Assembly (NCBI GenBank): GCA_022868165.1
Contig: JALHYA010000010.1
Span: forward strand, 375-64,374
Length of the DNA stretch: 64,000 bases
Direction: 5' to 3'
From: Patescibacteria group bacterium
GTDB lineage: Bacteria; Patescibacteriota; Microgenomatia; UBA8517
Of the stretch, positions 1 through 64,000 are shown piece by piece. Made by a program: the position numbers and the translations under genes. The notes below the pieces were generated by a model. That model saw nothing but the letters and a program-made list of their open reading frames with translations. It did not search any database and had not been told where the DNA came from. Position 1 is the stretch's first letter, and each line of letters starts with the position of its first letter.

Positions 1-3000
1 GTGCTGACGGTTCCGTACTGGGGAACCCTTTGGAGCATTACTCTCTGGTTCGTAGTTGCGGTTCCCAAGTTGGTATCATCGCTTGCCCCGTTTCCGTAGT
101 ATTTTTTCTTAGCAGTTGTAAAGGTAACCACATTACTTGAGACGGAGTAAATTTTCATAAATTCGTAATTTCCAGTATTTGTACTGTTTGTTGATATTCC
201 TTGTAGGTTACTCATAAGGGCGATGTCTCCCGCGGAAAGACAACCGGTTGCCGGGGTAGAGGAGAGGGTGGCGGTGGTTACCGTATGGCCGTGTATGTTT
301 GTGGTAGTACTAAGAGAGGATATATTGTAGTTGATAGCTTCGGCACAAGTATCACCGGCAGCGGTATTTATAAAGGTATTGAGATTCGTGTTGGTGGTAA
401 AGGTAATATTTCCGTCTCTGCCATCCCCGGTAATTGAGCCTATTGTTAAATACCTTCTTACCCACCCCGTTCCGGGAGTGTTGTTTTGTGCTTTTTGGCT
501 GGTTTCTGTTCCGAATATCCATCCGTCCCCGTCAGCATCCTGTACCCAGAGATTGGTTTCTTTTATCTGCCCTCCGTCTTCAAATCTCCACCAGGCGATG
601 GAGCCGTTTCCGGTGGGGTTGGGTGCATAGTTCATATCTTCGGCAATCTGAGTTACGGAGCGGGCATAGTTGTAGATACGAACATCGTCAAATACTCCTT
701 TTGCATAGGCACCTCCGCACGTTGCCGCTCTTCCAATATTCATGTCACTGGTATTGGTAGGTAAATCCATGTTAAATGAGCCAGGGGTTCCTTCTAATTG
801 GCCGTTTATGTATATATAAACTTTTTGCGCAGCTTTATCATAAACCCCGGCTAGGTGATACCATGTCCCAACCTGGGCCGTAGTGGTTGAAATAGTGCTT
901 GCCCCTTGGCCAGGAGTGTTGGTGGCAACTTGAGAAATGAATCTCTGTGAGCCTTCCACCCCGTTGTCCATATATAAACCCCAAAGGATCCAAGGATCTG
1001 CACAAGGACTAACCTCCTTAGCAATTAATCGAGTCCAGTCACTACCCTTTCCGTTATATTTGAACCATGTTTCAAGAGTCAATGAACCAGTAAGGTTTAG
1101 AGAGGAACTGGCAGGTACGGCTATATAATCACTCGTTCCATTGAAACTTCTGGCTCGAGAGTATTTTCCGGCAACAACTATAGCTCCATTTGCTCTGCCT
1201 TCATTGCTGGTACCTGAATAATCCCTAACATTTCCTCCGCTCCCTTGGGTTAAGTCGTTAATTGCGATTGAACCTCCGGTTTCAATTATTATTGAATAAT
1301 CGTCGTTTCTGACTATTTGCTGGTCTTTTTTAATAGTAAGAGTTTTATATTGTTTTATTGTGATATCACCGTGGTCGGCTCCGTCTATATTGGTTTCCGG
1401 AGATGAAAGAAGGGTATTGGGGAAGTAGCAATTTTCGGTAAGGGCAAAACTTCCTCCAAGAATCGGCTTACAGGAACTCCATGTTGAAGATATATTTGAG
1501 GTTGTTACCGTATAATTTATGGTGATGTCGTCTAATGTGGGAGTTGTTATCCCGTCTCCGGTAAAAACGACTTTGTAGTAGAAGTTTCCTCCCGTCCAAC
1601 CTAGAGGAGCTAGGCTTATGGTGTTATTGTAGCCGGTTGTTAAATTATCAGTTCCACCAACTGCGCCCGATGAGTTATACCAAACAGTTCCGTCGTTGGA
1701 GAAAGCTACCGTTGCCGTCGTGACGCCGGGTAGGGTAGCGAGGTTATATATAAAACTATTGATACTGCTTATATTTTGGATACCAGCGAGAAGGTTCGTC
1801 GAAATTATGGTGGAGGAGGTGAGGTAGGTAAAGTTATTCATATCGGCTTGAATTTCAGCCTGGGTGCGGGCGTAGTTGTAGATGCGAACATCGTCGATTT
1901 GGCCGTTGAAAAATCGACTTGCTGCATTTGGGTCATTCCCGATGATGAGAGTTGCTGTGGTTGAGGTTACAAAATTGCTTCCAGTGGGAGCGGTAGCACC
2001 TACATTTCCATCGACGTAGATTTTTGCAGTCGTACCGTCATAGGTAGCAGCAATGTGATGCCAAGCATTATCTTTTACATTTGTTGAGCTTGCGGGGCTA
2101 ATATATGTAGTGCCATTGTAGAAGTCGGCCCTAACGCCGCCACCAGTATGGATACTCATCTGATAGCCGTTATTTCCACTTACCTTATAAATTATTCCTG
2201 AATAATCATTGGTCGCTGCGGTCTTTATCCAGGCCTCCAACGTAATCGAGCCAGCGATGTTTAAGCTGGTAGACTGAGGTGCTGAAATATAATCGGTTGT
2301 TCCATTAAAACTTCTCGCGTTTACATATTTTCCTGCAACAATATTTGTTGGAGTTGGGTAACGTACAATGACGATGCCGGACCCGCCATCCCCACCCTTG
2401 TTAGTGGCATTATAGTGTGAACCTCCTCCGCCTCCGCCACCCGTATTTGCTCCAGCGTTACCTCCGGGCGTGTTAGTTTGAGCGTTGATAACACCTCCAC
2501 CACCGGGAGAACCATTATTTAAACCGGAACCCCCTGTTGTAGTGCAAACAGCACCACCTCCGCCCCCTCCCGCACCGCCATTTCCTCCACAGCTGGAGTA
2601 ACCACCGCCTCCACCTCCACCGCCCCAGTAGAGACTGGTACCGTTTATTGAGCTTTGAAAACCCGCACCTCCGTTTGCCTGATTATTTCCACTTGCTCCG
2701 ACGGCTCCGGCACCACCTCCACCACCCGAATAATACTGATTTCCTTGATTTCCTCCTGCATATCCTTGTCCGCCAGTTCCGGCTCCTCCAGTTACAGTCC
2801 CTGGGGCTACAGGCTGATTATTGTATCCTGATGCTCCTCCACCAGAACCTCCGGCCGCGCCCGCCGACCCTGGAGTATAGGTATTTGGGGAACTTCCGCC
2901 ACGTCCTCCGCCAACGGCGGTTAGGGTACCAAAGACGGAATCCTGACCATTTGTGGCAGAGAGAATAAATTGGTGGACTGTAGGGTTTCCGTTGGCACTC

Positions 3001-6000
3001 CCAGCCGGTGCACCAAAACCTCCCGCACCTACATTTACCGTGATCGGCGTATTGGCGGTACAAGCATATGTCGCATTGTAAATAACCCCACCGCCTCCAC
3101 CTCCGCCACCCATATCCATACCGCCTCCACCTCCGCCGGCAACTGCAAGGACTTCAACATTACCGCTTGATGTGCAGGTGAAAGACACGTTTTGAACGGG
3201 GGTGATAATGACTTTTCCGGGAGCACCATTGGTTGCGGCGGGTCCACCCGTCCCCGATCTGCCGTTATCTGTATCCGTTGCGTTTGCGGGAGTAGCGCCA
3301 CTTCCCGCGGTTGTTGTGGCATTAGTTACCCCGGTTCCTCCGATATATCCCGATCCACCACCTCCGCCTCCCATATCATTGGCTTCCTGGTAGCCTCCTG
3401 CACCTCCGCCGTACCATCCGCCTCCTCCGCCTCCGCCGTAAGAATAGGGTGAAGCGGGGTGTCCGCCTGTGGGTTGTACTCCGGCAGTACCGGGATAGGT
3501 GGCGCATGATCCTCCTGCGCCCCCGGAAGCCTGCCCACCGCCTTTACCCGCACACGATTGGGTATAGGAGATTCCATCAGCCCCTGTTGAACCTCCACCA
3601 GCACCACCCTGTTGTCCGTTTACTGCGCGGCTTGATCCGCCACCTCCACCACCGCCAGCAGTAAGGTAATCGACGCCACTATAACGAATAGCAGAACGAC
3701 CACCACCTTGACCACCATAACGGCAGTCCGTTCCACCACAAGAAAGACCGCCCCCGCCGTAACTATTGGCGGGATTTGAGACTGATCCATTACCTCCGCC
3801 AGCACCCACCATTACCGTTAGAACTTGGTCGGGTGTAACCGCTAGTGTGCCTGTGGTATATCCGCCACCTCCACCAGGAAAGCCGTAAGTCCAGCCACCG
3901 AGATTACCGCCTCCACCACCTCCACCCCACATTTTGACGGTAATCGACGTTACTCCAGCAGGTACTGTATATGATTGGTCTGCTCCGCTATAGAAGAAAG
4001 CGGACCTGCCACTTGAGGTAAATGTATGGATAGTGTATCCACCAGAATAGGTAATAACTCCGCCGGTGGCGCTTGTTGCATTATATGTCCCGTTATTTCC
4101 GTTTCCCGAAGAATCAGCAACTGAAACTCCTGATGTCTCATCTATTTTCCAGAATCCTGCATTTGGGACAAAAGTGTTTATTTTTACCTGACTGCCGGCG
4201 ACCTGATATCCGGATGAGGAACCTGTATTTATTTTGGATGTGTTATCGTATGGGTCGGTTCCGTTGGTTGAACTGTCGGTAAATCCAGTAACTGTGTAAC
4301 TTAAGCTTATATCATCCAAAACTGGGGTAAAGGAGCCGTTACCAGTAAATGCGATTTTGTAATAGAAGTTTGCCCCGGACCAGCCCAGATTGTGAACGTT
4401 TATTGTATTATTTTCCCCGGTTGTTAAATCGTCTGTTCCGTCCGTTCCTGCAGAGTTATACCAGCCAGTAGTACCATTTTGACTGAATTGGATGGTTGCG
4501 GTTGTTGTCCCTACGGGTTTTGAGGAGAGGTTATATGAAATAGTATCAATGCTGTCTATTCCGGTAAGACCAGTAAGGACATTTGTTGATTGGACAGTGG
4601 AGGATGTAACATAGGTTGGAGTCAGTTGGTTACTTGTCGCTGCGGGATTGGCACTACCCGAGGTTGTAGTAACGTAGGTTGTTGCGATTCTTCCTACCCC
4701 GCCATTTCCTCCGTTTGATGAAGCCGTTCCCCCGGTAGCAGCCACCAGGTTTGTGCCTAGGGTTAAGCTTGCGGCTGCTTCCAGTTTAACGCTACCTCCT
4801 GAACCTCCTCCGCCACCCTGAGCTCCCGTTCCGTTTGCACCGTTAGACTGGATACTGCCGGTAACACTGACTGTATCGGCAGCAACATAGACGATACCAC
4901 CACCTCTGCCTCCTATCCCGGGTGAGACTCCGTATGCCCCAGCTCCGCCGCCAGAACCCAACATCAAGTTGGAAAGATTGGCGACTCCGTATGTTCCACC
5001 TCCACCTCCACCACCACCATTGCCGTAAACAGAATCCGAACCACCATTACCTGAAGTGCCGGTTCCTCCGTCGACACCCGTGCAAGGGGAGCCCCAACAT
5101 ACACCTCCATAACCGAAAGTGCCGTGACCTGCGCCACCGCCGGTTCCGGTTACTCCGCCCCCACCACCACCAGCCCCTCCTTTGGTGGCGGATCCGTTTG
5201 CAATAACGCCGGCATTTCCTCCGGCTCCACCTCCCCCTCCACAATATCCATAACCGCCAACAGTCCACATATTTCCTGATCCCCCTCCTCCTGCTGCTCC
5301 ATTTTCCGGTGCATAAGTATTATCAACCGATCCATGGCCGCCCACACCGCAAAATGATTCTCCTCCTTCTCCTCCTGCCTTTGGGTCTATACCTCTAGTA
5401 TCTCCACCCCGGAAGGCGGTACCAGAAGTGCTTATGGTTCCCGCCACCGTTACCGCCCCTCTGGCCCTAAAGGCTAAAATTCCTCCCTTTCCACCATTCC
5501 AAGAGCCGGCAGAAAGTGTATATCCGCTGTTGACGGTTACATCTACATAATTTGGAACCCGCTGGACGGTTACTCTCTGTCCCGTAAGAGTTGAATTTGA
5601 ATCTGTTGCCCCGTAGATTTTTTGAACATTCGAAGTAAACGTGATTGTATTTCCCGAAACGCTCTGAACAGTCAAGAATTCATAATTTCCGACATTGCCA
5701 TTATTGGTCCCGTCTCCTTGTTGGCTAATTAGCATTACTTCATCTCCGGCTACGATTCCATTGGGGTCGGTGCTGCCCCTGACTTCCATTTCGGTAAAGT
5801 TAAGATAGTCAGAAACGGTCATTAGAAGTCTGACATACTTTCCAGAGGTGGGGGTGATATCCATGGTTGTAGGTCTGCCTGCCTGTGTATTGACAGCTGT
5901 ATAGACGTCAACCTGTTCTCCAGCAAAAGCCCCGGTTGTTGAGACCTGGATTTTGTAGTTGTCAACTCGATCTCGGCAGCAGGTGAACCTGTTCCAGAGC

Positions 6001-6512
6001 TTAATTTGAGTGATGGTTGAGGTAGCCCCAAGGTCAACTTTCCACCAGCCGACCTCACTATTAGTATGGCAAACATTAAGCAGGTCGCCATCGTTACAAA
6101 GATTGGCGCTTAAACCGCTATAAACACTGCTTTGGCTTGATGTTTTATTAAGAGCCAGTAAACTATTCCCTGTAGTTACACTGTTTGCTCCTATTGTGAG
6201 AACATCGTAATTTACTCCGTCTGCATAAGATCTTCCCGCGGCTATTATGTCTGTATTAATATTTTTGTTGGCTGAAATGGTTACCGACTCGTCAGCACCA
6301 TCTCCTGTGTCGAGATTGGCATACTTAAGTTTAAGTTGCCCGTTGGTAAGCTGGTAATTGGAAGAACTTCCGGTATTTATTTTTGAAAAGCCGGCAAACG
6401 AATCAGAAACCGTAGCAGCAAAAACAGGAGTTGGTCCCATACTCAAAGACACGGAAAACATTAAAAGTGCAAGTAGAATGGCTTTTTGAATTTTCTTTAT
6501 TCTTTTTTTCAT
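1..6512 (-). CDS. Giant secreted surface protein, partial. Starts with ATG at 6510-6512 and runs off the left edge with no stop. Signal peptide, discoidin (F5/8 type C)-like domain, Gly-rich repeat region, at least two LamG/concanavalin-A-like domains.
   Basis: Minus-strand frame open from ATG (plus 'cat' ~6510-6512) to position 1. N-term MKKRIKKIQKAILLALLMFSVSLSMG is signal-like. 'VGWWKVDLGATSTITQIKLWNR...YKIQVS' is a discoidin motif. 'FNGQIDDVRIYNYARTQAEI' (RC of ~1890-1960) and 'FDDVRIYNYARS' are LamG motifs. The ORF track omits it only because it lacks a stop in the window. The short ORFs in 1-6500 are antisense or alternate-frame artefacts of the Gly-rich GGN codons. Confidence 0.75.
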   Translation of the reverse strand, partial: MKKRIKKIQKAILLALLMFSVSLSMGPTPVFAATVSDSFAGFSKINTGSSSNYQLTNGQLKLKYANLDTGDGADESVTISANKNINTDIIAAGRSYADGVNYDVLTIGANSVTTGNSLLALNKTSSQSSVYSGLSANLCNDGDLLNVCHTNSEVGWWKVDLGATSTITQIKLWNRFTCCRDRVDNYKIQVSTTGAFAGEQVDVYTAVNTQAGRPTTMDITPTSGKYVRLLMTVSDYLNFTEMEVRGSTDPNGIVAGDEVMLISQQGDGTNNGNVGNYEFLTVQSVSGNTITFTSNVQKIYGATDSNSTLTGQRVTVQRVPNYVDVTVNSGYTLSAGSWNGGKGGILAFRARGAVTVAGTISTSGTAFRGGDTRGIDPKAGGEGGESFCGVGGHGSVDNTYAPENGAAGGGGSGNMWTVGGYGYCGGGGGAGGNAGVIANGSATKGGAGGGGGGVTGTGGGAGHGTFGYGGVCWGSPCTGVDGGTGTSGNGGSDSVYGNGGGGGGGGTYGVANLSNLMLGSGGGAGAYGVSPGIGGRGGGIVYVAADTVSVTGSIQSNGANGTGAQGGGGGSGGSVKLEAAASLTLGTNLVAATGGTASSNGGNGGVGRIATTYVTTTSGSANPAATSNQLTPTYVTSSTVQSTNVLTGLTGIDSIDTISYNLSSKPVGTTTATIQFSQNGTTGWYNSAGTDGTDDLTTGENNTINVHNLGWSGANFYYKIAFTGNGSFTPVLDDISLSYTVTGFTDSSTNGTDPYDNTSKINTGSSSGYQVAGSQVKINTFVPNAGFWKIDETSGVSVADSSGNGNNGTYNATSATGGVITYSGGYTIHTFTSSGRSAFFYSGADQSYTVPAGVTSITVKMWGGGGGGGNLGGWTYGFPGGGGGYTTGTLAVTPDQVLTVMVGAGGGNGSVSNPANSYGGGGLSCGGTDCRYGGQGGGRSAIRYSGVDYLTAGGGGGGGSSRAVNGQQGGAGGGSTGADGISYTQSCAGKGGGQASGGAGGSCATYPGTAGVQPTGGHPASPYSYGGGGGGGWYGGGAGGYQEANDMGGGGGGSGYIGGTGVTNATTTAGSGATPANATDTDNGRSGTGGPAATNGAPGKVIITPVQNVSFTCTSSGNVEVLAVAGGGGGGMDMGGGGGGGGVIYNATYACTANTPITVNVGAGGFGAPAGSANGNPTVHQFILSATNGQDSVFGTLTAVGGGRGGSSPNTYTPGSAGAAGGSGGGASGYNNQPVAPGTVTGGAGTGGQGYAGGNQGNQYYSGGGGGAGAVGASGNNQANGGAGFQSSINGTSLYWGGGGGGGGYSSCGGNGGAGGGGGGAVCTTTGGSGLNNGSPGGGGVINAQTNTPGGNAGANTGGGGGGGSHYNATNKGGDGGSGIVIVRYPTPTNIVAGKYVNARSFNGTTDYISAPQSTSLNIAGSITLEAWIKTAATNDYSGIIYKVSGNNGYQMSIHTGGGVRADFYNGTTYISPASSTNVKDNAWHHIAATYDGTTAKIYVDGNVGATAPTGSNFVTSTTATLIIGNDPNAASRFFNGQIDDVRIYNYARTQAEIQADMNNFTYLTSSTIISTNLLAGIQNISSINSFIYNLATLPGVTTATVAFSNDGTVWYNSSGAVGGTDNLTTGYNNTISLAPLGWTGGNFYYKVVFTGDGITTPTLDDITINYTVTTSNISSTWSSCKPILGGSFALTENCYFPNTLLSSPETNIDGADHGDITIKQYKTLTIKKDQQIVRNDDYSIIIETGGSIAINDLTQGSGGNVRDYSGTSNEGRANGAIVVAGKYSRARSFNGTSDYIAVPASSSLNLTGSLTLETWFKYNGKGSDWTRLIAKEVSPCADPWILWGLYMDNGVEGSQRFISQVATNTPGQGASTISTTTAQVGTWYHLAGVYDKAAQKVYIYINGQLEGTPGSFNMDLPTNTSDMNIGRAATCGGAYAKGVFDDVRIYNYARSVTQIAEDMNYAPNPTGNGSIAWWRFEDGGQIKETNLWVQDADGDGWIFGTETSQKAQNNTPGTGWVRRYLTIGSITGDGRDGNITFTTNTNLNTFINTAAGDTCAEAINYNISSLSTTTNIHGHTVTTATLSSTPATGCLSAGDIALMSNLQGISTNSTNTGNYEFMKIYSVSSNVVTFTTAKKKYYGNGASDDTNLGTATTNQRVMLQRVPQYGTVS

Positions 6513-7042
6513 CTTAAGGTGACTGTTGCGCTTTGAACGAGATTTTGTTCGTTTTTGACCTTCACCGTTACTCTGTAAATGTAGTTATACGAGTTTTCTA
6601 CTTTCCAAGTTCCTTTCCATTCCCCGTCGGTAGGAGTCCCGGATGATAATTGCAGGGGATAGGTGGTATCTTTGTAGTCGTCCGTGTGAAGAACAACTTC
6701 GACTCCCTTAATAGGACTTGTGTAGTTTGCCTTGACGATTATGGATTGGTTTGAACCCACTTCTGGATCTTCCGGGTCAAGTATCACCTCTGAAATTGTC
6801 GGAAGGCCTTGTACTCCTCCGCTAGTCCTATATAGCTGGGTTCCGTGGCCGATCGGGGGTGGGGTAGTGGTATAGGCGGACCAGATATTTTGTATAGGAG
6901 TTGGCGTGGGAAAGAGATTGGCGAGCTTGCCCGTGCGTAGCATATAGAAATAGACGCCCCCCAAAACCGCGGCGATAATGGCAACGATGATGAATATCCA
7001 GAAAATTAAAGGCGGCCGCTTTGTAGGCAGGTTGTTGTCCAT
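6509..7042 (-). CDS. Membrane-anchored protein: N-terminal TM helix plus an extracytoplasmic beta-rich domain.
   Basis: 177-aa ORF. Hydrophobic segment LIFWIFIIVAIIAAVLGGVYFYML. Its TGA stop overlaps the downstream ATG (ATGA), giving translational coupling to the partial giant gene. Confidence 0.6.
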   Translation of the reverse strand: MDNNLPTKRPPLIFWIFIIVAIIAAVLGGVYFYMLRTGKLANLFPTPTPIQNIWSAYTTTPPPIGHGTQLYRTSGGVQGLPTISEVILDPEDPEVGSNQSIIVKANYTSPIKGVEVVLHTDDYKDTTYPLQLSSGTPTDGEWKGTWKVENSYNYIYRVTVKVKNEQNLVQSATVTLR

Positions 7043-7112
7043 AACAAATTTAGTCCTCTTAAGGGCTGTTAATCTATTAAAGATAGTATGGGGGAGGAAG
7101 TCAAGCTCATTT

Positions 7113-7572
7113 TTAATCTACAAATCCGACAAATCTGCAAATCTACAAATCAATTGCAAATGTTAGAATTAATAAATGAATAAATATTCAAATACGGATA
7201 AAGATATTCACGCACGAATTTATAAATTTACAATAGAATGCTTTTGGGAAGTGGTAAGAAAGATTCCCAAATCTACAGAAAATATTCCGATTATAAGCCA
7301 GGTTTCTTCTTCTTTGACCTCTATCGGAGCTAATGATCAAGAGGCCGATGCTGCAAACTCGAAGAAGGATTTTATTGCAAAATATATGATTGTTAAGAAA
7401 GAAACTAAGGAGACTAAATATTGGCTTAGCTTTATTAAAGATTCTGCTCTAATTAAAGAGAATATTATTCAGCCCCACATAGACGAATGCCAGGAAATTC
7501 TTCTAATAGTAAGTAAAATTATCGAAAATACGAGGCGCTAATTTCACCATTAAACCATTTATTTGTAGATTA
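7113..7572. repeat. Cassette of about 460 bp bounded by perfect 12-bp inverted repeats, TAATCTACAAAT (7113-7124, plus a second direct copy ~7139-7150) and ATTTGTAGATTA (7561-7572). It encloses the four-helix-bundle gene.
   Basis: Direct reading of the sequence. The right repeat overlaps the arsR stop codon. Confidence 0.45.
7176..7541 (+). CDS. Four-helix-bundle protein (TIGR02436 family, formerly '23S rRNA intervening-sequence protein').
   Basis: 121 aa. 'SSLTSIGANDQEADAANSKKDFIAKYMIVKKETKETKYWLSFIKDSALI' matches the family core (SIGANIAEG...SKKDFI...ETEYWL). It is the only plus-strand gene inside a minus-strand operon. Confidence 0.7.
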   Translation: MNKYSNTDKDIHARIYKFTIECFWEVVRKIPKSTENIPIISQVSSSLTSIGANDQEADAANSKKDFIAKYMIVKKETKETKYWLSFIKDSALIKENIIQPHIDECQEILLIVSKIIENTRR

Positions 7573-7869
7573 GATGATGCCTTTAGCTCTGAGAGCTTCA
7601 ATAACATTGCAAGGTTCAACAATTCCGGGGTCAATGCATTTGTAAAATATCTTTTGGCCCTCTCGTCTGTGAGTAACAAGCTTGTTTAGCCTAAGGAGAG
7701 CCAGATGTTGTGAGAGATTGGCCTTGCGGATTCCTACTTCTTTTGCAATATCGTCAACCGAGCGCTCGCGGTCCTTAATACAATTCAGTACTTCCAACCG
7801 TTTGCCATTGGAAAGCACCTTATATATATCCGCATACATTTCATACATCTGTTTCGTCTGTTTGGTCAT
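7570..7869 (-). CDS. ArsR/SmtB-family transcriptional regulator. Likely start is the internal Met; the track ORF extends to 7908.
   Basis: 'GKRLEVLNCIKDRERSVDDIAKEVGIRKANLSQHLALLRLNKLVTHRREGQKIFY' is the winged-HTH ArsR signature. Confidence 0.7.
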   Translation of the reverse strand: MTKQTKQMYEMYADIYKVLSNGKRLEVLNCIKDRERSVDDIAKEVGIRKANLSQHLALLRLNKLVTHRREGQKIFYKCIDPGIVEPCNVIEALRAKGII

Positions 7870-7968
7870 TTGAAACCATATTAAAGAACTGCAAGAAAGC
7901 CGTGTCAAGTGGTATTTTAGCTTCGAGCTTATATTATTAGAAATTTTTGGGGTACGATGAAATTTCGG

Positions 7969-10900
7969 TTACTGCTTCACATCTATCACCCACCAATTGA
8001 AGGTCACATCAACATTAATTGGATTGGAAAAGCCCACGGTAAAGTAGCCCGCCCCCTTACTTTTTACATAAAGAACATTGTTGAGCGTAGAGGATGTTGG
8101 TGTTACATATACTAATGTATAGTCTGATATAGAAGGATTCTTTATGGTAATCTCCGAGACTCCTGCGTTGATTATTGCCTGTCCCGCGGTTGCGTTAGTT
8201 GTTATTGTCCCATTGATGTCAGCGGAGGCAGTTGCCGCTTGTACAGCCAAGATAAACTTATCGGCGGAAACGCTGTTAAATGTAGCCGAGCCGGAGGCGT
8301 CGATGGAAGCGGCCACGGGATTGTTGATAGACCGAACGGTCAGGCCGGAAGATTCGACTACGCCTGCAACATAGAGATTTCCTTCAATTTGAACGTCTCC
8401 GTTTGTTAAAACTTTGACTTTGCCGGCCATAATTTCGACAGGAGCCATTGCTAAAGATTGCAAAGAAAGAGGAGCGCTTAAGGAGTTTACAGTATTCAGT
8501 ATTCCGTATTGGGTATTTTGGGATTGAAAAACCAGGTCGGTACCGACAGAGATAGAAGTAGAAACAGAAAGCGAGTTTATCGCTGCCTGGTCTGTCACGA
8601 AGAGATTTTGGATATTAGCAATTGCCGACGACCCCGTCGCGGTGTTAGCGTTCCAAGTTGCGGCTTGGGCCAGAAGGTTTTGGTCTTGCTCGACTTGATG
8701 CAGGAGATTTTGGATATCATCGAGCGTGGTTGATTTAATATCATCGGCGTATAAAGTGCCGGCAATACTGGCACTACTTGTAACTTGTAACTTGTCACTA
8801 GTAACTTGCCCAGAGAAGCTGGCGTTCCCGGCAGTATCCACCGATGCCACTGCGCTTCCCGAAGCATTTTGTATTACCAATTGACCGGAGTCGGTACCTG
8901 CCCCTCCGATTTGTACGGCTACATCCGTCTGGTCAGGGAGCGGTGATATCAAACGGGTTCGAACTGTATCAATATCTGCAAGTGGGGAGATAATTTTATT
9001 AGCTGTTAGCAAGTTTGAGGTTACTTCCTGAACTTGAATAGCTCCAGCCAGAATATTTCCAGCTATCAGATTTCCGAAAGCACCCAACTCGTCGATTATT
9101 TGTCCGGCTTTTGTCCATATACTGTATACAATATTTTGTATACCGTATGCCTGCTGAGATACAATTTCAAAATCTGCTAAAGAAGGAATTACCGGCGGTT
9201 TAACATCCCCGTTTGGATTAACAGTCAAATTTTCATCCTTGATATCAAAACCGGTTGCGCTCGGGTTATCGTTGAGATTTGTCCAGGTCGTATAGTCAAA
9301 TCGTGGGGCGGTGAGCCTATATGAAACTGTTGTTGGCCTGGCAGTATATATAGATAGCAAGTAGTTTCGAGTATCGACATCGTACCAAGCCCTCGTATTG
9401 CCTGCGGGGGAGAGGAGAACAACCATTTTGCCCATGTTATTTTTAAGATTTGTGGTTTTTGAAAATAGCCACAAATCCGAGCCGTTCTGTGCGTCTTTGA
9501 AGTCAATTGAATGACGATATCCGACACCCGGCACAAATTCGTCTGTCGAAACATTTCCGGTAGTTTCCTCTTTGACTCCTGTCATTCCGGAAAGATAAGT
9601 AGCGTAGCGCGTGCCGCCGATATTATAGACAGGGTCAATAGTTCCTATATCAACTTTGCCGGTTCCACCGCCGATCGTAAGCATAGTTCCGGAGCCGGTT
9701 GCTGTTATGTTTCCGTTATTTGCAATTGTGAATTTGGTGCTGCCCGAAAACGAGGCTGTAAATATATCTCCGCCGGCTTGCTGATCGACAATTAATGCTG
9801 CTTGCCCGACGTTTCCAGTGTTAATAGGATTTGTAACCATCCAATTTCCGGCCGTCAGCTCGTGGGGAGTTGTTTTTTCATTGGCCGGAAAAATAATCGT
9901 TCCTGTGCCGGTATTGTCGGCTATTTGGGAAATCCCACCGCCGACTCCATCCGCACTATCGAGAAAAAGAGTGCCTCTGAATTCGGTATCGCCTGAGAAT
10001 ATTACCCAGTCTGTAGTGGAACCCCCAAAATGGTCGGGGATTGCACTGCCGAATCTAGAATAAGCCTGACTGGTGGCGGGGATTGTGCCCGGGGTCCAAG
10101 CGGCGCCAATCTGCAAAAATCCGGTTGCCGTTAAATCTCCGGCTTTGGAGACTACCATTTTTGTTACGGAAGAAGCAGAAGCGGTTAATATGTCTTGGCT
10201 TTCGGGCTGATTGAAAATTGCCAGAGCCTTGCCGGTAAGCGCACCGTCGTTGGTAACATAAAGTTTGGAAATAATGTCTGCCGTTGTCGTTGTGCCGATT
10301 CCGACTTGATAATCCGCATTGGTAGTATAAATAAAAGGATTAGATAGAGTCCAACCTGTTGCAGCACCTGCAGAAATACAATCTACCCAAGAGCCGCCCT
10401 GGTAGCAGCGGAATTTGGGCGTTCCCGATGAATTGTAGTAAACTGCTCCTGCCGTTCCTGCAGGGTCTCCCGCATCATTTTTAATATCCAAAGCTAGAAG
10501 GTCCGGATTGCTCGAACCCGCTCCGTCGCCGATTTGAATATGCCCCGTGTCTGCTCCGAATGACTCTAGAAAGATGTTGCCGGTTGTAAGGCCGCCTAGG
10601 GTTAAGCTTTGGTTGGCTGTTGTGGCCAGGTTTCCGTCGGCCGTTAGATAAGTTGCTCCTGCGGCCCCGGCAGAGATAGAAGCTGTCGGTGGGCTTGCTA
10701 AATCTACGTTTATGAAGGCAAACTTGGCCGAATCCGTAGAATTCCCGCCGATTAGAACATCTTCGGTAAGATTTTTGGGATAAATTACTCCGCCGTTGGT
10801 GGGAGCGGTTCCTTCCGCCCATAGACCGCTTGTAGTACAGCCGGCCCCCGAAGTATCGCAGACCTGGTTTGCGCCTTGATAAATCAATTGACCATGTATT

Positions 10901-13900
10901 TCTTTCCATTCAAGCCCGGAAAGTCCTAAATCCGTTACGTCGGTAGTAGAGGGGGTAACTGAACCCCCGGAAAGGGCATTAAGAGGATTTAGGATGATAT
11001 TTCCGGTTGTACTGCCTCCAATAGTCAAGTCATTCATAAGAGTGCCCTGAATGCTTCTGGCGCCGCCATAGAAGGTCAGGTTGCCCGATACGGTGGCATT
11101 GCCTGCAACAGCAAGTTTTTCTACCGGAGAAGTTGTCCCGATGCCGACGCCGCCGCTTTGATTGATATTTAATATGTCATCTGTACCGTAATGACCGAGA
11201 GATAAATTGTTTAGGTAAGCTGTGGCATTAGGAGTATAGGCCATATAACCTGCGGAATTGGCAGCAATAGATTTACCAATCCATTGCGTTAGTCGATTAC
11301 CATTAGCAAGGGCAGTTTCAAAGACACCCATCGCTCGATGGTTGACATCAGTTGAAACTACAACTAATGGATTTCCCGGCGTCGCCGTCCCGATGCCGAC
11401 GTTGCCGGCGTTGGTGATGACGAATCTTGGAGTTCCGGCTGCTGAGGCCGTAAAGATATCTTGGGATTCGGTCTGGTTAAATATGGCCAGGGCTTTGCCG
11501 GTTGCCGAATAATCGTTTGTGACATAAAGCCTTGAGGTGGCAGCGGTAACGGTGGTTGAGCCGATTCCTACATAACCCGAAGCGTTAACATACATATCTT
11601 CACCGTCATTACCCTCGTCAAAAATAATCGTTTCGCCGGACCCCAAAGTCACAAATTTCAGGTTTACCGTGCTTGGAGTCATGATGGATAGCGTGGGGCT
11701 GGTGTAATCGTAGGTGAGACGGGTAGTGCCGTCAAAGGAAATGTGAGTTTGATTAGCAGAGCCTATCGTGAATCCGAAACAGTCGGCACCACCTGAACGG
11801 GTTGAGTTCCCACAGATATATTTAATGCCATCGGTAGCATAGGCAGAAAGAACCTCAATCATATCAGTATATGTTTCTCTCTCAACACTTACAGAAAATT
11901 CTCCGGCGGTATCCGCTCCGGCAGTTACATTTCTTAAGATAAAGCCTGCTCTTCCGGCCTCAACCAAACTGCTCGCATTATCCTCAAGGTAGGATGATGT
12001 GTAAGAACCGATGTTGGTGGCCGCAGTACCGCCGCTTGTGGAGCGAGTAATTCTGGCAAGCTCTATCTGTGTATTTGTTGAGGCATCGTCTTTTACGATA
12101 TGGAAACCCGCAAGCGGGGAGGCCGTACCAATACCCACACGGTTGTTAAGCGCATCAATCGAAAGGGTATTGGAATCGAAGTTAAGGGCATTGGCAGCAT
12201 TATTCAGGGTTACTCCTACTATTTGGGTAGAAAGGTCAATGGTGGCAGCGTTGATGTCAACAATACCGCTGCCGTTAAGGGGAGAAAGAGTGATATTTCC
12301 GGTCGATGTACCTCCTATGGTCAGATTTGCCATATTGGTTGTAGCCAGATTTCCTTCTCCAGTTAGGTAGGTAGCCACATTGGCAGTAGTGCCCGAAATA
12401 GATGCTGTTGGAGAATTTGTGGAGTCAACATTCATAAATGCGAACTTGGCCGTGTCGGTGGCCGTTCCGCCGATTAGTACATCAACAGTAGAATTCATTG
12501 GGTAGAGGATTCCATTTGCATCATCCTGCGTCCAGAAACTGCTGCCGCCTCCGCCTGTTCCGCAAGCTCCCCAGCTACCGGCTTGTTTACAACGCATTTC
12601 GCCTGAATCGGAGTTGTAATACATTGCACCATCGGGTGCGGAAACAGGGTCACCGGCAGTATTTTTTATATCTAAGGCTAAAAGGTCAGGAGTCCCCGAG
12701 CCCGCACCGTTTCCTATTTGAATAAGACCTGTTGTTGAGGTACCGAACGCTTGAAGGTAAATATTGCCTGTATCAACTCCTCCTAAAGTGAGGCTTTGGT
12801 TGGCGGTTGTTGCGAGATTGCCATCAGCGGTAAGAAAGGTTGCACCGGCCGCTCCCGCCGAAACAGAAGCGGTTGGAGTCCCTGTGCCCACCATATTTAT
12901 AAATGCAAATTTTGCGGAATCGGTCGAAGTCCCCCCCAATAAGACATCAACCGTCGAATTTTTGGGATACAGAATTCCATTTACATCGTCTTGATTCCAA
13001 AGATCGGTTGCGCCCCCGAGACAATTTCCTGAAGTGTCGCAAACCTGATTGTTGCTTTGGTAGATTGTCTTTCCCCAGATATTCCTGAATTCCAAGGACG
13101 CGGATGTGCCCAAATCGGTAACATCAGTTGTATTTGGCTTGACAGCTCCACCGGCTATGGCATTGAGCGGATTGACAACTATATCTCCGGTTGTATCTCC
13201 GCCGATAGTTAGAATAGCCATTAGAGTTGCCCGAATATTTCTTGCGCCTCCGTAGAAAGTCAGGTTGCCCGAAACAGTGGCATTGCCGGCCACATCCAGC
13301 TTTTCTACGGGAGACGTCGTTCCCACGCCTACGTTTCCACCAGGCATAAGAGCCAGGTTCTGCGAAGCCGCGGTAATTATTTGATTCGGCCCTGTGCCGG
13401 CGAAGGTAATTCCGGCTCCAATTCCAGTTAGATTTATGGCGGCAGTATTTGCATAGGAGTTTGTAAGTTGGTTGCTCATTGAGAGCGTTGTCACGCCCGA
13501 TACCGCCCCGGCTGTAGTGACATTTAGAGCAGTCGAGGTTACGGCAAATGTTCCCGTTGCGTTGCCAATGGTAGTTGTGGCTCCGGCGCCGGAAGATAGA
13601 GTGGTATTACCACTAGAGTCTAGGGTAGTGAAAGCGCCCGTCGAGCGAATAGTTGCTCCGATTGCGGTTGAGTTAATGCCCGTAGCTGTTGTATTAAAGT
13701 TGCCGGCAGTAAAGAGGATATCGTTTGCTCCAAAGGAAACGGATGAGGCTCCCAATCCGGATAGAGTCAGAGCTCCAGACGTTCCGGTTAAGTTCAAAGC
13801 TCCGGTAGTTAACGTCAGGCCGTTACTGGCTGTAAGGGTGCTAGAGAACCTTCCTGTTCCAGTAACATCCAGTTGAGTGCTGGGTGCAGCGTTATTTATG

Positions 13901-16900
13901 CCGACTTGGCCGGCACTGTCAATATATATCCTACTGGTAAGAAATGAATCACCACCGACGGAGCCTTGGACATTAAAGCTACCACCGTTGTAGATATTCA
14001 AGAATGTTTGCGGAGCAGTTGTGGTGGTCTCGGCTCCAAGTGCAATATTGCCCGAGATTGAAGCAGTGGGATTGCCGGAATCGACATTTATAAATGCGAA
14101 CTTGGCCGTGTCGGTGGCAGTTCCGCCTATTAATACATCAACAGTTGAATTTTTGGGATACAAGATTCCCAGGGAATCATTTTGATTCCAATATCCTGTT
14201 GAAGCATTACAGTTTCCGCTTGCATCACAGACGGCATTACCACTTTGAAGCATTGCCTGGGCATAAAAATTGCGCCATTCTAGAGAGGCTGTTCCGAGGT
14301 CGGTTACATCTGTAGCTCCGGGTGTAACCGAACCACCGTCTACGGCATTTAAAGGATTAATTGTGATGTTTCCGGTTGTATCGCCCCCGATAGTTAAGTC
14401 ATTCATAAGAGTGCCCTGAATGCTTCTGGCGCCACCATAGAAGGTTAGATTGCCGGAAACGGTGGCATTTCCGGCTACATCAAGCATCTCCAGGGGAGTA
14501 GTAGTCCCAATTCCCAAGTTTCCGCTTGCGTCAATTCTGGCTTTTTCCGAAGAGGAGATATAAAACCGTATTGTGCCTCCTTGCACTAGGGTTCTTCCAG
14601 CTGAATCACCAAATGTTTGAATTCCTTGTTCGTTGGCGCTTATGCCATTTTGGCTGGACCAAACCAGCGCCTCGACTGTGCTTCCGGGATCGGTGACGTA
14701 CCCGGTGACCCAAGCAGGATCGTTGGGATCGGACGAAAGCGTTCCGATATTCCCATTTCCTGAAGAATCGGAGGTAGAAGTCCCTGTTCCCTCATCGAAA
14801 TGCCAAAGGGCTTTTGTATTGGCATCCGGAGAAAGTTTGGTTGTTTGAGGGGTAAAATTGGCGGTGTTACGAACAACGTTGGACATCTCAATCTCGTCAA
14901 TTTTCCCGTCAAAGTTGTCTTGAGGTGGCCAGTCACCGCCGTCCAGTCCGATTCGCATAAGTCCGTTAAAATAACTCGGCGTGCCAGGATCCCCTTGGAA
15001 CGGTTGGGATTCTATATTTCCATTGATAGCGAAATAAATGGTGTTTGTACCTGTATCTCTTGATACTTGGACGTGGGTCCATGTTCCTAAAGAAACTGTT
15101 CCCGTAGAGTTCATGAATCCAGCGGCATCCGACCAGAACCCAAAAGCTAGTTGACGGGAGGGGTTGATTCCAAAGTACCACTTTCTGGCGTAATCTGTTC
15201 CTTTCTTGTCGATTATGACTCGTGTAGATGCCGCGGTGGTGTCCAAATAAACCCAAGCTCTGATCGTCCAATCACTACCCATAAGGCGGTTAGTGGCGGA
15301 ATCGGGAACTGTAACTCCATCGTCCCCATCAAACTCTAGCGCATAGGGGTCGGACCCGGGTTTTGAAACCAGATTATACCGTGCTGCGTTGTTTGATGTT
15401 GTGGTTCTTGTAACTCTTGTGTATAGGCCGTCTCCGGAGGTAGTTAGCCTTATTTCTGGAGTTACCTTGGAAATTTCTAAATCAGATGCTGGGGCAGAAG
15501 TACCTATACCCACCCTAGAATTGGTGGTATCAAAAGTTGCAAATGCAGAGCCTGAATTATTAAGCACGCTTACATTTCCAGTAGTAGTTCCACCCAAAGA
15601 AAGAGTCTGTTTGGCTGTTGTGGCCAAGGTTCCATCAGCGGATAGATAAGTTGCGCCTGCAGCACCCGCAGAAATAGAAGCTGTGGGTGTACCTGAACCA
15701 ATTACATTTATAAATGCGAACTTGGCTGTGTCTGTGGCCGTTCCTCCGATAAGTACGTCCACAGTTGAGTTTTTGGGGTATATTGTTCCGTTTGTCTGGT
15801 TCCAAACATCATTTGCCCCAGCAAAACAGTTACCACTGACATCACAAACCTGATTACTGTTTTGATATAGCGTCTGGCCGTAAACGTTTCTCCAAGCAAG
15901 ACTCGAAATGCCCAGGTCGGTTACATCGGTTGCGCCGGGGGTAACCGAGCCTTCTGCGACGCCATTAAGAGGCGAAAGGATAATGCCTCCTGTAGAATCT
16001 CCTCCGATTGTTAAATTTCGATTGAGCGTGGTTTGAATTACTCCTGCACTATTAAGAGTTAGATTGCCTGCTATTGATGCAGTGGGTGTGCCAGAATCAA
16101 CATTGATAAACGCGAATTTGGCGGAAGAGGAAGAGGTGCCGCCTATCAACAAATCAACGGTAGAATTTTTAGGATTTAGAACCCCGTTTGCCTGGCCCCA
16201 CCAGTTTATTGCTGTAGCCGCAGTTGCAAAAGCCTGCCAAATTGTTCCATCCGAGAAATAAACCTGATTATCTGTTGAATTATATATAACCGAGCCTGTG
16301 CCGATAGCAGTTGGCAGAGCAACAAATCTTCCCAGCCTAATTTGGTCATTAAAAATTGCTGTTCCGTTTTTAACATATAAAGCTGCGCCTTCCCTTGGAG
16401 CGTTATAGCGGTTTAAGGTGAGGGTTGAGTATGTAGACATTGGTTTGTCGCGCTCATCAAGTGTCAAAGTTAATAGGTCGGCCAGAGCCGAACCGGTTTG
16501 AGTAATTGAGGCGAAATTGCCAGGACTTTGGGTTATTGTAAAATTTCCCGAAGTCTGGCTATAGCCTGTGACGTTGGAAAGTGCGCCGCCGGATGAGAGT
16601 CTTTGAGTTCCTCCCGTTGAAAGATTCCCGCCGATACCCGTATTGCCGAGCGCATCAACACTAAAACGGGTGATTGGTTGTGAGCCGCTTTGAAGCCTTA
16701 TGAGGTCATAACCAGTTGCTCCGTTAGCCACAATGCCATAAAAAAGCGAGCCGGAAGTCAAATTGGGTGCCTGGGCATTTAGGAAATTTTGGCCTGTGCC
16801 TTCAAAAAGAAAATGTGCATATCCGAAACCGTCTGGATTAATTTCAATATTTCCGTCCGAGCCGGTCGGAGTAGAAAGAGTCACTGTTTGGCCTTCAACC

Positions 16901-17745
16901 AAAAGATTTCCCTGTTTGGCGCGAATTGCGGGGGCCTGTGATGCCAAAAGAAGAGAACCGTCGTCGGCAATTACGGGAATTGTGCCCGGACCTGCCCCGA
17001 TTTCCGGGTTGGCGGGAGTGTAGCCTTGGAGATTGGAAGCGGAATTGGCGCTTGAAACCGGAATCCTGTCCTTGATTTCGGTTCCTCCTATGGTTGCGCC
17101 AAGATAAAGCTTATCGTTTCCGAAAAATACATTAGTTGGAACACTATCTAAAGCTATCGTAATATCACCATTTGTATCAGGAGTTTCTTGTTTTGTACCC
17201 GAAGTCCAGAGTGCGGTAGGGTCGTCGGGAGATTTATAAAGTTTGAAAGTTATGCTTTGGGCTCCAAGCGAGGCCGAACCGCTTGCGTCTTTGAGTGTCA
17301 TTTTGGCAAAAATTGTCCAGGGAGAAAGAAGTGTGGAAGTCGATGGTGCTTCGGACGTAGAGCCAGTTGTGGGTTGGCCGGGGCCACCGGTAGGCTGGGG
17401 AAGCTGAGTTACTCTGTTTTCGCTTGCGGGTGTAAACAGGAAGGGTATCGGAAGCTGAAGTTTTCGGGCAAGAAGAAACATAAGAACCAGTGATAAGGCC
17501 AATACGCCAAAACCGATGATTGTTTTTACTCCAGGCTTGCGGCGTTTGGGAGGTTCGAACGCTTCGCTTAAAGGTTGTGTTTGAACTAAGGGATTTTCTT
17601 TTATATGCCCCTTGTTGTGTGCCCAGCCGAAAAATTTATTCAGGCTGGCCATCTTGCGCTTGGCCGTAGTAAAACTTGTAGTTTTTGCAAGCTGGCCTTG
17701 ATATTGGGCTATTAAATCCGGTGATATGTAGGGTAGGTTAGGCAT
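7969..17745 (-). CDS. Giant (3258 aa) membrane-anchored surface protein. Short cytoplasmic N-terminus resembling the second half of an integrase SAM-like domain, one TM helix, a Thr/Pro/Gly-rich stalk, a LamG-like domain, at least five 330-aa repeats and a tail-fibre-like C-terminal region.
   Basis: Single uninterrupted ORF. TM TIIGFGVLALSLVLMFLLARKL. LamG-like 'WTIRAWVYLD...IYFAINGN'. Repeat unit 'NLTIGGDTTGNI..NPLN...VTPG.TDVTDLG.S.L.WRN.Y.Q.....N.VCD.SGNC....YPKNSTVDVLIGGTATDTAKFAFINV' recurs. Matching DNA repeats (ttataaatgcgaacttggc...) lie near 10695, 12430, 12895, 14085, 15705 and 16095. Confidence 0.85.
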   Translation of the reverse strand: MPNLPYISPDLIAQYQGQLAKTTSFTTAKRKMASLNKFFGWAHNKGHIKENPLVQTQPLSEAFEPPKRRKPGVKTIIGFGVLALSLVLMFLLARKLQLPIPFLFTPASENRVTQLPQPTGGPGQPTTGSTSEAPSTSTLLSPWTIFAKMTLKDASGSASLGAQSITFKLYKSPDDPTALWTSGTKQETPDTNGDITIALDSVPTNVFFGNDKLYLGATIGGTEIKDRIPVSSANSASNLQGYTPANPEIGAGPGTIPVIADDGSLLLASQAPAIRAKQGNLLVEGQTVTLSTPTGSDGNIEINPDGFGYAHFLFEGTGQNFLNAQAPNLTSGSLFYGIVANGATGYDLIRLQSGSQPITRFSVDALGNTGIGGNLSTGGTQRLSSGGALSNVTGYSQTSGNFTITQSPGNFASITQTGSALADLLTLTLDERDKPMSTYSTLTLNRYNAPREGAALYVKNGTAIFNDQIRLGRFVALPTAIGTGSVIYNSTDNQVYFSDGTIWQAFATAATAINWWGQANGVLNPKNSTVDLLIGGTSSSSAKFAFINVDSGTPTASIAGNLTLNSAGVIQTTLNRNLTIGGDSTGGIILSPLNGVAEGSVTPGATDVTDLGISSLAWRNVYGQTLYQNSNQVCDVSGNCFAGANDVWNQTNGTIYPKNSTVDVLIGGTATDTAKFAFINVIGSGTPTASISAGAAGATYLSADGTLATTAKQTLSLGGTTTGNVSVLNNSGSAFATFDTTNSRVGIGTSAPASDLEISKVTPEIRLTTSGDGLYTRVTRTTTSNNAARYNLVSKPGSDPYALEFDGDDGVTVPDSATNRLMGSDWTIRAWVYLDTTAASTRVIIDKKGTDYARKWYFGINPSRQLAFGFWSDAAGFMNSTGTVSLGTWTHVQVSRDTGTNTIYFAINGNIESQPFQGDPGTPSYFNGLMRIGLDGGDWPPQDNFDGKIDEIEMSNVVRNTANFTPQTTKLSPDANTKALWHFDEGTGTSTSDSSGNGNIGTLSSDPNDPAWVTGYVTDPGSTVEALVWSSQNGISANEQGIQTFGDSAGRTLVQGGTIRFYISSSEKARIDASGNLGIGTTTPLEMLDVAGNATVSGNLTFYGGARSIQGTLMNDLTIGGDTTGNITINPLNAVDGGSVTPGATDVTDLGTASLEWRNFYAQAMLQSGNAVCDASGNCNASTGYWNQNDSLGILYPKNSTVDVLIGGTATDTAKFAFINVDSGNPTASISGNIALGAETTTTAPQTFLNIYNGGSFNVQGSVGGDSFLTSRIYIDSAGQVGINNAAPSTQLDVTGTGRFSSTLTASNGLTLTTGALNLTGTSGALTLSGLGASSVSFGANDILFTAGNFNTTATGINSTAIGATIRSTGAFTTLDSSGNTTLSSGAGATTTIGNATGTFAVTSTALNVTTAGAVSGVTTLSMSNQLTNSYANTAAINLTGIGAGITFAGTGPNQIITAASQNLALMPGGNVGVGTTSPVEKLDVAGNATVSGNLTFYGGARNIRATLMAILTIGGDTTGDIVVNPLNAIAGGAVKPNTTDVTDLGTSASLEFRNIWGKTIYQSNNQVCDTSGNCLGGATDLWNQDDVNGILYPKNSTVDVLLGGTSTDSAKFAFINMVGTGTPTASVSAGAAGATFLTADGNLATTANQSLTLGGVDTGNIYLQAFGTSTTGLIQIGNGAGSGTPDLLALDIKNTAGDPVSAPDGAMYYNSDSGEMRCKQAGSWGACGTGGGGSSFWTQDDANGILYPMNSTVDVLIGGTATDTAKFAFMNVDSTNSPTASISGTTANVATYLTGEGNLATTNMANLTIGGTSTGNITLSPLNGSGIVDINAATIDLSTQIVGVTLNNAANALNFDSNTLSIDALNNRVGIGTASPLAGFHIVKDDASTNTQIELARITRSTSGGTAATNIGSYTSSYLEDNASSLVEAGRAGFILRNVTAGADTAGEFSVSVERETYTDMIEVLSAYATDGIKYICGNSTRSGGADCFGFTIGSANQTHISFDGTTRLTYDYTSPTLSIMTPSTVNLKFVTLGSGETIIFDEGNDGEDMYVNASGYVGIGSTTVTAATSRLYVTNDYSATGKALAIFNQTESQDIFTASAAGTPRFVITNAGNVGIGTATPGNPLVVVSTDVNHRAMGVFETALANGNRLTQWIGKSIAANSAGYMAYTPNATAYLNNLSLGHYGTDDILNINQSGGVGIGTTSPVEKLAVAGNATVSGNLTFYGGARSIQGTLMNDLTIGGSTTGNIILNPLNALSGGSVTPSTTDVTDLGLSGLEWKEIHGQLIYQGANQVCDTSGAGCTTSGLWAEGTAPTNGGVIYPKNLTEDVLIGGNSTDSAKFAFINVDLASPPTASISAGAAGATYLTADGNLATTANQSLTLGGLTTGNIFLESFGADTGHIQIGDGAGSSNPDLLALDIKNDAGDPAGTAGAVYYNSSGTPKFRCYQGGSWVDCISAGAATGWTLSNPFIYTTNADYQVGIGTTTTADIISKLYVTNDGALTGKALAIFNQPESQDILTASASSVTKMVVSKAGDLTATGFLQIGAAWTPGTIPATSQAYSRFGSAIPDHFGGSTTDWVIFSGDTEFRGTLFLDSADGVGGGISQIADNTGTGTIIFPANEKTTPHELTAGNWMVTNPINTGNVGQAALIVDQQAGGDIFTASFSGSTKFTIANNGNITATGSGTMLTIGGGTGKVDIGTIDPVYNIGGTRYATYLSGMTGVKEETTGNVSTDEFVPGVGYRHSIDFKDAQNGSDLWLFSKTTNLKNNMGKMVVLLSPAGNTRAWYDVDTRNYLLSIYTARPTTVSYRLTAPRFDYTTWTNLNDNPSATGFDIKDENLTVNPNGDVKPPVIPSLADFEIVSQQAYGIQNIVYSIWTKAGQIIDELGAFGNLIAGNILAGAIQVQEVTSNLLTANKIISPLADIDTVRTRLISPLPDQTDVAVQIGGAGTDSGQLVIQNASGSAVASVDTAGNASFSGQVTSDKLQVTSSASIAGTLYADDIKSTTLDDIQNLLHQVEQDQNLLAQAATWNANTATGSSAIANIQNLFVTDQAAINSLSVSTSISVGTDLVFQSQNTQYGILNTVNSLSAPLSLQSLAMAPVEIMAGKVKVLTNGDVQIEGNLYVAGVVESSGLTVRSINNPVAASIDASGSATFNSVSADKFILAVQAATASADINGTITTNATAGQAIINAGVSEITIKNPSISDYTLVYVTPTSSTLNNVLYVKSKGAGYFTVGFSNPINVDVTFNWWVIDVKQ

Positions 17746-17747
17746 GG

Positions 17748-18251
17748 CTAATGGTTAATAGCTGATGGGTGATTTTCGACCCATGAAATGAATTGTTTTA
17801 TATCGGAAAGATAGCTTTTGATAGTATTATTGGAAACCTTTTCTTGCTTTAGATATCGCTCAAATTCGTTTAATAAGGGATCGGATTCGTAAGAATCTCC
17901 GGTAATGTTAGACATTCCTTCCATAAAATCTGAATCTATAATTTGAGTGCCAACCAAAAAACGGGAGAGATTGCGCAGGGTAGAAAGGCGTCTGTTGGCC
18001 GTGAGTTTGGCAACTTTATTATCGAGAAGATATTTTTTGTATTCGCCCGCAATATTTTTGGAAAGAAAGGGAATAGATTCGGTTAAATTTTCTGCCTCCG
18101 AACCCAAAGAACGAATTCGCAAGAGAAGCCAAGCGGTAAAATGGGTGATATCCGACTTGTAAAATTTTATTGTGTTTGTGGAAACGCCTGACTCATCCAA
18201 ATGGGATAAGAACAAACTTATGATTTTATCGGCAAAACTGCTATCGTCCAT
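17748..18251 (-). CDS. Protein built from tyrosine-recombinase N-terminal (SAM-like/core-binding) domain repeats, with no catalytic domain.
   Basis: 167 aa. 'FADKIISLFLSHLDESGVSTNTIKFYKSDITHFTAWL', 'RLSTLRNLSRFLVGTQIIDSDF' and 'LLNEFERYLKQEKVSNNTIKSYLSDIKQFISWV' fit the Phage_integrase_N/SAM-like pattern. The stop is 2 nt before the start of the giant gene. Confidence 0.6.
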   Translation of the reverse strand: MDDSSFADKIISLFLSHLDESGVSTNTIKFYKSDITHFTAWLLLRIRSLGSEAENLTESIPFLSKNIAGEYKKYLLDNKVAKLTANRRLSTLRNLSRFLVGTQIIDSDFMEGMSNITGDSYESDPLLNEFERYLKQEKVSNNTIKSYLSDIKQFISWVENHPSAINH

Positions 18252-18839
18252 TTTGAGGCTAAATTATACTCGTTATACGAGTTATACCATTATTAAAGCG
18301 ATTTAGAAGCTTGTCAAGGAGCGTTTAATAGGCTAAACACAAATATACGTCTAAGTACTTTTCACTGACATCAATAGCGTATTTTCCGCATATCAAATTG
18401 CCTTAGACAATATATCAAAACATATATAAATTGATATCCGATAGTTAGGTTTTCCCGCGATATTTATATAACTCCCTGTGCCTATATATTTTACTGCGGA
18501 AATATGCGGGAATTATATATATTTGAGTTTCGATGAGGAAATAGTACCGTTTTGGGCTCAATCCGATAGCATAAAGGGGTTTTTTATGGTCGATTACTGT
18601 TTTGGCAAACCTTTCGTCCGAGTGCTATGAATTATTGTCTAATATTTTGCCCCGAATTCTTGATGATTATCGGACTTTTATTTCTTTTGTTTTTTTACTT
18701 TGTTTGTGAAGCTATTCTGTGTGAAATTCTAATTCCAATCGCAATTGCCGTCTCAATATAGCCAATAATTTCTAAAATCGCCTAGATTTATTATAATTCT
18801 TATGCGAGAATTCTGTATAATTCTCTGTATAATTCTATT

Positions 18840-21344
18840 ATGGCCAAGAAAAGCAAATATGATCATAGGTCCATAGAGGCCAAATGGCAAGAGGCTTGGG
18901 CGGGCGAGGGGATATATACTCCCGACGTAAACAAAGCCAAGAACCCTTTCTATAATCTGTGGATGTTTCCATACCCTTCTGCGGAGGGTCTTCATGCCGG
19001 GCATGCCTATGCCTCAACCGGAAGCGACATCTACGGTAGATTTATGAGAATGCAGGGAAAAGATGTTTTCCAGCCTATTGGATATGATTCTTTCGGAATC
19101 CACTCTGAAAATTACGCATTAAAAGTAGGGGAGAATCCGGAAACAATCGTACCTAAAACCAGCAAAAACTACGAAAGACAACTTAAGAGCTTGGGGCACG
19201 GCTACGATTGGACCAGGACCGTGACCACATCCGATATTGATTATTATGTTTGGACACAGTGGCTTTTTGTTCAGCTTTTTAAGGCCGGGTTGGCTTACCG
19301 CAAGGAAGCAAAAGTAAACTGGTGTCCTTCCTGTAAAACCGTGTTGGCAGACGAGCAAGTTATAAACGGAAAATGTGAGAGGTGTTCTACCGAGGTTCAA
19401 AAAAAGGACCTTGCCCAATGGTTTTTCAGGATTACGGATTATGCGGACAAGCTTCTGGCAAACCTTGAAAAAATCGATTGGCCCGGGCACATTAAGCTGT
19501 CGCAGAAAAATTGGATAGGGAAAAGCGAGGGCGAGAGCATCCGTTTTAGGCTTGTTGGCTCCTCGGAGTATATAGAAGTTTTTACAACCAGGCCGGATAC
19601 GCTTTACGGAGCCACTTTTTTGGTACTTTCGCCCCATAGCGCTTGGGTTGGGAAAGTCACAACTAAAGAAAACATGGGTAAAGTATCGGAATATGTCAAA
19701 AACCATCAGCAATCAGCAATTAACAATCAGCAATCCAAGCTTAAAACAGGAGTATTTACGGGCGGCTACACTATAAATCCGGCGACCGGGGAAGAAATCC
19801 CGATTTGGGTTTCCGATTATGTCTTGGAAGGCTACGGTTCGGGCGCGATAATGGGCGTTCCCAGCCACGACGAGAGGGATAAGGAATTTGCTTTGACACA
19901 CAAATTAGAAGTGAGACAGATTGTTCCGGATGAGGGGTTGTGGGATATAGTCGAACAAAAGGATTGGGGCCGGCGTGCGGTTAGTTTTCACTTAAGGGAT
20001 TGGCTTATCTCCCGTCAGCGCTATTGGGGACCTCCTATACCTGCGATTTACTGTCCGAGATGCGCCAAAGAAGGGAAATCGTACTTTTCGGAAGCTAAGG
20101 GGCAAATTCATGCCGACCAAAACGATTGGGAGCATACCGGCTGGTATCCTGTGGATGAAAATGAGCTTCCGGTGAAACTGCCGCACATTGAAGATTATCG
20201 TCCGGTAGGAACCGGAAAGGGTCCACTGGCCAACCATCCGGAGTTTTACGAGACTGTTTGCCCCGCCTGCGGCAGTAAAGCCATGCGTGAGACCGATGTT
20301 TCCGATACATTTCTTGATAGTTCGTGGTATTTCCTGCGTTACCCTTCGGTTGGCACAGAGTCGAAGTTAGAAGATAGAAGTTTGATGCTAGATGAGGATG
20401 TTAGAAGTGGGAAAGTCGGAAATAGGGTTTCCAACTTCAAGCTTCAAAATCCAGATTCACACATCCAACTTCCAACTTCTAGCCTTCCTTGGGATCCTGA
20501 GATCACAAGGCGATGGCTCCCGGTTGATTTGTATTTCGGAGGAGCCGAGCATGCCGTTTTGCATCTTATGTATTCCCGGTTTATGACAATGGTGCTTCAT
20601 GACATTGGAAAGGTGGACTTTGAGGAGCCTTTTCCGCGATTCTTTGCGCATGGACTCATGATTAAAGACAGCGCAAAGATGAGTAAATCCAAAGGCAATG
20701 TAGTCAATCCGGATCCGTATATCGAGAAGTTCGGAGCTGATGCACTGCGACTATATTTGATGTTCATTGGACCCATGGACGGCAGCCCCGTCTTTAGGGA
20801 TACGGGTATGGAAGGGATGAAGAGATTTGTCAATAGGCTCTGGGAGCTTTTTACAACAAAACCGGCCGAAAAAAGTAATAAAGAAGCTACTATCAAAATG
20901 CATCAAACCATAAACAAAGTGACGGAAGATATACAAAATTTCAGATATAACGTGGCCATAGCGGCAATTATGGAGTATGTAAATGTTCTTAAGGAGAATG
21001 GGGCATCGGCCGAGGCTTTAAAAAATCTTGCACTAATGCTTGCCCCGTTTGCTCCGCATATGACCGAAGAAGTTTGGCATATGATGGGCAATACATCATC
21101 GATTCATAAGGCTTCCTGGCCTCAATTTGATCCCGATTTGGCCAGAGAGAAGAGGGTGGTCGTGGTTGTACAGATTAACGGAAAACTTCGCGCAGAGCTT
21201 GAAGTAAACTCTCTGCAAGGCCAAAATCAGGAGGAAATCGAGAAACTTTCAAAATCCGATCCCAACATAGTTAAATGGTTAGAGGGGAAGAAGGTCAAAA
21301 AGGCCGTTTTCGTGCCCGGGCGATTAATTAATTTTGTAATTTAG
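18840..21344 (+). CDS. leuS: Leucyl-tRNA synthetase.
   Basis: 834 aa. 'PYPSAEGLHAGHAYASTGSDIYGRFMRM' is the HIGH-region; 'KMSKSKGNVVNP' is KMSKS. Typical LeuS architecture. Confidence 0.95.
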   Translation: MAKKSKYDHRSIEAKWQEAWAGEGIYTPDVNKAKNPFYNLWMFPYPSAEGLHAGHAYASTGSDIYGRFMRMQGKDVFQPIGYDSFGIHSENYALKVGENPETIVPKTSKNYERQLKSLGHGYDWTRTVTTSDIDYYVWTQWLFVQLFKAGLAYRKEAKVNWCPSCKTVLADEQVINGKCERCSTEVQKKDLAQWFFRITDYADKLLANLEKIDWPGHIKLSQKNWIGKSEGESIRFRLVGSSEYIEVFTTRPDTLYGATFLVLSPHSAWVGKVTTKENMGKVSEYVKNHQQSAINNQQSKLKTGVFTGGYTINPATGEEIPIWVSDYVLEGYGSGAIMGVPSHDERDKEFALTHKLEVRQIVPDEGLWDIVEQKDWGRRAVSFHLRDWLISRQRYWGPPIPAIYCPRCAKEGKSYFSEAKGQIHADQNDWEHTGWYPVDENELPVKLPHIEDYRPVGTGKGPLANHPEFYETVCPACGSKAMRETDVSDTFLDSSWYFLRYPSVGTESKLEDRSLMLDEDVRSGKVGNRVSNFKLQNPDSHIQLPTSSLPWDPEITRRWLPVDLYFGGAEHAVLHLMYSRFMTMVLHDIGKVDFEEPFPRFFAHGLMIKDSAKMSKSKGNVVNPDPYIEKFGADALRLYLMFIGPMDGSPVFRDTGMEGMKRFVNRLWELFTTKPAEKSNKEATIKMHQTINKVTEDIQNFRYNVAIAAIMEYVNVLKENGASAEALKNLALMLAPFAPHMTEEVWHMMGNTSSIHKASWPQFDPDLAREKRVVVVVQINGKLRAELEVNSLQGQNQEEIEKLSKSDPNIVKWLEGKKVKKAVFVPGRLINFVI

Positions 21345-21349
21345 CCTTA

Positions 21350-21928
21350 ATGCCTGCCTTAAATAAGCGTCAGGTAGCATTTGCCTTAGCTGGCTTAATC
21401 TTACTTTCTCTGGGGCTTCTTCAAGTCCGCAAGACAGTGCAACTATCTCCGGAGCGGGTAAGTGTCTTGGAAGCGACGACAGAGGCCCAAAAAACCCAAA
21501 CAGATATTGTCGTAGAAATTTCCGGACAAGTCGAAAAGCCCGGCGTTTATAAATTACAAAACGGGTCTCGGGTCGAGGATTTAATTGTTGCCGCGGGAGG
21601 AATTTCGGCGGAGGCCGACAGAGTTTGGTTGGATAAAACTCTAAACCGCGCGGCAAAACTTTTGGACGGACAGAAACTTTTTATCCCACCTAAAAATAGC
21701 GGGGATATCAAAGTGTATCAGCCGTCCAATGCCGTTCAGGGGAGTGGTTTGATAAATATCAACACCGCAGGGCTTTCCGACCTGGATACGCTACCGGGTA
21801 TTGGCCCTGTTTACGGCCAAAACATCATCGAACACAGACCTTACTCAAATATCGAGGAGTTGGTGTCAAAAGGGGCTCTAAAGGAGTTTGTCTTTGAAAA
21901 AATCAAAGACAAAATAACCGCTTACTAA
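21350..21928 (+). CDS. comEA: Competence protein ComEA: TM anchor, SLBB domain and C-terminal helix-hairpin-helix.
   Basis: 'INTAGLSDLDTLPGIGPVYGQNIIEHRPYSNIEEL' is the HhH motif. N-terminal hydrophobic segment. Confidence 0.8.
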   Translation: MPALNKRQVAFALAGLILLSLGLLQVRKTVQLSPERVSVLEATTEAQKTQTDIVVEISGQVEKPGVYKLQNGSRVEDLIVAAGGISAEADRVWLDKTLNRAAKLLDGQKLFIPPKNSGDIKVYQPSNAVQGSGLININTAGLSDLDTLPGIGPVYGQNIIEHRPYSNIEELVSKGALKEFVFEKIKDKITAY

Positions 21929-22798
21929 ATGCGAATATTGTTTTGGATTTTTCTAATTTCCTTTACAATTCTTCGTGTTATAACATCCGGCCCGACAAAA
22001 ATTACCGCCAATTTTCCTGAAGATACCAATCCTTTAAAAGAAAAAATTTCCTCTTTCTATAAAAAGACTTTGCCGGAACCGCATGCATCGCTCCTGAGCG
22101 GAATGGTGTTGGGGACAAAGACAGGTCTTCCTTATAATTTTTGGCAGTCACTAAAGATTACCGGGACCGCCCATGTTGTTGTGGCGTCGGGAATGAATGT
22201 CAGTCTTTTGGCAGGATTTTTGCTGGGCTTTTTGGCCTTGTTTTTCAAAAGGAAAACTGCGATACCAATTCTTTTGACTGCAATTTGGGGTTATGTATTT
22301 TTAGTCGGCTTTGAAGCGCCGATTGTACGGGCGGGGATAATGGGTAGCCTGGCGTTTGCCGGACAAACCCTAGGTAGGGTGGTATCGGTATGGCGTATTT
22401 TGGCCTTGACGGTTCTTGTCATGCTGGCGGTTAAGCCAACTTGGGCGTTTGAACTGGGTTTTATTCTTTCGTTTCTGGCCACAACGTCACTAATGCTCTT
22501 TGAGTCCCGAATAAGAACATATATCAAAGTTCTTCCGGAAGTGGTAAAGGAGGGCCTTTCTACATCTCTGGCTGCACAGGTTGGAGTTGCTCCGATACTG
22601 TTTGTTACATTTGGCCAGTTTAACCCGCTTTCCCCCGTGATAAACGCCTTGGTTCTCTGGACGGTACCCCTGATTACTATTATCGGGGCCTTGGCAGGCA
22701 TAATCGGAATGGCGGTACCGTTTCTGGGCAGCCTCGTACTTTATCTTTGTTATCCTCTTACAAGCTGGTTTATATGGGTAGTAACAAGCCTTTCGTAA
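21929..22798 (+). CDS. comEC: ComEC, polytopic competence-domain part.
   Basis: 289 aa, multi-TM. 'GTAHVVVASGMNVSLLAGFLLG' matches the Competence domain. Its last 52 nt overlap the next ORF in another frame. Confidence 0.7.
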   Translation: MRILFWIFLISFTILRVITSGPTKITANFPEDTNPLKEKISSFYKKTLPEPHASLLSGMVLGTKTGLPYNFWQSLKITGTAHVVVASGMNVSLLAGFLLGFLALFFKRKTAIPILLTAIWGYVFLVGFEAPIVRAGIMGSLAFAGQTLGRVVSVWRILALTVLVMLAVKPTWAFELGFILSFLATTSLMLFESRIRTYIKVLPEVVKEGLSTSLAAQVGVAPILFVTFGQFNPLSPVINALVLWTVPLITIIGALAGIIGMAVPFLGSLVLYLCYPLTSWFIWVVTSLS

Positions 22799-23616
22799 AG
22801 TATATTATCGGGGGAGTTGGGCTATTTTTTGTCAGCGTTTGGCTGGCAATTTGGGCCATTCCCGACTCTTCGCTGCATTTGATTGCTTGTGATGTTGGTC
22901 AGGGAGATGCAATTTTGGCAACTTGGGGTACTTTTCAAGTTTTAACCGACGCTGGTCCGGGAAAGCGGGTTTTGGATTGTTTATCAAAACATATGCCCTT
23001 TTGGGACAGGGAAATAGAGGTCGTAGTTTTGACCCATCCGCAGATAGACCACTTCGGGGGACTGGCTGAAGTAATCAGCCGATATAAAGTTGACACTTTT
23101 GTAAAAACACAAGCAAGCTCTGACACTGACGAGTATCGAGTGCTAGAAAATGCGGTGGGGGGTAGTAGGGCACGGGTAGTATATGCGGATGTTGGTACTC
23201 AGGTCAGAGCTGGGAAGATATATTTAGATATAGTTCACCCGCCGAAAGGCCTGACATCCTCCGACGATAACGATTTATCTATCGTTTCCATCCTTAAATT
23301 CGTCAATTTCGAGGCTCTTTTGACCGGCGACATAAGCCCCAAAGCAACCCAGCTGATTTTATCAAAAAACCTAATCGGACCTGTCGAATATATCAAAGTA
23401 CCTCATCATGGTTCGCGCTACGGATTGACAAAAAGCCTTTTGGAAGTCTCAAGGCCCCAGTTTGCGGTTATTTCTTTGAAGAGAGGCAACTCCTATGGCC
23501 ATCCGCACAAAGAGACTTTAGACCTGCTTGCGGAATTTGGCATCAAAGTTTACCGGACCGACGAAATTGGAGATGTTGAAATTATTTCCGACGGGGAAAG
23601 GTGGGGCCTGAAATAG
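22747..23616 (+). CDS. comEC: ComEC, metallo-beta-lactamase-fold domain part.
   Basis: 'LIACDVGQGDAIL', 'VVLTHPQIDHFGGL', 'KVPHHGSRYG' and 'SYGHPH' are MBL motifs, preceded by a TM helix. Confidence 0.75.
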   Translation: MLSSYKLVYMGSNKPFVKYIIGGVGLFFVSVWLAIWAIPDSSLHLIACDVGQGDAILATWGTFQVLTDAGPGKRVLDCLSKHMPFWDREIEVVVLTHPQIDHFGGLAEVISRYKVDTFVKTQASSDTDEYRVLENAVGGSRARVVYADVGTQVRAGKIYLDIVHPPKGLTSSDDNDLSIVSILKFVNFEALLTGDISPKATQLILSKNLIGPVEYIKVPHHGSRYGLTKSLLEVSRPQFAVISLKRGNSYGHPHKETLDLLAEFGIKVYRTDEIGDVEIISDGERWGLK

Positions 23617-23642
23617 TTAGTAGAGTATAGTATCATCAAAAC

Positions 23643-25313
23643 ATGAAGGATGTAGTCGAAAAAGCTGTCAAAAAGGCAATCGGAAGAAATGATGTTTTGG
23701 TTGAGTTTACGGAGAACGAAAACTTCGGAGATTTTTCAACAAATATTGCCCTGCATTTGGGCGGGAGTCCCAAAGAAGAAGCGGAAAAATTAGTCGATAT
23801 TCTTAAGAAAAGCCCGGAACTTACAAAAATTGTTTCGAAAATCGAGGTCGCCGGACCGGGATTTATTAATTTCCGGCTTTCAAAAGAAGCGCTTTTGGAA
23901 AATCTTGAAGAAATACTCAAAGTAAAAGAGTCATTCGGCGCTTCCGATATCGGAAAGAGGAAAACAACAATTGTGGAGTACTCTTCGCCGAATATAGCAA
24001 AACATTTCGCAATAGGTCATTTACGCTCGACAATTATCGGCAAAGCACTATTTAATATGTATGGTTTTCTGGGTTATAAGACCATTGGTGAGAATCATTT
24101 GGGAGATTGGGGAACGCAATTTGGTACTTTGCTGTACCAAATTAACAGTCAACATTTAACAGTTGACAAATTGACTCTCGACGAACTTCAAGACCTTTAT
24201 GTCGATTTCCACGAAAAAGCCGAAATAAATCCCGAGCTTTGGGATGAGGCCAGAACTTGGTTTAAGAAGCTCGAGGGGGGAGATGAGGAAGCCCGACATA
24301 TTTGGCGAAGCTTGGTAGAAAAATCCATGGTCGAATTCGAAAGAATTTACAATATTCTTGGAGTTAATATCGAAAATGCTCACGGAGAGAGCTTCTACGA
24401 AGGCATTATGCCTTCGGTCATCGAGGATATTCGAAAGCGTAAGCTTTCGAAAAAGAGTCTAGGAGCAGAAATAGTCGAGTTTAAGGATTTACCCCCGGCG
24501 ATGCTTATCAAAAGCGACGGGACAACGACCTATTACACAAGAGATTTGGCGGCTCTGGCTTACAGAATTAAAACTTGGGATCCGGCCTTGATTATATATG
24601 AGGTCGGAAGCGATCAAATACTTCATTTCAGACAGGTTTTTGAAACGGCAAAGTTTCTTGGCTGGTCCGAAGGCAGGGAATTTGTTCACATAGCTCATGG
24701 TTTGATACGGTTTGAACATGGCAAGATGTCTACCCGGAAAGGGCAGAGCATTAAACTCGAGGAAGTATTGGACGAGGCGATTAAAAGGGCAAGACAGATA
24801 ATCGAAAAATCCGAAACCGGTAGGGGTTTAGCGGAGGATGAGAAAGGTAAAGTTGCCAAAGCCGTTGGTATTGGGGCGGTTAAATATTTCGACCTTATGC
24901 ATCACCCGCAAACGGACATTGTTTTTGATTGGAATAAAGTATTCGTGCTCGAGGGGAATTCCGCTCCCTATTTGCAATATACCGTCGCTCGGACGAATTC
25001 AGTCCTCGCAAAAGCACAAAAAAGTTTCGAATTTCGAATTTCGAATTTCGAATTTAACTCCGAGGAACTTGGAGTTTTGAGGAGTTTAGCCCGATTTGGC
25101 GATGTAATCATCACCGCGGCCAAAAATTACTCACCAAATCTGCTCACGAACTATCTTTTCGACCTGGCTCAAAAGTTCAATGCTTTTTATAACTCAAATC
25201 GCATCATTGGTTCAGATTCTGAAGCTCTTAGGCTTAGACTAACCTCTGCCACCGGCCAGGTATTAAAAAATGGCCTAACACTTTTAGGGATTGAAACTCC
25301 GGAGAGGATGTAG
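23643..25313 (+). CDS. argS: Arginyl-tRNA synthetase.
   Basis: 556 aa. 'SSPNIAKHFAIGHLRSTIIG' is HIGH-like; the DALR anticodon-binding region is at the C-terminus. Contains an in-frame (TTTCGAA)x4 tandem repeat at 25025-25055. Confidence 0.9.
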   Translation: MKDVVEKAVKKAIGRNDVLVEFTENENFGDFSTNIALHLGGSPKEEAEKLVDILKKSPELTKIVSKIEVAGPGFINFRLSKEALLENLEEILKVKESFGASDIGKRKTTIVEYSSPNIAKHFAIGHLRSTIIGKALFNMYGFLGYKTIGENHLGDWGTQFGTLLYQINSQHLTVDKLTLDELQDLYVDFHEKAEINPELWDEARTWFKKLEGGDEEARHIWRSLVEKSMVEFERIYNILGVNIENAHGESFYEGIMPSVIEDIRKRKLSKKSLGAEIVEFKDLPPAMLIKSDGTTTYYTRDLAALAYRIKTWDPALIIYEVGSDQILHFRQVFETAKFLGWSEGREFVHIAHGLIRFEHGKMSTRKGQSIKLEEVLDEAIKRARQIIEKSETGRGLAEDEKGKVAKAVGIGAVKYFDLMHHPQTDIVFDWNKVFVLEGNSAPYLQYTVARTNSVLAKAQKSFEFRISNFEFNSEELGVLRSLARFGDVIITAAKNYSPNLLTNYLFDLAQKFNAFYNSNRIIGSDSEALRLRLTSATGQVLKNGLTLLGIETPERM

Positions 25314-25322
25314 CTTTGTAGA

Positions 25323-25901
25323 TTAGTTTTTGAGGGTTTCTTCTACTTTCTTCTCGATTTTGACAATCGGTTCCTCGATTATCTGCGCGACGGTTTCCGG
25401 CTTTGACATCTGCTCTTCAAGCTTTCTTTCGATATATGAGGTGTCAATCTGCTTTATCATCTCTTCAAGCTCGTCATCCTCAATTTTTATGCCTTGTTTG
25501 GAGGCAATATGTTTTAATATTTGCAGGATTTTGGTAATTTCCTTCTCCGCTATCAAATTTACCTGAAGCTGAAGCTCTTGGCGAATGCTTGCGATTTGGT
25601 TTTCGCGGTTCTGGCTGATAAGGACAATTATGGAAAGAAGTATCGCATATGTTGAGACGGCGACGGAGAGAAGCAGGAACGGAAACGGGTCGAATGGCTT
25701 AAAGGGGGTTTTGCCTGTATTGACAACGAGCCAGAAAATAAAGACCAAAAGGTTCACAATAAGAAAGAACATTGTGCCGAAAGAGGAAGTAAGAGCGTCG
25801 GCTATACGTACATAAAAAGGTCTTTTCTTTAGTTCCACCGATTCAAAGCTTCTTACAATGTGATGAGTCCTGTGATGGGGATGACCTGGCATTAGAAACA
25901 T
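25323..25901 (-). CDS. DUF1003-family membrane protein. Start placed at the internal Met; the track ORF extends to 26186 but would overlap the M16 gene.
   Basis: 'RPFYVRIADALTSSFGTMFFLIVNLLVFIFWLVVN...FDPFPFLLLSVAVSTYAILLSIIVLISQNRENQ' matches the DUF1003 core, followed by a coiled-coil tail. Confidence 0.6.
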   Translation of the reverse strand: MFLMPGHPHHRTHHIVRSFESVELKKRPFYVRIADALTSSFGTMFFLIVNLLVFIFWLVVNTGKTPFKPFDPFPFLLLSVAVSTYAILLSIIVLISQNRENQIASIRQELQLQVNLIAEKEITKILQILKHIASKQGIKIEDDELEEMIKQIDTSYIERKLEEQMSKPETVAQIIEEPIVKIEKKVEETLKN

Positions 25902-25938
25902 TGTATAATCGCAAACAGTCCAAGTCCAGTCGGAAGAG

Positions 25939-27210
25939 ATGAAATATACTAAAACTACTCTTAAAAACGGTTTGAGAGTGATAACCACTCCAATTGCGAC
26001 TCTTGAATCGGCCACAGTTACGGTTTGGGTTAAAACCGGCTCCCGCTTGGAAGAAAAAAGGGTGAACGGAATCTCACATTTTTTGGAACACATGGTTTTT
26101 AAGGGAAGCAAGAAGCGCCCTACGGCCAAAGATATTTCGGAAGCTGTCGATTCTTTCGGTGGCGAATTCAATGCGGGAACATCCAAAGAGTGGACGAACT
26201 TCTATATAAAGGCAACGGCAAAGCATCTGGAAGACGCTTTCGATATCTTAAGCGATATGGTTCTTAACCCCCTTCTTAGGGAAGAAGAGATAGAAAGAGA
26301 AAAAGGAGTGATAGTCGAAGAAATTAATATGTATGAAGATACTCCGATAATGAAAATCGGAGATATTTTTGAGGAGCTTGCATATTCGGGAAATTCACTC
26401 GGCTGGGATGCCGCGGGAAAGCCAAAAACAGTCAGAGCAATCAAAAGAGATGATTTCTTGCGATATAGAAAGAAGCATTATTATGCAGAAAATATGGTTG
26501 TAACTGTTGCAGGAGGAATAAAAGAGCAGGAAACGATTAATTTGGCCCAAAAATATTTTGGCGGTTTAAAATCTGGGTCAACGTCTGCATATAAAACCTT
26601 CGACAAAAGGCAAACTAAACCACAAGTACTTCTGAAGTCCAAGAAAAACGAGCAGGCACACTTTATTTTGGGCTTTTTGGGAGAACCCCGCGGGCATAAA
26701 GACCGGTTTGTCGAGGCAACGCTGGCTTCGATTTTGGGCGGGGGAATGAGCTCGAGACTTTTTATTGAAATTCGCGAAAGGCGAGGCTTGGCTTATTCCG
26801 TCAGAACCAGCGCGGACCATTACGGAGATACGGGTTCTTTTGCCACCTACGCAGGGGTTGATATAAATAAGGTCGATGAAGCAATAGCCGTAATGCTTCA
26901 ACAGCTTTACGGAATTTCCAATGGCCAATTTCCAATTTCCAATAAAGAACTCAAGAAGGCCAAGGAATTCATAAAAGGCCATATAGCGCTCGGACTCGAA
27001 GATACAAAGGCGGTAAATGACCTTTTTGGGGAAAATGAGCTCTTTTTGAACAAAGTTGAGACTCCGGAACAAATATTTGTCGGCATAGATAAAGTAAAAA
27101 CAGACGATGTGGTTGCTTTGGCCAAGAAGCTCTTCCTGCCGGAAAGGTTGAATTTGGCGATAATCGGACCCTATAAAGACCAAAAAAGATTCGAAAAACT
27201 TCTTGAATGA
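25939..27210 (+). CDS. M16-family (pitrilysin-like) zinc peptidase.
   Basis: 423 aa. 'GISHFLEHMVFKGS' is the inverted HxxEH zinc-binding motif. Confidence 0.85.
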   Translation: MKYTKTTLKNGLRVITTPIATLESATVTVWVKTGSRLEEKRVNGISHFLEHMVFKGSKKRPTAKDISEAVDSFGGEFNAGTSKEWTNFYIKATAKHLEDAFDILSDMVLNPLLREEEIEREKGVIVEEINMYEDTPIMKIGDIFEELAYSGNSLGWDAAGKPKTVRAIKRDDFLRYRKKHYYAENMVVTVAGGIKEQETINLAQKYFGGLKSGSTSAYKTFDKRQTKPQVLLKSKKNEQAHFILGFLGEPRGHKDRFVEATLASILGGGMSSRLFIEIRERRGLAYSVRTSADHYGDTGSFATYAGVDINKVDEAIAVMLQQLYGISNGQFPISNKELKKAKEFIKGHIALGLEDTKAVNDLFGENELFLNKVETPEQIFVGIDKVKTDDVVALAKKLFLPERLNLAIIGPYKDQKRFEKLLE

Positions 27211-27758
27211 AAGACGAAACAGTTGTTTTAATCAAACCCGACGGAGTCAGAAAGGGGATAATCGGGGAAATAATGGCCAGATTTGAGCGCGTAGGCTTAA
27301 AAATCGCAGCTGCGAAGATGATTTGGGTGGATAAAACTTTTGTGGGGAAGCACTATCAGGATAAAGATGCTTATCATAAGACGGTGGGGACAAAAATCCT
27401 CGAGAATTATCAAAAATTCGGATTGGACGCAAACGAAAGCCTGGGCACAAAAGATCCCGTCAAAATAGGCAGAATGGTAAGGAATTGGAATATGGAATTT
27501 TTGTCTTCGGGCCCGGTTTTTGCGATGCTTCTTGAAGGACCTGATGCCGTTTTAATCGTCAGAAAAATCGTAGGCAGCACTTTTCCCGCGGATGCCCTTC
27601 CGGGCACAATTCGCGGCGATTTTTCTCTGGATTCAGCTTACATATCAAATCTCCAAAGAAGGACTACTCAAAATGTGATTCACGCTTCAGGCTCCAAAGA
27701 AGAAGCGGAATTCGAAAAGAAGCTCTGGTTCAAAAACTCCGAGATATACAAGTATTAA
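27207..27758 (+). CDS. ndk: Nucleoside diphosphate kinase, with an internal insertion (183 aa).
   Basis: 'VVLIKPDGVRKGIIGEIMARFERVGLKIAAAKM' is the NDK N-terminal signature; 'NVIHASGS' is the active-site His region. ATGA overlap with the M16 gene. Confidence 0.85.
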   Translation: MKDETVVLIKPDGVRKGIIGEIMARFERVGLKIAAAKMIWVDKTFVGKHYQDKDAYHKTVGTKILENYQKFGLDANESLGTKDPVKIGRMVRNWNMEFLSSGPVFAMLLEGPDAVLIVRKIVGSTFPADALPGTIRGDFSLDSAYISNLQRRTTQNVIHASGSKEEAEFEKKLWFKNSEIYKY

Positions 27759-27832
27759 GTCGGGGTGCCCGGACTTGTGTGCATAACCATTTCTTGCACT
27801 ATCAAGGCCGGCACAAGTTTTAAGTCGGGGTG
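27756..27832. repeat. 22-nt direct repeat TAAGTCGGGGTGCCCGGACTTG at 27756-27777 and 27811-27832. The second copy is the 3' end of tRNA-Pro; the first overlaps the ndk stop.
   Basis: Exact duplication read directly from the sequence. Confidence 0.55.
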
Positions 27833-27886
27833 CCCGGACTTGAACCGGGAACCTCTCGCACCCGAAGCGAGCGCTCTACCATTGAG
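27815..27886 (-). tRNA. tRNA-Pro (anticodon CGG), C1:G72, no encoded CCA.
   Basis: RC folds as CGGGGTG-T-G-GCTC-AATGGTA-GAGC-G-CTCGC-TTCGGGT-GCGAG-AGGTT-CCCGG-TTCAAGT-CCGGG-CACCCCG-A. Confidence 0.75.
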
Positions 27887-27889
27887 CCA

Positions 27890-27964
27890 CACCCCGATTT
27901 GGTGCCCCTGGCAGGAGTCGAACTTGCATCACCCGCTTAGGACGCGGATGCTCTATCCGTTGAG
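27890..27964 (-). tRNA. tRNA-Arg (anticodon CCT), CCA encoded.
   Basis: RC folds as GCCCCTG-TA-GCTC-AACGGATA-GAGC-A-TCCGC-GTCCTAA-GCGGG-...-GCAAG-TTCGACT-CCTGC-CAGGGGC-A-CCA. Confidence 0.75.
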
Positions 27965-27965
27965 C

Positions 27966-28095
27966 TACAGGGGCTTACAGCGAAATTATAGCAGGATTCA
28001 AGAAAACTCTCGACTTTCAGTCGGGAGATGAATTGAACGCTGATATGTCATTCTCCTTTAGAGGAAACCCCGCTCTTCAGAGCGGGCAGGATGTC
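27966..28095 (-). promoter_or_regulatory. Conserved module of about 120 nt upstream of a tRNA gene. Extended -10 'TGCTATAAT' lies immediately 5' of tRNA-Arg, plus two hairpins. Hairpin 2 also works as a terminator for the upstream PEGA gene: GCCCGCTC-TGAA-GAGCGGG then a T-rich run.
   Basis: About 75 percent identical to 59697-59815, with compensatory stem changes. The core 'CTTGAATsCTGCTATAAT' also occurs at 34337-34359 on the plus strand. Confidence 0.45.
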
Positions 28096-28111
28096 ATAAC
28101 ACAAGACAAGA

Positions 28112-29287
28112 TTATCTGAGGCTAATCGAGTATAGGTTTGCGGTTGTAGAATCCGAGCCCAAGTTGGTTAGTATCAAGAGCCTATCAGCGGAAGCATAGG
28201 GGAATGCGTTGGGTGCAATATAACTTCCCGTATAAACCACCTGTCTGTTGGTTCCGTCATAATCCATTATCGTGATTTTTGCGTCCTCGGCCAAAACCAA
28301 ATTTTTGGAAGAGGGGAACCAAAACACATTTGCCCCAGATTCGGCGACAAAGAAATTTCTGTCCTCTTTGATATCGTACACATAGGTGCGACCTGGTTTA
28401 ATATCCCTTTCCTGCTTTTGGGTTGAAGAGCCGGGAATAGGGTTAATCAGCTTATCGGGAATTGTCGCCGACCCGCTGGCTGTAAAGAGAATTTTTGAAT
28501 CGTCCAGAGAGAAATTAATGCCGGTTGCATCCCTAGTTAATATATCCGTCAATTCTTGGGGAAGCGAGCGCATTTTGTCGCTTAGCCTTTTTTGTGCATC
28601 CTGAGCCCAAGAAGCCAGTATCTGCGGACTTCTTGCGGCCACATTTACTCGCCCGCTCTGCGCCGTAGATGAGCCCGTATCCAATAGATAAGTGCCTTTT
28701 GTTGTGGCCAAAAGGATTTGCCTGCCGTCAGGCGAGAATTGCCATGAGGCACCAGTTGAAAAATCTCCGTCCGTAATTTCTCTGGGACCCTGGGCAAACC
28801 CCAACGGCAAATTTACGTTTTCAATAATCCAGAGGCCGTTTTTGGTATTTCCCTGGTTATCCTGCGTTTGGGGAATTGCATAGGCTATTTTTGAGAAATC
28901 GGCCGACGCTTGCGGATTGATTACCCCCGAGAATGTCAAAGCCGAAAGCGAAGGGACGCTTCTAAAAAGGTACGCATCTATCTCCGTGACTACCTCTTTA
29001 TCGATCCCAATACGCTTATTCCAGCTCATATAGCCGTCTTTTCTGATGCTTAAATCATAGTTTCCCGGGCCAAGAGGAAAAGTGGTGTTGGTTGCGTTTT
29101 TCAGCTCCCCGTTTACGAAAATTTGAGCTCCGTCAGGCACGGATTTAACAACCATAATACCATTGGAAACAAAACGGAAAGTGCGGCTGTCGAATCTATA
29201 TCCCCGTGCGTAGAGTGAGACAAAATAGCCTAAAGTTCCCACAACAAGTATCGTAAGGCCAAAGAAAAACAAACGCAGTCTTGTCAT
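28112..29287 (-). CDS. PEGA-domain protein with N-terminal TM helix and C-terminal TolB-like beta-propeller. Start placed at the Met before the TM helix; the track ORF extends to 29368.
   Basis: 'IFVNGELKNATNTTFPLGPGNYDLSIRKDGYMSWNKRIGI' is the PEGA motif. TM 'LRLFFFGLTILVVGTLGYFVSL'. The C-terminal half has repeated beta-propeller-like segments. Confidence 0.6.
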   Translation of the reverse strand: MTRLRLFFFGLTILVVGTLGYFVSLYARGYRFDSRTFRFVSNGIMVVKSVPDGAQIFVNGELKNATNTTFPLGPGNYDLSIRKDGYMSWNKRIGIDKEVVTEIDAYLFRSVPSLSALTFSGVINPQASADFSKIAYAIPQTQDNQGNTKNGLWIIENVNLPLGFAQGPREITDGDFSTGASWQFSPDGRQILLATTKGTYLLDTGSSTAQSGRVNVAARSPQILASWAQDAQKRLSDKMRSLPQELTDILTRDATGINFSLDDSKILFTASGSATIPDKLINPIPGSSTQKQERDIKPGRTYVYDIKEDRNFFVAESGANVFWFPSSKNLVLAEDAKITIMDYDGTNRQVVYTGSYIAPNAFPYASADRLLILTNLGSDSTTANLYSISLR

Positions 29288-29303
29288 AACAGTTTCAAGG
29301 ATA

Positions 29304-29382
29304 CCACGAATTCCAATTCGTGGAGGAATTGAACCTGATATACCATCCTCTCTCAAGGGAAACCGCAAACTTTAGTTTGCGG
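29304..29382. promoter_or_regulatory. Two perfect 20-bp palindromes, CCACGAATT-CC-AATTCGTGG (29304-29323) and CCGCAAACT-TT-AGTTTGCGG (29363-29382), each followed by GAGGA. They sit in the divergent PEGA/mreB intergenic region and are candidate operators.
   Basis: Read directly. Similar architecture: 9-bp arms and a 2-nt centre. Confidence 0.35.
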
Positions 29383-29519
29383 AGGATGTTATAGATAGGT
29401 AAAATTATACCAGAAAGTCCTCTTGAAAGTCGGTTATTTAGTATATAATGCCTTGAGAACTTGAAGCTGCCCTTTCCGGACAGGTTTTTATATCTTAATA
29501 TCTTAAATCTATATCAATT

Positions 29520-30527
29520 ATGCTCAAGAAGAACATTGCCATAGACTTGGGCACTGCCAACACTCTTGTGTGGGTGGCAGGCGTAGGTTTGGTAGCCAAC
29601 GAGCCTACGGTTGTGGCCATTTCCGCCGACGACAGCAAGGTTGTTGCTGTAGGGGAAGAGGCCAAGCATATGCTTGGCCGTACTCCGGAAGCACTGATTG
29701 CCTCAAGACCGATGCGCGAAGGGGTTATTGCGGATTACCAAGTTACCGAGGCCATGCTTCGTTACTTCATCAACAAGGTTTTGGGCAGATTTTCCTTCAT
29801 TAAACCCGATGTTATGGTTTGCGTTCCGGCCGGGTGCACACAGGTTGAGCGCAGAGCAGCTTTGGATGCAACTTTGCAGGCTGGCGCGTCTCATGCCTAT
29901 CTAATTGACGGGCCTTTGGCGGCCGCAATAGGCGCCGGAATCCCGGTTTCCGCACCAAGCGGGCACATGATTGTAGATATTGGCGGAGGCGCAGCCGAGG
30001 CTGCGGTTATATCTCTTGGCGGAGTAGTTGTCCATAAAAGCGTGCGGATTGCAGGCAACAAGATTGACGAAGCTCTTCAGAATTATCTTAAAAAGAAATT
30101 TAACCTAGTTGTGGGAGATCAAACTGCGGAGGACATTAAAATTAAGATAGGTTCAGCCACAAAGCTGGCCAAGACCGAAAAACTGGAGATTTCGGGCAGG
30201 GATTTGGTTTTTGGACTTCCTAGAAGCGTTATTGTGACCTCGGATGACGTAACTGAGGCTATTAGACCGGTTCTTTTGCAAATAATAGGTGCGGTTAAGG
30301 CGGTTTTGGAGGATACGCCACCGGAACTGGCAGCGGATATAATAGATAAAGGAATAGTAATGAGCGGCGGAAGCAGTCTTCTTCGCAACTTTGACAAGCT
30401 TATGACCGAAGAAACCGGTGTTCCCAGCCACGTTGCGGAAGATGCGATGCTTTGCGTAGTTCGCGGTACCGGTTTGGTGCTGGAAAATATAGAATTATGG
30501 AAGAGAAGTGTGACGACAAAGAGATAA
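29520..30527 (+). CDS. mreB: Rod-shape-determining actin homolog MreB.
   Basis: 335 aa. 'IAIDLGTANTLV', 'MIVDIGGGAAEAAVISLGG' and 'GIVMSGGSSLLRNFDKLMTEETG' are actin-fold phosphate and adenosine motifs. Confidence 0.9.
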   Translation: MLKKNIAIDLGTANTLVWVAGVGLVANEPTVVAISADDSKVVAVGEEAKHMLGRTPEALIASRPMREGVIADYQVTEAMLRYFINKVLGRFSFIKPDVMVCVPAGCTQVERRAALDATLQAGASHAYLIDGPLAAAIGAGIPVSAPSGHMIVDIGGGAAEAAVISLGGVVVHKSVRIAGNKIDEALQNYLKKKFNLVVGDQTAEDIKIKIGSATKLAKTEKLEISGRDLVFGLPRSVIVTSDDVTEAIRPVLLQIIGAVKAVLEDTPPELAADIIDKGIVMSGGSSLLRNFDKLMTEETGVPSHVAEDAMLCVVRGTGLVLENIELWKRSVTTKR

Positions 30528-30971
30528 TAAAAATAGGGTATAGCGAATAACTTATAAGTTAGAGAAGACGTGAGAAATATTGGTAAATAGGGCGAATTAT
30601 TACTTAACCGGCGGCAATTAACAACCGGTCCTTAGTAATTTATAGGGTATCGAAAAATAACTATAGTAATGGAACCTTCGGGCATAGTTCGGTGGGGATA
30701 AAATGAGGATACAAACGGGTTCTACAAGGCAAGCAAACGAGGTAATATTTTATACAATAAATTTTAATACGTACACTAAGAAAAATAGTAAAAATATCCC
30801 TTAGTAAAAGAGAATATTGGCCAAAATGCCGAAAATATTCCGTAATCCGGTAAAAATAGAGCAAAGACCGATTTTACGGCTATAGGTTTCTGAAAAATTT
30901 GATATAATTATCTCGTAAGTGGAAAAAATTTGAGGTCATTTGGCCTTAAAAGGTAAATAACCATACTCAAC

Positions 30972-31769
30972 ATGCAAAAAGGGCTTTTTTACGCATATAA
31001 ATCAGGCCGAAAACAAGGGCAAATCTTAAATATAGAACTATCTAGCACTTTAAAGCTTCGAGTGCTAAGCTTTGTGCGTGATTCTATATCCCATAAGAGT
31101 AAGTTTCTTATCGTTACACCCAACCCCGAGATCATTTTGGAGGCCCAGGAGGATAAAAAACTGGCGAAAGTACTCAATTCGGCCGATTTGGCATTACCCG
31201 ATGGAGTTGGTCTGGTACTGGCGGCCAAAATTTTGGGTTTTCCGGCATTAAATTTGATAAAAGGCAGGGAAATGTTTCTTGATTTGGCCAAACTGGCGAA
31301 CAAAAAACACTGGAAAATTTTTCTTTTGGGAGGTAGAAAAGATGAAGCCGAAACTGCAGCCGAAATTCTCTCCCGCAGCCTCAAAGGTGTAAAAATTGCG
31401 TATTCGGCAGGTCCCGAACTAAATCAAGCAGGTGAACCGGCCGCCTTAAAAGATAGAGAACTTGAGAAAGATATTGTGGCTCAGATAAATAATTTTGCCC
31501 CGCAAATTCTTTTTGTCGGCTTTGGGGCTCCAAAACAGGAGAAATGGACGGCCAAGTGGCTGCCGAAGCTAAATATCGGGGGAGCAATGGTAGTCGGGGG
31601 AACTTTTAACTATATATCGGGCAAGGCCAGCCTGCCGCCGAGATGGATAGAGAACGCTGGCCTGGAATGGCTCTGGCGCTTAATTACCCAGCCTTGGCGA
31701 GCTGGAAGAATATTCAAAGCCGTTGTTGTATTTCCCCTAAAGGTCTTTCGGTATAAATTCTTCTTGTGA
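30972..31769 (+). CDS. WecB/TagA/CpsF-family glycosyltransferase.
   Basis: 'ALPDGVGLVLAAKILG' and 'ILFVGFGAPKQEKW' are family signatures. Confidence 0.8.
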   Translation: MQKGLFYAYKSGRKQGQILNIELSSTLKLRVLSFVRDSISHKSKFLIVTPNPEIILEAQEDKKLAKVLNSADLALPDGVGLVLAAKILGFPALNLIKGREMFLDLAKLANKKHWKIFLLGGRKDEAETAAEILSRSLKGVKIAYSAGPELNQAGEPAALKDRELEKDIVAQINNFAPQILFVGFGAPKQEKWTAKWLPKLNIGGAMVVGGTFNYISGKASLPPRWIENAGLEWLWRLITQPWRAGRIFKAVVVFPLKVFRYKFFL

Positions 31770-31782
31770 TATAATTTCTACC

Positions 31783-33060
31783 ATGTCCGGAGAAATCGAA
31801 CTTCCAAAGGGAACGGCAGTTCCCGACCACATTGCAATAATCCCCGACGGCAATAGGCGCTGGGCTCGTGCCAAAGGCTTGCCTACATTGGAAGGACATG
31901 CCCGCGGGTTTGACAGAGCAGTGGAAGTTTCGAGAGCGGCGCGAAATGCCGGCATTCATACGGTCACCCTTTGGGGTTTTTCGACCGAGAATTGGGAGAG
32001 AAGCAAGGAAGAAGTCGGCTATTTAATGAGACTTTACGAAAAATTGGTTGACGATTATTTAAAGGAAGCAAAGAAAGATAAGGTAAGAATAGTACATTTG
32101 GGACGAAAGGACCGAATTCCAAAGTCGCTTCTGGCCAAAATTGTAAAAGCCGAGACCGAAACTAAAGAAAACGACCGCTACATTATGAATGTCTGTATAG
32201 ATTATGGCGGACATGACGAGGTCCTAAGAGCAACCCAAAAGATGATTGCGGACGGCGTTTCCGCCGAAAACATTGATAAAAAGCTCTTCGAAAGCTATCT
32301 GGATACCGCCGGTCAGCCTTACCCCTATGTTGATTTGATTATAAGGACCTCTGGGGAGCAGCGCGTAAGCGGATTTCTGATTTGGCAGGCTGCATATGCC
32401 GAATACTATTGGGAAGATGTGCATTTTCCGGATTTTTCTCCCGAAAGGCTTAAATTGGCTATTTTGGATTATTCCAGGCGAAGGCGCAGATTTGGCGGAA
32501 ACGACGCCATGGAGCACTTTAGTTTTGACCCGGAAGTAGTGGCTAAACTCGAGCTGGCCTGGTGGAGGTTGAGCAAGATCCCCGAAGGAACAAGGTTCAG
32601 GGATTATGCAATGAAGCATCTCAGGGAACAATTCGGCCTATCCAAAACCCATGCCAAAGAAGCCGCGAAGTATATGATTGAGGCGGCCTTAGAGGAAAAT
32701 AACGGCAGAAATTGGGAAAAGGCCAAAAGAGAGCTTAAAAAGTTCTACAAACTTATTAAAAGTGAACTCAAACTGGCGTTTGAGCCCTCTATTGTTGCTT
32801 CTTTGGAAGTAAAACTTAGGCGAGGGCTGGAAGACAAGGATTCTGTTGAGGCGGCGGGGGAGCTTGAAGAAACAGCAAGAAGTCTTTATGCCGAAACATA
32901 CCGCATTTCGCTCCTGCAGGCCGCAAAGCTGGGACACTTAAGGATAATGGCGGCCGTTGAGAGAAATTTGGCCGAAGCTGGAATGGGCGACAAGCATTGG
33001 ATTCGCGCCCAAGACTATCTCGAGAGATTTTATCGGGCTCTGAAAGAGCGCGTAGCGTAA
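31783..33060 (+). CDS. uppS: Undecaprenyl-diphosphate synthase (cis-prenyltransferase) fused to a C-terminal alpha-helical extension of about 190 aa and unknown function.
   Basis: 'HIAIIPDGNRRWARAKG', 'TLWGFSTENWERSKEEV' and 'DLIIRTSGEQRVSGFLIWQAAYAEYYWEDVHFPDF' are UPPS motifs. Residues from about 235 to 425 have no recognisable motif. Confidence 0.85.
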   Translation: MSGEIELPKGTAVPDHIAIIPDGNRRWARAKGLPTLEGHARGFDRAVEVSRAARNAGIHTVTLWGFSTENWERSKEEVGYLMRLYEKLVDDYLKEAKKDKVRIVHLGRKDRIPKSLLAKIVKAETETKENDRYIMNVCIDYGGHDEVLRATQKMIADGVSAENIDKKLFESYLDTAGQPYPYVDLIIRTSGEQRVSGFLIWQAAYAEYYWEDVHFPDFSPERLKLAILDYSRRRRRFGGNDAMEHFSFDPEVVAKLELAWWRLSKIPEGTRFRDYAMKHLREQFGLSKTHAKEAAKYMIEAALEENNGRNWEKAKRELKKFYKLIKSELKLAFEPSIVASLEVKLRRGLEDKDSVEAAGELEETARSLYAETYRISLLQAAKLGHLRIMAAVERNLAEAGMGDKHWIRAQDYLERFYRALKERVA

Positions 33061-33089
33061 TTCCCCCCTTTTCTAGTACAAAAAGGTAC

Positions 33090-33118
33090 TTGACACACCT
33101 GAACGCCTTTGATATTGT
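33090..33118 (+). promoter_or_regulatory. Sigma-70-like promoter TTGACA-17 nt-TATTGT upstream of the HTH gene, overlapped by the inverted repeat AGTAC-N6-GTACT.
   Basis: TTGACA at 33090-33095. TATTGT at 33113-33118. Palindrome tagtacaaaaaggtact at 33075-33090. Confidence 0.5.
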
Positions 33119-33144
33119 CTGACTAAGATAGTTACAAGATAGGC

Positions 33145-33405
33145 TTGGAACTATATCATTTGGAGTACAACTACATTAAAACAATCATGGACGAGAGCAA
33201 AAAGAAAAAAGTCAGACTAGAAGACCTTCCGGATTTGCTCACCGTGCGTGAAGTAAGCGAACTTCTTAGAGTTTCGCCTTTAACAATCAAACGTTGGGGT
33301 AAGCGAGGCAAGCTTCCCGCAATCCGCATAAACTCTCGCGGCGACCGCCGCTACAAGAAAGAAGCTGTTTTATGGTTGTTGGGAATGCAAGAAAAGACAG
33401 AGTAA
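33145..33405 (+). CDS. Excisionase/MerR-type helix-turn-helix DNA-binding protein. The track start is TTG; an ATG at 33187 is an alternative start.
   Basis: 'LLTVREVSELLRVSPLTIKRWGKRGKLPAIRINSRGDRRYKKEAVLWL' is the HTH_17/excisionase-family pattern. Confidence 0.65.
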   Translation: MELYHLEYNYIKTIMDESKKKKVRLEDLPDLLTVREVSELLRVSPLTIKRWGKRGKLPAIRINSRGDRRYKKEAVLWLLGMQEKTE

Positions 33406-33471
33406 AAAGGAAGCCGTCCTCTGGCTCCTTGGGATGCAGGAAAAGACCGAATGAGGTAAAATAGCCTCGCA

Positions 33472-34269
33472 GTGCAAAAACTCACAATTGTTAAGCTTGG
33501 CGGAAGCCTTATTACGGATAAAAACCGGCCGTTAGTTTCCCGCGAGGCAGTTATTAAAAGACTTGCCGAAGAAATTAAATCTGCCTCCAAAAACTACAAA
33601 GGAAAACTGGTTATCGGTCACGGAAGCGGCTCTTTCGGCCACGCTTCAGCTGCAAAATACCAAACTCAAAAGGGCATAGTTAATCGAAACAGCATCAAAG
33701 GAGTCAGCGAAGTGGCGGATGTGGCCAGTCAGATTACCAAAATTGTTATAAAACAGCTTAGAAAAGCCGGTATTCCGGCTGTCGCTTTTGCCCCCGGAAG
33801 CTTTATCGTTTCAAGCGGCCAAAAACTTCAAGAGTTTTTCATCGAGCCCATCAAAGAGGCTCTTGGGTGTGGAGTTGCGCCTCTGGTTTATGGTGATGTG
33901 GTTTTTGACAAAAAACAAGGCTTTTGTATCTTTTCCACGGAGAAAGTAATTGGAGTGATAGTGGGTGAGCTTCACAACAAGTACAAAATCGAGCAAATTA
34001 TCTATTGCGGCATCACCGACGGCGTTTACGACGAGGATGGAGAGACGATTCCCCTTATCAACTCGAAAACTTTTGGCGCTTTCAAAAAAGCAATCGGAGT
34101 ATCCGGCGCCACAGACGTCACGGGTGGGATGATTCACAAAGTTCAGGAGAGCTTGGAGCTTGCCAAGAAATACAAAACGAGGGTTTTGATCATCAACGGA
34201 ATCAAGCCCGGCAATCTCAAAAAAGCAATTCTCAGCAAAAAAGTTGCCGGGACAAAGATATCAAAATAA
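33472..34269 (+). CDS. Isopentenyl phosphate kinase (amino-acid-kinase fold), GTG start.
   Basis: 'KLGGSLITDK', 'VIGHGSGSFGH' and 'GATDVTGGMIHK' align with archaeal isopentenyl phosphate kinase motifs (KLGGS, HGGGxFGH, DVTGGM). Confidence 0.75.
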   Translation: MQKLTIVKLGGSLITDKNRPLVSREAVIKRLAEEIKSASKNYKGKLVIGHGSGSFGHASAAKYQTQKGIVNRNSIKGVSEVADVASQITKIVIKQLRKAGIPAVAFAPGSFIVSSGQKLQEFFIEPIKEALGCGVAPLVYGDVVFDKKQGFCIFSTEKVIGVIVGELHNKYKIEQIIYCGITDGVYDEDGETIPLINSKTFGAFKKAIGVSGATDVTGGMIHKVQESLELAKKYKTRVLIINGIKPGNLKKAILSKKVAGTKISK

Positions 34270-34377
34270 TTCGTCGCTGAAAGCTGCGATTGAAGCTATC
34301 CCAATAATGGTTTCTTCCTCCCCAAATCAAATTGCAGCGTCTTCTTGAATGCTGATATAATTAGTGGTTGTATTCCC

Positions 34378-35244
34378 ATGCGTTACTTTTCGACAATTTC
34401 GATCTTTTTTATTGCCCTGGTTGCGAGTGTTGTTATCTCAACCGGAATCATTTTTGCGGCCTTTCCCACGCCTAGCCCGACGGCTACGCCCACTTCGGAG
34501 CCTACGGCCGCCCCGTTCAATCAGGTACCAACTTTAGGACCTTTGGAAACTATCCTAAAAGGACAGAATTTGGGCCCGGTCTGGCCAGTCAACCCCATTA
34601 AGTACGCTATTCGCGGTGCAGTGGCGGCCGGTGTTCCCGCAAATACTTTGGCCCTGCTTTTGCTTTTGCCCTTGGTTGCGATGGTTATTGCCGCAATCAG
34701 ACATCTGGTTGGTCTTAGGGGTTTCGGAATTTTCCTTCCGGCGGCTTTATCTGTCGTATTTTTGGCCATAGGGCCAATTTTGGGAATAGGGCTGTTTTTG
34801 GTCATTGTTTTGGTTTCGACCATAGTCAGAATAATTATGCGCACCCTTAAACTTAAGCTTCAATATCTTCCCAAAATGGCGTTAATTTTCTGGTTTGTTT
34901 CTTTTGCGGTATTGGGAGTGCTTTTTGCCGCCCCGTTAATCAGCTGGTTCGCCTTGCCCAATGTATCCATTTTCGCGGTGCTTTTTCTCACGCTTCTGGC
35001 CGAGGATTTTACCCGCGTCCAGCTTGGCAAAAGCTTCCACACCGCCATTAGTTTAACAACGGAAACTTTGATTCTGGCCTTAATCTCTTTTGCGGTTCTT
35101 ACGCTTAAGCCCGTTCAGGAATTTGCGATTCTCAAACCGGAAATTTACCTTTTGAGTATCTTTATCTTTGATTTCCTTCTGGGCAGATATGCGGGCTTGA
35201 GAGTCATGGAGCTTTGGAGATTCCGTAAATTAACCTCACAATGA
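34378..35244 (+). CDS. Polytopic membrane protein (about 7-8 TM), first gene of the ATP-grasp/peptidase operon. Start moved to the ATG at 34378; the track ORF starts at a TTG lying inside the promoter motif.
   Basis: Multiple hydrophobic helices. The promoter-like 'CTTGAATGCTGATATAAT' at 34342-34359 overlaps the track start. Stop overlaps the next ATG (ATGA). Confidence 0.6.
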   Translation: MRYFSTISIFFIALVASVVISTGIIFAAFPTPSPTATPTSEPTAAPFNQVPTLGPLETILKGQNLGPVWPVNPIKYAIRGAVAAGVPANTLALLLLLPLVAMVIAAIRHLVGLRGFGIFLPAALSVVFLAIGPILGIGLFLVIVLVSTIVRIIMRTLKLKLQYLPKMALIFWFVSFAVLGVLFAAPLISWFALPNVSIFAVLFLTLLAEDFTRVQLGKSFHTAISLTTETLILALISFAVLTLKPVQEFAILKPEIYLLSIFIFDFLLGRYAGLRVMELWRFRKLTSQ

Positions 35245-36521
35245 AGTTATCATCAATTTTGGGTTTAAATGCCCGCACGCAGCTTTTTTCCTACCGTTAT
35301 AACACCCGTAAGGGCAAAAAAATTGCCGACTCGAAGCTTCAAACCGCGAAGATATTGAAAGTAACCGGCATTCCGCACCCCGTCATCTATAAAAAATTTC
35401 ACAAACTTTCCGATATCAACGAATTTGGTTGGAATACTCTTCCGGATTCCTTTGCCCTAAAGCCTTCCCGTGGCTTGGGCGGCGAAGGAATTGTAGTTGT
35501 CAAAAAGCGCGCCGGGGACGGCAACGGCTGGATTACTACCCAGAGGGCGCGGGTGACGATTGACGATTTAAAGCTTCAGGCATTGGACATTTTGGAAGGT
35601 GCCTACAGCATGGGCAACGAGCCCGACGTTGCTTTTGTGCAGGAATACGTCGGCCGTCATAAAGCTTTTCGAAGATATGCATACCGGGGCACTCCGGATA
35701 TTAGAATTATCGTATTTAATAAAGTTCCTATTATGGCGATGCTTCGACTTCCCACAAAAGAATCCGGGGGCAGGGCAAACCTTCATCAGGGAGCCATCGG
35801 AGTAGGAGTGGATATTGCCACAGGAATTACCACCAAGGCTATTTGGCATGGAAATTTAATCAAATTTAAGCCCGGAACGGAAAGAAAGCTCAACGGGATA
35901 AAAGTTCCGGAATGGACCAAGATATTGGAAACCGCGGTTAGGGCCCAGATGGCTTCGGGCTTGGGATATTTGGGAGTAGATATTGTGTTGCATCCGGAAA
36001 AGGGACCGATGGTTTTGGAGCTTAATGCCCAGCCCGGACTTCAGATTCAGCTTGCCAATATGGCGGGACTTAAAAAAAGAGTAGAAAGGGTTGAAGATTT
36101 GGAAGTTCGGGACGCGGAGCACGGCGTAAGAATTGCCAAGGCTCTTTTTGCCGAACGCTTTTCCGACAGGGTGAAAGCGGAGGAAGGCATTAAAACCGTT
36201 AGCGTCTGGGAGACTATAAAAATTGTTTCCGCAAAAGGAGAAAAGGTTGAAGTTAAGGCCAAGATAGATACGGGGGCATGGAAAACTTCCATCGACGAAA
36301 CCCTGGCCAAAAACCTCGGCATTTTGGGAAAAAGCAATGTGCTATGGACGCAGCTATATAAAAGTGGTCTGGGACAGGAGAAAAGAAAAGTAATAAGTTT
36401 GACATTTTATTTGGCTGGTCGAAGAATCAATACTTTGGCAAACGTTGCCCATAGGGAGCACTTGCGCTCGCCGGTAATAATCGGGAGACGTGATTTGGTC
36501 GGATTTCTGGTAAAATCTTAA
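35241..36521 (+). CDS. RimK-like (alpha-L-glutamate-ligase-related) ATP-grasp enzyme fused to a C-terminal retropepsin-like aspartyl-protease domain (DUF785, 'putative ATP-dependent zinc protease' family).
   Basis: ATP-grasp: 'SFALKPSRGLGGEGIVVV', 'VAFVQEYV' and 'LGVDIVLHPEKGPMVLELNAQPGL'. C-terminal 'VKAKIDTGAWKTSIDETLAKNLGIL' carries the D-T-G-A motif. Confidence 0.75.
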   Translation: MKLSSILGLNARTQLFSYRYNTRKGKKIADSKLQTAKILKVTGIPHPVIYKKFHKLSDINEFGWNTLPDSFALKPSRGLGGEGIVVVKKRAGDGNGWITTQRARVTIDDLKLQALDILEGAYSMGNEPDVAFVQEYVGRHKAFRRYAYRGTPDIRIIVFNKVPIMAMLRLPTKESGGRANLHQGAIGVGVDIATGITTKAIWHGNLIKFKPGTERKLNGIKVPEWTKILETAVRAQMASGLGYLGVDIVLHPEKGPMVLELNAQPGLQIQLANMAGLKKRVERVEDLEVRDAEHGVRIAKALFAERFSDRVKAEEGIKTVSVWETIKIVSAKGEKVEVKAKIDTGAWKTSIDETLAKNLGILGKSNVLWTQLYKSGLGQEKRKVISLTFYLAGRRINTLANVAHREHLRSPVIIGRRDLVGFLVKS

Positions 36522-36524
36522 TAA

Positions 36525-37451
36525 ATGAACAAACTACTTATCCTGATGGATAGAATTGGGCCTACGACCGAAACGCTTGCCGAATATGTTGGGCGTAATC
36601 TCGGAACCGATTCGCAGCTGGTTTTGGCCCGTTTTTCGGATCTTTTATTCGAACTTCAAGTGGGTAAGTGTAATGTATGGGTTGACGGCACCGGTATTAG
36701 GGAATTTAATCTTGTTTACTTCCGTAGGGTGGGACACGGGTTTCTTTCCACGGCAGGAACTCTTGCTTTGTGTCTTGATAATTTGGGTATAAAATATTTT
36801 GATACGAAATTTAGAGATATAGGCCCTGCGGGAGATAAATTTACTGCACTTACAAAATTGGGAATCGGGGGAATTTCCGTTCCTCACACAATGTATTTGT
36901 GGAAAAAAAACATTTCGGAACACAAGGGAGAAATATTAAAAAGATTGGGAAGCCCGGTTATTGCCAAGGATTATGCAAGCCAAAGGAATACAAAGATATT
37001 TATCTTGAAGGACACAAAAGATTTTGAACAATTAAAATCGGTAAAAATGGAAGAGCGGGAGGCGCAATTTCTTTTCCAGGAATTTATCGATATTGATAAA
37101 GAATTCAGGCTTCTGGTCATGGGAGATAAGGTGGCGGTAGTTCATACAAAAGCGGTTAGAGATTATACGGGTTTCCAGGTAGTGGATAATACGCCTTCGG
37201 ATAATTATGTCTTTATTGACCCCAAAGAAATTCCGGACCAGCTCAAAAAGCTGGCCGTTGCGGCAGCAAAAACTTTGGGAGTGGAAGTGGCCGGCGTAGA
37301 TGCGGCTATAGAGAAAAAGACCGGTAAAAGCTATATTCTTGAGGATAACCGCGGTCCGGGTTTTTTGCACGATCCCGCCAGGTCTCCGGAATTACCCGAA
37401 CTCGCAAAATTTTTTGCGAAAGAGCTTCGAAGCCCAAAATGGTTAAAATAA
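36525..37451 (+). CDS. Second RimK-like ATP-grasp ligase.
   Basis: 'GSPVIAKDYASQRNTKIFIL', 'LFQEFID...FRLLVMGDKVAVV' and 'VAGVDAAIEKKTGKSYILEDNRGPGF' are ATP-grasp signatures. Confidence 0.75.
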   Translation: MNKLLILMDRIGPTTETLAEYVGRNLGTDSQLVLARFSDLLFELQVGKCNVWVDGTGIREFNLVYFRRVGHGFLSTAGTLALCLDNLGIKYFDTKFRDIGPAGDKFTALTKLGIGGISVPHTMYLWKKNISEHKGEILKRLGSPVIAKDYASQRNTKIFILKDTKDFEQLKSVKMEEREAQFLFQEFIDIDKEFRLLVMGDKVAVVHTKAVRDYTGFQVVDNTPSDNYVFIDPKEIPDQLKKLAVAAAKTLGVEVAGVDAAIEKKTGKSYILEDNRGPGFLHDPARSPELPELAKFFAKELRSPKWLK

Positions 37452-37921
37452 CCAAGCTTAAAGAGGAAGAAGCAGGTATTTTTAGAAAACTCCTTTTGAA
37501 GATATTTATTGAAAGCTTTAGTTACTATCCTTTACGGGCCCAAAAGTTCAACAAAAGATACTGGAGTGTCGGACGGCTTACCCAATATAGTCATAAAAAG
37601 ATCATTTTATTGCTTTTGGCAAGAGAAGCTTCCTTGCCGGTAGGGCTATTAATCGGGAAGTATTATTCCTCGGGAAAGTCTTCAATTCTTTGGTTGGGGG
37701 TATTAATTACCCATAGAGGAAAAGGGATTGGCGCAAAGTTGGTGAAGCACTGGGAGGAGTGGGCGAAGGCCAAAGGCGTACACACATTTAGGACTTCCAC
37801 GGCCGATTTTCAAAACGAAAAGTTTTATAGCAAACTCGGTTTTACAAAATCGCCGGGTTTCGAAATGGATGATTGGGGCATGAAGAAGATGGTTTTTATT
37901 AAAAAAGAATACCATGGATAA
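37439..37921 (+). CDS. GNAT-family N-acetyltransferase.
   Basis: 'LGVLITHRGKGIGAKLVKHWEEWAKAKGV' is motif A (R-x-x-G-x-G/A). Overlaps both neighbouring genes. Confidence 0.7.
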   Translation: MVKITKLKEEEAGIFRKLLLKIFIESFSYYPLRAQKFNKRYWSVGRLTQYSHKKIILLLLAREASLPVGLLIGKYYSSGKSSILWLGVLITHRGKGIGAKLVKHWEEWAKAKGVHTFRTSTADFQNEKFYSKLGFTKSPGFEMDDWGMKKMVFIKKEYHG

Positions 37922-39737
37922 TATGGAGCAAGAATTAACTCCGGCCTACCCTTATCCTTTAAGGTCATCTGAAATTATTAATCGGATAAACTTATCAAGT
38001 TTAACCCCCGAAGTAACCCTCTCAGATGGAGAAAGGAAGGGATTGTTCGATTTTGAGCAGCCGCTTTTTGAACAACTCAAAGCATTAAAAGATATATCCG
38101 TTTCGGGCCATGTTATCTACCCTGCCGCTTTTACAACCGAAAAAGGCAAAAGCTTATTTCAGGCCACATATTTGGATACTGGCCTGGAGCAAAAGATAAA
38201 AGATAAAGCGCAAAGCTTGGGTTTAAATTGGGATGATGAAAAAGAACAAAGGGTGGCTTGCGAACAATTCTTTGATGAACTAGAAAAAGATATTGAGACC
38301 GTGAGTGAAGGACCAAGACTTGGAGAGGTTGACGAAGAAAACATTAAGCTTTTATCTTCCGAAGCAGACTTAACGAAAATTCCCGAAAGAATCAGAGAAA
38401 GATTAGGTATTTGGAGTGCCAAGTGGGCAAAAAAAGAGTTTAAAAGGCGTTTTCTAGAGGCAGCCGGAAAATTGGAAGATTTACCCAATCCTGCCAGAAT
38501 CTCAAGGGCAGTTGAATTGGAAGATTTTAAGAAAAAAGAAGAGGGCCTGCGTAGGCTGAAAAAAGACATAAAGGGAATAAAATCTTCTAAGGAGGCCGGG
38601 TTGCCATTGGAAAAAGCGGAAGTCGAAGTATGCAATCTTTACATTCGATACATAAACGTTTTAATCGCCAGTTTATACCCCTATAAAAAAATTGAGAGCG
38701 GCATTACACCTCGCTCTATGGAAAGAATCGACCATTTTTTGAGCGGAGTCGGACTTCAGTTTGGAGAAAACGGTCTTTTACAAACTATTCCGGAGCATCT
38801 TGCAAATTATGCCAAAAAACGTTTGGCCGAAATGTCCGAGATTTCTGAGACAGCGGAATACCAAAAATACAACTCTTTTCGGCTTAACGCTCCGCAGGTT
38901 AAGATTTTGGCAGAAAAGATTCTTGACGGATATGGTCTGAAAAAAAAAGGTTGGGAGGCTGTTGTTCTGGAAAGACAGGGGGGGTTGGCAGTAGAATTTG
39001 ATTCGGAAAAGAATACCCGCGAGGTCAAAATTCCCAGAAGTTTCAAAAGCGGCCTGGCGCGCACTTTGCCGCTTTTGGCCCACGAAATTGAAGGACATGT
39101 TCTGCGATATGCGAATAAGGAAGATGCTGCCGGTGGGCTTCGAATCATCCAAGAATTATCTACCGGAAGAGGAAGTATTTTGTCCGAAGGAGCGGCAATG
39201 TGGATGGAAGATGCAACAAAAAAGGAAATGTTTGGGATGGCAGACCCCGCACTTCCTTATTATTGGCTTGCTTCGTCGATAAAAGCTAAGGGCGGAAGTT
39301 TTAAGGATTGTTTTTATGCCTCCCTTCAGGAAAGAGCAAAAGTCGTGCATAATATGACGGTTGAAGAACTGATGAAAGATAGGGAGAAATTTGACAAAGA
39401 ATTTAGTAAGGCTTATTCAAGTACCTTAAGAATTTTTGGAAGATTTACCGACCTTGACGATACCAGCGGATATATTGCCATATCCGACCCGCTGGATTAT
39501 TTGGAACAAGAATTGGTTGTAGAATTTTTAATGAGTCAAAATTCCGGGGATTTTCAAAAGCTTCTTTTTGTGGCCGGCATTGATTTATATTCTGTTGAAT
39601 CTCTGGCGAAAATAAACCTTTTGGATTTAAAAAACGTTAAACAGCCGCTAATGTTTGTTGCCCGGGATCTTTGGCCAAAAATTAAATCCCGCCTTGATGA
39701 GGGACAAAATTTAGAAACAGCAATCGCTTCGATCTAA
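37914..39737 (+). CDS. 607-aa putative zincin metallopeptidase, DUF1704/'QEGLA'-like.
   Basis: 'LPLLAHEIEGHVLRYAN' carries HExxH. 'ILSEGAAMWMED' resembles the QEGLA motif of TIGR02421-type proteins. That family is reported as the genomic partner of alpha-L-glutamate-ligase-like ATP-grasp genes. Confidence 0.55.
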   Translation: MDNMEQELTPAYPYPLRSSEIINRINLSSLTPEVTLSDGERKGLFDFEQPLFEQLKALKDISVSGHVIYPAAFTTEKGKSLFQATYLDTGLEQKIKDKAQSLGLNWDDEKEQRVACEQFFDELEKDIETVSEGPRLGEVDEENIKLLSSEADLTKIPERIRERLGIWSAKWAKKEFKRRFLEAAGKLEDLPNPARISRAVELEDFKKKEEGLRRLKKDIKGIKSSKEAGLPLEKAEVEVCNLYIRYINVLIASLYPYKKIESGITPRSMERIDHFLSGVGLQFGENGLLQTIPEHLANYAKKRLAEMSEISETAEYQKYNSFRLNAPQVKILAEKILDGYGLKKKGWEAVVLERQGGLAVEFDSEKNTREVKIPRSFKSGLARTLPLLAHEIEGHVLRYANKEDAAGGLRIIQELSTGRGSILSEGAAMWMEDATKKEMFGMADPALPYYWLASSIKAKGGSFKDCFYASLQERAKVVHNMTVEELMKDREKFDKEFSKAYSSTLRIFGRFTDLDDTSGYIAISDPLDYLEQELVVEFLMSQNSGDFQKLLFVAGIDLYSVESLAKINLLDLKNVKQPLMFVARDLWPKIKSRLDEGQNLETAIASI

Positions 39738-39820
39738 ATTGCCAACCAAGCTGATATAATACCCCTACTGGCTCTTTGGCAGACAAATCTCAATAACTCC
39801 ACTTAGAGAGGAGGAGTCTC

Positions 39821-40129
39821 ATGAATCGTGACGAAGAAGATCCCGTTCGGTACGTAGTGGACAATCGGCATGTCCGCCTTGCGGCGGTCCTTGTAGTTCT
39901 AGGGGCGCTGCTCTTGTCTATCGCTACCATCGCCTTTACCAATGGAAGGCCACTGGTGTAGGGATTTTTCTTTCTGGCCGGACTTTGCTTGGCTTCTCTG
40001 GGGCTGTTCTTCAGACCCGGGGAACATACTCGGAGAGCGAGTGGCTTCCTTTTCGGAACGTATCTTGCTTCCGGAGTGGGAGCTCTAGTTCTTCTGGTAT
40101 ATGCCGGAGTCCGAAATCTCCTTCACTGA
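39821..40129 (+). CDS. Small membrane-protein ORF (strong SD GAGGAGG, then ATG at 39821) interrupted by an in-frame TAG at 39959-39961. The same frame continues to TGA at 40127-40129, encoding two or three more hydrophobic helices.
   Basis: Manual translation: MNRDEEDPVRYVVDNRHVRLAAVLVVLGALLLSIATIAFTNGRPLV*GFFFLAGLCLASLGLFFRPGEHTRRASGFLFGTYLASGVGALVLLVYAGVRNLLH*. Confidence 0.3.
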
Positions 40130-40142
40130 TGGAGAAAGGAGC

Positions 40143-40188
40143 ACAAAAGGTGCGCGGAGAAATCCGTCAAAAGATTGCTTCGCGCACC
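40143..40188 (-). terminator. Rho-independent terminator downstream of rplL.
   Basis: Minus-strand RNA GGUGCGCG...CGCGCACC stem followed by UUUUGU. Confidence 0.55.
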
Positions 40189-40201
40189 AAGTTTTTTAAA
40201 A

Positions 40202-40627
40202 TTACTTCAATTCAACCGTTGCTCCGGCTGCCTTGAGTTTGTCGGCTGCCGACTTTGCATCTTCAGCTTTAGCGTCCTTTAGAATTTCTGCAGGAACCTG
40301 CTCTGTCATATCCTTAGCCTCTTTGAGTCCCAAATTGGGATTAATCTCGCGAAGCGCTTTAATAACTGCAATTTTATTTGCTCCGCCATTAGTCATAATA
40401 ACCGTCTGAACAGCGGCCCCACCTGCGGCTTGGCCGCCTGCTGCCGGTGTTTCTCCGGCTGCCGGTGCGGCTGTTGCTGGAGCTGCCACTGGGGCAACCG
40501 CGCTAACTCCGAGTTTTTCCTGGAGTGCACTTACCAAATCCGAAAGCTCCAAAACAGAGAGCTTGGAGATTTCTTCTACCAATTTTTCGACGCTGGCTGA
40601 TAATTTCTTTTCTGCCATTTTAATCAC
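40202..40627 (-). CDS. rplL: Ribosomal protein L7/L12.
   Basis: 'KLVEEISKLSVLELSDLVSALQEKLGV' and the C-terminal 'INPNLGLKEAKDMTEQVPAEILK'. Confidence 0.9.
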   Translation of the reverse strand: MIKMAEKKLSASVEKLVEEISKLSVLELSDLVSALQEKLGVSAVAPVAAPATAAPAAGETPAAGGQAAGGAAVQTVIMTNGGANKIAVIKALREINPNLGLKEAKDMTEQVPAEILKDAKAEDAKSAADKLKAAGATVELK

Positions 40628-41151
40628 CCCGCTTTCGCTTTGAGAACATAAAGAAGTTTCTGTAGATTTCCCTCTAAAACTCCGACCAAACCGTAAGAAG
40701 GGGACATAAGGGTTCCCAAAAGCTGACCCAAAAGAGCGTCCCTGCCGGGCAAAGTGGAAATTATTGCCAAAGATTCCGAGTCGTGGAAGCTTCCTTCTAA
40801 AATTCCGACTTTCATTTGTGGAACCTCAAATTCTTTTGCGAACTTGCCTATAACCTGAATCGGGGCGATTGGGTCCTGGCTGGCTATAACCAAGGCCGTT
40901 TGGCCGGTTAGAATGGAGTCTTTAAGAAGCTCCTCGTCGATTTCGGCTGCCTCACCGGCTCTTTTAAGAAGAGTATTTTTGACAACCAACATAGAAGCTC
41001 CGGCTTCCTTAAGGCGCTTTTTGAGCTCCTGCTGCATCTTAACTCCGAGCCCGGCATAGTTAACCAAGACGACCGACTTGGCGCCTTTCAGCTCCTCGGT
41101 TAGATTTTCTACAAATATTGCTTTTTCTGCCTTCTTCATGTTTTGTTTCAA
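40624..41151 (-). CDS. rplJ: Ribosomal protein L10.
   Basis: 175 aa. Position and L10-like sequence. ATGA overlap with rplL. Confidence 0.85.
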   Translation of the reverse strand: MKQNMKKAEKAIFVENLTEELKGAKSVVLVNYAGLGVKMQQELKKRLKEAGASMLVVKNTLLKRAGEAAEIDEELLKDSILTGQTALVIASQDPIAPIQVIGKFAKEFEVPQMKVGILEGSFHDSESLAIISTLPGRDALLGQLLGTLMSPSYGLVGVLEGNLQKLLYVLKAKAG

Positions 41152-41292
41152 TAAAAAAACGCCCCGAGGCGTTTTCTACTGTATGGCCTCGGCAAGACTT
41201 ACGCTGAAAGCGGCTTGCTGTCTTTGGACTTGTCCGTTACTCGGACGAAAGCGATTATAACAAAAAGACAAATGCGGAGTCAACGAGGAGAA

Positions 41293-41586
41293 TTACCTTC
41301 CTTCAACTATATCCTTAAGACTTCGTGTTTTTTTAAGCCTTTCTTGAATTTGTTGGGCTTGTTCGGCGGTTTGCTTCAAGGCAGTCTGCTCGGTCGTAAA
41401 CGGCTTTGTGGGCGCAGTACTTTCAAGCCTTTGTTGGGCTGCCCTTGCGGCCACTTGTTCTTGATAAGTAGGAGTTCTTTTTAGCGGCCCCGTCTTTACA
41501 CCGTGCTCTACATGTTTGGGCTCAAGTCTTGCTTGCTCGCGTTGCATCCAAGCCGGTTTTGGAATTTCGGCACCCGGTTCGCTCAT
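41293..41586 (-). CDS. Hypothetical Gln/Arg/Glu-rich protein.
   Basis: 97-aa ORF coupled (ATGA) to the upstream ORF. No recognisable motif. Confidence 0.4.
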   Translation of the reverse strand: MSEPGAEIPKPAWMQREQARLEPKHVEHGVKTGPLKRTPTYQEQVAARAAQQRLESTAPTKPFTTEQTALKQTAEQAQQIQERLKKTRSLKDIVEGR

Positions 41587-42029
41587 TTTGGTTGTCTCCT
41601 AAAAAGATTTCCTAAACGCTGAAGTAGTCCTTTTTTGGGCGCCTCCGGAGCGGAAAACCCGGCTGGCTGAGGCGGTCGAGAGAGGTTATACATAGTAGGC
41701 TCGGTGGCTTTTTGCTGCATGCGAACATCGACTTCTTCTTGAGCTTTAAGAATTCTTCTTAAAGGTTCGGCTCCGCCTTTAGCTTCAAGGTGCCCGACCG
41801 TAGTTACTTGAGGAGTAGTTGCAGGTTCCGGTACGGGTTGCCAATCCGGCTTGGGTGAAGGCTCGGTTATAAATGGCGGAACATGAGGGAGTTTGGCTTC
41901 ATCAAGAGCTTTTTTACGCGCTTCTTTGGTGGGATATTGTTTTTCGTTGGAAAGAAAACGCTCCTCGTAGGGGACTTCGTCTCCGGGGGCGGGTCCCGAA
42001 AGTTCGTTTGTATCTTGATCTTCGGCCAT
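41583..42029 (-). CDS. Hypothetical Pro-rich protein.
   Basis: 148-aa ORF with its own AT-rich promoter-like sequence (TAGAATATAGAATATAG) upstream. Low complexity. Confidence 0.45.
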   Translation of the reverse strand: MAEDQDTNELSGPAPGDEVPYEERFLSNEKQYPTKEARKKALDEAKLPHVPPFITEPSPKPDWQPVPEPATTPQVTTVGHLEAKGGAEPLRRILKAQEEVDVRMQQKATEPTMYNLSRPPQPAGFSAPEAPKKGLLQRLGNLFRRQPK

Positions 42030-42048
42030 AACTATATTCTATATTCTA

Positions 42049-42846
42049 TCAAACTTTGATTTTGATAGAAGGGCCCATCGAAGCTTTGACAAACGCTTTG
42101 ACAATTTGTTTACTTCCGCCAAAAGCCTTGAAAATCGCCTCGACATTTTCGGTTAGTTCGCTCTCTTTCTGACTTACCTTGCCGACGACGGTATGAATAA
42201 GCGGGGCTTCCTTTTCGGTTTTAATAGTTACACTATTCCTGGAAAATTCCTTGGCCTTTTTGATATCGGAAATTAATGTTCCGTTTTTGGGATTCGGCAT
42301 AAGCCCCTTGGGTCCCAAAATGCGGGCGAAAGGAACCAATTTCGGCATCATGTCCGCTGTTGCCAAAAGCACATCAAAGTCGATTTTACCTGCGGCGAGC
42401 TTTTTGACGGTATCTTCGTTAGCGACTTCGATTTTTTTCTCTTTTCCGGCGGAGTTGGGGAGAGCTACGTTGGCGCTGATTCCGATCTTTTTAACCAAGA
42501 GATGAAGCTCTACCGAGCCGTCAAACTTTGAATAAGAAGTTTCCTTTACAAGCTTAATTGCTTCTTCCAGTGGGTATAGGGAAGCGACTTTGACTTTGGC
42601 TTTTGCCTCCAAATATTTTTTGCCGCGGACTTTTGGCGCCTTTACCTTTTTTGCTTCTTCTTTTTCTGCTGGGGTTTCTTCGGGCAATGCTTCGGCCTCG
42701 ACTGTCTTTATTCTCTGGCCACCCTTAAGTCCGGCAAGATGAACCCGTTCGACTCGCTTCGCTCGCTCAGGGCCAAAGGCCTTCTTCCCGTGGAGTTTTT
42801 TCTCTTCGGCCTCCTCGCCTATAAAGGCTGTTTTAGTTTTTCCCAT
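42049..42846 (-). CDS. rplA: Ribosomal protein L1 with a Lys/Glu-rich N-terminal extension of about 60 aa.
   Basis: 'YSKFDGSVELHLLVKKIGISANVALPNSAGKEKKIEV' is an L1 signature. The extension 'KKVKAPKVRGKK' precedes the conserved core. Confidence 0.9.
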   Translation of the reverse strand: MGKTKTAFIGEEAEEKKLHGKKAFGPERAKRVERVHLAGLKGGQRIKTVEAEALPEETPAEKEEAKKVKAPKVRGKKYLEAKAKVKVASLYPLEEAIKLVKETSYSKFDGSVELHLLVKKIGISANVALPNSAGKEKKIEVANEDTVKKLAAGKIDFDVLLATADMMPKLVPFARILGPKGLMPNPKNGTLISDIKKAKEFSRNSVTIKTEKEAPLIHTVVGKVSQKESELTENVEAIFKAFGGSKQIVKAFVKASMGPSIKIKV

Positions 42847-43288
42847 TTTCTGTTTTTATTCCCATGGAGCGGGCTGTTCCGGCTACGATTTTCTTGGCTG
42901 CCTCCAAATCGGTGGTATTCAAATCCTTCATTTTCTCCTTGGCTATTTCGGTTACTTGCGCATCAGTGAGAGTTCCCGCCATCTCTTTGGGAGTATTTCC
43001 CGAGCCTTTTTCGAGCCCCAAAACTTTTTTAATCATGGCCGAAACCGGTGCCAGTTTCGTGACAAAATCGAACGTGCGGTCTTCATAAATGGTGATAACG
43101 GCCGGCACGATATTGCCCTTCATTTGTGCGGTTTTTTCGTTATATTGTTTAACGAAATCCATGATGGCAATTCCGTGCGGACCAAGAGCGGTTCCGACGG
43201 GCGGAGCCGGTGTTGCCTCTCCGGCGGGAAGATTAATTTTTATGACTGATTTAACCTTTTTAGCCATATCAATAACTAAATTGGTCAC
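42833..43288 (-). CDS. rplK: Ribosomal protein L11.
   Basis: 'KINLPAGEATPAPPVGTALGPHGIAIMDFVKQYN'. Confidence 0.9.
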   Translation of the reverse strand: MTNLVIDMAKKVKSVIKINLPAGEATPAPPVGTALGPHGIAIMDFVKQYNEKTAQMKGNIVPAVITIYEDRTFDFVTKLAPVSAMIKKVLGLEKGSGNTPKEMAGTLTDAQVTEIAKEKMKDLNTTDLEAAKKIVAGTARSMGIKTENGKN

Positions 43289-43416
43289 AAGGTTCTGCGC
43301 ACTTGGCGCAGGTTCTTATGATTGATTTTACTTTCTTTGTTGCCATATTAAACCTTTTGAATTTGTAGGAAGTCCAGCTCAACCGGTGTTTTCCGCCAGA
43401 GGCGGACAGGCGCGGC

Positions 43417-44031
43417 TTAGACTTTCTGTATTTGTAGAAAATCTAATTCTACAGGTGTTTCCCTTCCAAATATACTTACCAAGACTTTTACTTTACCCTT
43501 TTCGTCATCAAGCTCGTGAATTGTTCCCAAAAAGTCCGAGAAAGGACCGTCCGTAATTTTGACGGCTTCTCCCACCGAAAACTTTGTCTTAAATCTCGGA
43601 GCGGGGGAAGAAACGAATTTTTGAATATTTGTTACTTCCGCTTCCGAAAGTGGGGTAGGTTTATTTCCCGCCCCGACAAATCCGGTAATTCCGGGAGTTG
43701 TGCGCACGGCGAGCCATGTCGGGTCGTCCAAAATCATCTTAACCAGTAGGTATCCGGGGAATATTTTCTCTTTGACCGTGGCTTTTTTACCCCCGCGGAT
43801 TATAACTCTATCCTGTGTGGGAACGAGAAGTTCGAAAATCTTACCCGTAAGATTCATTGTTTCGACTCTCTGGCGAAGTGTCTCCGAAACACGGGCTTCG
43901 TGTCCGGAAGCCGTATGAACTACATACCATTGGGCTTTCGGATCACTGGTTTCGGAAATAACGATGTGGCCGGGAATTTTCTTTTTCCCGGTTCCTCTTT
44001 CGTCAACTGCGGCGGGTGCGGTGTTATCCAT
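43417..44031 (-). CDS. nusG: Transcription antitermination factor NusG.
   Basis: 'WYVVHTASGHEARVSETLRQR' is the NGN domain; C-terminal KOW 'FSVGEAVKITDGPFSDFLGTIHELD'. Confidence 0.9.
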   Translation of the reverse strand: MDNTAPAAVDERGTGKKKIPGHIVISETSDPKAQWYVVHTASGHEARVSETLRQRVETMNLTGKIFELLVPTQDRVIIRGGKKATVKEKIFPGYLLVKMILDDPTWLAVRTTPGITGFVGAGNKPTPLSEAEVTNIQKFVSSPAPRFKTKFSVGEAVKITDGPFSDFLGTIHELDDEKGKVKVLVSIFGRETPVELDFLQIQKV

Positions 44032-44034
44032 TTG

Positions 44035-44238
44035 TTAGTGGCCCAGTAGGGTACTAAGAAGCCTGGTAAAAATAAAGTCCAACCCTCCAACATAAAGACC
44101 CACAATGACGGAGATAATAATAACCATCAAAGTGAGCTTAATTACTTCCTGCCTTTTAGGCCAGACGACCTTGGAAAGCTCTGTTCTTACCTCGCTTAAG
44201 TATCTAACTACGGGTCCCACGAGCTGAAATTGTAACAA
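44035..44238 (-). CDS. secE: Preprotein translocase subunit SecE.
   Basis: 67 aa. 'VRTELSKVVWPKRQEV' followed by a single TM helix, immediately upstream of nusG. Confidence 0.8.
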   Translation of the reverse strand: MLQFQLVGPVVRYLSEVRTELSKVVWPKRQEVIKLTLMVIIISVIVGLYVGGLDFIFTRLLSTLLGH

Positions 44239-44292
44239 AAAATGGCCGAAGAAACAAGGAATTCGCGTATATAGGGTATAATATCAGCTACG

Positions 44293-45648
44293 ATGACGCC
44301 AGAAAATCCAAATTTGGAAAATATTCCGGGAGTTTCTCCTGAAAGACGCGATGAGGGCCAGTCGGTAGTCTTCCCGGAAGCGGTTGTTTCAAAGATAGTA
44401 ACTTTAAGGGAGACCATCGAAGAAAAAGGTGCGGAAAGGATAAGAGCCGGGCTTGATAGGGCGGTAATCATAGTCGAAGATACACCCAAATACGCTGAAT
44501 TTTTAACACGTAAAACTCTTTCAGGTTCAGCCAGGTCAGGTGATGTCAGGTACACCCCAGAGGGCGAAATTAAACTCCCAACATACCAGCCGGTAAAAAC
44601 TAGACTGGTGGAAGACCCCGAGGGAAGGGTTAAAAAAAGGTTTAGGGATAATTTGGGAGAAATAGTTGAGGGAATTTTTAGAAGAGAAATTGTAAACCCT
44701 AAAAGGCGTAGGTTTCTGGTAGAGTGGCCGCGTGGAAGAAGGGAGGACTATTTATATAACCTGCCTGCAGGAAGAGACGTAAGGAGAAAGACGATAAGCA
44801 CGCTAAAGACCATAGAGGATGCGATAGACCAGCAAAAAGACATTATTGCGTATTTAGGGTGGGGAGAAGTTGCAGGAGCTGAAGTTGAATTAGCAAAAAG
44901 AATAATTGAGTACACGGAAGGCATTGCATCCAGATTTTTACTAAGAAGAAGGGTTACGAAAGAAGACCTTGAGGTTTTAGCTGCCGAAACAGGGAGGTTT
45001 TTGGAAGGAGCTGGCCTTTATGATCCGAAAGACAAAAGAAAAAGTGAGGCTCAGGCTTTCCTAAGGGAAGCTTCACAGCTTGATATTAGAGGTCGAGCCA
45101 ATTGGTTAAAGTTAGTTTCCGAAATCCTGGCGGCCCGTGCTAGGGCGGTCTATCGTTTGACTGCAATGGGTAGAATGGTCGGGAAGTTTGATAGAAATCT
45201 TCGGGAAATGGCTAACAAAAGGGAACTTTGGCGGTGGGGATTTGAACTTGTGGCGAGACAGTTAGAATTTATTTTGGAAAACCACCCCGCGTTTAGTCGT
45301 CTAGGGGCGGTTGTCTCAATGCAGGAAAGACATGCGCTTGTTGAGGCCATGGGGTATCCTGTGAGAATGCACCTTTCAAAACCCAAGGTAAACCCTTACC
45401 TTCGAAGTGCACGCTGGGCCGCGATAAATATAGTCAGCTGTAAAGAGGAAAAGAAAGAAGAAAATAAAAAAATACTTGGAGAAGAGATAGCCCAAAAGCT
45501 TTTTTTACAACCTGAATTTACCCCCGTCACGGATTTAATTATGCAGGGAAAGTTTTTTGAGGCCAGGCGAAGAACCAGATTATCAATAAGACAACTAAGA
45601 AAAACAAACACCGATTATGAAGACATCAAAAGGACCGGAAAAGCCTGA
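44293..45648 (+). CDS. Hypothetical 451-aa protein, Arg/Glu-rich and alpha-helical.
   Basis: Long ORF with a -10 TATAAT upstream. Its last 32 nt overlap the rnhB start. No recognisable motif. Confidence 0.55.
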   Translation: MTPENPNLENIPGVSPERRDEGQSVVFPEAVVSKIVTLRETIEEKGAERIRAGLDRAVIIVEDTPKYAEFLTRKTLSGSARSGDVRYTPEGEIKLPTYQPVKTRLVEDPEGRVKKRFRDNLGEIVEGIFRREIVNPKRRRFLVEWPRGRREDYLYNLPAGRDVRRKTISTLKTIEDAIDQQKDIIAYLGWGEVAGAEVELAKRIIEYTEGIASRFLLRRRVTKEDLEVLAAETGRFLEGAGLYDPKDKRKSEAQAFLREASQLDIRGRANWLKLVSEILAARARAVYRLTAMGRMVGKFDRNLREMANKRELWRWGFELVARQLEFILENHPAFSRLGAVVSMQERHALVEAMGYPVRMHLSKPKVNPYLRSARWAAINIVSCKEEKKEENKKILGEEIAQKLFLQPEFTPVTDLIMQGKFFEARRRTRLSIRQLRKTNTDYEDIKRTGKA

Positions 45649-46360
45649 TTTTAGATACGAGAGTAAGTTTTGGAAGAGGGGCTATAAATTCGTGGCTGGT
45701 GTAGATGAGGTCGGCCGGGGCTGCTTTGCCGGGCCTGTCGTTGTAGGATGTGTCATTTTCTCCAAAGATACGATATACAATACAAAAGACTCCGAAATTA
45801 AAATAGACGACTCCAAAAGATTAACACCCAAACAAAGAGAAGAGGCGGATGATTGGATAAAAAAGAATGTTGCATCCTGGGGAATAGGGGAAACTCCAGC
45901 CAGTTTAATCAATCGAATCGGTATGGCCAAGGCAACAAAAAAGGCCTTCAGGCGTTCCATCTCGGATGCAAGAAAAAGACTAAACGGACGAATCGATTTT
46001 CTCCTGGCAGATGCATTTTTTATCTCCTTTGTTCCCGGCCTTCCCACCAAGAGAAGAAAAGACAATAAAGGCCGATTTAGGAAAAATCCCAAGGGTAGGC
46101 AATTGCCCATTATCGACGGTGACCAGAAGTCCACTTCAATTGCCGCGGCGTCGATTATTGCCAAAGTTTATAGAGATAAGATTATGACCAGTCTAAGTAA
46201 ACAGTCTAAATATAGGAAATACGGGTGGGGAAGAAACAAAGGATACGGTACCAAAGAACATCAGGAGGCCATAAAGAAGTACGGAATTACCCGTTACCAC
46301 AGAAAAGCCTTTGTGGAAACTTTCCTGGAAAAAAGAACTGCCACTGGCAAAGAGGATTAG
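45617..46360 (+). CDS. rnhB: Ribonuclease HII.
   Basis: 'FVAGVDEVGRGCFAGPVVVGCVIF' and 'DDSKRLTPKQRE' are the RNase HII catalytic DEDD region. Confidence 0.85.
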   Translation: MKTSKGPEKPDFRYESKFWKRGYKFVAGVDEVGRGCFAGPVVVGCVIFSKDTIYNTKDSEIKIDDSKRLTPKQREEADDWIKKNVASWGIGETPASLINRIGMAKATKKAFRRSISDARKRLNGRIDFLLADAFFISFVPGLPTKRRKDNKGRFRKNPKGRQLPIIDGDQKSTSIAAASIIAKVYRDKIMTSLSKQSKYRKYGWGRNKGYGTKEHQEAIKKYGITRYHRKAFVETFLEKRTATGKED

Positions 46361-46416
46361 GTTGCCCCAATCATTCGCCAGTGGCGTGTGTGTCGTGTCT
46401 GTCGCGCTAGTGCCCC

Positions 46417-46845
46417 CTAGCGGTTCCCGTAGTCAGTTGCCTCCTCGAGGCATTCGTAGCTCTTAAGACGAAATACAGCCTTTCGGATTTTCTTAAAGAG
46501 CCCGAGGTCGAACCCAAAGCGATTTCGATGTATTGTTACCCCCGACCAAAGGTCCTCTGTGTTGATGATGGTGAAAAGCTCGACGGCCGCTCCTGGCACT
46601 GGAAAGTAGTCATCATAGACCGGTTTTCCAGCGTCGAGAAAGAAGCCGTATTGCTTTATCAGGATTGGGTTGTGGCGAAGAACGGCAAGGTGGGCAATGT
46701 TCCGCAGATCGTAGTGGACTGCGAGCTTCAAACCTTGGCGATTGAGCCACCACCATAGAAAGAACCTGAACCAACCCAGCTGCTTACTTTTCTGTGCATC
46801 TTTTCTCGAACCCTTCTTAAGTGCAAATACAGTTTGCTTGGACAT
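46417..46845 (-). CDS. Hypothetical Trp-rich 142-aa protein inside a GC-rich cassette flanked by imperfect inverted repeats.
   Basis: ORF only. Flanks ~46385-46415 'GTCGTGTCTGTCGCGC...GCGGTTCCC' and ~46862-46905, whose reverse complement reads 'GTCGTGTCGTTCGTCTGTCGCAC...CCGTTCCC'. Confidence 0.45.
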   Translation of the reverse strand: MSKQTVFALKKGSRKDAQKSKQLGWFRFFLWWWLNRQGLKLAVHYDLRNIAHLAVLRHNPILIKQYGFFLDAGKPVYDDYFPVPGAAVELFTIINTEDLWSGVTIHRNRFGFDLGLFKKIRKAVFRLKSYECLEEATDYGNR

Positions 46846-46962
46846 TTTCCCATCTCCTTTTGTGAGTTAGGGAACGGATGTGAACGTGCGACAGACGAAC
46901 GACACGACGAACACGATATCACACTATAGGCCAGAAGTCAAGTTAATGGAGCTTGCCAAAAA

Positions 46963-47229
46963 TTAAAAGTTCCTCTTCTTCTCCATCTCCCGAAGGTATT
47001 CGAGGCGGTATTTCTTTTCTTTTCTTCGTTCTGCCGGCTTTTTGTAGCGCTCTCTGTCTCTTAACTCCAGCAAAATTCCCTCGTTAAGGACTTTCTTCCT
47101 AAAACGAGCAATAAGTCTATCTTCGGATTCGCCTTTTTTCTTTTTAACAACAAACAAGGTGAATTCGCCCCCTTCCCAGTTTGGAAAACATTCCTCATAT
47201 GAATCACCAGCCAATATTGTAACAGACAA
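46963..47229 (-). CDS. rpsU: Ribosomal protein S21 with an N-terminal extension, or an alternative downstream start.
   Basis: 'DRLIARFRKKVLNEGILLELRDRERYKKPAERRKEKK' parallels S21 '[31 protein letters not shown]'. Confidence 0.6.
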   Translation of the reverse strand: MSVTILAGDSYEECFPNWEGGEFTLFVVKKKKGESEDRLIARFRKKVLNEGILLELRDRERYKKPAERRKEKKYRLEYLREMEKKRNF

Positions 47230-47253
47230 GTAAAGCCTTTTAAACGGCCAAAT

Positions 47254-48126
47254 TTAGTGGTATTTGACTACAAGCTGAGGTTTGTTTCCGTCATAGCCAG
47301 AATTTGAGGAATCAAAGAAGGCCTGGTCTGCATTGCCGTTTCCGTCGGTTTCGTTGGCAAATCGGAGTCTAAATTGGGAACGGCCCTTTCCGCTTGAAAT
47401 GTCATTTTTGACAGATTCGGTTACTTCGAGATCTTTCCATTCGACAGACGAATTTTTAGTGAGCGTTCCAATATTTGAAAAAATTGGCGATCTGGCGAAG
47501 TCATCCGAAGCTAGTTCGCCCCCATAATCGATGCTATCAATAATTAGATTATTTTCACCGACATATGGTGTTCCGCTAACACTTCTTTGATACATTCTTA
47601 GAGTGGCCTTTTCTATAGTTACACCCGATGGAATGGAAGAGAGGCTAAAACTTACAAAACCCCTTAATACGAGTTCATATGAAGGGACTCCAACAAAAGC
47701 TCCGTTTCCGACGCGAATATCAACGTTGTTGTTTCCTCCGTTATTGTTCGCTCTAAAGCCGTCAAGGCCGCTTGTTGAAGACAAAACAAGTGTTATGGTT
47801 GTTGGTGTTGGGGTGGGCGTCGGTGTATGAGTAGGAGTTACAACGCCAGTTGGAGTTGCAACAGCGGAAATTGTCGCGGAGAGAGAAGCTTCCTGTGTCG
47901 GGGTCGGGGTGGGCGTGGGTGTTGGGGAAGTTCGCTGTTTTGAGCCGAAAATGAAAGCTGCGCCTCCGATTACCAAAAGAGCCAATATTACCAAGATTCC
48001 AAGAAGAGTTTTGTTGATTTGTGCAGGTGAATCTGGCGAAGGCTTGGAGGCTTCCGGTTCTGAGGCAGGGATGACTTGCTCGTCTTCCACTCCCGACATA
48101 ATAGACAAGTGTTTATCCCAAGTCAA
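47254..48126 (-). CDS. Secreted or membrane-anchored protein with a signal-anchor, (TP)n linkers and a C-terminal beta-rich domain.
   Basis: TM 'LLGILVILALLVIGGAAFIF'. TPTPTPTPT and HTPTPTPTPT linkers. Confidence 0.55.
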   Translation of the reverse strand: MTWDKHLSIMSGVEDEQVIPASEPEASKPSPDSPAQINKTLLGILVILALLVIGGAAFIFGSKQRTSPTPTPTPTPTQEASLSATISAVATPTGVVTPTHTPTPTPTPTTITLVLSSTSGLDGFRANNNGGNNNVDIRVGNGAFVGVPSYELVLRGFVSFSLSSIPSGVTIEKATLRMYQRSVSGTPYVGENNLIIDSIDYGGELASDDFARSPIFSNIGTLTKNSSVEWKDLEVTESVKNDISSGKGRSQFRLRFANETDGNGNADQAFFDSSNSGYDGNKPQLVVKYH

Positions 48127-48147
48127 GTTTGGGATACGATATAAATA

Positions 48148-49389
48148 ATGTTCCGAAGAAAATATTTGGAGCTTATTAAAGACCCAGTTTGGTCAAGAGT
48201 TTATTCCCTTTCCCTGACTCTCTTTTTTGTAATGCTCGCGGATGCCATTGTTAGCTTTTGGGTACCTAATCTTTTGGAAGATACTTTTAAGAGTCCGATA
48301 ATGATGGGTCTTGTAATAAGTTTCCAATCCATAGTGGGTTTAGGCGCAGACATAATTTTCCCTACTCTTTTGCGGGCGGCAACAGTCAAGCGTTTTGTCG
48401 CCTGGGGCATAGTGGCAAGTATTTGTACTTCTTTAGCGCTTTTGGGAGCTACTTTTAGACCTTGGGTAGCAGTCTTTTTGATTGCAATGACTCTGTGGGG
48501 AATTTATTACGAATTTTTGGCTTTCGCCAAACACCAATTTGTAGCAGATGCGGTGCCGATTAAAGACAGGGCAGGAGCCTGGGGAATTCTGGGAGTTTTT
48601 ACAAATCTGGCTTATTTTTTGGGTCCGATGATTGGTGTCTGGATTTTGCTGATGGGAGTAAGGGCACCTTCATATGTTGCTATCTTTTTGACTTTAATTT
48701 CATTGGCAATTCTATTTCTTTCGGGCAAGACTCACGACAGGCCGATGAGTTTAAATATTGCGGAAGTAAATCTGGTTGCGGAATTGGATCATTGGAGAGC
48801 ACTTTTTGTCAGAGTATGGCCGATTATTATTTTGAGTTTGCTGTTGGGTTTTATAGACGCAACATATTGGACAATCGGCGCGGTTTTTTCCGTCAGTCTT
48901 GCCGAAAAGGGCATTTGGGGAGGGCTTTTTCTCCCCATGTATGCGTTGCCGTCGCTATTTATGGGATTTATTTTTGTTAAATGGGGAATTTATTCAGGTA
49001 AAAAGAAAATGGCAGAAAAATTCTTGCTGGCATCGGGTATTTTTTTGGCGGGAATTGCTGCAAGCAAGAATGTGATATGGCTATTAATTATGGTATTCCT
49101 CTCAAGCACAATGCTGGCGATTGTTTATCCTCTTGTCGACGGAGTTTATTCCGACATTGTTGCCAGAATGGGAAGAGAGAGAAAGCACCTGATTGGTTTA
49201 ACTTCCTCTACAATTAATCTTTCCTATGTTATTGCTCCAATAGTGGCCGGGCTTATTGCCTCGAAGGTTGGTGAGCAGATGACCTTTTCGGTTTTGGGTG
49301 GACTTACCATTTTTATTTCACTGGCACTTCTAGTTGTTACGCCCCGAAAGCTGAAACTGCCGCAAGAAGAAATCAAGACTTGGAATTAA
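48148..49389 (+). CDS. Major-facilitator-superfamily transporter.
   Basis: 413 aa, about 12 predicted TM helices, MFS-like loop motifs. Confidence 0.8.
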   Translation: MFRRKYLELIKDPVWSRVYSLSLTLFFVMLADAIVSFWVPNLLEDTFKSPIMMGLVISFQSIVGLGADIIFPTLLRAATVKRFVAWGIVASICTSLALLGATFRPWVAVFLIAMTLWGIYYEFLAFAKHQFVADAVPIKDRAGAWGILGVFTNLAYFLGPMIGVWILLMGVRAPSYVAIFLTLISLAILFLSGKTHDRPMSLNIAEVNLVAELDHWRALFVRVWPIIILSLLLGFIDATYWTIGAVFSVSLAEKGIWGGLFLPMYALPSLFMGFIFVKWGIYSGKKKMAEKFLLASGIFLAGIAASKNVIWLLIMVFLSSTMLAIVYPLVDGVYSDIVARMGRERKHLIGLTSSTINLSYVIAPIVAGLIASKVGEQMTFSVLGGLTIFISLALLVVTPRKLKLPQEEIKTWN

Positions 49390-49535
49390 AGTTGGCGGCT
49401 TGAAATTTAGGCTCGTGCGTGCTATATTAACCTATAGCAATCGCTAGGCACTACTAATCACATGCGATTAAGGAGGCAAACGGAGAGCGAGCTAGCACAT
49501 TTTTAACGATCACGCCCGTACGATTCAATCCGCCC

Positions 49536-49796
49536 ATGAACAAGGAGGGTATTGAAATGCCAATGCAGTTGAAATCGTACCCGTTGGTTCATCCGCCCAG
49601 TCAGTCGACGGAAAAAGCAATCCTAGAAATGATTGCCTATCAGACCGATATGAACTGGGGAAAAGCCCCGATCAAGATTCGCGTTAACGCGAACGCTTTT
49701 CCAAATGGAGCACCGGACAAAATCGGCGACTTGCCGGTTGAGGTCAACTGTTCCGTACGGCCGGGCTGGCTCGAGCTGGTTGAAGCCGAGTATTAG
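49536..49796 (+). CDS. Small hypothetical protein (86 aa) directly upstream of the ATP-grasp/C39 pair.
   Basis: ORF preceded by a 'TGCTATATTAAC' -10-like sequence. No motif. Confidence 0.35.
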   Translation: MNKEGIEMPMQLKSYPLVHPPSQSTEKAILEMIAYQTDMNWGKAPIKIRVNANAFPNGAPDKIGDLPVEVNCSVRPGWLELVEAEY

Positions 49797-49921
49797 GGTG
49801 TGATCAAGGAATGATCGTTTGGGGGGATGACCTGCCACAAGCAATTTTTCGCAGGCTTCCCCCCTTAGTTCTTCTTTTTCCCCGCCACTTGTATTTCCGA
49901 CCTCACTTTAGTTAAATTAAA

Positions 49922-50977
49922 GTGCGTTATTTCATGGCTACAAAGGACATCCCGAAAAAGGTAAGGCTTCAAAGCGATAAGGAAGCGCTCAAAAAGTTCA
50001 AACTGGTTGTTGTTGCCTATTCGCATGTGGAGCGGGAATGGTTTCCCACGGAAGATGCTTACTACGCCGAAGTTGAAGTGGAAGAAAGGGCGCAGGATGT
50101 TGTCGAAAAAATAAAGGATTTGGGGATTGAAGCCAAGGGGCTTCCCGGAGACCAATATTTTTTGACAAATCTTCTGGTCGATAAACCCGACCTTGTTCTT
50201 AATTTAGTCGACACCTTAAGGGGCAAGGACCGCCTTCAGACCTCCGTGCCTGCCGCTTTGGAGCTTTCAAACATTCCCTATACGGGTGCGAGCATGGAGG
50301 GAATGATAATCGGAAATGACAGGAATTTGACCAAAAGGCTTCTGGTTGCCTATGACATTCCCACTCCGCCGTTTCAATTCAGAAGAAGAGTCGGCAAGGC
50401 AATTGATGAAACTATTGGGCTTCCCTTAATAGTCAAACTCAATGCAAGCGGGGGAAGTGTCGGAATAGACAACCACGCAGTTAAAGAAACCGTTAAAGAG
50501 GCCGAAAGAAAAGCGGACCAAATGATAGAGCTATACAAACTGCCGGTGGTTGTCGAGAGATTTGTAGACGGGCCAGAAATCACCGTTGTGGTTTTTGATG
50601 ACGGAAGCAAAAAACATGTTTTTATGGGAGAGAAAATATTTAAGAAAAAACCTGACGGAAAACACTTTTTCACCTCAATTGAATCATATGACGACGAGGA
50701 TGCCTACCACTACAAATTTGTTCCGGAACCCCTGTGCTCAAAAATAGCAAAACTGGCAGTTCGTGCTTTTAACGGTCTTCATCACAACGACTACGCAAAG
50801 TTTGATATAAGAATAGAGGATTCTACAAACACTCCATATTTCACCGACTCCAATCCCAACACCGCTTTTGGCCCCGATTTGGGCCTTCCCTTTACGGAGG
50901 TATTAAAATTACACGATATCTCTTTTGAGGAAGTTTTGACAAGCTTGCTCTCTAAGTATGCAAAGAACCTTCCTTAA
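49922..50977 (+). CDS. D-Ala-D-Ala-ligase-like ATP-grasp enzyme.
   Basis: 'LPLIVKLNASGGSVGIDNHAV', 'VVERFVDGPEITVVVF' and 'YAKFDIRIED' fit the Ddl-family three-domain ATP-grasp layout. Confidence 0.75.
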   Translation: MRYFMATKDIPKKVRLQSDKEALKKFKLVVVAYSHVEREWFPTEDAYYAEVEVEERAQDVVEKIKDLGIEAKGLPGDQYFLTNLLVDKPDLVLNLVDTLRGKDRLQTSVPAALELSNIPYTGASMEGMIIGNDRNLTKRLLVAYDIPTPPFQFRRRVGKAIDETIGLPLIVKLNASGGSVGIDNHAVKETVKEAERKADQMIELYKLPVVVERFVDGPEITVVVFDDGSKKHVFMGEKIFKKKPDGKHFFTSIESYDDEDAYHYKFVPEPLCSKIAKLAVRAFNGLHHNDYAKFDIRIEDSTNTPYFTDSNPNTAFGPDLGLPFTEVLKLHDISFEEVLTSLLSKYAKNLP

Positions 50978-51557
50978 TCCGTACTTTCCGACGATGCGAA
51001 GGGTGAGGCAAAAAACTTCATCCCATTGTGCGCCGGCGGTTCTCGAGATGCTGGCAAGCTATGTTGGGAAGGATGTAGACCAAGACGCTTTTGTGGAAGC
51101 GGCCGAAGCTACCGAAAAACTTCGTGTTTACGGTATGACAGTGGATGAAATGGGAAGGGCGGTAACGCGGCTTGTGCCCGACGTCCAGTTTTGGTACAAG
51201 CATCACGGCACGCTTTCGGAACTAACCGAAATTGTCAGAATACATAAATATCCGGTCGGAATTGAATGGCAGGGAGTTTTTTATGAAGATGCAGACGAAG
51301 ACAACGGCCACTACAGTATTGTTACTCACATTGACACGGTTAATAACATCATAGTTTTGGCCGACCCCTACAAGCGTTTTGCCGGGTCCGACAGGAGCTT
51401 CCATGTTTTGGAATTTGAAGAACGCTGGTGGGACGAAAACGAAATCATAGATACTTGGAGCCGGAAACACAATATAGTTAGAGACGAACACACAATGTTT
51501 ATAATTACTCCCAAAGACGTTTTCTTTCCCGAATATTTGGGAATGTATCGGGGATAG
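50958..51557 (+). CDS. Papain-fold C39-like / BtrH-like cysteine peptidase or transferase domain protein.
   Basis: Cys in 'SSHCAPAVLEMLASYVG', His in 'NGHYSIVTHID' and Asp in 'IVLADPYK' reproduce the C39 Cys-His-Asp spacing and contexts. 20-nt overlap with the ATP-grasp gene. Confidence 0.6.
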   Translation: MQRTFLNPYFPTMRRVRQKTSSHCAPAVLEMLASYVGKDVDQDAFVEAAEATEKLRVYGMTVDEMGRAVTRLVPDVQFWYKHHGTLSELTEIVRIHKYPVGIEWQGVFYEDADEDNGHYSIVTHIDTVNNIIVLADPYKRFAGSDRSFHVLEFEERWWDENEIIDTWSRKHNIVRDEHTMFIITPKDVFFPEYLGMYRG

Positions 51558-51597
51558 TCGATGTTTCGAAAAAACAAAATTTTGGATTAGCGTGGGC

Positions 51598-51939
51598 TCA
51601 CCTAAAAAAGAAGACTCCGAGGATAACCAAGATGACAAAAAATGCCAACCAGCCCGTAGTGTAGATTATTAAATTGATTGCTTTCTTCGTTTGCTTGTTT
51701 TCCCACCACAAAATAAACGGGCAGTAGCCGAAGATGAGTGCGCAAATTATTGCGGAGATGACGAAAAGAAGAAGGAAGAGCGTGGGGCCGAGAAAGGTAA
51801 CTACCGGTCCGAAAAACCGCGCGCCTTTCCAAAAGATTAGTCCGATTAAGCTTGAATAAAGGGTAAGCCCGAGAGCTTGAAGGAAAGCAATAAATCCGAG
51901 CGAAAGTTTCTTCATAAAATATATTGTAGCATTTAGCAT
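51598..51939 (-). CDS. Small membrane protein (3 TM).
   Basis: Hydrophobic 113-aa ORF. Confidence 0.45.
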   Translation of the reverse strand: MLNATIYFMKKLSLGFIAFLQALGLTLYSSLIGLIFWKGARFFGPVVTFLGPTLFLLLFVISAIICALIFGYCPFILWWENKQTKKAINLIIYTTGWLAFFVILVILGVFFFR

Positions 51940-52074
51940 AATTAATATTTATAAACAATGAATAAACAAAATGCCGACGGAAGCGTTACAGCCCAAAATA
52001 TTCAACTTAATCCTATCCGGCGAGACGGGGTTACAGCGACGCCTACGCCGATGTAAAATCTATTACCAACAAAA

Positions 52075-53046
52075 TTGCTGGGAAAAAATTCTTACACTAG
52101 TAATGGGAGAAGTAAGGCACAAAATAGGTGGCTAATATATTTATTGGTGCTTGATATTGCGGTATTAACCACCGTTTCTGTTCTATTCAAAAGATATCTA
52201 GACAATAGAAATATATCTCCGCCCGCATCTATTCTTCCCACGCCTACACCTATATCTTCGCCTCAAATTTCAGAGGGAACACAAAATACTAATTCTTTGG
52301 GAAACGTAATTCAAAATTCTCTTGGAGACGCCGATGTAGTATATGGGGTGGTAGTAAAAAATCTCAAGAGCTCCGAGGCCTCTTATATCAATGAGCATAG
52401 AAACTTCAACGCGGCAAGCCTCTACAAATTATGGGTGATGGCCACGGTTTACAAGCAGATTCAAGACGGCAAATTGAAAGAAGATGATATTTTGAGCGAA
52501 GATGTCAGTGTATTAAACAACATTTTTAATATCGATACCCAATTCGAAACTTCCACCGGGACGATTACGCTTACTGTTCGCGAGGCGTTAGATGAGATGA
52601 TTACCGTTTCAGACAATTATTCTGCACTTTTGCTTTCTGAAAAGATTGGTCTTTCCGCAATTTCATCCTTCTTGAACGAAAATGGATTTAACGAATCGAG
52701 TATAGGCTCTAGTGGAGGTTCGCCAACGACAACCGCATACGACACAGCGCTCTTTTTTGAAAAACTTTATAAAGGAGACCTCGCAAACGATAAATACACG
52801 AACGAGATGCTTGCTTTGTTAAAATCCCAGCAACTAAACGACGAAATACCCAAATACCTTCCACCCGAGGTAACCGTAGCCCACAAGACGGGGATGATAG
52901 ACAACTCTCTTCACGATGCGGGAATAGTATATTCGCCGAAAGGAGATTATATAATTGCAATCCTTTCCGAAGGTACCTCTTCAGAAGACTTTTCCGAGAA
53001 AATAGCCCAATTATCGAAAGTTGTTTACGATTACTTCAGCTCCTAG
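52075..53046 (+). CDS. Class A beta-lactamase-like serine hydrolase with an N-terminal TM/signal anchor.
   Basis: SxxK 'AASLYKLW', SDN 'VSDNYSA' and KTG 'AHKTGMIDN' occur in the canonical order. Confidence 0.75.
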   Translation: MLGKNSYTSNGRSKAQNRWLIYLLVLDIAVLTTVSVLFKRYLDNRNISPPASILPTPTPISSPQISEGTQNTNSLGNVIQNSLGDADVVYGVVVKNLKSSEASYINEHRNFNAASLYKLWVMATVYKQIQDGKLKEDDILSEDVSVLNNIFNIDTQFETSTGTITLTVREALDEMITVSDNYSALLLSEKIGLSAISSFLNENGFNESSIGSSGGSPTTTAYDTALFFEKLYKGDLANDKYTNEMLALLKSQQLNDEIPKYLPPEVTVAHKTGMIDNSLHDAGIVYSPKGDYIIAILSEGTSSEDFSEKIAQLSKVVYDYFSS

Positions 53047-53239
53047 GAGCATCGCCACCGCGCAGGTCTATCGTCTGGAGCACTTGGGGAGTAATTTCTT
53101 CTCCGGCCTTGAATTTCTCGACGCCAACCTTCATCCAGTCCGGAACAGAAGGGTCGGTCATATCGAAGTTATTCTCGGCAGCGTGCTCGATGCAATATCG
53201 GCGTGCCTGAAAAAATTTGTCTTCGAGTTCTACTCCCAT
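53036..53239 (-). CDS. Small hypothetical protein downstream of the CN hydrolase.
   Basis: 67-aa ORF only. Confidence 0.3.
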   Translation of the reverse strand: MGVELEDKFFQARRYCIEHAAENNFDMTDPSVPDWMKVGVEKFKAGEEITPQVLQTIDLRGGDAPRS

Positions 53240-53292
53240 TGTGGCGTTAGTATAGCAACGAAGAATTTGTCAATCAAGCAAGCCTTTGTATA

Positions 53293-54045
53293 TTAACTTC
53301 GAACAATTTTTACCAAATCAGTCCGCTCTTGTTGGAGATAGTGATTAGACGTGGACGATAAATCAATGTTTTCTGTGTGTACTTCTTCTTTTTGGGGTGT
53401 TGATTGCCAGACGATTTTTCCATAAGGGTCAATAATCATTGAGCACATTGTTTGTGGAGATGCTGCGTTATTTACGCTGCAAACCCAAAATTGATTTTCA
53501 AATGCGCGAGCAACTAATATTTGTTCCCATATCTTATCGCTTTCTTTTATGGCATTGTTTACATGAAAGATGACTTGGGCTCCGTTCTTTTTAAGAATCT
53601 TCCATTGTTCTGGAAAAATAAGCTCTCTGCACATTTGGATTCCAAAACTGACATTCTCTTCTTTGTAGGTTTTCAATTCGTTCCCGGCAGAAAAGTGATT
53701 TCTATCTGGAATACTCAAATTATTTTTTCGATAAATTATTTTTTGATTGGGGTTTATAAAGATAGTACAGTTATACCAGTTATTATCCAATTTTAAGGCT
53801 GAACCAACTAGACAATTTATATTTTTTTCCTTAGTTATTTTGTCAACTTTGTCGAGGGCTTGTTCAATAGCATTTGAGTTAAGTTGAGACAAAAAAGTTT
53901 CTTCTTCTGGATAGTATCCAGAAATCATTCCTTCCGGGAAAAGGACCCATTCATTAGAAGAAGAGTTTTGCAAAATCGAAATGACCTTGTCTAAATTAGT
54001 ATGAATATCCTTTGATACGGAGACTTGTGCAATGCGTACTTTCAC
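53293..54045 (-). CDS. Carbon-nitrogen hydrolase (nitrilase superfamily).
   Basis: 'WVLFPEGMISGY' supplies the Glu, and 'QMCRELIFPE' the Cys, of the E-K-C triad. Confidence 0.8.
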   Translation of the reverse strand: MKVRIAQVSVSKDIHTNLDKVISILQNSSSNEWVLFPEGMISGYYPEEETFLSQLNSNAIEQALDKVDKITKEKNINCLVGSALKLDNNWYNCTIFINPNQKIIYRKNNLSIPDRNHFSAGNELKTYKEENVSFGIQMCRELIFPEQWKILKKNGAQVIFHVNNAIKESDKIWEQILVARAFENQFWVCSVNNAASPQTMCSMIIDPYGKIVWQSTPQKEEVHTENIDLSSTSNHYLQQERTDLVKIVRS

Positions 54046-54126
54046 ACACAGATTATAGCAACTTTAGTAAAAAGGTCGACCAGAGTATGCAGGGGCTAGT
54101 AAACTATGTCAGGAACTTCTTTTTAT

Positions 54127-54456
54127 CTAATTGGACAAACTTTCAAGATATTTCTTTATTGCAACTGCGGTAATACCCCATGCCAGTGGAAGCCAGTAAG
54201 GAATACCAAAAATAGTTACTCCATGATAAGTCCATAAACCACTTTTTGAAACAATTGCTTCGCCTAGTGGACCAAAAACTGCAGCAACAATGAAGTAATA
54301 GATTTCCTTGTCTTTTTTCAGGAATGCACAATAAATAATGCTAATTAAAAGTAGTATGACAAAAAGATGAATAGGGTATTCCCAAAGATAAGAGATAGAT
54401 ACTATCCAGGTAATAAAGAATGTAACAAACAGAAGATGAACTTTTATCTTTTTCAT
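54127..54456 (-). CDS. Small membrane protein (3-4 TM).
   Basis: Hydrophobic 109-aa ORF in the low-GC region. Confidence 0.45.
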   Translation of the reverse strand: MKKIKVHLLFVTFFITWIVSISYLWEYPIHLFVILLLISIIYCAFLKKDKEIYYFIVAAVFGPLGEAIVSKSGLWTYHGVTIFGIPYWLPLAWGITAVAIKKYLESLSN

Positions 54457-54603
54457 CTAATTAAAGTATATCACTCGAGGCTATTTTGCAGGCATTAGTA
54501 CACGACCTTCGAACGATTTGGCATAAAATCAGTTCTTTCGAGCTGGGTAAAATGGCTCAGTTTATCAATCCTTCTGTGAACTTGGCTTATTGATACAATA
54601 TAC

Positions 54604-56205
54604 TTGATGAAACTATTCAATTTAGACTTAGTTAAGGGTGAGTTTTACTCTGAACTAAATCCTGAAATTACATTTGAAACGCTTACTCAAGGAGGTAGGC
54701 AGATTATTACTTGGAAGTGTTCTAAGGGCGATGATCATATTTGGGAAGCAAGCTTAAATCAGAGAACAAGCGGAAATAAACTAAGAGGTTGTCCAGTTTG
54801 TGCTGGGAAAAAAGTAGTAACAAGCAATTCTCTTTTAACAACTAATCCTGAAATCGCAAAGGAATGGAATTATGAAAGAAATAAAACCATTACTCCTTCA
54901 ACCATAACTTATGGTAGCAATAAGAAGGTGTGGTGGCAGTGCTTAGTTAATGAATCGCATGTTTGGTTAGCCTCACCAAAGCAAAGAGTTAACAATAATA
55001 CTTGTCCGCATTGCGACTCGTTACAGGTTAAATATCCAGATATTGCAAGAGAATGGCATCCGACTAAAAATAACTCGTTAAGACCGCAAGATATTGCTTC
55101 TTCATCCCATACCAAAGTTTGGTGGAAATGTGAGAAAGGAGTAGATCATGTGTGGCTATCATCGCCTAATACACGAGTTTCTAATAAAAGTGGTTGTCCC
55201 ATCTGTTCAGGATATAAAGTTGTAAAGAGTAATTGTTTAGCAATAACACATCCAGAACTGTCATCTCAGTGGGATTATGTTAAAAACGCGAATAATCTTA
55301 CTCCCGAAAATGTACATGCAGGTAGTCATAAAAAGGTGTGGTGGAGATGTCCTAAGGGGGATGATCATAATTGGGAATCTGTAGTTAAAACACGAGCAAA
55401 ACAAGGAGTTGGATGTCCGATCTGTAGTGGTCGAAAAGTAAGCCTAAGTAATTCATTGGCCACAAAAGAACCTGTCATTGCCTCTCTTTGGCATCCTACA
55501 AAGAATGAACCATTGAACGCTTACCAAGTAACTCCGTATTCAGGTCAATTGGTTTGGTGGAAGTGTCCAGAAGGTGAAGATCATGAGTGGAAAAGTACTG
55601 TTGCTAACCTTGTAAATGGAAGCTCTTGTCCTGTGTGCATGAATAGAAAAATTACAAAGAATAATAATCTTTTTGCTCTATTCCCTGATTTGAAAGATGA
55701 GTGGGATTTCGAAAAGAATAAGGATGTCAACCCAGTCACATTATCTGCTGGTAGCAGGATGAAGGTGTGGTGGGTTTGTAAACGAGATCCTGAACATATG
55801 TGGTTCTCTACAATCAAAGACAGAACAGCAAAAGAAAGTGGCTGTCCTTACTGCTCCATAAAACTCAATGTCTCAGAGCTGAAAATGTTAGGAATAATCA
55901 AACAACTATTTGAAGGAAAAGAAATACTATATAGATATAAACCAAAATGGCTAAACAGAATGGAACTGGATGTGTATGTCCCTGAACTGAAATTAGCTTT
56001 CGAATATCAAGGAGCTCAGCATATCAGGCCGATTGATTTCTTTGGAGGTGAGATGGTTTATATCGAACAGGTAAAAAGGGATCAATTAAAAAAGAATATC
56101 TGCCACGAAAGAAATGTAACGCTTCTATATTGTTACTTTGACGAAAAATTGAGCTTAGGTTTGATTAAATCTAAAATAGATGATTCAGGCATTACTCTTA
56201 TTTGA
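54604..56205 (+). CDS. Protein with about 8 tandem zinc-ribbon repeats (DUF4379-like treble-clef, 'WW.C..G..H.W.......G..CP.C') and a C-terminal Vsr/DUF559-like PD-(D/E)xK endonuclease domain.
   Basis: Repeats such as 'KVWWKCEKGVDHVWLSSPNTRVSNKSGCPICSG'. C-terminal 'MELDVYVPELKLAFEYQGAQH' matches the DUF559 core (D..lP...laiE.DG.qH). Confidence 0.65.
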   Translation: MMKLFNLDLVKGEFYSELNPEITFETLTQGGRQIITWKCSKGDDHIWEASLNQRTSGNKLRGCPVCAGKKVVTSNSLLTTNPEIAKEWNYERNKTITPSTITYGSNKKVWWQCLVNESHVWLASPKQRVNNNTCPHCDSLQVKYPDIAREWHPTKNNSLRPQDIASSSHTKVWWKCEKGVDHVWLSSPNTRVSNKSGCPICSGYKVVKSNCLAITHPELSSQWDYVKNANNLTPENVHAGSHKKVWWRCPKGDDHNWESVVKTRAKQGVGCPICSGRKVSLSNSLATKEPVIASLWHPTKNEPLNAYQVTPYSGQLVWWKCPEGEDHEWKSTVANLVNGSSCPVCMNRKITKNNNLFALFPDLKDEWDFEKNKDVNPVTLSAGSRMKVWWVCKRDPEHMWFSTIKDRTAKESGCPYCSIKLNVSELKMLGIIKQLFEGKEILYRYKPKWLNRMELDVYVPELKLAFEYQGAQHIRPIDFFGGEMVYIEQVKRDQLKKNICHERNVTLLYCYFDEKLSLGLIKSKIDDSGITLI

Positions 56206-58375
56206 GGTAATGACATTTTTTATATTTTTTTCCACTTCCACAATAGCATGGGTCATTTCTACCAATCTTCCTGGAGATCATTTGTCCAGGTTTAATCATC
56301 ACATCAGCAAGTTTTTGGAGTTTTGGGTCTTCATGCCATGGTTCATTAGAATACACGACTGAATCGATTATATTGGGACTTTCGGCATAGCTACCTAATC
56401 CTAACCACTCATCAGCTTTTGTAATGTACTTCCTGGAAACTGAATAAGCCATAATATGCTCATGCAGACCCTTCCTTCTCTCATATTCCACAACATATGT
56501 GATACCTCCTTTACCATGATCCAAAGGCATTGCCATGGAATGTGGGCCATGGTCACTTAAAGCTTTTGTTTTAGCAGACTCCATCATTTTGATAAGAGTA
56601 TCTGCTGTCTTGCTGGAAAGGGTATATAAAAAGAAAATTGCATCAGTTAATCCTGGCTCTTTTGAAGCTTTGATCTGCGTTATGAGCTTAGTAAAGCTTT
56701 CATTCTTCCATTTTTGTCTGATCTTACTTTTTTTCTTATCTTCCTCTGATCCATACCTTTGTCTCATGACATCATCATCAATTACTTGTCCAAAATCTTG
56801 AACAAGAGCTATATGGGTAGCGTCAGAAGCAGGGTCGATATACAGTTTTTGATCTAAGTGATAGCCAAGACTTGTAATTTCAGTACCACCCATAATTTTA
56901 TCAGCAAGTTTTACTCTCTGATTAACGTAATAGAGAAAATCATATGGGTCTGGTAAATACGTAGTTAGTAAATCCAAATCAAATATGTTCATCGCAATTG
57001 GCCATGGATCACTTTCTTTTCTTTCTAAAAAAGCGTGCACCTGCATATAAAGAGCAGGGTAATTGTCAGTTGTAACGGAAACGATATAAGCTTCGTTGAT
57101 AGACTCGTGTAGCTTGATTTCATTGCCATTTGCATCGATAAACACCGCATCACGAGCTAAAATGTGCTGTTTTGATTCAAGGCCTTGTTCATAGGCCTCT
57201 TGTACAGCCTTTCGAAAGTCAATTCCTAATTGGTTGAGATCACCTTTTCGAGATAGAAAAGTCATTTTTTTGGATTTTGCTTGGACTGCAATTGCTTTGT
57301 TACCAAGTAGAACCAGGACATCAACATCTGTAAAGACTAATCCTTTCTTTTTTATACCTTCACCTTTTTGTCTTTGGATTTTTGCACCTTTATAGACATT
57401 AGATTCACCAAAAACTCGTTTAAGTTTTTGAAAAGCTACTTCTTCGGTATATTCACCTCTATGCTTCTGTGCTGTTGGAAAGTATTTTTCATCAAGCTCC
57501 TTTACCCAATAAAAAGGGCTTTCATCGATTGCCCTGGATAAGTCAAAGGAAACAGGAAGCAAATAGTTTGTATCTGAAATCCTTATTAGTGGCTTAGTTT
57601 CTATCTCATTAGAATCAGATGGGGCTCTAAACGATTTGTTGCTTTTTCCTGGTACAACTGAGAAACGAGTAGCAATTTTTTGAGCAACGGTCTTATCGAA
57701 ACCTATCTCATCAGTGTTAACGGTAAATATACTCAAAACCCACTCACAAAAAGATCGAAAATCACTTTTTTCTGGAGGTTCAGGTCGTATCCTTTCAGCA
57801 GATTCTTTTACTGTTTTAGAAAACAAAACCGCATCTTCAATTGAAAAACCAAGATGCTCGATAATCCACTCCTTATCTTTGGCGTATCTTACTGGTGCAG
57901 ATTCCCAATACTGGAAGTCGTACGCACCTGAATCTCCATAAAATACAGATTCCACAATTGCTTCTGATGATGTGAATATACCCGGACGGGGAGGTATCGG
58001 TAGGCCTTGCTCCTTACGTTTCATTGTTTTTTCAATCATAGAGCTGAAAGCTGTTAGGCTATAATAATCATGCACTTTTTGGAGTAGAGGATATGTCTGA
58101 TCAATGTACTTTTTAGCAGTTTCTTCGTCTGGTACAGTTTCCAAATCTAAGGGTCTTTTGATTACGAGACCAAAAAGTAGTCCTACTTCTTGGTAACTTA
58201 CTCTGTCCCACCAATTTACATTTAGGTATTGGTCTAATGGAATGAATAAGTCATGAAGCGTAATTATCAAAAGTGAGTACAAATAACCAGGTTTACTCAC
58301 AAGCTCTTCCAGCTCTTTAAGTGTCGTTTCTAAGTTAGGTATTTTCCCTGCATCATCTTTATCTTTTTTTGCCAT
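56198..58375 (-). CDS. 725-aa protein with a central NERD/PD-(D/E)xK-like segment (tentative) and a C-terminal SEC-C zinc-binding motif.
   Basis: C-terminal 'RNDPCYCGSGKKYKKCH'. Central 'GEYTEEVAFQKLKRVFGE...LVFTDVDVLVLLGNKAIAVQAKSKK' resembles the NERD layout. Confidence 0.55.
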   Translation of the reverse strand: MAKKDKDDAGKIPNLETTLKELEELVSKPGYLYSLLIITLHDLFIPLDQYLNVNWWDRVSYQEVGLLFGLVIKRPLDLETVPDEETAKKYIDQTYPLLQKVHDYYSLTAFSSMIEKTMKRKEQGLPIPPRPGIFTSSEAIVESVFYGDSGAYDFQYWESAPVRYAKDKEWIIEHLGFSIEDAVLFSKTVKESAERIRPEPPEKSDFRSFCEWVLSIFTVNTDEIGFDKTVAQKIATRFSVVPGKSNKSFRAPSDSNEIETKPLIRISDTNYLLPVSFDLSRAIDESPFYWVKELDEKYFPTAQKHRGEYTEEVAFQKLKRVFGESNVYKGAKIQRQKGEGIKKKGLVFTDVDVLVLLGNKAIAVQAKSKKMTFLSRKGDLNQLGIDFRKAVQEAYEQGLESKQHILARDAVFIDANGNEIKLHESINEAYIVSVTTDNYPALYMQVHAFLERKESDPWPIAMNIFDLDLLTTYLPDPYDFLYYVNQRVKLADKIMGGTEITSLGYHLDQKLYIDPASDATHIALVQDFGQVIDDDVMRQRYGSEEDKKKSKIRQKWKNESFTKLITQIKASKEPGLTDAIFFLYTLSSKTADTLIKMMESAKTKALSDHGPHSMAMPLDHGKGGITYVVEYERRKGLHEHIMAYSVSRKYITKADEWLGLGSYAESPNIIDSVVYSNEPWHEDPKLQKLADVMIKPGQMISRKIGRNDPCYCGSGKKYKKCHYLK

Positions 58376-58780
58376 ATTATCAAGCTAATTTGTGCTTCTA
58401 TTTTATCACAAGAGTTGAGTAAGAGATGACCCATAGTTGCTTTTTCAAGGACGATTTAGTAGTATTTTATTAGGCTAAACATTTAGCTTTTTCGACAGCT
58501 TTTGTCGAAACGGAAATAGGTTTCGTATACATACGAACCAGAGCTGGTAAACTCTGAAATAGCCAAGCACAAGACTGCTGATAGAGCTTATAAGCAGGAG
58601 ATTGAAGGGTTTTTGACCTTCTGCAATCTAGTTCCGAAGCTATTTGCAAGTTCGAGACCGGCCTTACAAAGGGAGTTACTTAGATTCGTTGTCTCGAACG
58701 TTTCTGTGAGGGATAAAAAGGTCGAATATACGCTTAAAACACCCTTTGACCTAGTAGCCAAGTACTCTCAAAGTGAGAAT

Positions 58781-58854
58781 TGGCAGGGGTGGTAGGAATC
58801 GAACCTACGTTCGAGGTTTTGGAGACCTCCGGCCTACCACTGACCGACACCCCT
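58781..58854 (-). tRNA. tRNA-Trp (anticodon CCA), CCA encoded.
   Basis: RC folds as AGGGGTG-TC-GGTC-AGTGGTA-GGCC-G-GAGGT-CTCCAAA-ACCTC-GAAC-GTAGG-TTCGATT-CCTAC-CACCCCT-G-CCA. Closely parallels E. coli tRNA-Trp. Confidence 0.8.
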
Positions 58855-58945
58855 AAGTTTATACTGATTTTCTCTTGAATCTCCCTTGTATTTTATCCTA
58901 AGTGGCTAGTAAGCTCAAATATAGCTTGTATGATATATCATTATA

Positions 58946-59350
58946 TCATCCAAGGTTTTGGAGCGTTCGGAGGATATCTTTCCTGGGGGAAACATCTAGA
59001 ATTTTCTTAACGGCTTCCTTTAAAGCCTTCAAATTTTGCCACTTAGCGAGCTTGGAAATAACAAAACTTTTGTCGCTTGCCGGTATTTCGAGAAGTTGTA
59101 GTTTGATTCTGGATACCGTTTGTCTGGTTGTGTTTGTAAATTCGGCAATTTTATCTTGATTTACCCCTTCAGATAAGAGAAGCATGATTATTGCCCTTTT
59201 TCGAAGCATTTCCTGCTCGGTTTTTGTTAGAAGTGTAGAGAAAGTTTTTATGACTTTTTGACGCTCCAGGCTGGTAAAAATTGTCAATAATGCTTCTTGA
59301 AAAAGCTCGTTATTTTTAGAAGAAAGTTTTTTTCTGGAAACGTGAGTCAT
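58946..59350 (-). CDS. Small helix-turn-helix DNA-binding protein, TrpR/YerC-like or sigma-region-4-like.
   Basis: 'SEGVNQDKIAEFTNTTRQTVSRIKLQLLE' is a C-terminal HTH. Confidence 0.55.
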   Translation of the reverse strand: MTHVSRKKLSSKNNELFQEALLTIFTSLERQKVIKTFSTLLTKTEQEMLRKRAIIMLLLSEGVNQDKIAEFTNTTRQTVSRIKLQLLEIPASDKSFVISKLAKWQNLKALKEAVKKILDVSPRKDILRTLQNLG

Positions 59351-59622
59351 GTATCATATAATGATATATCATCAATAAGCGGATTGGCAAGGCTGGTGGG
59401 TTTTTAAACTTTTATTTAAGCTTGGAAGTTTCCTTGTGAGGCGTAACCTTTCTGCAGGTTCTGCAGTACTTATTTAATACCAGTTTTCCCTCCATATTAA
59501 TCTTATTCCGCTCTGTTATGTAGTTTTGGCTCTTGCAGACGGAACAAATCAAAGCAACCAGCTCTCTTGCACCTTTTTTTGCCATACGTTGGATATTCTA
59601 TCACACCTTGAGCTCGAACGAG

Positions 59623-59694
59623 AGCCGAGGGTGGGAATCGGACCCACGACCTAGTCATTACCAATGACTTGCTCTGCCACTGAGCCACCTCGGC
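59623..59694 (-). tRNA. tRNA-Thr (anticodon GGT), no encoded CCA, atypical T-loop TCCGATT.
   Basis: RC folds as GCCGAGG-TG-GCTC-AGTGGCA-GAGC-A-AGTCA-TTGGTAA-TGACT-AGGTC-GTGGG-TCCGATT-CCCAC-CCTCGGC-T. The 61-aa ORF 59503-59688 ('WVRFPPSAL') is its antisense shadow. Confidence 0.6.
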
Positions 59695-59696
59695 GC

Positions 59697-59815
59697 AAGG
59701 GAATTATAGCAGCATTCAAGAAGACGCTGCAATTTGATTGCGGCGATGAATTGACGCTGATATGTCATTCTCACTTAGGTGCGAAGCCGCGAAAGCGGAG
59801 AATGCCATAACAAAT
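59697..59815 (-). promoter_or_regulatory. Second copy of the conserved tRNA-upstream module: extended -10 'TGCTATAAT' directly 5' of tRNA-Thr(GGT), plus two hairpins.
   Basis: Aligned with 27966-28095. Shared blocks 'GAGAATGACATATCAGCGT', 'CAATTCATC' and 'TCTTGAATsCTGCTATAAT', with stem covariation between them. Confidence 0.45.
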
Positions 59816-59945
59816 GCTGTTATACTTAGATATGATTCGATGGCAGGCTCTGTTCTTGATTTTAGCCGGGATTATACTAATTCTTCTTATCTATATCCTC
59901 AAAATCCACCCACCAAAGATGTAGCAGGCACGAACGAATGTGAGT

Positions 59946-60030
59946 GCCAAGGCTAGGATTCGAACCTAGGTAGGCCTTTCGACCGCCAGATTTACAGTCT
60001 GGTGCGATTGTCCGCTCCGCCACCTTGGCC
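59946..60030 (-). tRNA. tRNA-Tyr (anticodon GTA), class II long variable arm, no encoded CCA.
   Basis: RC folds as GCCAAGG-TG-GCGG-AGCGGACAA-TCGC-A-CCAGA-CTGTAAA-TCTGG-CGGTCGAAAGGCCTAC-CTAGG-TTCGAAT-CCTAG-CCTTGGC-A. Confidence 0.75.
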
Positions 60031-60105
60031 TGGAGCCGACGAGAGGATTCGAACCTCTGACTTGCTGTTTACAAAACAGCTACTCTACCGCTGAGTTACG
60101 CCGGC
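60031..60105 (-). tRNA. tRNA-Thr (anticodon TGT), CCA encoded, abutting tRNA-Tyr.
   Basis: RC folds as GCCGGCG-TA-ACTC-AGCGGTA-GAGT-A-GCTGT-TTTGTAA-ACAGC-AAGTC-AGAGG-TTCGAAT-CCTCT-CGTCGGC-T-CCA. Confidence 0.8.
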
Positions 60106-60317
60106 TGGGAACATACGAATTATACCAAAAAATGACCCTGCTTCGGAGGTTGGGCTAAATTTTCCTGGAAAATCCAGGTGGGTAAGCTGCTTCCAAGCCC
60201 AAGGGCTTGGAAGACTCCGCCTTCCCTAAATCAGTAAGTGGTCAGGAAAGTTTAACCTTCAACCCCCTCAATCAGGGTCAATTCTATTTTAGCAAACTAG
60301 TCAAGCCCAAGTAAGGC

Positions 60318-60968
60318 CTAAATAACGGGGTTTCCGGGGATGAATAGCCTCAAAATTACATTTATAATCGGGTAAATAACGATAGAAATAAGCGAATTCC
60401 CTCCGAAAAGAGGGAAGAGAAGAAAAAGAAGAAGGACCAGTCCGTAGCGTCTCAGGAAAATATCCAATTCATAGGCCTCTTTTTTGGGAAGAAGTCCAAT
60501 TAAAATTTTTCCTCCATCCAATGGATGAACGGGGATCAAGTTAAAAATAGCCAGACCCACATTTACAAGAATTAAGGCATAAAAAAGTCCGGAGAGAGCA
60601 ATTGCCGAGGAAAAAGGAGCCAGGGTTAAGCGCAAGAATAGAGCGCTCAAAGTGGCAATGATTAGGTTGGATGCCGGCCCCGCAAGCGAGATAAGTGCCG
60701 CATCCCGCTTGGGATTGGCCAGATTATATGGGTCGTATTCCACGGGTTTTGCCCAGCCGACCACTATAGGGGAGCCTAAAAAGATTAAGATTAACGGAAT
60801 AAGTACCGTGCCGTAGATATCCAAGTGTGCCAGGGGATTTAAGGTTAGCCTTCCCATAGCTCTGGCGGTTGGGTCGCCGAGCCTATCCGCCATCCAAGCG
60901 TGCGATGCCTCGTGGACGGTTATGGCGACCAAAAACCCAAGAATTAGATAGACTACTGATATTTGCAT
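60318..60968 (-). CDS. M50-family (site-2-protease-like) intramembrane metalloprotease.
   Basis: 'ITVHEASHAWMA' puts HExxH in a TM helix; 'HPLDGGKIL' is the LDG motif. About 6 TM. Confidence 0.7.
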   Translation of the reverse strand: MQISVVYLILGFLVAITVHEASHAWMADRLGDPTARAMGRLTLNPLAHLDIYGTVLIPLILIFLGSPIVVGWAKPVEYDPYNLANPKRDAALISLAGPASNLIIATLSALFLRLTLAPFSSAIALSGLFYALILVNVGLAIFNLIPVHPLDGGKILIGLLPKKEAYELDIFLRRYGLVLLLFLLFPLFGGNSLISIVIYPIINVILRLFIPGNPVI

Positions 60969-61032
60969 GCTTTACTCTGCCTGCGTGCTAATAGTATAAT
61001 ACCTACGCTCGACTCCATAAAGTCGAATTCAT

Positions 61033-61284
61033 ATGGCATACATCTGCGACATTTGCGGCAAAACCTCAGTCTACGGACGCTCACAGCGCCACGGCCGCGG
61101 TGTGGCGGGAAAGCGATGGAGCAAAAGGGCCCAGGTCACACCGAGGCTTTTTAAGCCTAATCTTCAAAAGGCCAGCGTTATTGTGAACGGTGTCAAAAAG
61201 CAAATGCGCATCTGCGCCAAAGATTTGAAGAAATTAAGAAGTGTGGAAAAGGGAAAGTCTTACAAGGGTATGGCGCTTGCGTAG
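61033..61284 (+). CDS. rpmB: Ribosomal protein L28.
   Basis: 'MAYICDICGKTSVYGRSQRHGRGVAGKRWSKRAQVTPRLFKPNLQKASVIVNGVKKQMRICAKDLK' parallels L28 'CQVTGKRPVTGNNRSHA...RRFLPNL...V.VSAKG'. Confidence 0.8.
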   Translation: MAYICDICGKTSVYGRSQRHGRGVAGKRWSKRAQVTPRLFKPNLQKASVIVNGVKKQMRICAKDLKKLRSVEKGKSYKGMALA

Positions 61285-62144
61285 GCATCAAGAAATTGCT
61301 TCCAGCTGACAGGAGTTTTTCCTTCCAATTGAACTTCATTCGGAACAAGTTTTTCTCCTTCCAGGTGTGCTTTGAGTATTTTAATCCTTAATTCTTTATT
61401 CATGATTTTTATCTTGCTCCATGCTCCGGGCCAGGGGAACATTGCGCGGATAAAGCGCTCCACAACCTGGGGAGATGATTTGCCTTCCAGGGCTGCTTTT
61501 AAATATTCAAAGGGGATAAAGCCATGCTCTTTATCGGCCCTGATTGTAAAGGTTGCTTCACTATCGTCCTGTTTCCTTGGATGAATTTTTCCGGCCAAAT
61601 AAGCCGGCATAAGCGCAACCAATATATCCGCACTTCTTTCAAACAACCTTTTTCTTAGAGACTCGGTGGTGTCGTCTTTCAAAATTTCTTCTTTAAATTG
61701 CGCATAAATATCTCCATGGTCGAGTTTGTCGTCAAGTTTAATTATGCTTACCCCGGTTTCTGCCTCGCCTGCGGCAATAGCTGCCTGCACGGGAGATGCT
61801 CCGCGATATTTGGGCAAAAGCGAAGGGTGGATATTTAGAATTCCTTTGGGGAAAAGTTTGATTACTTCCGGCGGAATAATTTCTCCGTATGCCGCCAAAA
61901 CTCCCAAATCGGCTTCCACGCCCTTTTCAATAAGCTCGCGCGAAGAGTGAAAGATGGAAATTTTTCTTTTGTATGCAAAGTTATCCACGGGTGAATAGGT
62001 AAGTAGCTGTTTTCTTCCGGTTGGCTGGGGTGCTTGGGTGATAACTGCAATAACCGCCTTATCTTTGGGTGAATCAAACTCTTTGCGCAAGGCGTCCAAA
62101 ATCGGAATAACATACTCGGGTGTACCGAAAAATACGATTTTCAT
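61260..62144 (-). CDS. fmt: Methionyl-tRNA formyltransferase.
   Basis: 'MKIVFFGTPEYVIPIL' and 'LNIHPSLLPKYRGASPVQAAI' are Fmt signatures. Confidence 0.9.
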   Translation of the reverse strand: MKIVFFGTPEYVIPILDALRKEFDSPKDKAVIAVITQAPQPTGRKQLLTYSPVDNFAYKRKISIFHSSRELIEKGVEADLGVLAAYGEIIPPEVIKLFPKGILNIHPSLLPKYRGASPVQAAIAAGEAETGVSIIKLDDKLDHGDIYAQFKEEILKDDTTESLRKRLFERSADILVALMPAYLAGKIHPRKQDDSEATFTIRADKEHGFIPFEYLKAALEGKSSPQVVERFIRAMFPWPGAWSKIKIMNKELRIKILKAHLEGEKLVPNEVQLEGKTPVSWKQFLDAYASAIPL

Positions 62145-62196
62145 AATAATTTAATGATATCCTTCGACTCCTTTCAGTCGCTCAGGATGTCGCTCG

Positions 62197-62730
62197 TTAC
62201 ACGAGCTCCACCTCCTCCCATTCGCTGTTTTTATCTAGCTTATAGAGCGGTTTTTTGTCCTCTAGAAGCCTGTCGATAAAAAGCTTTCCATTTAAATGGT
62301 CGACCTCATGCAGAACTATTTGCGCATAGAAATCTTTAAACTCCTCGACTTTTTCGCTGCCCTTTTCATCCGTATATTTAAGTTTAACGACGGCCGAACG
62401 CTTTAAGGGGCCGTAATAGTTGGGGAGAGAAAGACAGCCCTCCATGATTGACTTGTTACTAGTGACTTGTGGCTTGTGACTGGTTTTTGAAAGCGCAAGG
62501 ATTTCGGGATTGATGCACACGCGGCTAACGTTTTTAAAGCTAAACACGAAAATCCTCAAGTTTTTACCGATTTGCGGCGCGGCAAGACCGACTCCCTCCG
62601 GCTCTTTCTGAATAGCCAGAGTGTCAACAAGGTCGCGTACTATCTGTTCGACCTTCTTGTCCATGCCGATTACCGGTTTGGAAGGCTCGCGCAAACCAGG
62701 GTCACGAATATTGAGAATTTTCCGTATCAT
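62197..62730 (-). CDS. def: Peptide deformylase.
   Basis: 'GVGLAAPQIG', 'EGCLSLP' and 'HEVDHLNG' are PDF motifs 1-3. Confidence 0.9.
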   Translation of the reverse strand: MIRKILNIRDPGLREPSKPVIGMDKKVEQIVRDLVDTLAIQKEPEGVGLAAPQIGKNLRIFVFSFKNVSRVCINPEILALSKTSHKPQVTSNKSIMEGCLSLPNYYGPLKRSAVVKLKYTDEKGSEKVEEFKDFYAQIVLHEVDHLNGKLFIDRLLEDKKPLYKLDKNSEWEEVELV

Positions 62731-62754
62731 TGGCCTAGTATATCAGAATTGAGG

Positions 62755-64000
62755 CTACTTTCCGACTTCCTCGAGTTGCTGCTTTGTAATCGAGTCGTTC
62801 GGGTCGATATATTTCAGAATATATTCAAGCTGGGCTCTTGCCTCTTTTTTGTCGCCCCTATCGTTTAAGAGAATCGCAAGGGCGAGTCTGGCTTCTTTAT
62901 AGTTGGCTTTAATATCAACCGTGTGCTGCAAAGTCTGTAAGGCCTCGTCGTTTTGGCCCAGGCGGGAATAGATAAGTCCCAGGTTGTAGTAAAGCTTGGC
63001 GTCGGTCGGGGCCAGTTTTATCGCATCCAACAGAACCGCCAGCGCGTCGTTTAAATAACTGGGGTTTATTATTGCCAGTTTAATAAACATGCTAACCCTG
63101 CTTCGCCTCAAATTTACATTTGCGGGTGAAAGTTTTACTGCACCATCCGATTCGATAGTTGCGGCGTCCGCAAACTGCTGGGCTTTGTCTTTCTGATGGT
63201 CCTGTGCAAGTGTAACCGCAATCGAGGAATAACTGCTGGAAATTTCGTTGTGGAAAATCGCCTCATTGGGGGATAACCTTTCGGCTTGAATGAGATATTG
63301 CGCGCCTTTCGCAAATTGGGACGAATCGTCGTAAAGTTTCCCTTTTGCGTAAAGAAGGTCGGCATACCAATATCTGCCGATAACTATCAACAGCCAGCTT
63401 CCAACTAACAACAGGATAACTATTGCAGCTTTTTGTCCGCTTGAAAGTTTTTTGAGTTGGAAATCGTTTGTCATCAGTTGGTTGTTCGCCAGTGCTATAG
63501 CGATTGCGGGAAAAAGAAAAAACTGCAAATTTACAGGAACTACGGAAAATCCGAAAAAGTTTGAAACCAAAATGCTTATATATCCGGCGGCAAATGCTGA
63601 CTGCCTTTTCTTATAAAAGAGAACAAGCGTAGATACTATTAATATAAGGTAGGAGACAATTCCGACGGTTCCCGTATTGGCCATAAAGTTGAGGTATTCG
63701 TTGTGTGCCTTGTTATAAAGAAAATCCCACTCCGAAACCAAGTTGTGTTCAACCGGACGAAAGTTGTAGTAGGAATAGGCGAATGTTTCTACGCCGGTTC
63801 CTAAGATAGGATAGTGTTTCCAGATTTCTATTGCGCCTTTCCAAACAATTCTTCTTATTGTTCCCGAGTCTGTTCCACCGACCTCTAAGGCCGGACCGCT
63901 TGAAGAAGTTGTGGTCGGAACATTAATAATTAGGGTTTTATTTTTAATGAAATCCGGTAGTGAAGGGGTAAGCTGTGTGCCAAAAGCAAGCGCCAATATA
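62755..64000 (-). CDS. O-antigen-ligase (Wzy_C)-like polytopic membrane protein with C-terminal TPR repeats. The N-terminus lies beyond the right edge.
   Basis: C-terminal TPR 'AKLYYNLGLIYSRLGQNDEALQTLQHTVDIKANYKEARLALA'. Upstream region is multi-TM with a Wzy_C-like loop. The frame is open to position 64000. Confidence 0.65.
   Translation of the reverse strand, partial: ILALAFGTQLTPSLPDFIKNKTLIINVPTTTSSSGPALEVGGTDSGTIRRIVWKGAIEIWKHYPILGTGVETFAYSYYNFRPVEHNLVSEWDFLYNKAHNEYLNFMANTGTVGIVSYLILIVSTLVLFYKKRQSAFAAGYISILVSNFFGFSVVPVNLQFFLFPAIAIALANNQLMTNDFQLKKLSSGQKAAIVILLLVGSWLLIVIGRYWYADLLYAKGKLYDDSSQFAKGAQYLIQAERLSPNEAIFHNEISSSYSSIAVTLAQDHQKDKAQQFADAATIESDGAVKLSPANVNLRRSRVSMFIKLAIINPSYLNDALAVLLDAIKLAPTDAKLYYNLGLIYSRLGQNDEALQTLQHTVDIKANYKEARLALAILLNDRGDKKEARAQLEYILKYIDPNDSITKQQLEEVGK

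Follow-up and report, generated by a model that had tools for sequence, protein, structure and literature searches.

The window analysed here is a stretch of 64,000 nucleotides from a Patescibacteria contig (JALHYA010000010.1), and it contains a low-GC block that borders a tRNA-Trp gene. The following features were located in and around this block; P' denotes the arm of the attachment site that is described below.

53277..53322, + strand: decayed P' copy, 36 of 46 bases matching the P' consensus (nhmmer E 0.013)
53293..54045, - strand: carbon-nitrogen hydrolase, 250 aa (Pfam CN_hydrolase E 2.3e-29; GC 0.348, GC3 0.32)
54075..54101, + strand: old attL, with native tRNA-Trp 3'-flank (B arm, GTCGACCAGAGTAT), core GCAGG(GG) and decayed P' (CTAGTA...)
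54127..54456, - strand: membrane protein of 109 aa with at least three hydrophobic segments (GC3 0.26), between two att scars
54486..54593, + strand: attL of the youngest element (nhmmer E 7.6e-23), with core GCAGG at 54,488-54,492, then the P' arm
54604..56205, + strand: predicted nuclease of 533 aa (532 aa from the ATG at 54,607), with six DUF4379 ribbons and a C-terminal Vsr/EDxHD-fold domain
56198..58375, - strand: protein of 725 aa, with an N-terminal helical region, a predicted nuclease core at about 300-470, a helical and alpha/beta C-terminal region, and a SEC-C zinc knuckle at 706-723
58535..58795, + strand: pseudogene remnant of a large serine recombinase (tblastn against the intact recombinase of locus L005)
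58781..58854, - strand: tRNA-Trp(cca) (ARAGORN and Rfam, 61.7 bits), 3' end toward the block
58,783-58,787: attR, crossover core GCAGG overlapping the extreme 3' end of tRNA-Trp (junction alignment with L005)

The initial annotation had described an AT-rich stretch next to tRNA-Trp and had proposed a quantitative check, which found the block to be compositionally distinct. The GC content within 53,290-58,780 is 0.368, versus 0.454 in the remainder of the window, and this interval is the GC minimum among all 5.5-kb windows (mean 0.445, sd 0.027). Its tetranucleotide distance lies more than 1.5 sd above the mean, and GC3 is 0.26-0.32 in the block's four genes versus 0.41-0.61 in the flanking genes. 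The tRNA does face the block with its 3' end at the reported distance of about 400 bp (406 bp to the start of the 725-aa gene). The CN hydrolase and small membrane protein that had been listed for the island were both recovered; the latter has no match in Pfam or PADLOC.

The gap of about 400 bp between tRNA-Trp and the 725-aa gene holds the recombinase remnant, which is fused to the 3' end of the tRNA and terminates (...SQSENWQGW, then a stop) inside it. The remnant is 67% identical over 90 aa to the intact L005 recombinase (tblastn, E 5e-33). It retains 87 codons, corresponding to residues 408-494 of about 516, and is without the N-terminal catalytic domain of a functional large serine recombinase. 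When the L005 enzyme was used as a tblastn query against the whole window, no other recombinase pieces were found, the only match being at residues 408-497. Since the first 407 or so codons are missing, the youngest unit is no longer self-mobile; and because the island contains no intact recombinase, replication genes, or structural genes, its mobility is historical only.

The youngest unit spans 54,486-58,787, and the core GCAGG is present at both of its ends (54,488 and 58,783). The P' arm at attL is a conserved stretch of about 110 bp that corresponds to the last ~36 recombinase codons (35 plus the stop; peptide LQALVHDLRTIWHKISSFELGKMAQFINPSVNLAY, then a stop), and the pattern of third-position variation in these codons indicates coding sequence. 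In P0246/L043, the P' peptide (MQALV...LRTLWHK) is joined in frame to a recombinase C-terminus, which represents the attP junction; the P-O-P' junction is present in L043. The attP reconstituted for L005 and for the window is in frame in both. Because attL and attR each hold parts of the recombinase gene, attP lies within the 3' end of the recombinase ORF, and the conserved "micro-ORF" of about 110 bp at attL is therefore the split-off tail of the recombinase.

The corresponding attB was recognized in other contigs: the native flank GTTCGATGATrGTTCATCCAGrGTwTGCAGGGG abuts tRNA-Trp in L015, L016, L017, L025, and L030. It occurs once in the window, at 54,075-54,095. On these alignments, attL and attR of this locus can be related to a defined attB and attP. 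A genome scan found no close relative with an empty site, and the two Daviesbacteria loci that it recovered are not syntenic; an unoccupied attB beside tRNA-Trp was seen only in more distant contigs.

Locus L005, in a related genome, has a backbone in common with the window (L33, tRNA-Trp, an M50 protease, L28, and fmt) and carries a sister element at the same tRNA. The DNA homology between the two begins exactly at attL (54,486). At the left end of the L005 element, a DUF4379 gene that is 76% identical to the window's lies beside the same P' sequence, and the left arm of attL shows about 90% identity (by eye) to the native flank in L017. At the right end, an intact recombinase abuts tRNA-Trp; an intact attB-like flank and a 72-bp tRNA-like fragment are also kept there, a point that counts against the proposed insertion model. 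The cargo between the ends differs from that of the window (SMODS, HTH, and others). The shared element proteins are 67-76% identical, whereas the backbone proteins are only 41-53% identical; this gap suggests that the element was transferred horizontally. The same geometry was found in L002, where the stop codon of the recombinase lies 34 nt inside tRNA-Gln and the element carries a SEC-C homologue with 59% identity. The proposal of a selfish-element island at this tRNA is thus borne out by the recombinase remnant, the mapped attL and attR, and the intact sister element.

Older att scars lie to the left of the youngest unit. The decayed P' copy coincides exactly with the left boundary of the low-GC block, where it overlaps the CN hydrolase gene at its 3' end; its local alignment score is 40, compared to a window background of 12.2 +/- 2.7, and it is the second-best locus when both strands are scanned. 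A further remnant, at about 54,087-54,100, had been put forward as a weak copy of the tRNA-Trp 3' end. Taken only as a copy of the tRNA 3' end, this match is not significant; however, comparison with related contigs identifies it as a real att remnant, composed of native flank and core. In those contigs, CCAGAGTATGCAGG (54,080-54,093 in the window) makes up the conserved native flank 3' of tRNA-Trp together with the core, and CCAGRGTWTGCAGG is found once in the window, with 0.06 occurrences expected by chance. The old-attL pattern directly adjoins tRNA-Trp in L015, L016, L017, and L030, and it is located at attL in L005. Repeated integrations would have left older layers on this side, each with its own att scar; these would comprise the membrane-protein gene and probably the CN hydrolase as cargo. 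The order of the scars is at odds with simple stacking: the leftmost position is not taken by the scar that has the native B arm (54,075), which instead lies between two P' scars.

The 725-aa protein ends in a SEC-C motif (E 5.5e-9), as the initial annotation had noted, and its NERD-like segment is supported through the family: 43 of 54 members match Pfam NERD (PF08378) at E<=0.1 (best 1.7e-5), although the window protein itself has no NERD match at this threshold. A plasmid homologue was named 'NERD domain-containing protein' by PGAP. The core residues are E285, D350/D352, and Q365-x-K367, of which D...QxK is invariant in the family. The core has a NERD-like/FokI-like PD-(D/E)xK fold with the (D/E/Q)xK signature that is accepted for NERD defence nucleases, and the protein is a predicted nuclease. 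Apart from the SEC-C motif, no sequence similarity to any PDB chain was detected.

The family has about 300 full-length members across phyla and no conserved partner gene. Most members are found in defence islands, R-M loci, plasmids, and integrative elements. Homologues are located beside a resolvase (L001); alongside type I R-M, ParE, and a Lamassu-like gene in a defence island (L007); between the body of hsdR and its split C-terminal fragment (L037-39); amid toxin-antitoxin and prophage debris (L036); and on 33 plasmids, for example next to PDDEXK, PLD, and AAA genes. Against a role of this kind, there were no homologues in 50,697 phage genomes, and there was no viral fold match. The gene neighbourhoods of the homologues, on which the assignment is based, suggest that the 725-aa protein is a candidate stand-alone defence nuclease. 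The earlier designation of the block as a candidate defence island is supported to that extent; on the other hand, a search against PADLOC-DB v2 revealed no known defence system in the island. Only the 20-residue SEC-C tail was matched (E2 and PDC-S12 models), and the other four island proteins had no match.

The restriction of the PADLOC match to the SEC-C tail would also be consistent with a non-immune role, in which the 725-aa protein is a housekeeping or element-maintenance nuclease (repair, recombination, addiction) that rides on mobile DNA. Two SEC-C homologues stand alone among housekeeping genes, and conservation is strong over the full length of about 700 aa across phyla. We regard this role as rather unlikely, given that the distribution is patchy, close homologues occur in different mobile elements, others are plasmid-borne or lie within defence islands and type I R-M loci, and the L005 sister element lacks the gene. 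The 725-aa protein would instead act as a single-protein nuclease against phages or plasmids, with large non-catalytic regions that recognise foreign or modified nucleic acid, or a protein of the invader, and thereby license cleavage.

A PD-(D/E)xK core, the (D/E/Q)xK signature, and association with defence loci are shared with the NERD nucleases HEC-02B (bioRxiv 10.1101/2024.01.29.577857) and ZwsA (bioRxiv 10.64898/2026.04.06.716636). HEC-02B requires an ABC ATPase partner, whereas the 725-aa family has no conserved partner gene. ZwsA, a stand-alone single-protein effector, is likewise multidomain, but its domains include VHS, DUF647, and S4, and it cleaves RNA of phages; the flanking domains of the 725-aa family are different. 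The invariant Q (not E) in the motif and the SEC-C tail set the family apart from both, going by their descriptions. No methyltransferase was found in the island, and none is conserved beside the homologues, in contrast to type IIS R-M systems of the FokI/BspD6I type. Neither sequence homology to the single-protein defence nuclease Upx (PMC13099982, PMC13601566) nor its dual nuclease domains were found in the 725-aa protein, which has one nuclease domain where Upx has two.

The 533-aa protein had been described as about eight zinc ribbons fused to a Vsr-like endonuclease. The ribbons and the Vsr-like fold are present; however, the number of ribbons is six (Pfam DUF4379 E 6e-103), each a treble-clef module of about 60 aa. 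The C-terminus has a predicted Vsr fold of the PD-(D/E)xK type with conserved acidic and His catalytic residues. This domain has no DUF559 (PF04480) or Vsr match in Pfam at E<=10, and no PDB match by sequence or profile; some longer paralogues carry PF04480 or PF18741. The best profile matches of the protein are to phage endonuclease and homing-endonuclease PHROGs. DUF4379-type ribbons combined with a Vsr-fold nuclease were recently described as a homing-endonuclease class (PMC12350094). Among EDxHD/Vsr homing endonucleases, I-Bth0305I (PDB 3r3p) and the endonucleases of phage group II introns (CapR, DUF4379, and DUF723 modules) contrast with the 533-aa gene, which stands by itself at the border of an integrative element and not in an intron or intein, has six modules, and encodes a protein without a sequence-level match to DUF559, Vsr, or any PDB chain.

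Orthologues that are 56-76% identical are scattered over at least two phyla, as expected for a selfish gene; those in Bacteroidota are located at the outer edge of tyrosine-integrase-type (integrase/excisionase-like) elements. It is possible, although we consider it doubtful, that the 533-aa protein serves defence or the integration or transfer of the element and is not a selfish homing endonuclease. The gene lies outside any intron, intein, or conserved gene, among the accessory genes of three independent element types it is the outermost, and in the attP form it is directly downstream of the recombinase tail in both the window and L005. Against this stand the architecture and fold, which match the EDxHD/Vsr class, the PHROG matches, and the scattered orthologues. 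Free-standing, homing-endonuclease-like cargo would fit the 533-aa protein better than a defence system does. The six ribbons most likely give modular nucleic-acid recognition to the Vsr/EDxHD-type catalytic domain; the specificity of such a naturally occurring, modular 'zinc-finger nuclease' could have practical value.

The two large genes are adjacent and convergent, with a tail-to-tail overlap of 8 bp and similar composition (GC3 0.29-0.30 in both), and might be taken for one two-component defence system of a zinc-ribbon/Vsr nuclease and a NERD/SEC-C protein. The convergent orientation excludes an operon. This pairing is very improbable: the DUF4379 gene was present in none of the SEC-C homologue neighbourhoods examined (eight chromosomal loci and three plasmids), none of three DUF4379 orthologue neighbourhoods contained a SEC-C homologue, and L005 has the DUF4379 gene in the same place but next to other cargo. 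We judged the two genes to be independent cargo.

That the block is native AT-rich DNA with fast-evolving genes, near the tRNA by chance, is effectively refuted and has hardly any probability left: GC varies locally in CPR genomes, and a giant surface-protein gene forms a second compositional outlier in the window (1.2-6.2 kb), but the recombinase remnant fused to the tRNA, the mapped attL and attR, and the sister element at the same tRNA, with its gap in identity to the backbone, all argue against it.

The low-GC block is very probably the immobilised remnant of serine-recombinase elements at tRNA-Trp, with two independent nuclease genes as cargo. In the process we propose, a large serine recombinase would insert the element at the extreme 3' end of tRNA-Trp in CPR (Microgenomates-like) hosts. 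With attP inside its own ORF, integration exchanges the C-terminal tail of the recombinase, and the loss of most of the recombinase has left the unit stranded.

The integrases of SSV-type fuselloviruses are split by integration, and mycobacteriophages with integration-dependent immunity have attP inside one of their own genes. As in these cases, integration cuts an ORF of the element, and the free and integrated forms encode different versions of the protein. Here, however, the enzyme is a serine and not a tyrosine recombinase, and integration replaces no more than its last ~36 codons, with a few codons read antisense to the tRNA taking their place.

The tycheposons of Prochlorococcus are tRNA-linked islands formed by repeated integration and decay (bioRxiv 10.1101/2020.12.28.424599). 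They share with this locus site-specific integration at tRNA 3' ends, newcomers that push older elements inward, fragmented integrases and att scars, and defence-type cargo. The present locus differs in its CPR host and in its enzyme, a large serine recombinase, which only a small minority of tycheposons use. Its scar, moreover, derives from the recombinase ORF (110 bp) and not from a partially copied tRNA, and no replication module was seen.

Mobile elements and immunity in CPR bacteria are poorly charted, and the locus provides a fully mapped att system (attB, attP, attL, and attR) for a CPR serine-recombinase element. The uncharacterised family of about 300 members is a concrete, testable defence candidate because it recurs in defence islands, R-M loci, plasmids, and integrative elements. 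More speculatively, the NERD-like/SEC-C family of about 720 aa might be a new and widespread kind of single-gene nuclease against phages or plasmids (modification-dependent or trigger-activated), and the tRNA-Trp elements a main route of gene acquisition in CPR that builds cassette-like, scar-marked variable regions, with the exchange of the last 36 residues as an inbuilt switch for the activity or direction of the recombinase; we put this combination forward tentatively, as rather unlikely.

As a sequence marker, the recombinase-tail scar is simple and reveals past integrations beside tRNA-Trp in many genomes from metagenomes. When metagenomes were scanned for the exact pattern, P' scars were found in 18 contigs. 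All seven of these that contain a tRNA-Trp gene have it at a distance of 0.4-3.4 kb from the scar; its relative orientation is always the same, and the genes in between vary.

The block at 53,290-58,780 has a GC content of 0.368, compared with 0.454 in the remaining window. Across the whole window, no 5.5-kb stretch has a lower value (mean 0.445, sd 0.027); outside the block, non-overlapping windows span 0.433-0.501. The tetranucleotide distance of the block is more than 1.5 sd above the mean, and GC3 is 0.26-0.32 in its four genes versus 0.41-0.61 in their neighbours. All three measures bear out quantitatively the AT-rich island described in the initial annotation. The tRNA gene that the block faces is located as follows:

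58,781-58,854 (-): tRNA-Trp(cca), 3' end toward the block, 406 bp to the start of the gene for the 725-aa protein

The window itself is part of a metagenome-assembled Patescibacteria (CPR) contig, and the closest relatives in the genome collection of a gene flanking the block are Daviesbacteria. Synteny via the beta-lactamase-like neighbour recovered two Daviesbacteria loci only (52-54% identity), with no further gene in common; therefore, no empty-site comparison was possible. Directly left of the island boundary, the beta-lactamase-like gene is overlapped at its 3' end by a 67-aa ORF of unusually high GC content (53036-53239, - strand; GC 0.52) that matches no family. The sole other tetranucleotide outlier in the window is a giant ORF of high GC content (3-6584, - strand; GC 0.50-0.54). 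It carries a signal peptide, exceeds 2,194 aa, continues past the window's left end, and probably encodes one of the giant surface proteins of CPR bacteria.

The ORF fragment at 58,535-58,795 (+) aligns at 67% identity (E 5e-33) with residues 408-494 of a large serine recombinase of 516 aa (domains Resolvase, Recombinase, and Zn_ribbon_recom) encoded in L005, a 107-kb contig from another CPR bacterium. The fragment reads ...SQSENWQGW*, with its final codons antisense to the tRNA-Trp 3' end. Because no other piece of the recombinase was found anywhere in the window, the fragment is a 5'-truncated recombinase pseudogene. The window and L005 share a backbone of L33, tRNA-Trp, tRNA-Thr/Tyr/Thr, M50 protease, L28, and fmt. 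In L005, an intact recombinase abuts tRNA-Trp, and an orthologue of the 533-aa DUF4379 protein is located ~9 kb to the left of this recombinase; the genes between the two differ (a SMODS nucleotidyltransferase and its partner, an HTH repressor, and small ORFs). Identity between the window and L005 is 41-53% for the backbone proteins, 76% for the DUF4379 protein, and 67% for the recombinase tail. Since the element proteins are more similar than the backbone proteins, the element has been transferred horizontally between distant hosts; L005 holds an intact sister of the element in the window. With a recombinase remnant at tRNA-Trp, mapped att sites, and this sister element, the earlier proposal of a selfish-element island proved right. 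A defence role of its cargo is plausible.

Such an island is itself a known kind of thing; what is new is a mapped CPR serine-recombinase element whose attP lies within its own recombinase ORF. At the left end, DNA homology between the window and L005 begins exactly at TGCAGGCATTAGTA (window 54,487; L005 9,878); at the right end, it ends at ...GAGAATTG/GCAGGGG. The left-end stretch of ~110 bp at first resembled a conserved micro-ORF of 35-38 codons starting MQALVxELRTIWHKI, and it varies at third codon positions in the manner of coding DNA (e.g., Thr10 is encoded by ACG, ACA, ACT, or ACC). A full HMMER scan of the window's 35-aa peptide against 1.84 billion representatives returned seven small proteins. 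In the 144-aa protein P0246, a serine-recombinase C-terminal region runs in frame into the peptide (...LILKDKNLGFSFKRPFDILLQPAIRSD-MQALVYNLRTLWHK...). The P0246 junction is of the attP type, and this fusion shows that the "micro-ORF" corresponds to the final ~36 codons of the unintegrated recombinase gene. The reading frame is also kept when the core (xxG CAG Gxx) links the recombinase end from the window or L005 with the attL of the same locus; the reconstituted L005 tail contains ...ENWQALVYELRTLWHK.... Integration at the core thus detaches the recombinase tail, leaving it at attL, and the recombinase gains a new, short terminus that is antisense to the tRNA.

In loci L015, L016, L017, L025, and L030, which are on other contigs, the native flank GTTCGATGATrGTTCATCCAGrGTwTGCAGGGG leads straight into tRNA-Trp; this conserved flank is the native attB. 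The left arm of the L005 attL is ~90% identical, by eye, to the native flank in L017, and this attL is the expected B-O-P' hybrid (host arm, core, element arm). The possibility that the left boundary repeats a long stretch of the tRNA 3' end was dropped: no 21-nt copy exists at <=3 mismatches, which is consistent with the short core of a serine recombinase. Readings of the 60-110-bp repeat as a promoter/operator, MITE, integron-like attC, RNA, or independent micro-protein were dropped because its third-position pattern is that of coding DNA, yet of a detached recombinase 3' end; Rfam had no match at the repeat. In L043, the locus of P0246, an ORF of >563 aa without a Pfam match (3016-4704, + strand) follows right after the stop of the recombinase tail, the position held by the DUF4379 gene in the window and L005.

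Past integrations would leave copies of the P' arm as scars, and such scars near tRNA-Trp in other contigs are likewise new. An exact-pattern scan of metagenome contigs (TGCAGGCATTAGTNNNCGANCTTC) recovered 18 loci with one or two scars each. In all seven loci that contain the tRNA-Trp gene, it is located 0.4-3.4 kb to the right of the scar on the opposite strand. The intervals between scar and tRNA hold variable genes on both strands, which, judged by eye from their sequences, include toxin-antitoxin-like pairs and GNAT-, ASCH-, GIY-YIG-, and methyltransferase-like proteins. The recombinase, DUF4379, and SEC-C genes are absent from these loci. These loci are cargo-only remnants, like those described for the tRNA-linked islands of Prochlorococcus (bioRxiv 10.1101/2020.12.28.424599). 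Neither the P' motif nor the L005 recombinase had a match in the viral contigs scanned. In a second CPR element with the same geometry (L002), the recombinase stop codon falls 34 nt within tRNA-Gln; its cargo includes a homologue of the 725-aa protein at 59% identity.

The SMODS (CBASS-type) nucleotidyltransferase of L005 and its 286-aa partner of no known family (11602-13330) are followed by a third, partly deleted recombinase-tail scar (13563-13616); this third scar suggests that the L005 element is itself composite. The right end of L005 retains a 72-bp tRNA-like fragment plus an intact attB-like flank. This 72-bp insert (19047-19117), between tRNA-Trp and the recombinase end, starts like a tRNA 3' end (TGGCAGGGCTGCACAGATTCGAACTGTGAC), ends like a B-arm flank (GTCGACCAGGATATGC), and may be left over from a previous host or integration event.

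A weak match to the tRNA-Trp 3' end at 54,087-54,100 had been noted as a possible attachment-site remnant. This 13-mer is not significant when judged only as a tRNA-end copy: the tRNA-end 14-mer has 7 matches at <=3 mismatches versus 3.6 expected, and this site is absent from the 7. The site did stand, however, as part of an older attL. The native-flank pattern CCAGRGTWTGCAGG has a single match in the window (54,080-54,093; 0.06 expected), and its sole matches in the other loci lie at tRNA-Trp or the L005 attL; for these reasons, 54,075-54,101 is a genuine old attL, in which a native B arm and the core are followed by an element arm that has decayed. A further scar is present at the left boundary:

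53,277-53,322: third scar, 36/46 bases as in the P' consensus, located exactly where GC drops

This is the second-best P' match in the window (score 40 vs background 12.2 +/- 2.7). The block looks like three scar-delimited segments, containing the CN hydrolase, a 109-aa membrane protein, and the DUF4379 gene, SEC-C gene, and recombinase remnant, respectively. The scar order is at odds with a simple stacking model because a B-arm copy sits in the middle of the block.

The 533-aa protein matches Pfam DUF4379 (E 6e-103) and has six W.C..H.W..CP.C units. In 33 orthologues, E453, D455, E466, Y467, Q468, G469, Q471, H472, R491, D492, and K495 are invariant, and it matches PHROG endonuclease/homing endonuclease families (E 8e-41 to 5e-9). 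CapR/DUF4379/DUF723-like modules followed by an EDxHD/Vsr domain define a homing-endonuclease class, thousands of whose members lack annotation (PMC12350094, 2025). The 533-aa protein has exactly the layout of this class and is a new representative of an already known kind. Spirochaetia and Bacteroidota have orthologues with 56-76% identity, and two Bacteroidota genomes carry the orthologue on the outer edge of elements of the tyrosine-integrase type (integrase/excisionase-like). The C-terminal domain had no match in Pfam or PDB by sequence or profile; thus, a fold search was needed. A word-index search with the C-terminal 124 aa alone returned no homologues, reflecting a limit of the index. 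The 533-aa and 725-aa genes as a functional pair were considered and dropped.

The 725-aa protein, which has an NCBI entry at 100% identity, represents a new, uncharacterised NERD-like/SEC-C family. Pfam, NCBIfam, PADLOC, and PDB searches recognise the SEC-C motif (706-723) alone. The family comprises at least 294 homologues from several phyla, mostly full-length (about 700-780 aa) and 34-65% identical. D352 and Q365-x-K367-S-K are invariant, and E285 and D350 almost so; Pfam NERD is matched at E<=0.1 by 43 of 54 members (best 1.7e-5). The predicted model (pLDDT 88.9, pTM 0.87) matches Can2, SduA, NucC, and McrC. A BFVD fold search gave no significant match, no homologues were found in 50,697 phage genomes, and the neighbourhoods of the homologues contain no conserved partner gene:

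L001: adjoins a resolvase
L002: within the tRNA-Gln element
L007: island with type I R-M, ParE, DUF4062, and LmuB_C
L036: amid HigB, M78, DUF4411, and terminase debris
L037-39: flanked by the hsdR body and a detached T1RH-like_C fragment
L008 and L010: lone genes amid housekeeping genes
33 plasmids: beside integrase, PDDEXK, PLD, and AAA genes; proteobacterial plasmid members include WP_099086648 and WP_341743049
IMG/VR: three contigs

In L037-L039 (4993-10466), the type I hsdR body of 1,002 aa has its stop at 8001 and the detached T1RH-like_C domain of HsdR is an 88-aa ORF; it looks as if the homologue gene was inserted into hsdR. NERD nucleases with a (D/E/Q)xK motif act in defence (bioRxiv 10.1101/2024.01.29.577857; bioRxiv 10.64898/2026.04.06.716636), and stand-alone multidomain NERD or PD-(D/E)xK effectors exist, namely ZwsA (bioRxiv 10.64898/2026.04.06.716636) and Upx (PMC13099982, PMC13601566). 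From fold and context only, the 725-aa protein is most likely a single-protein nuclease restricting invading nucleic acid, whose large non-catalytic regions would serve as the sensor.

On the 5' side of tRNA-Trp, between it and the L33 gene, the window encodes a 134-aa HTH protein (58946-59350, - strand; GC 0.375, GC3 0.36) with weak matches to Trp_repressor, HTH_23, and small-terminase-like families. Because the spacing from tRNA-Trp to L33 is only ~80 bp in L005, this gene may be a separate insertion. Homology to the gene next to the L001 recombinase, likewise of 134 aa, was considered and dropped, as the two have no similarity. A possible 6S RNA (60131-60281, - strand) adjoins the tRNA-Thr/Tyr/Thr cluster; its Rfam score of 43.5 bits (E 2e-6) is just under the gathering score of 46.4.
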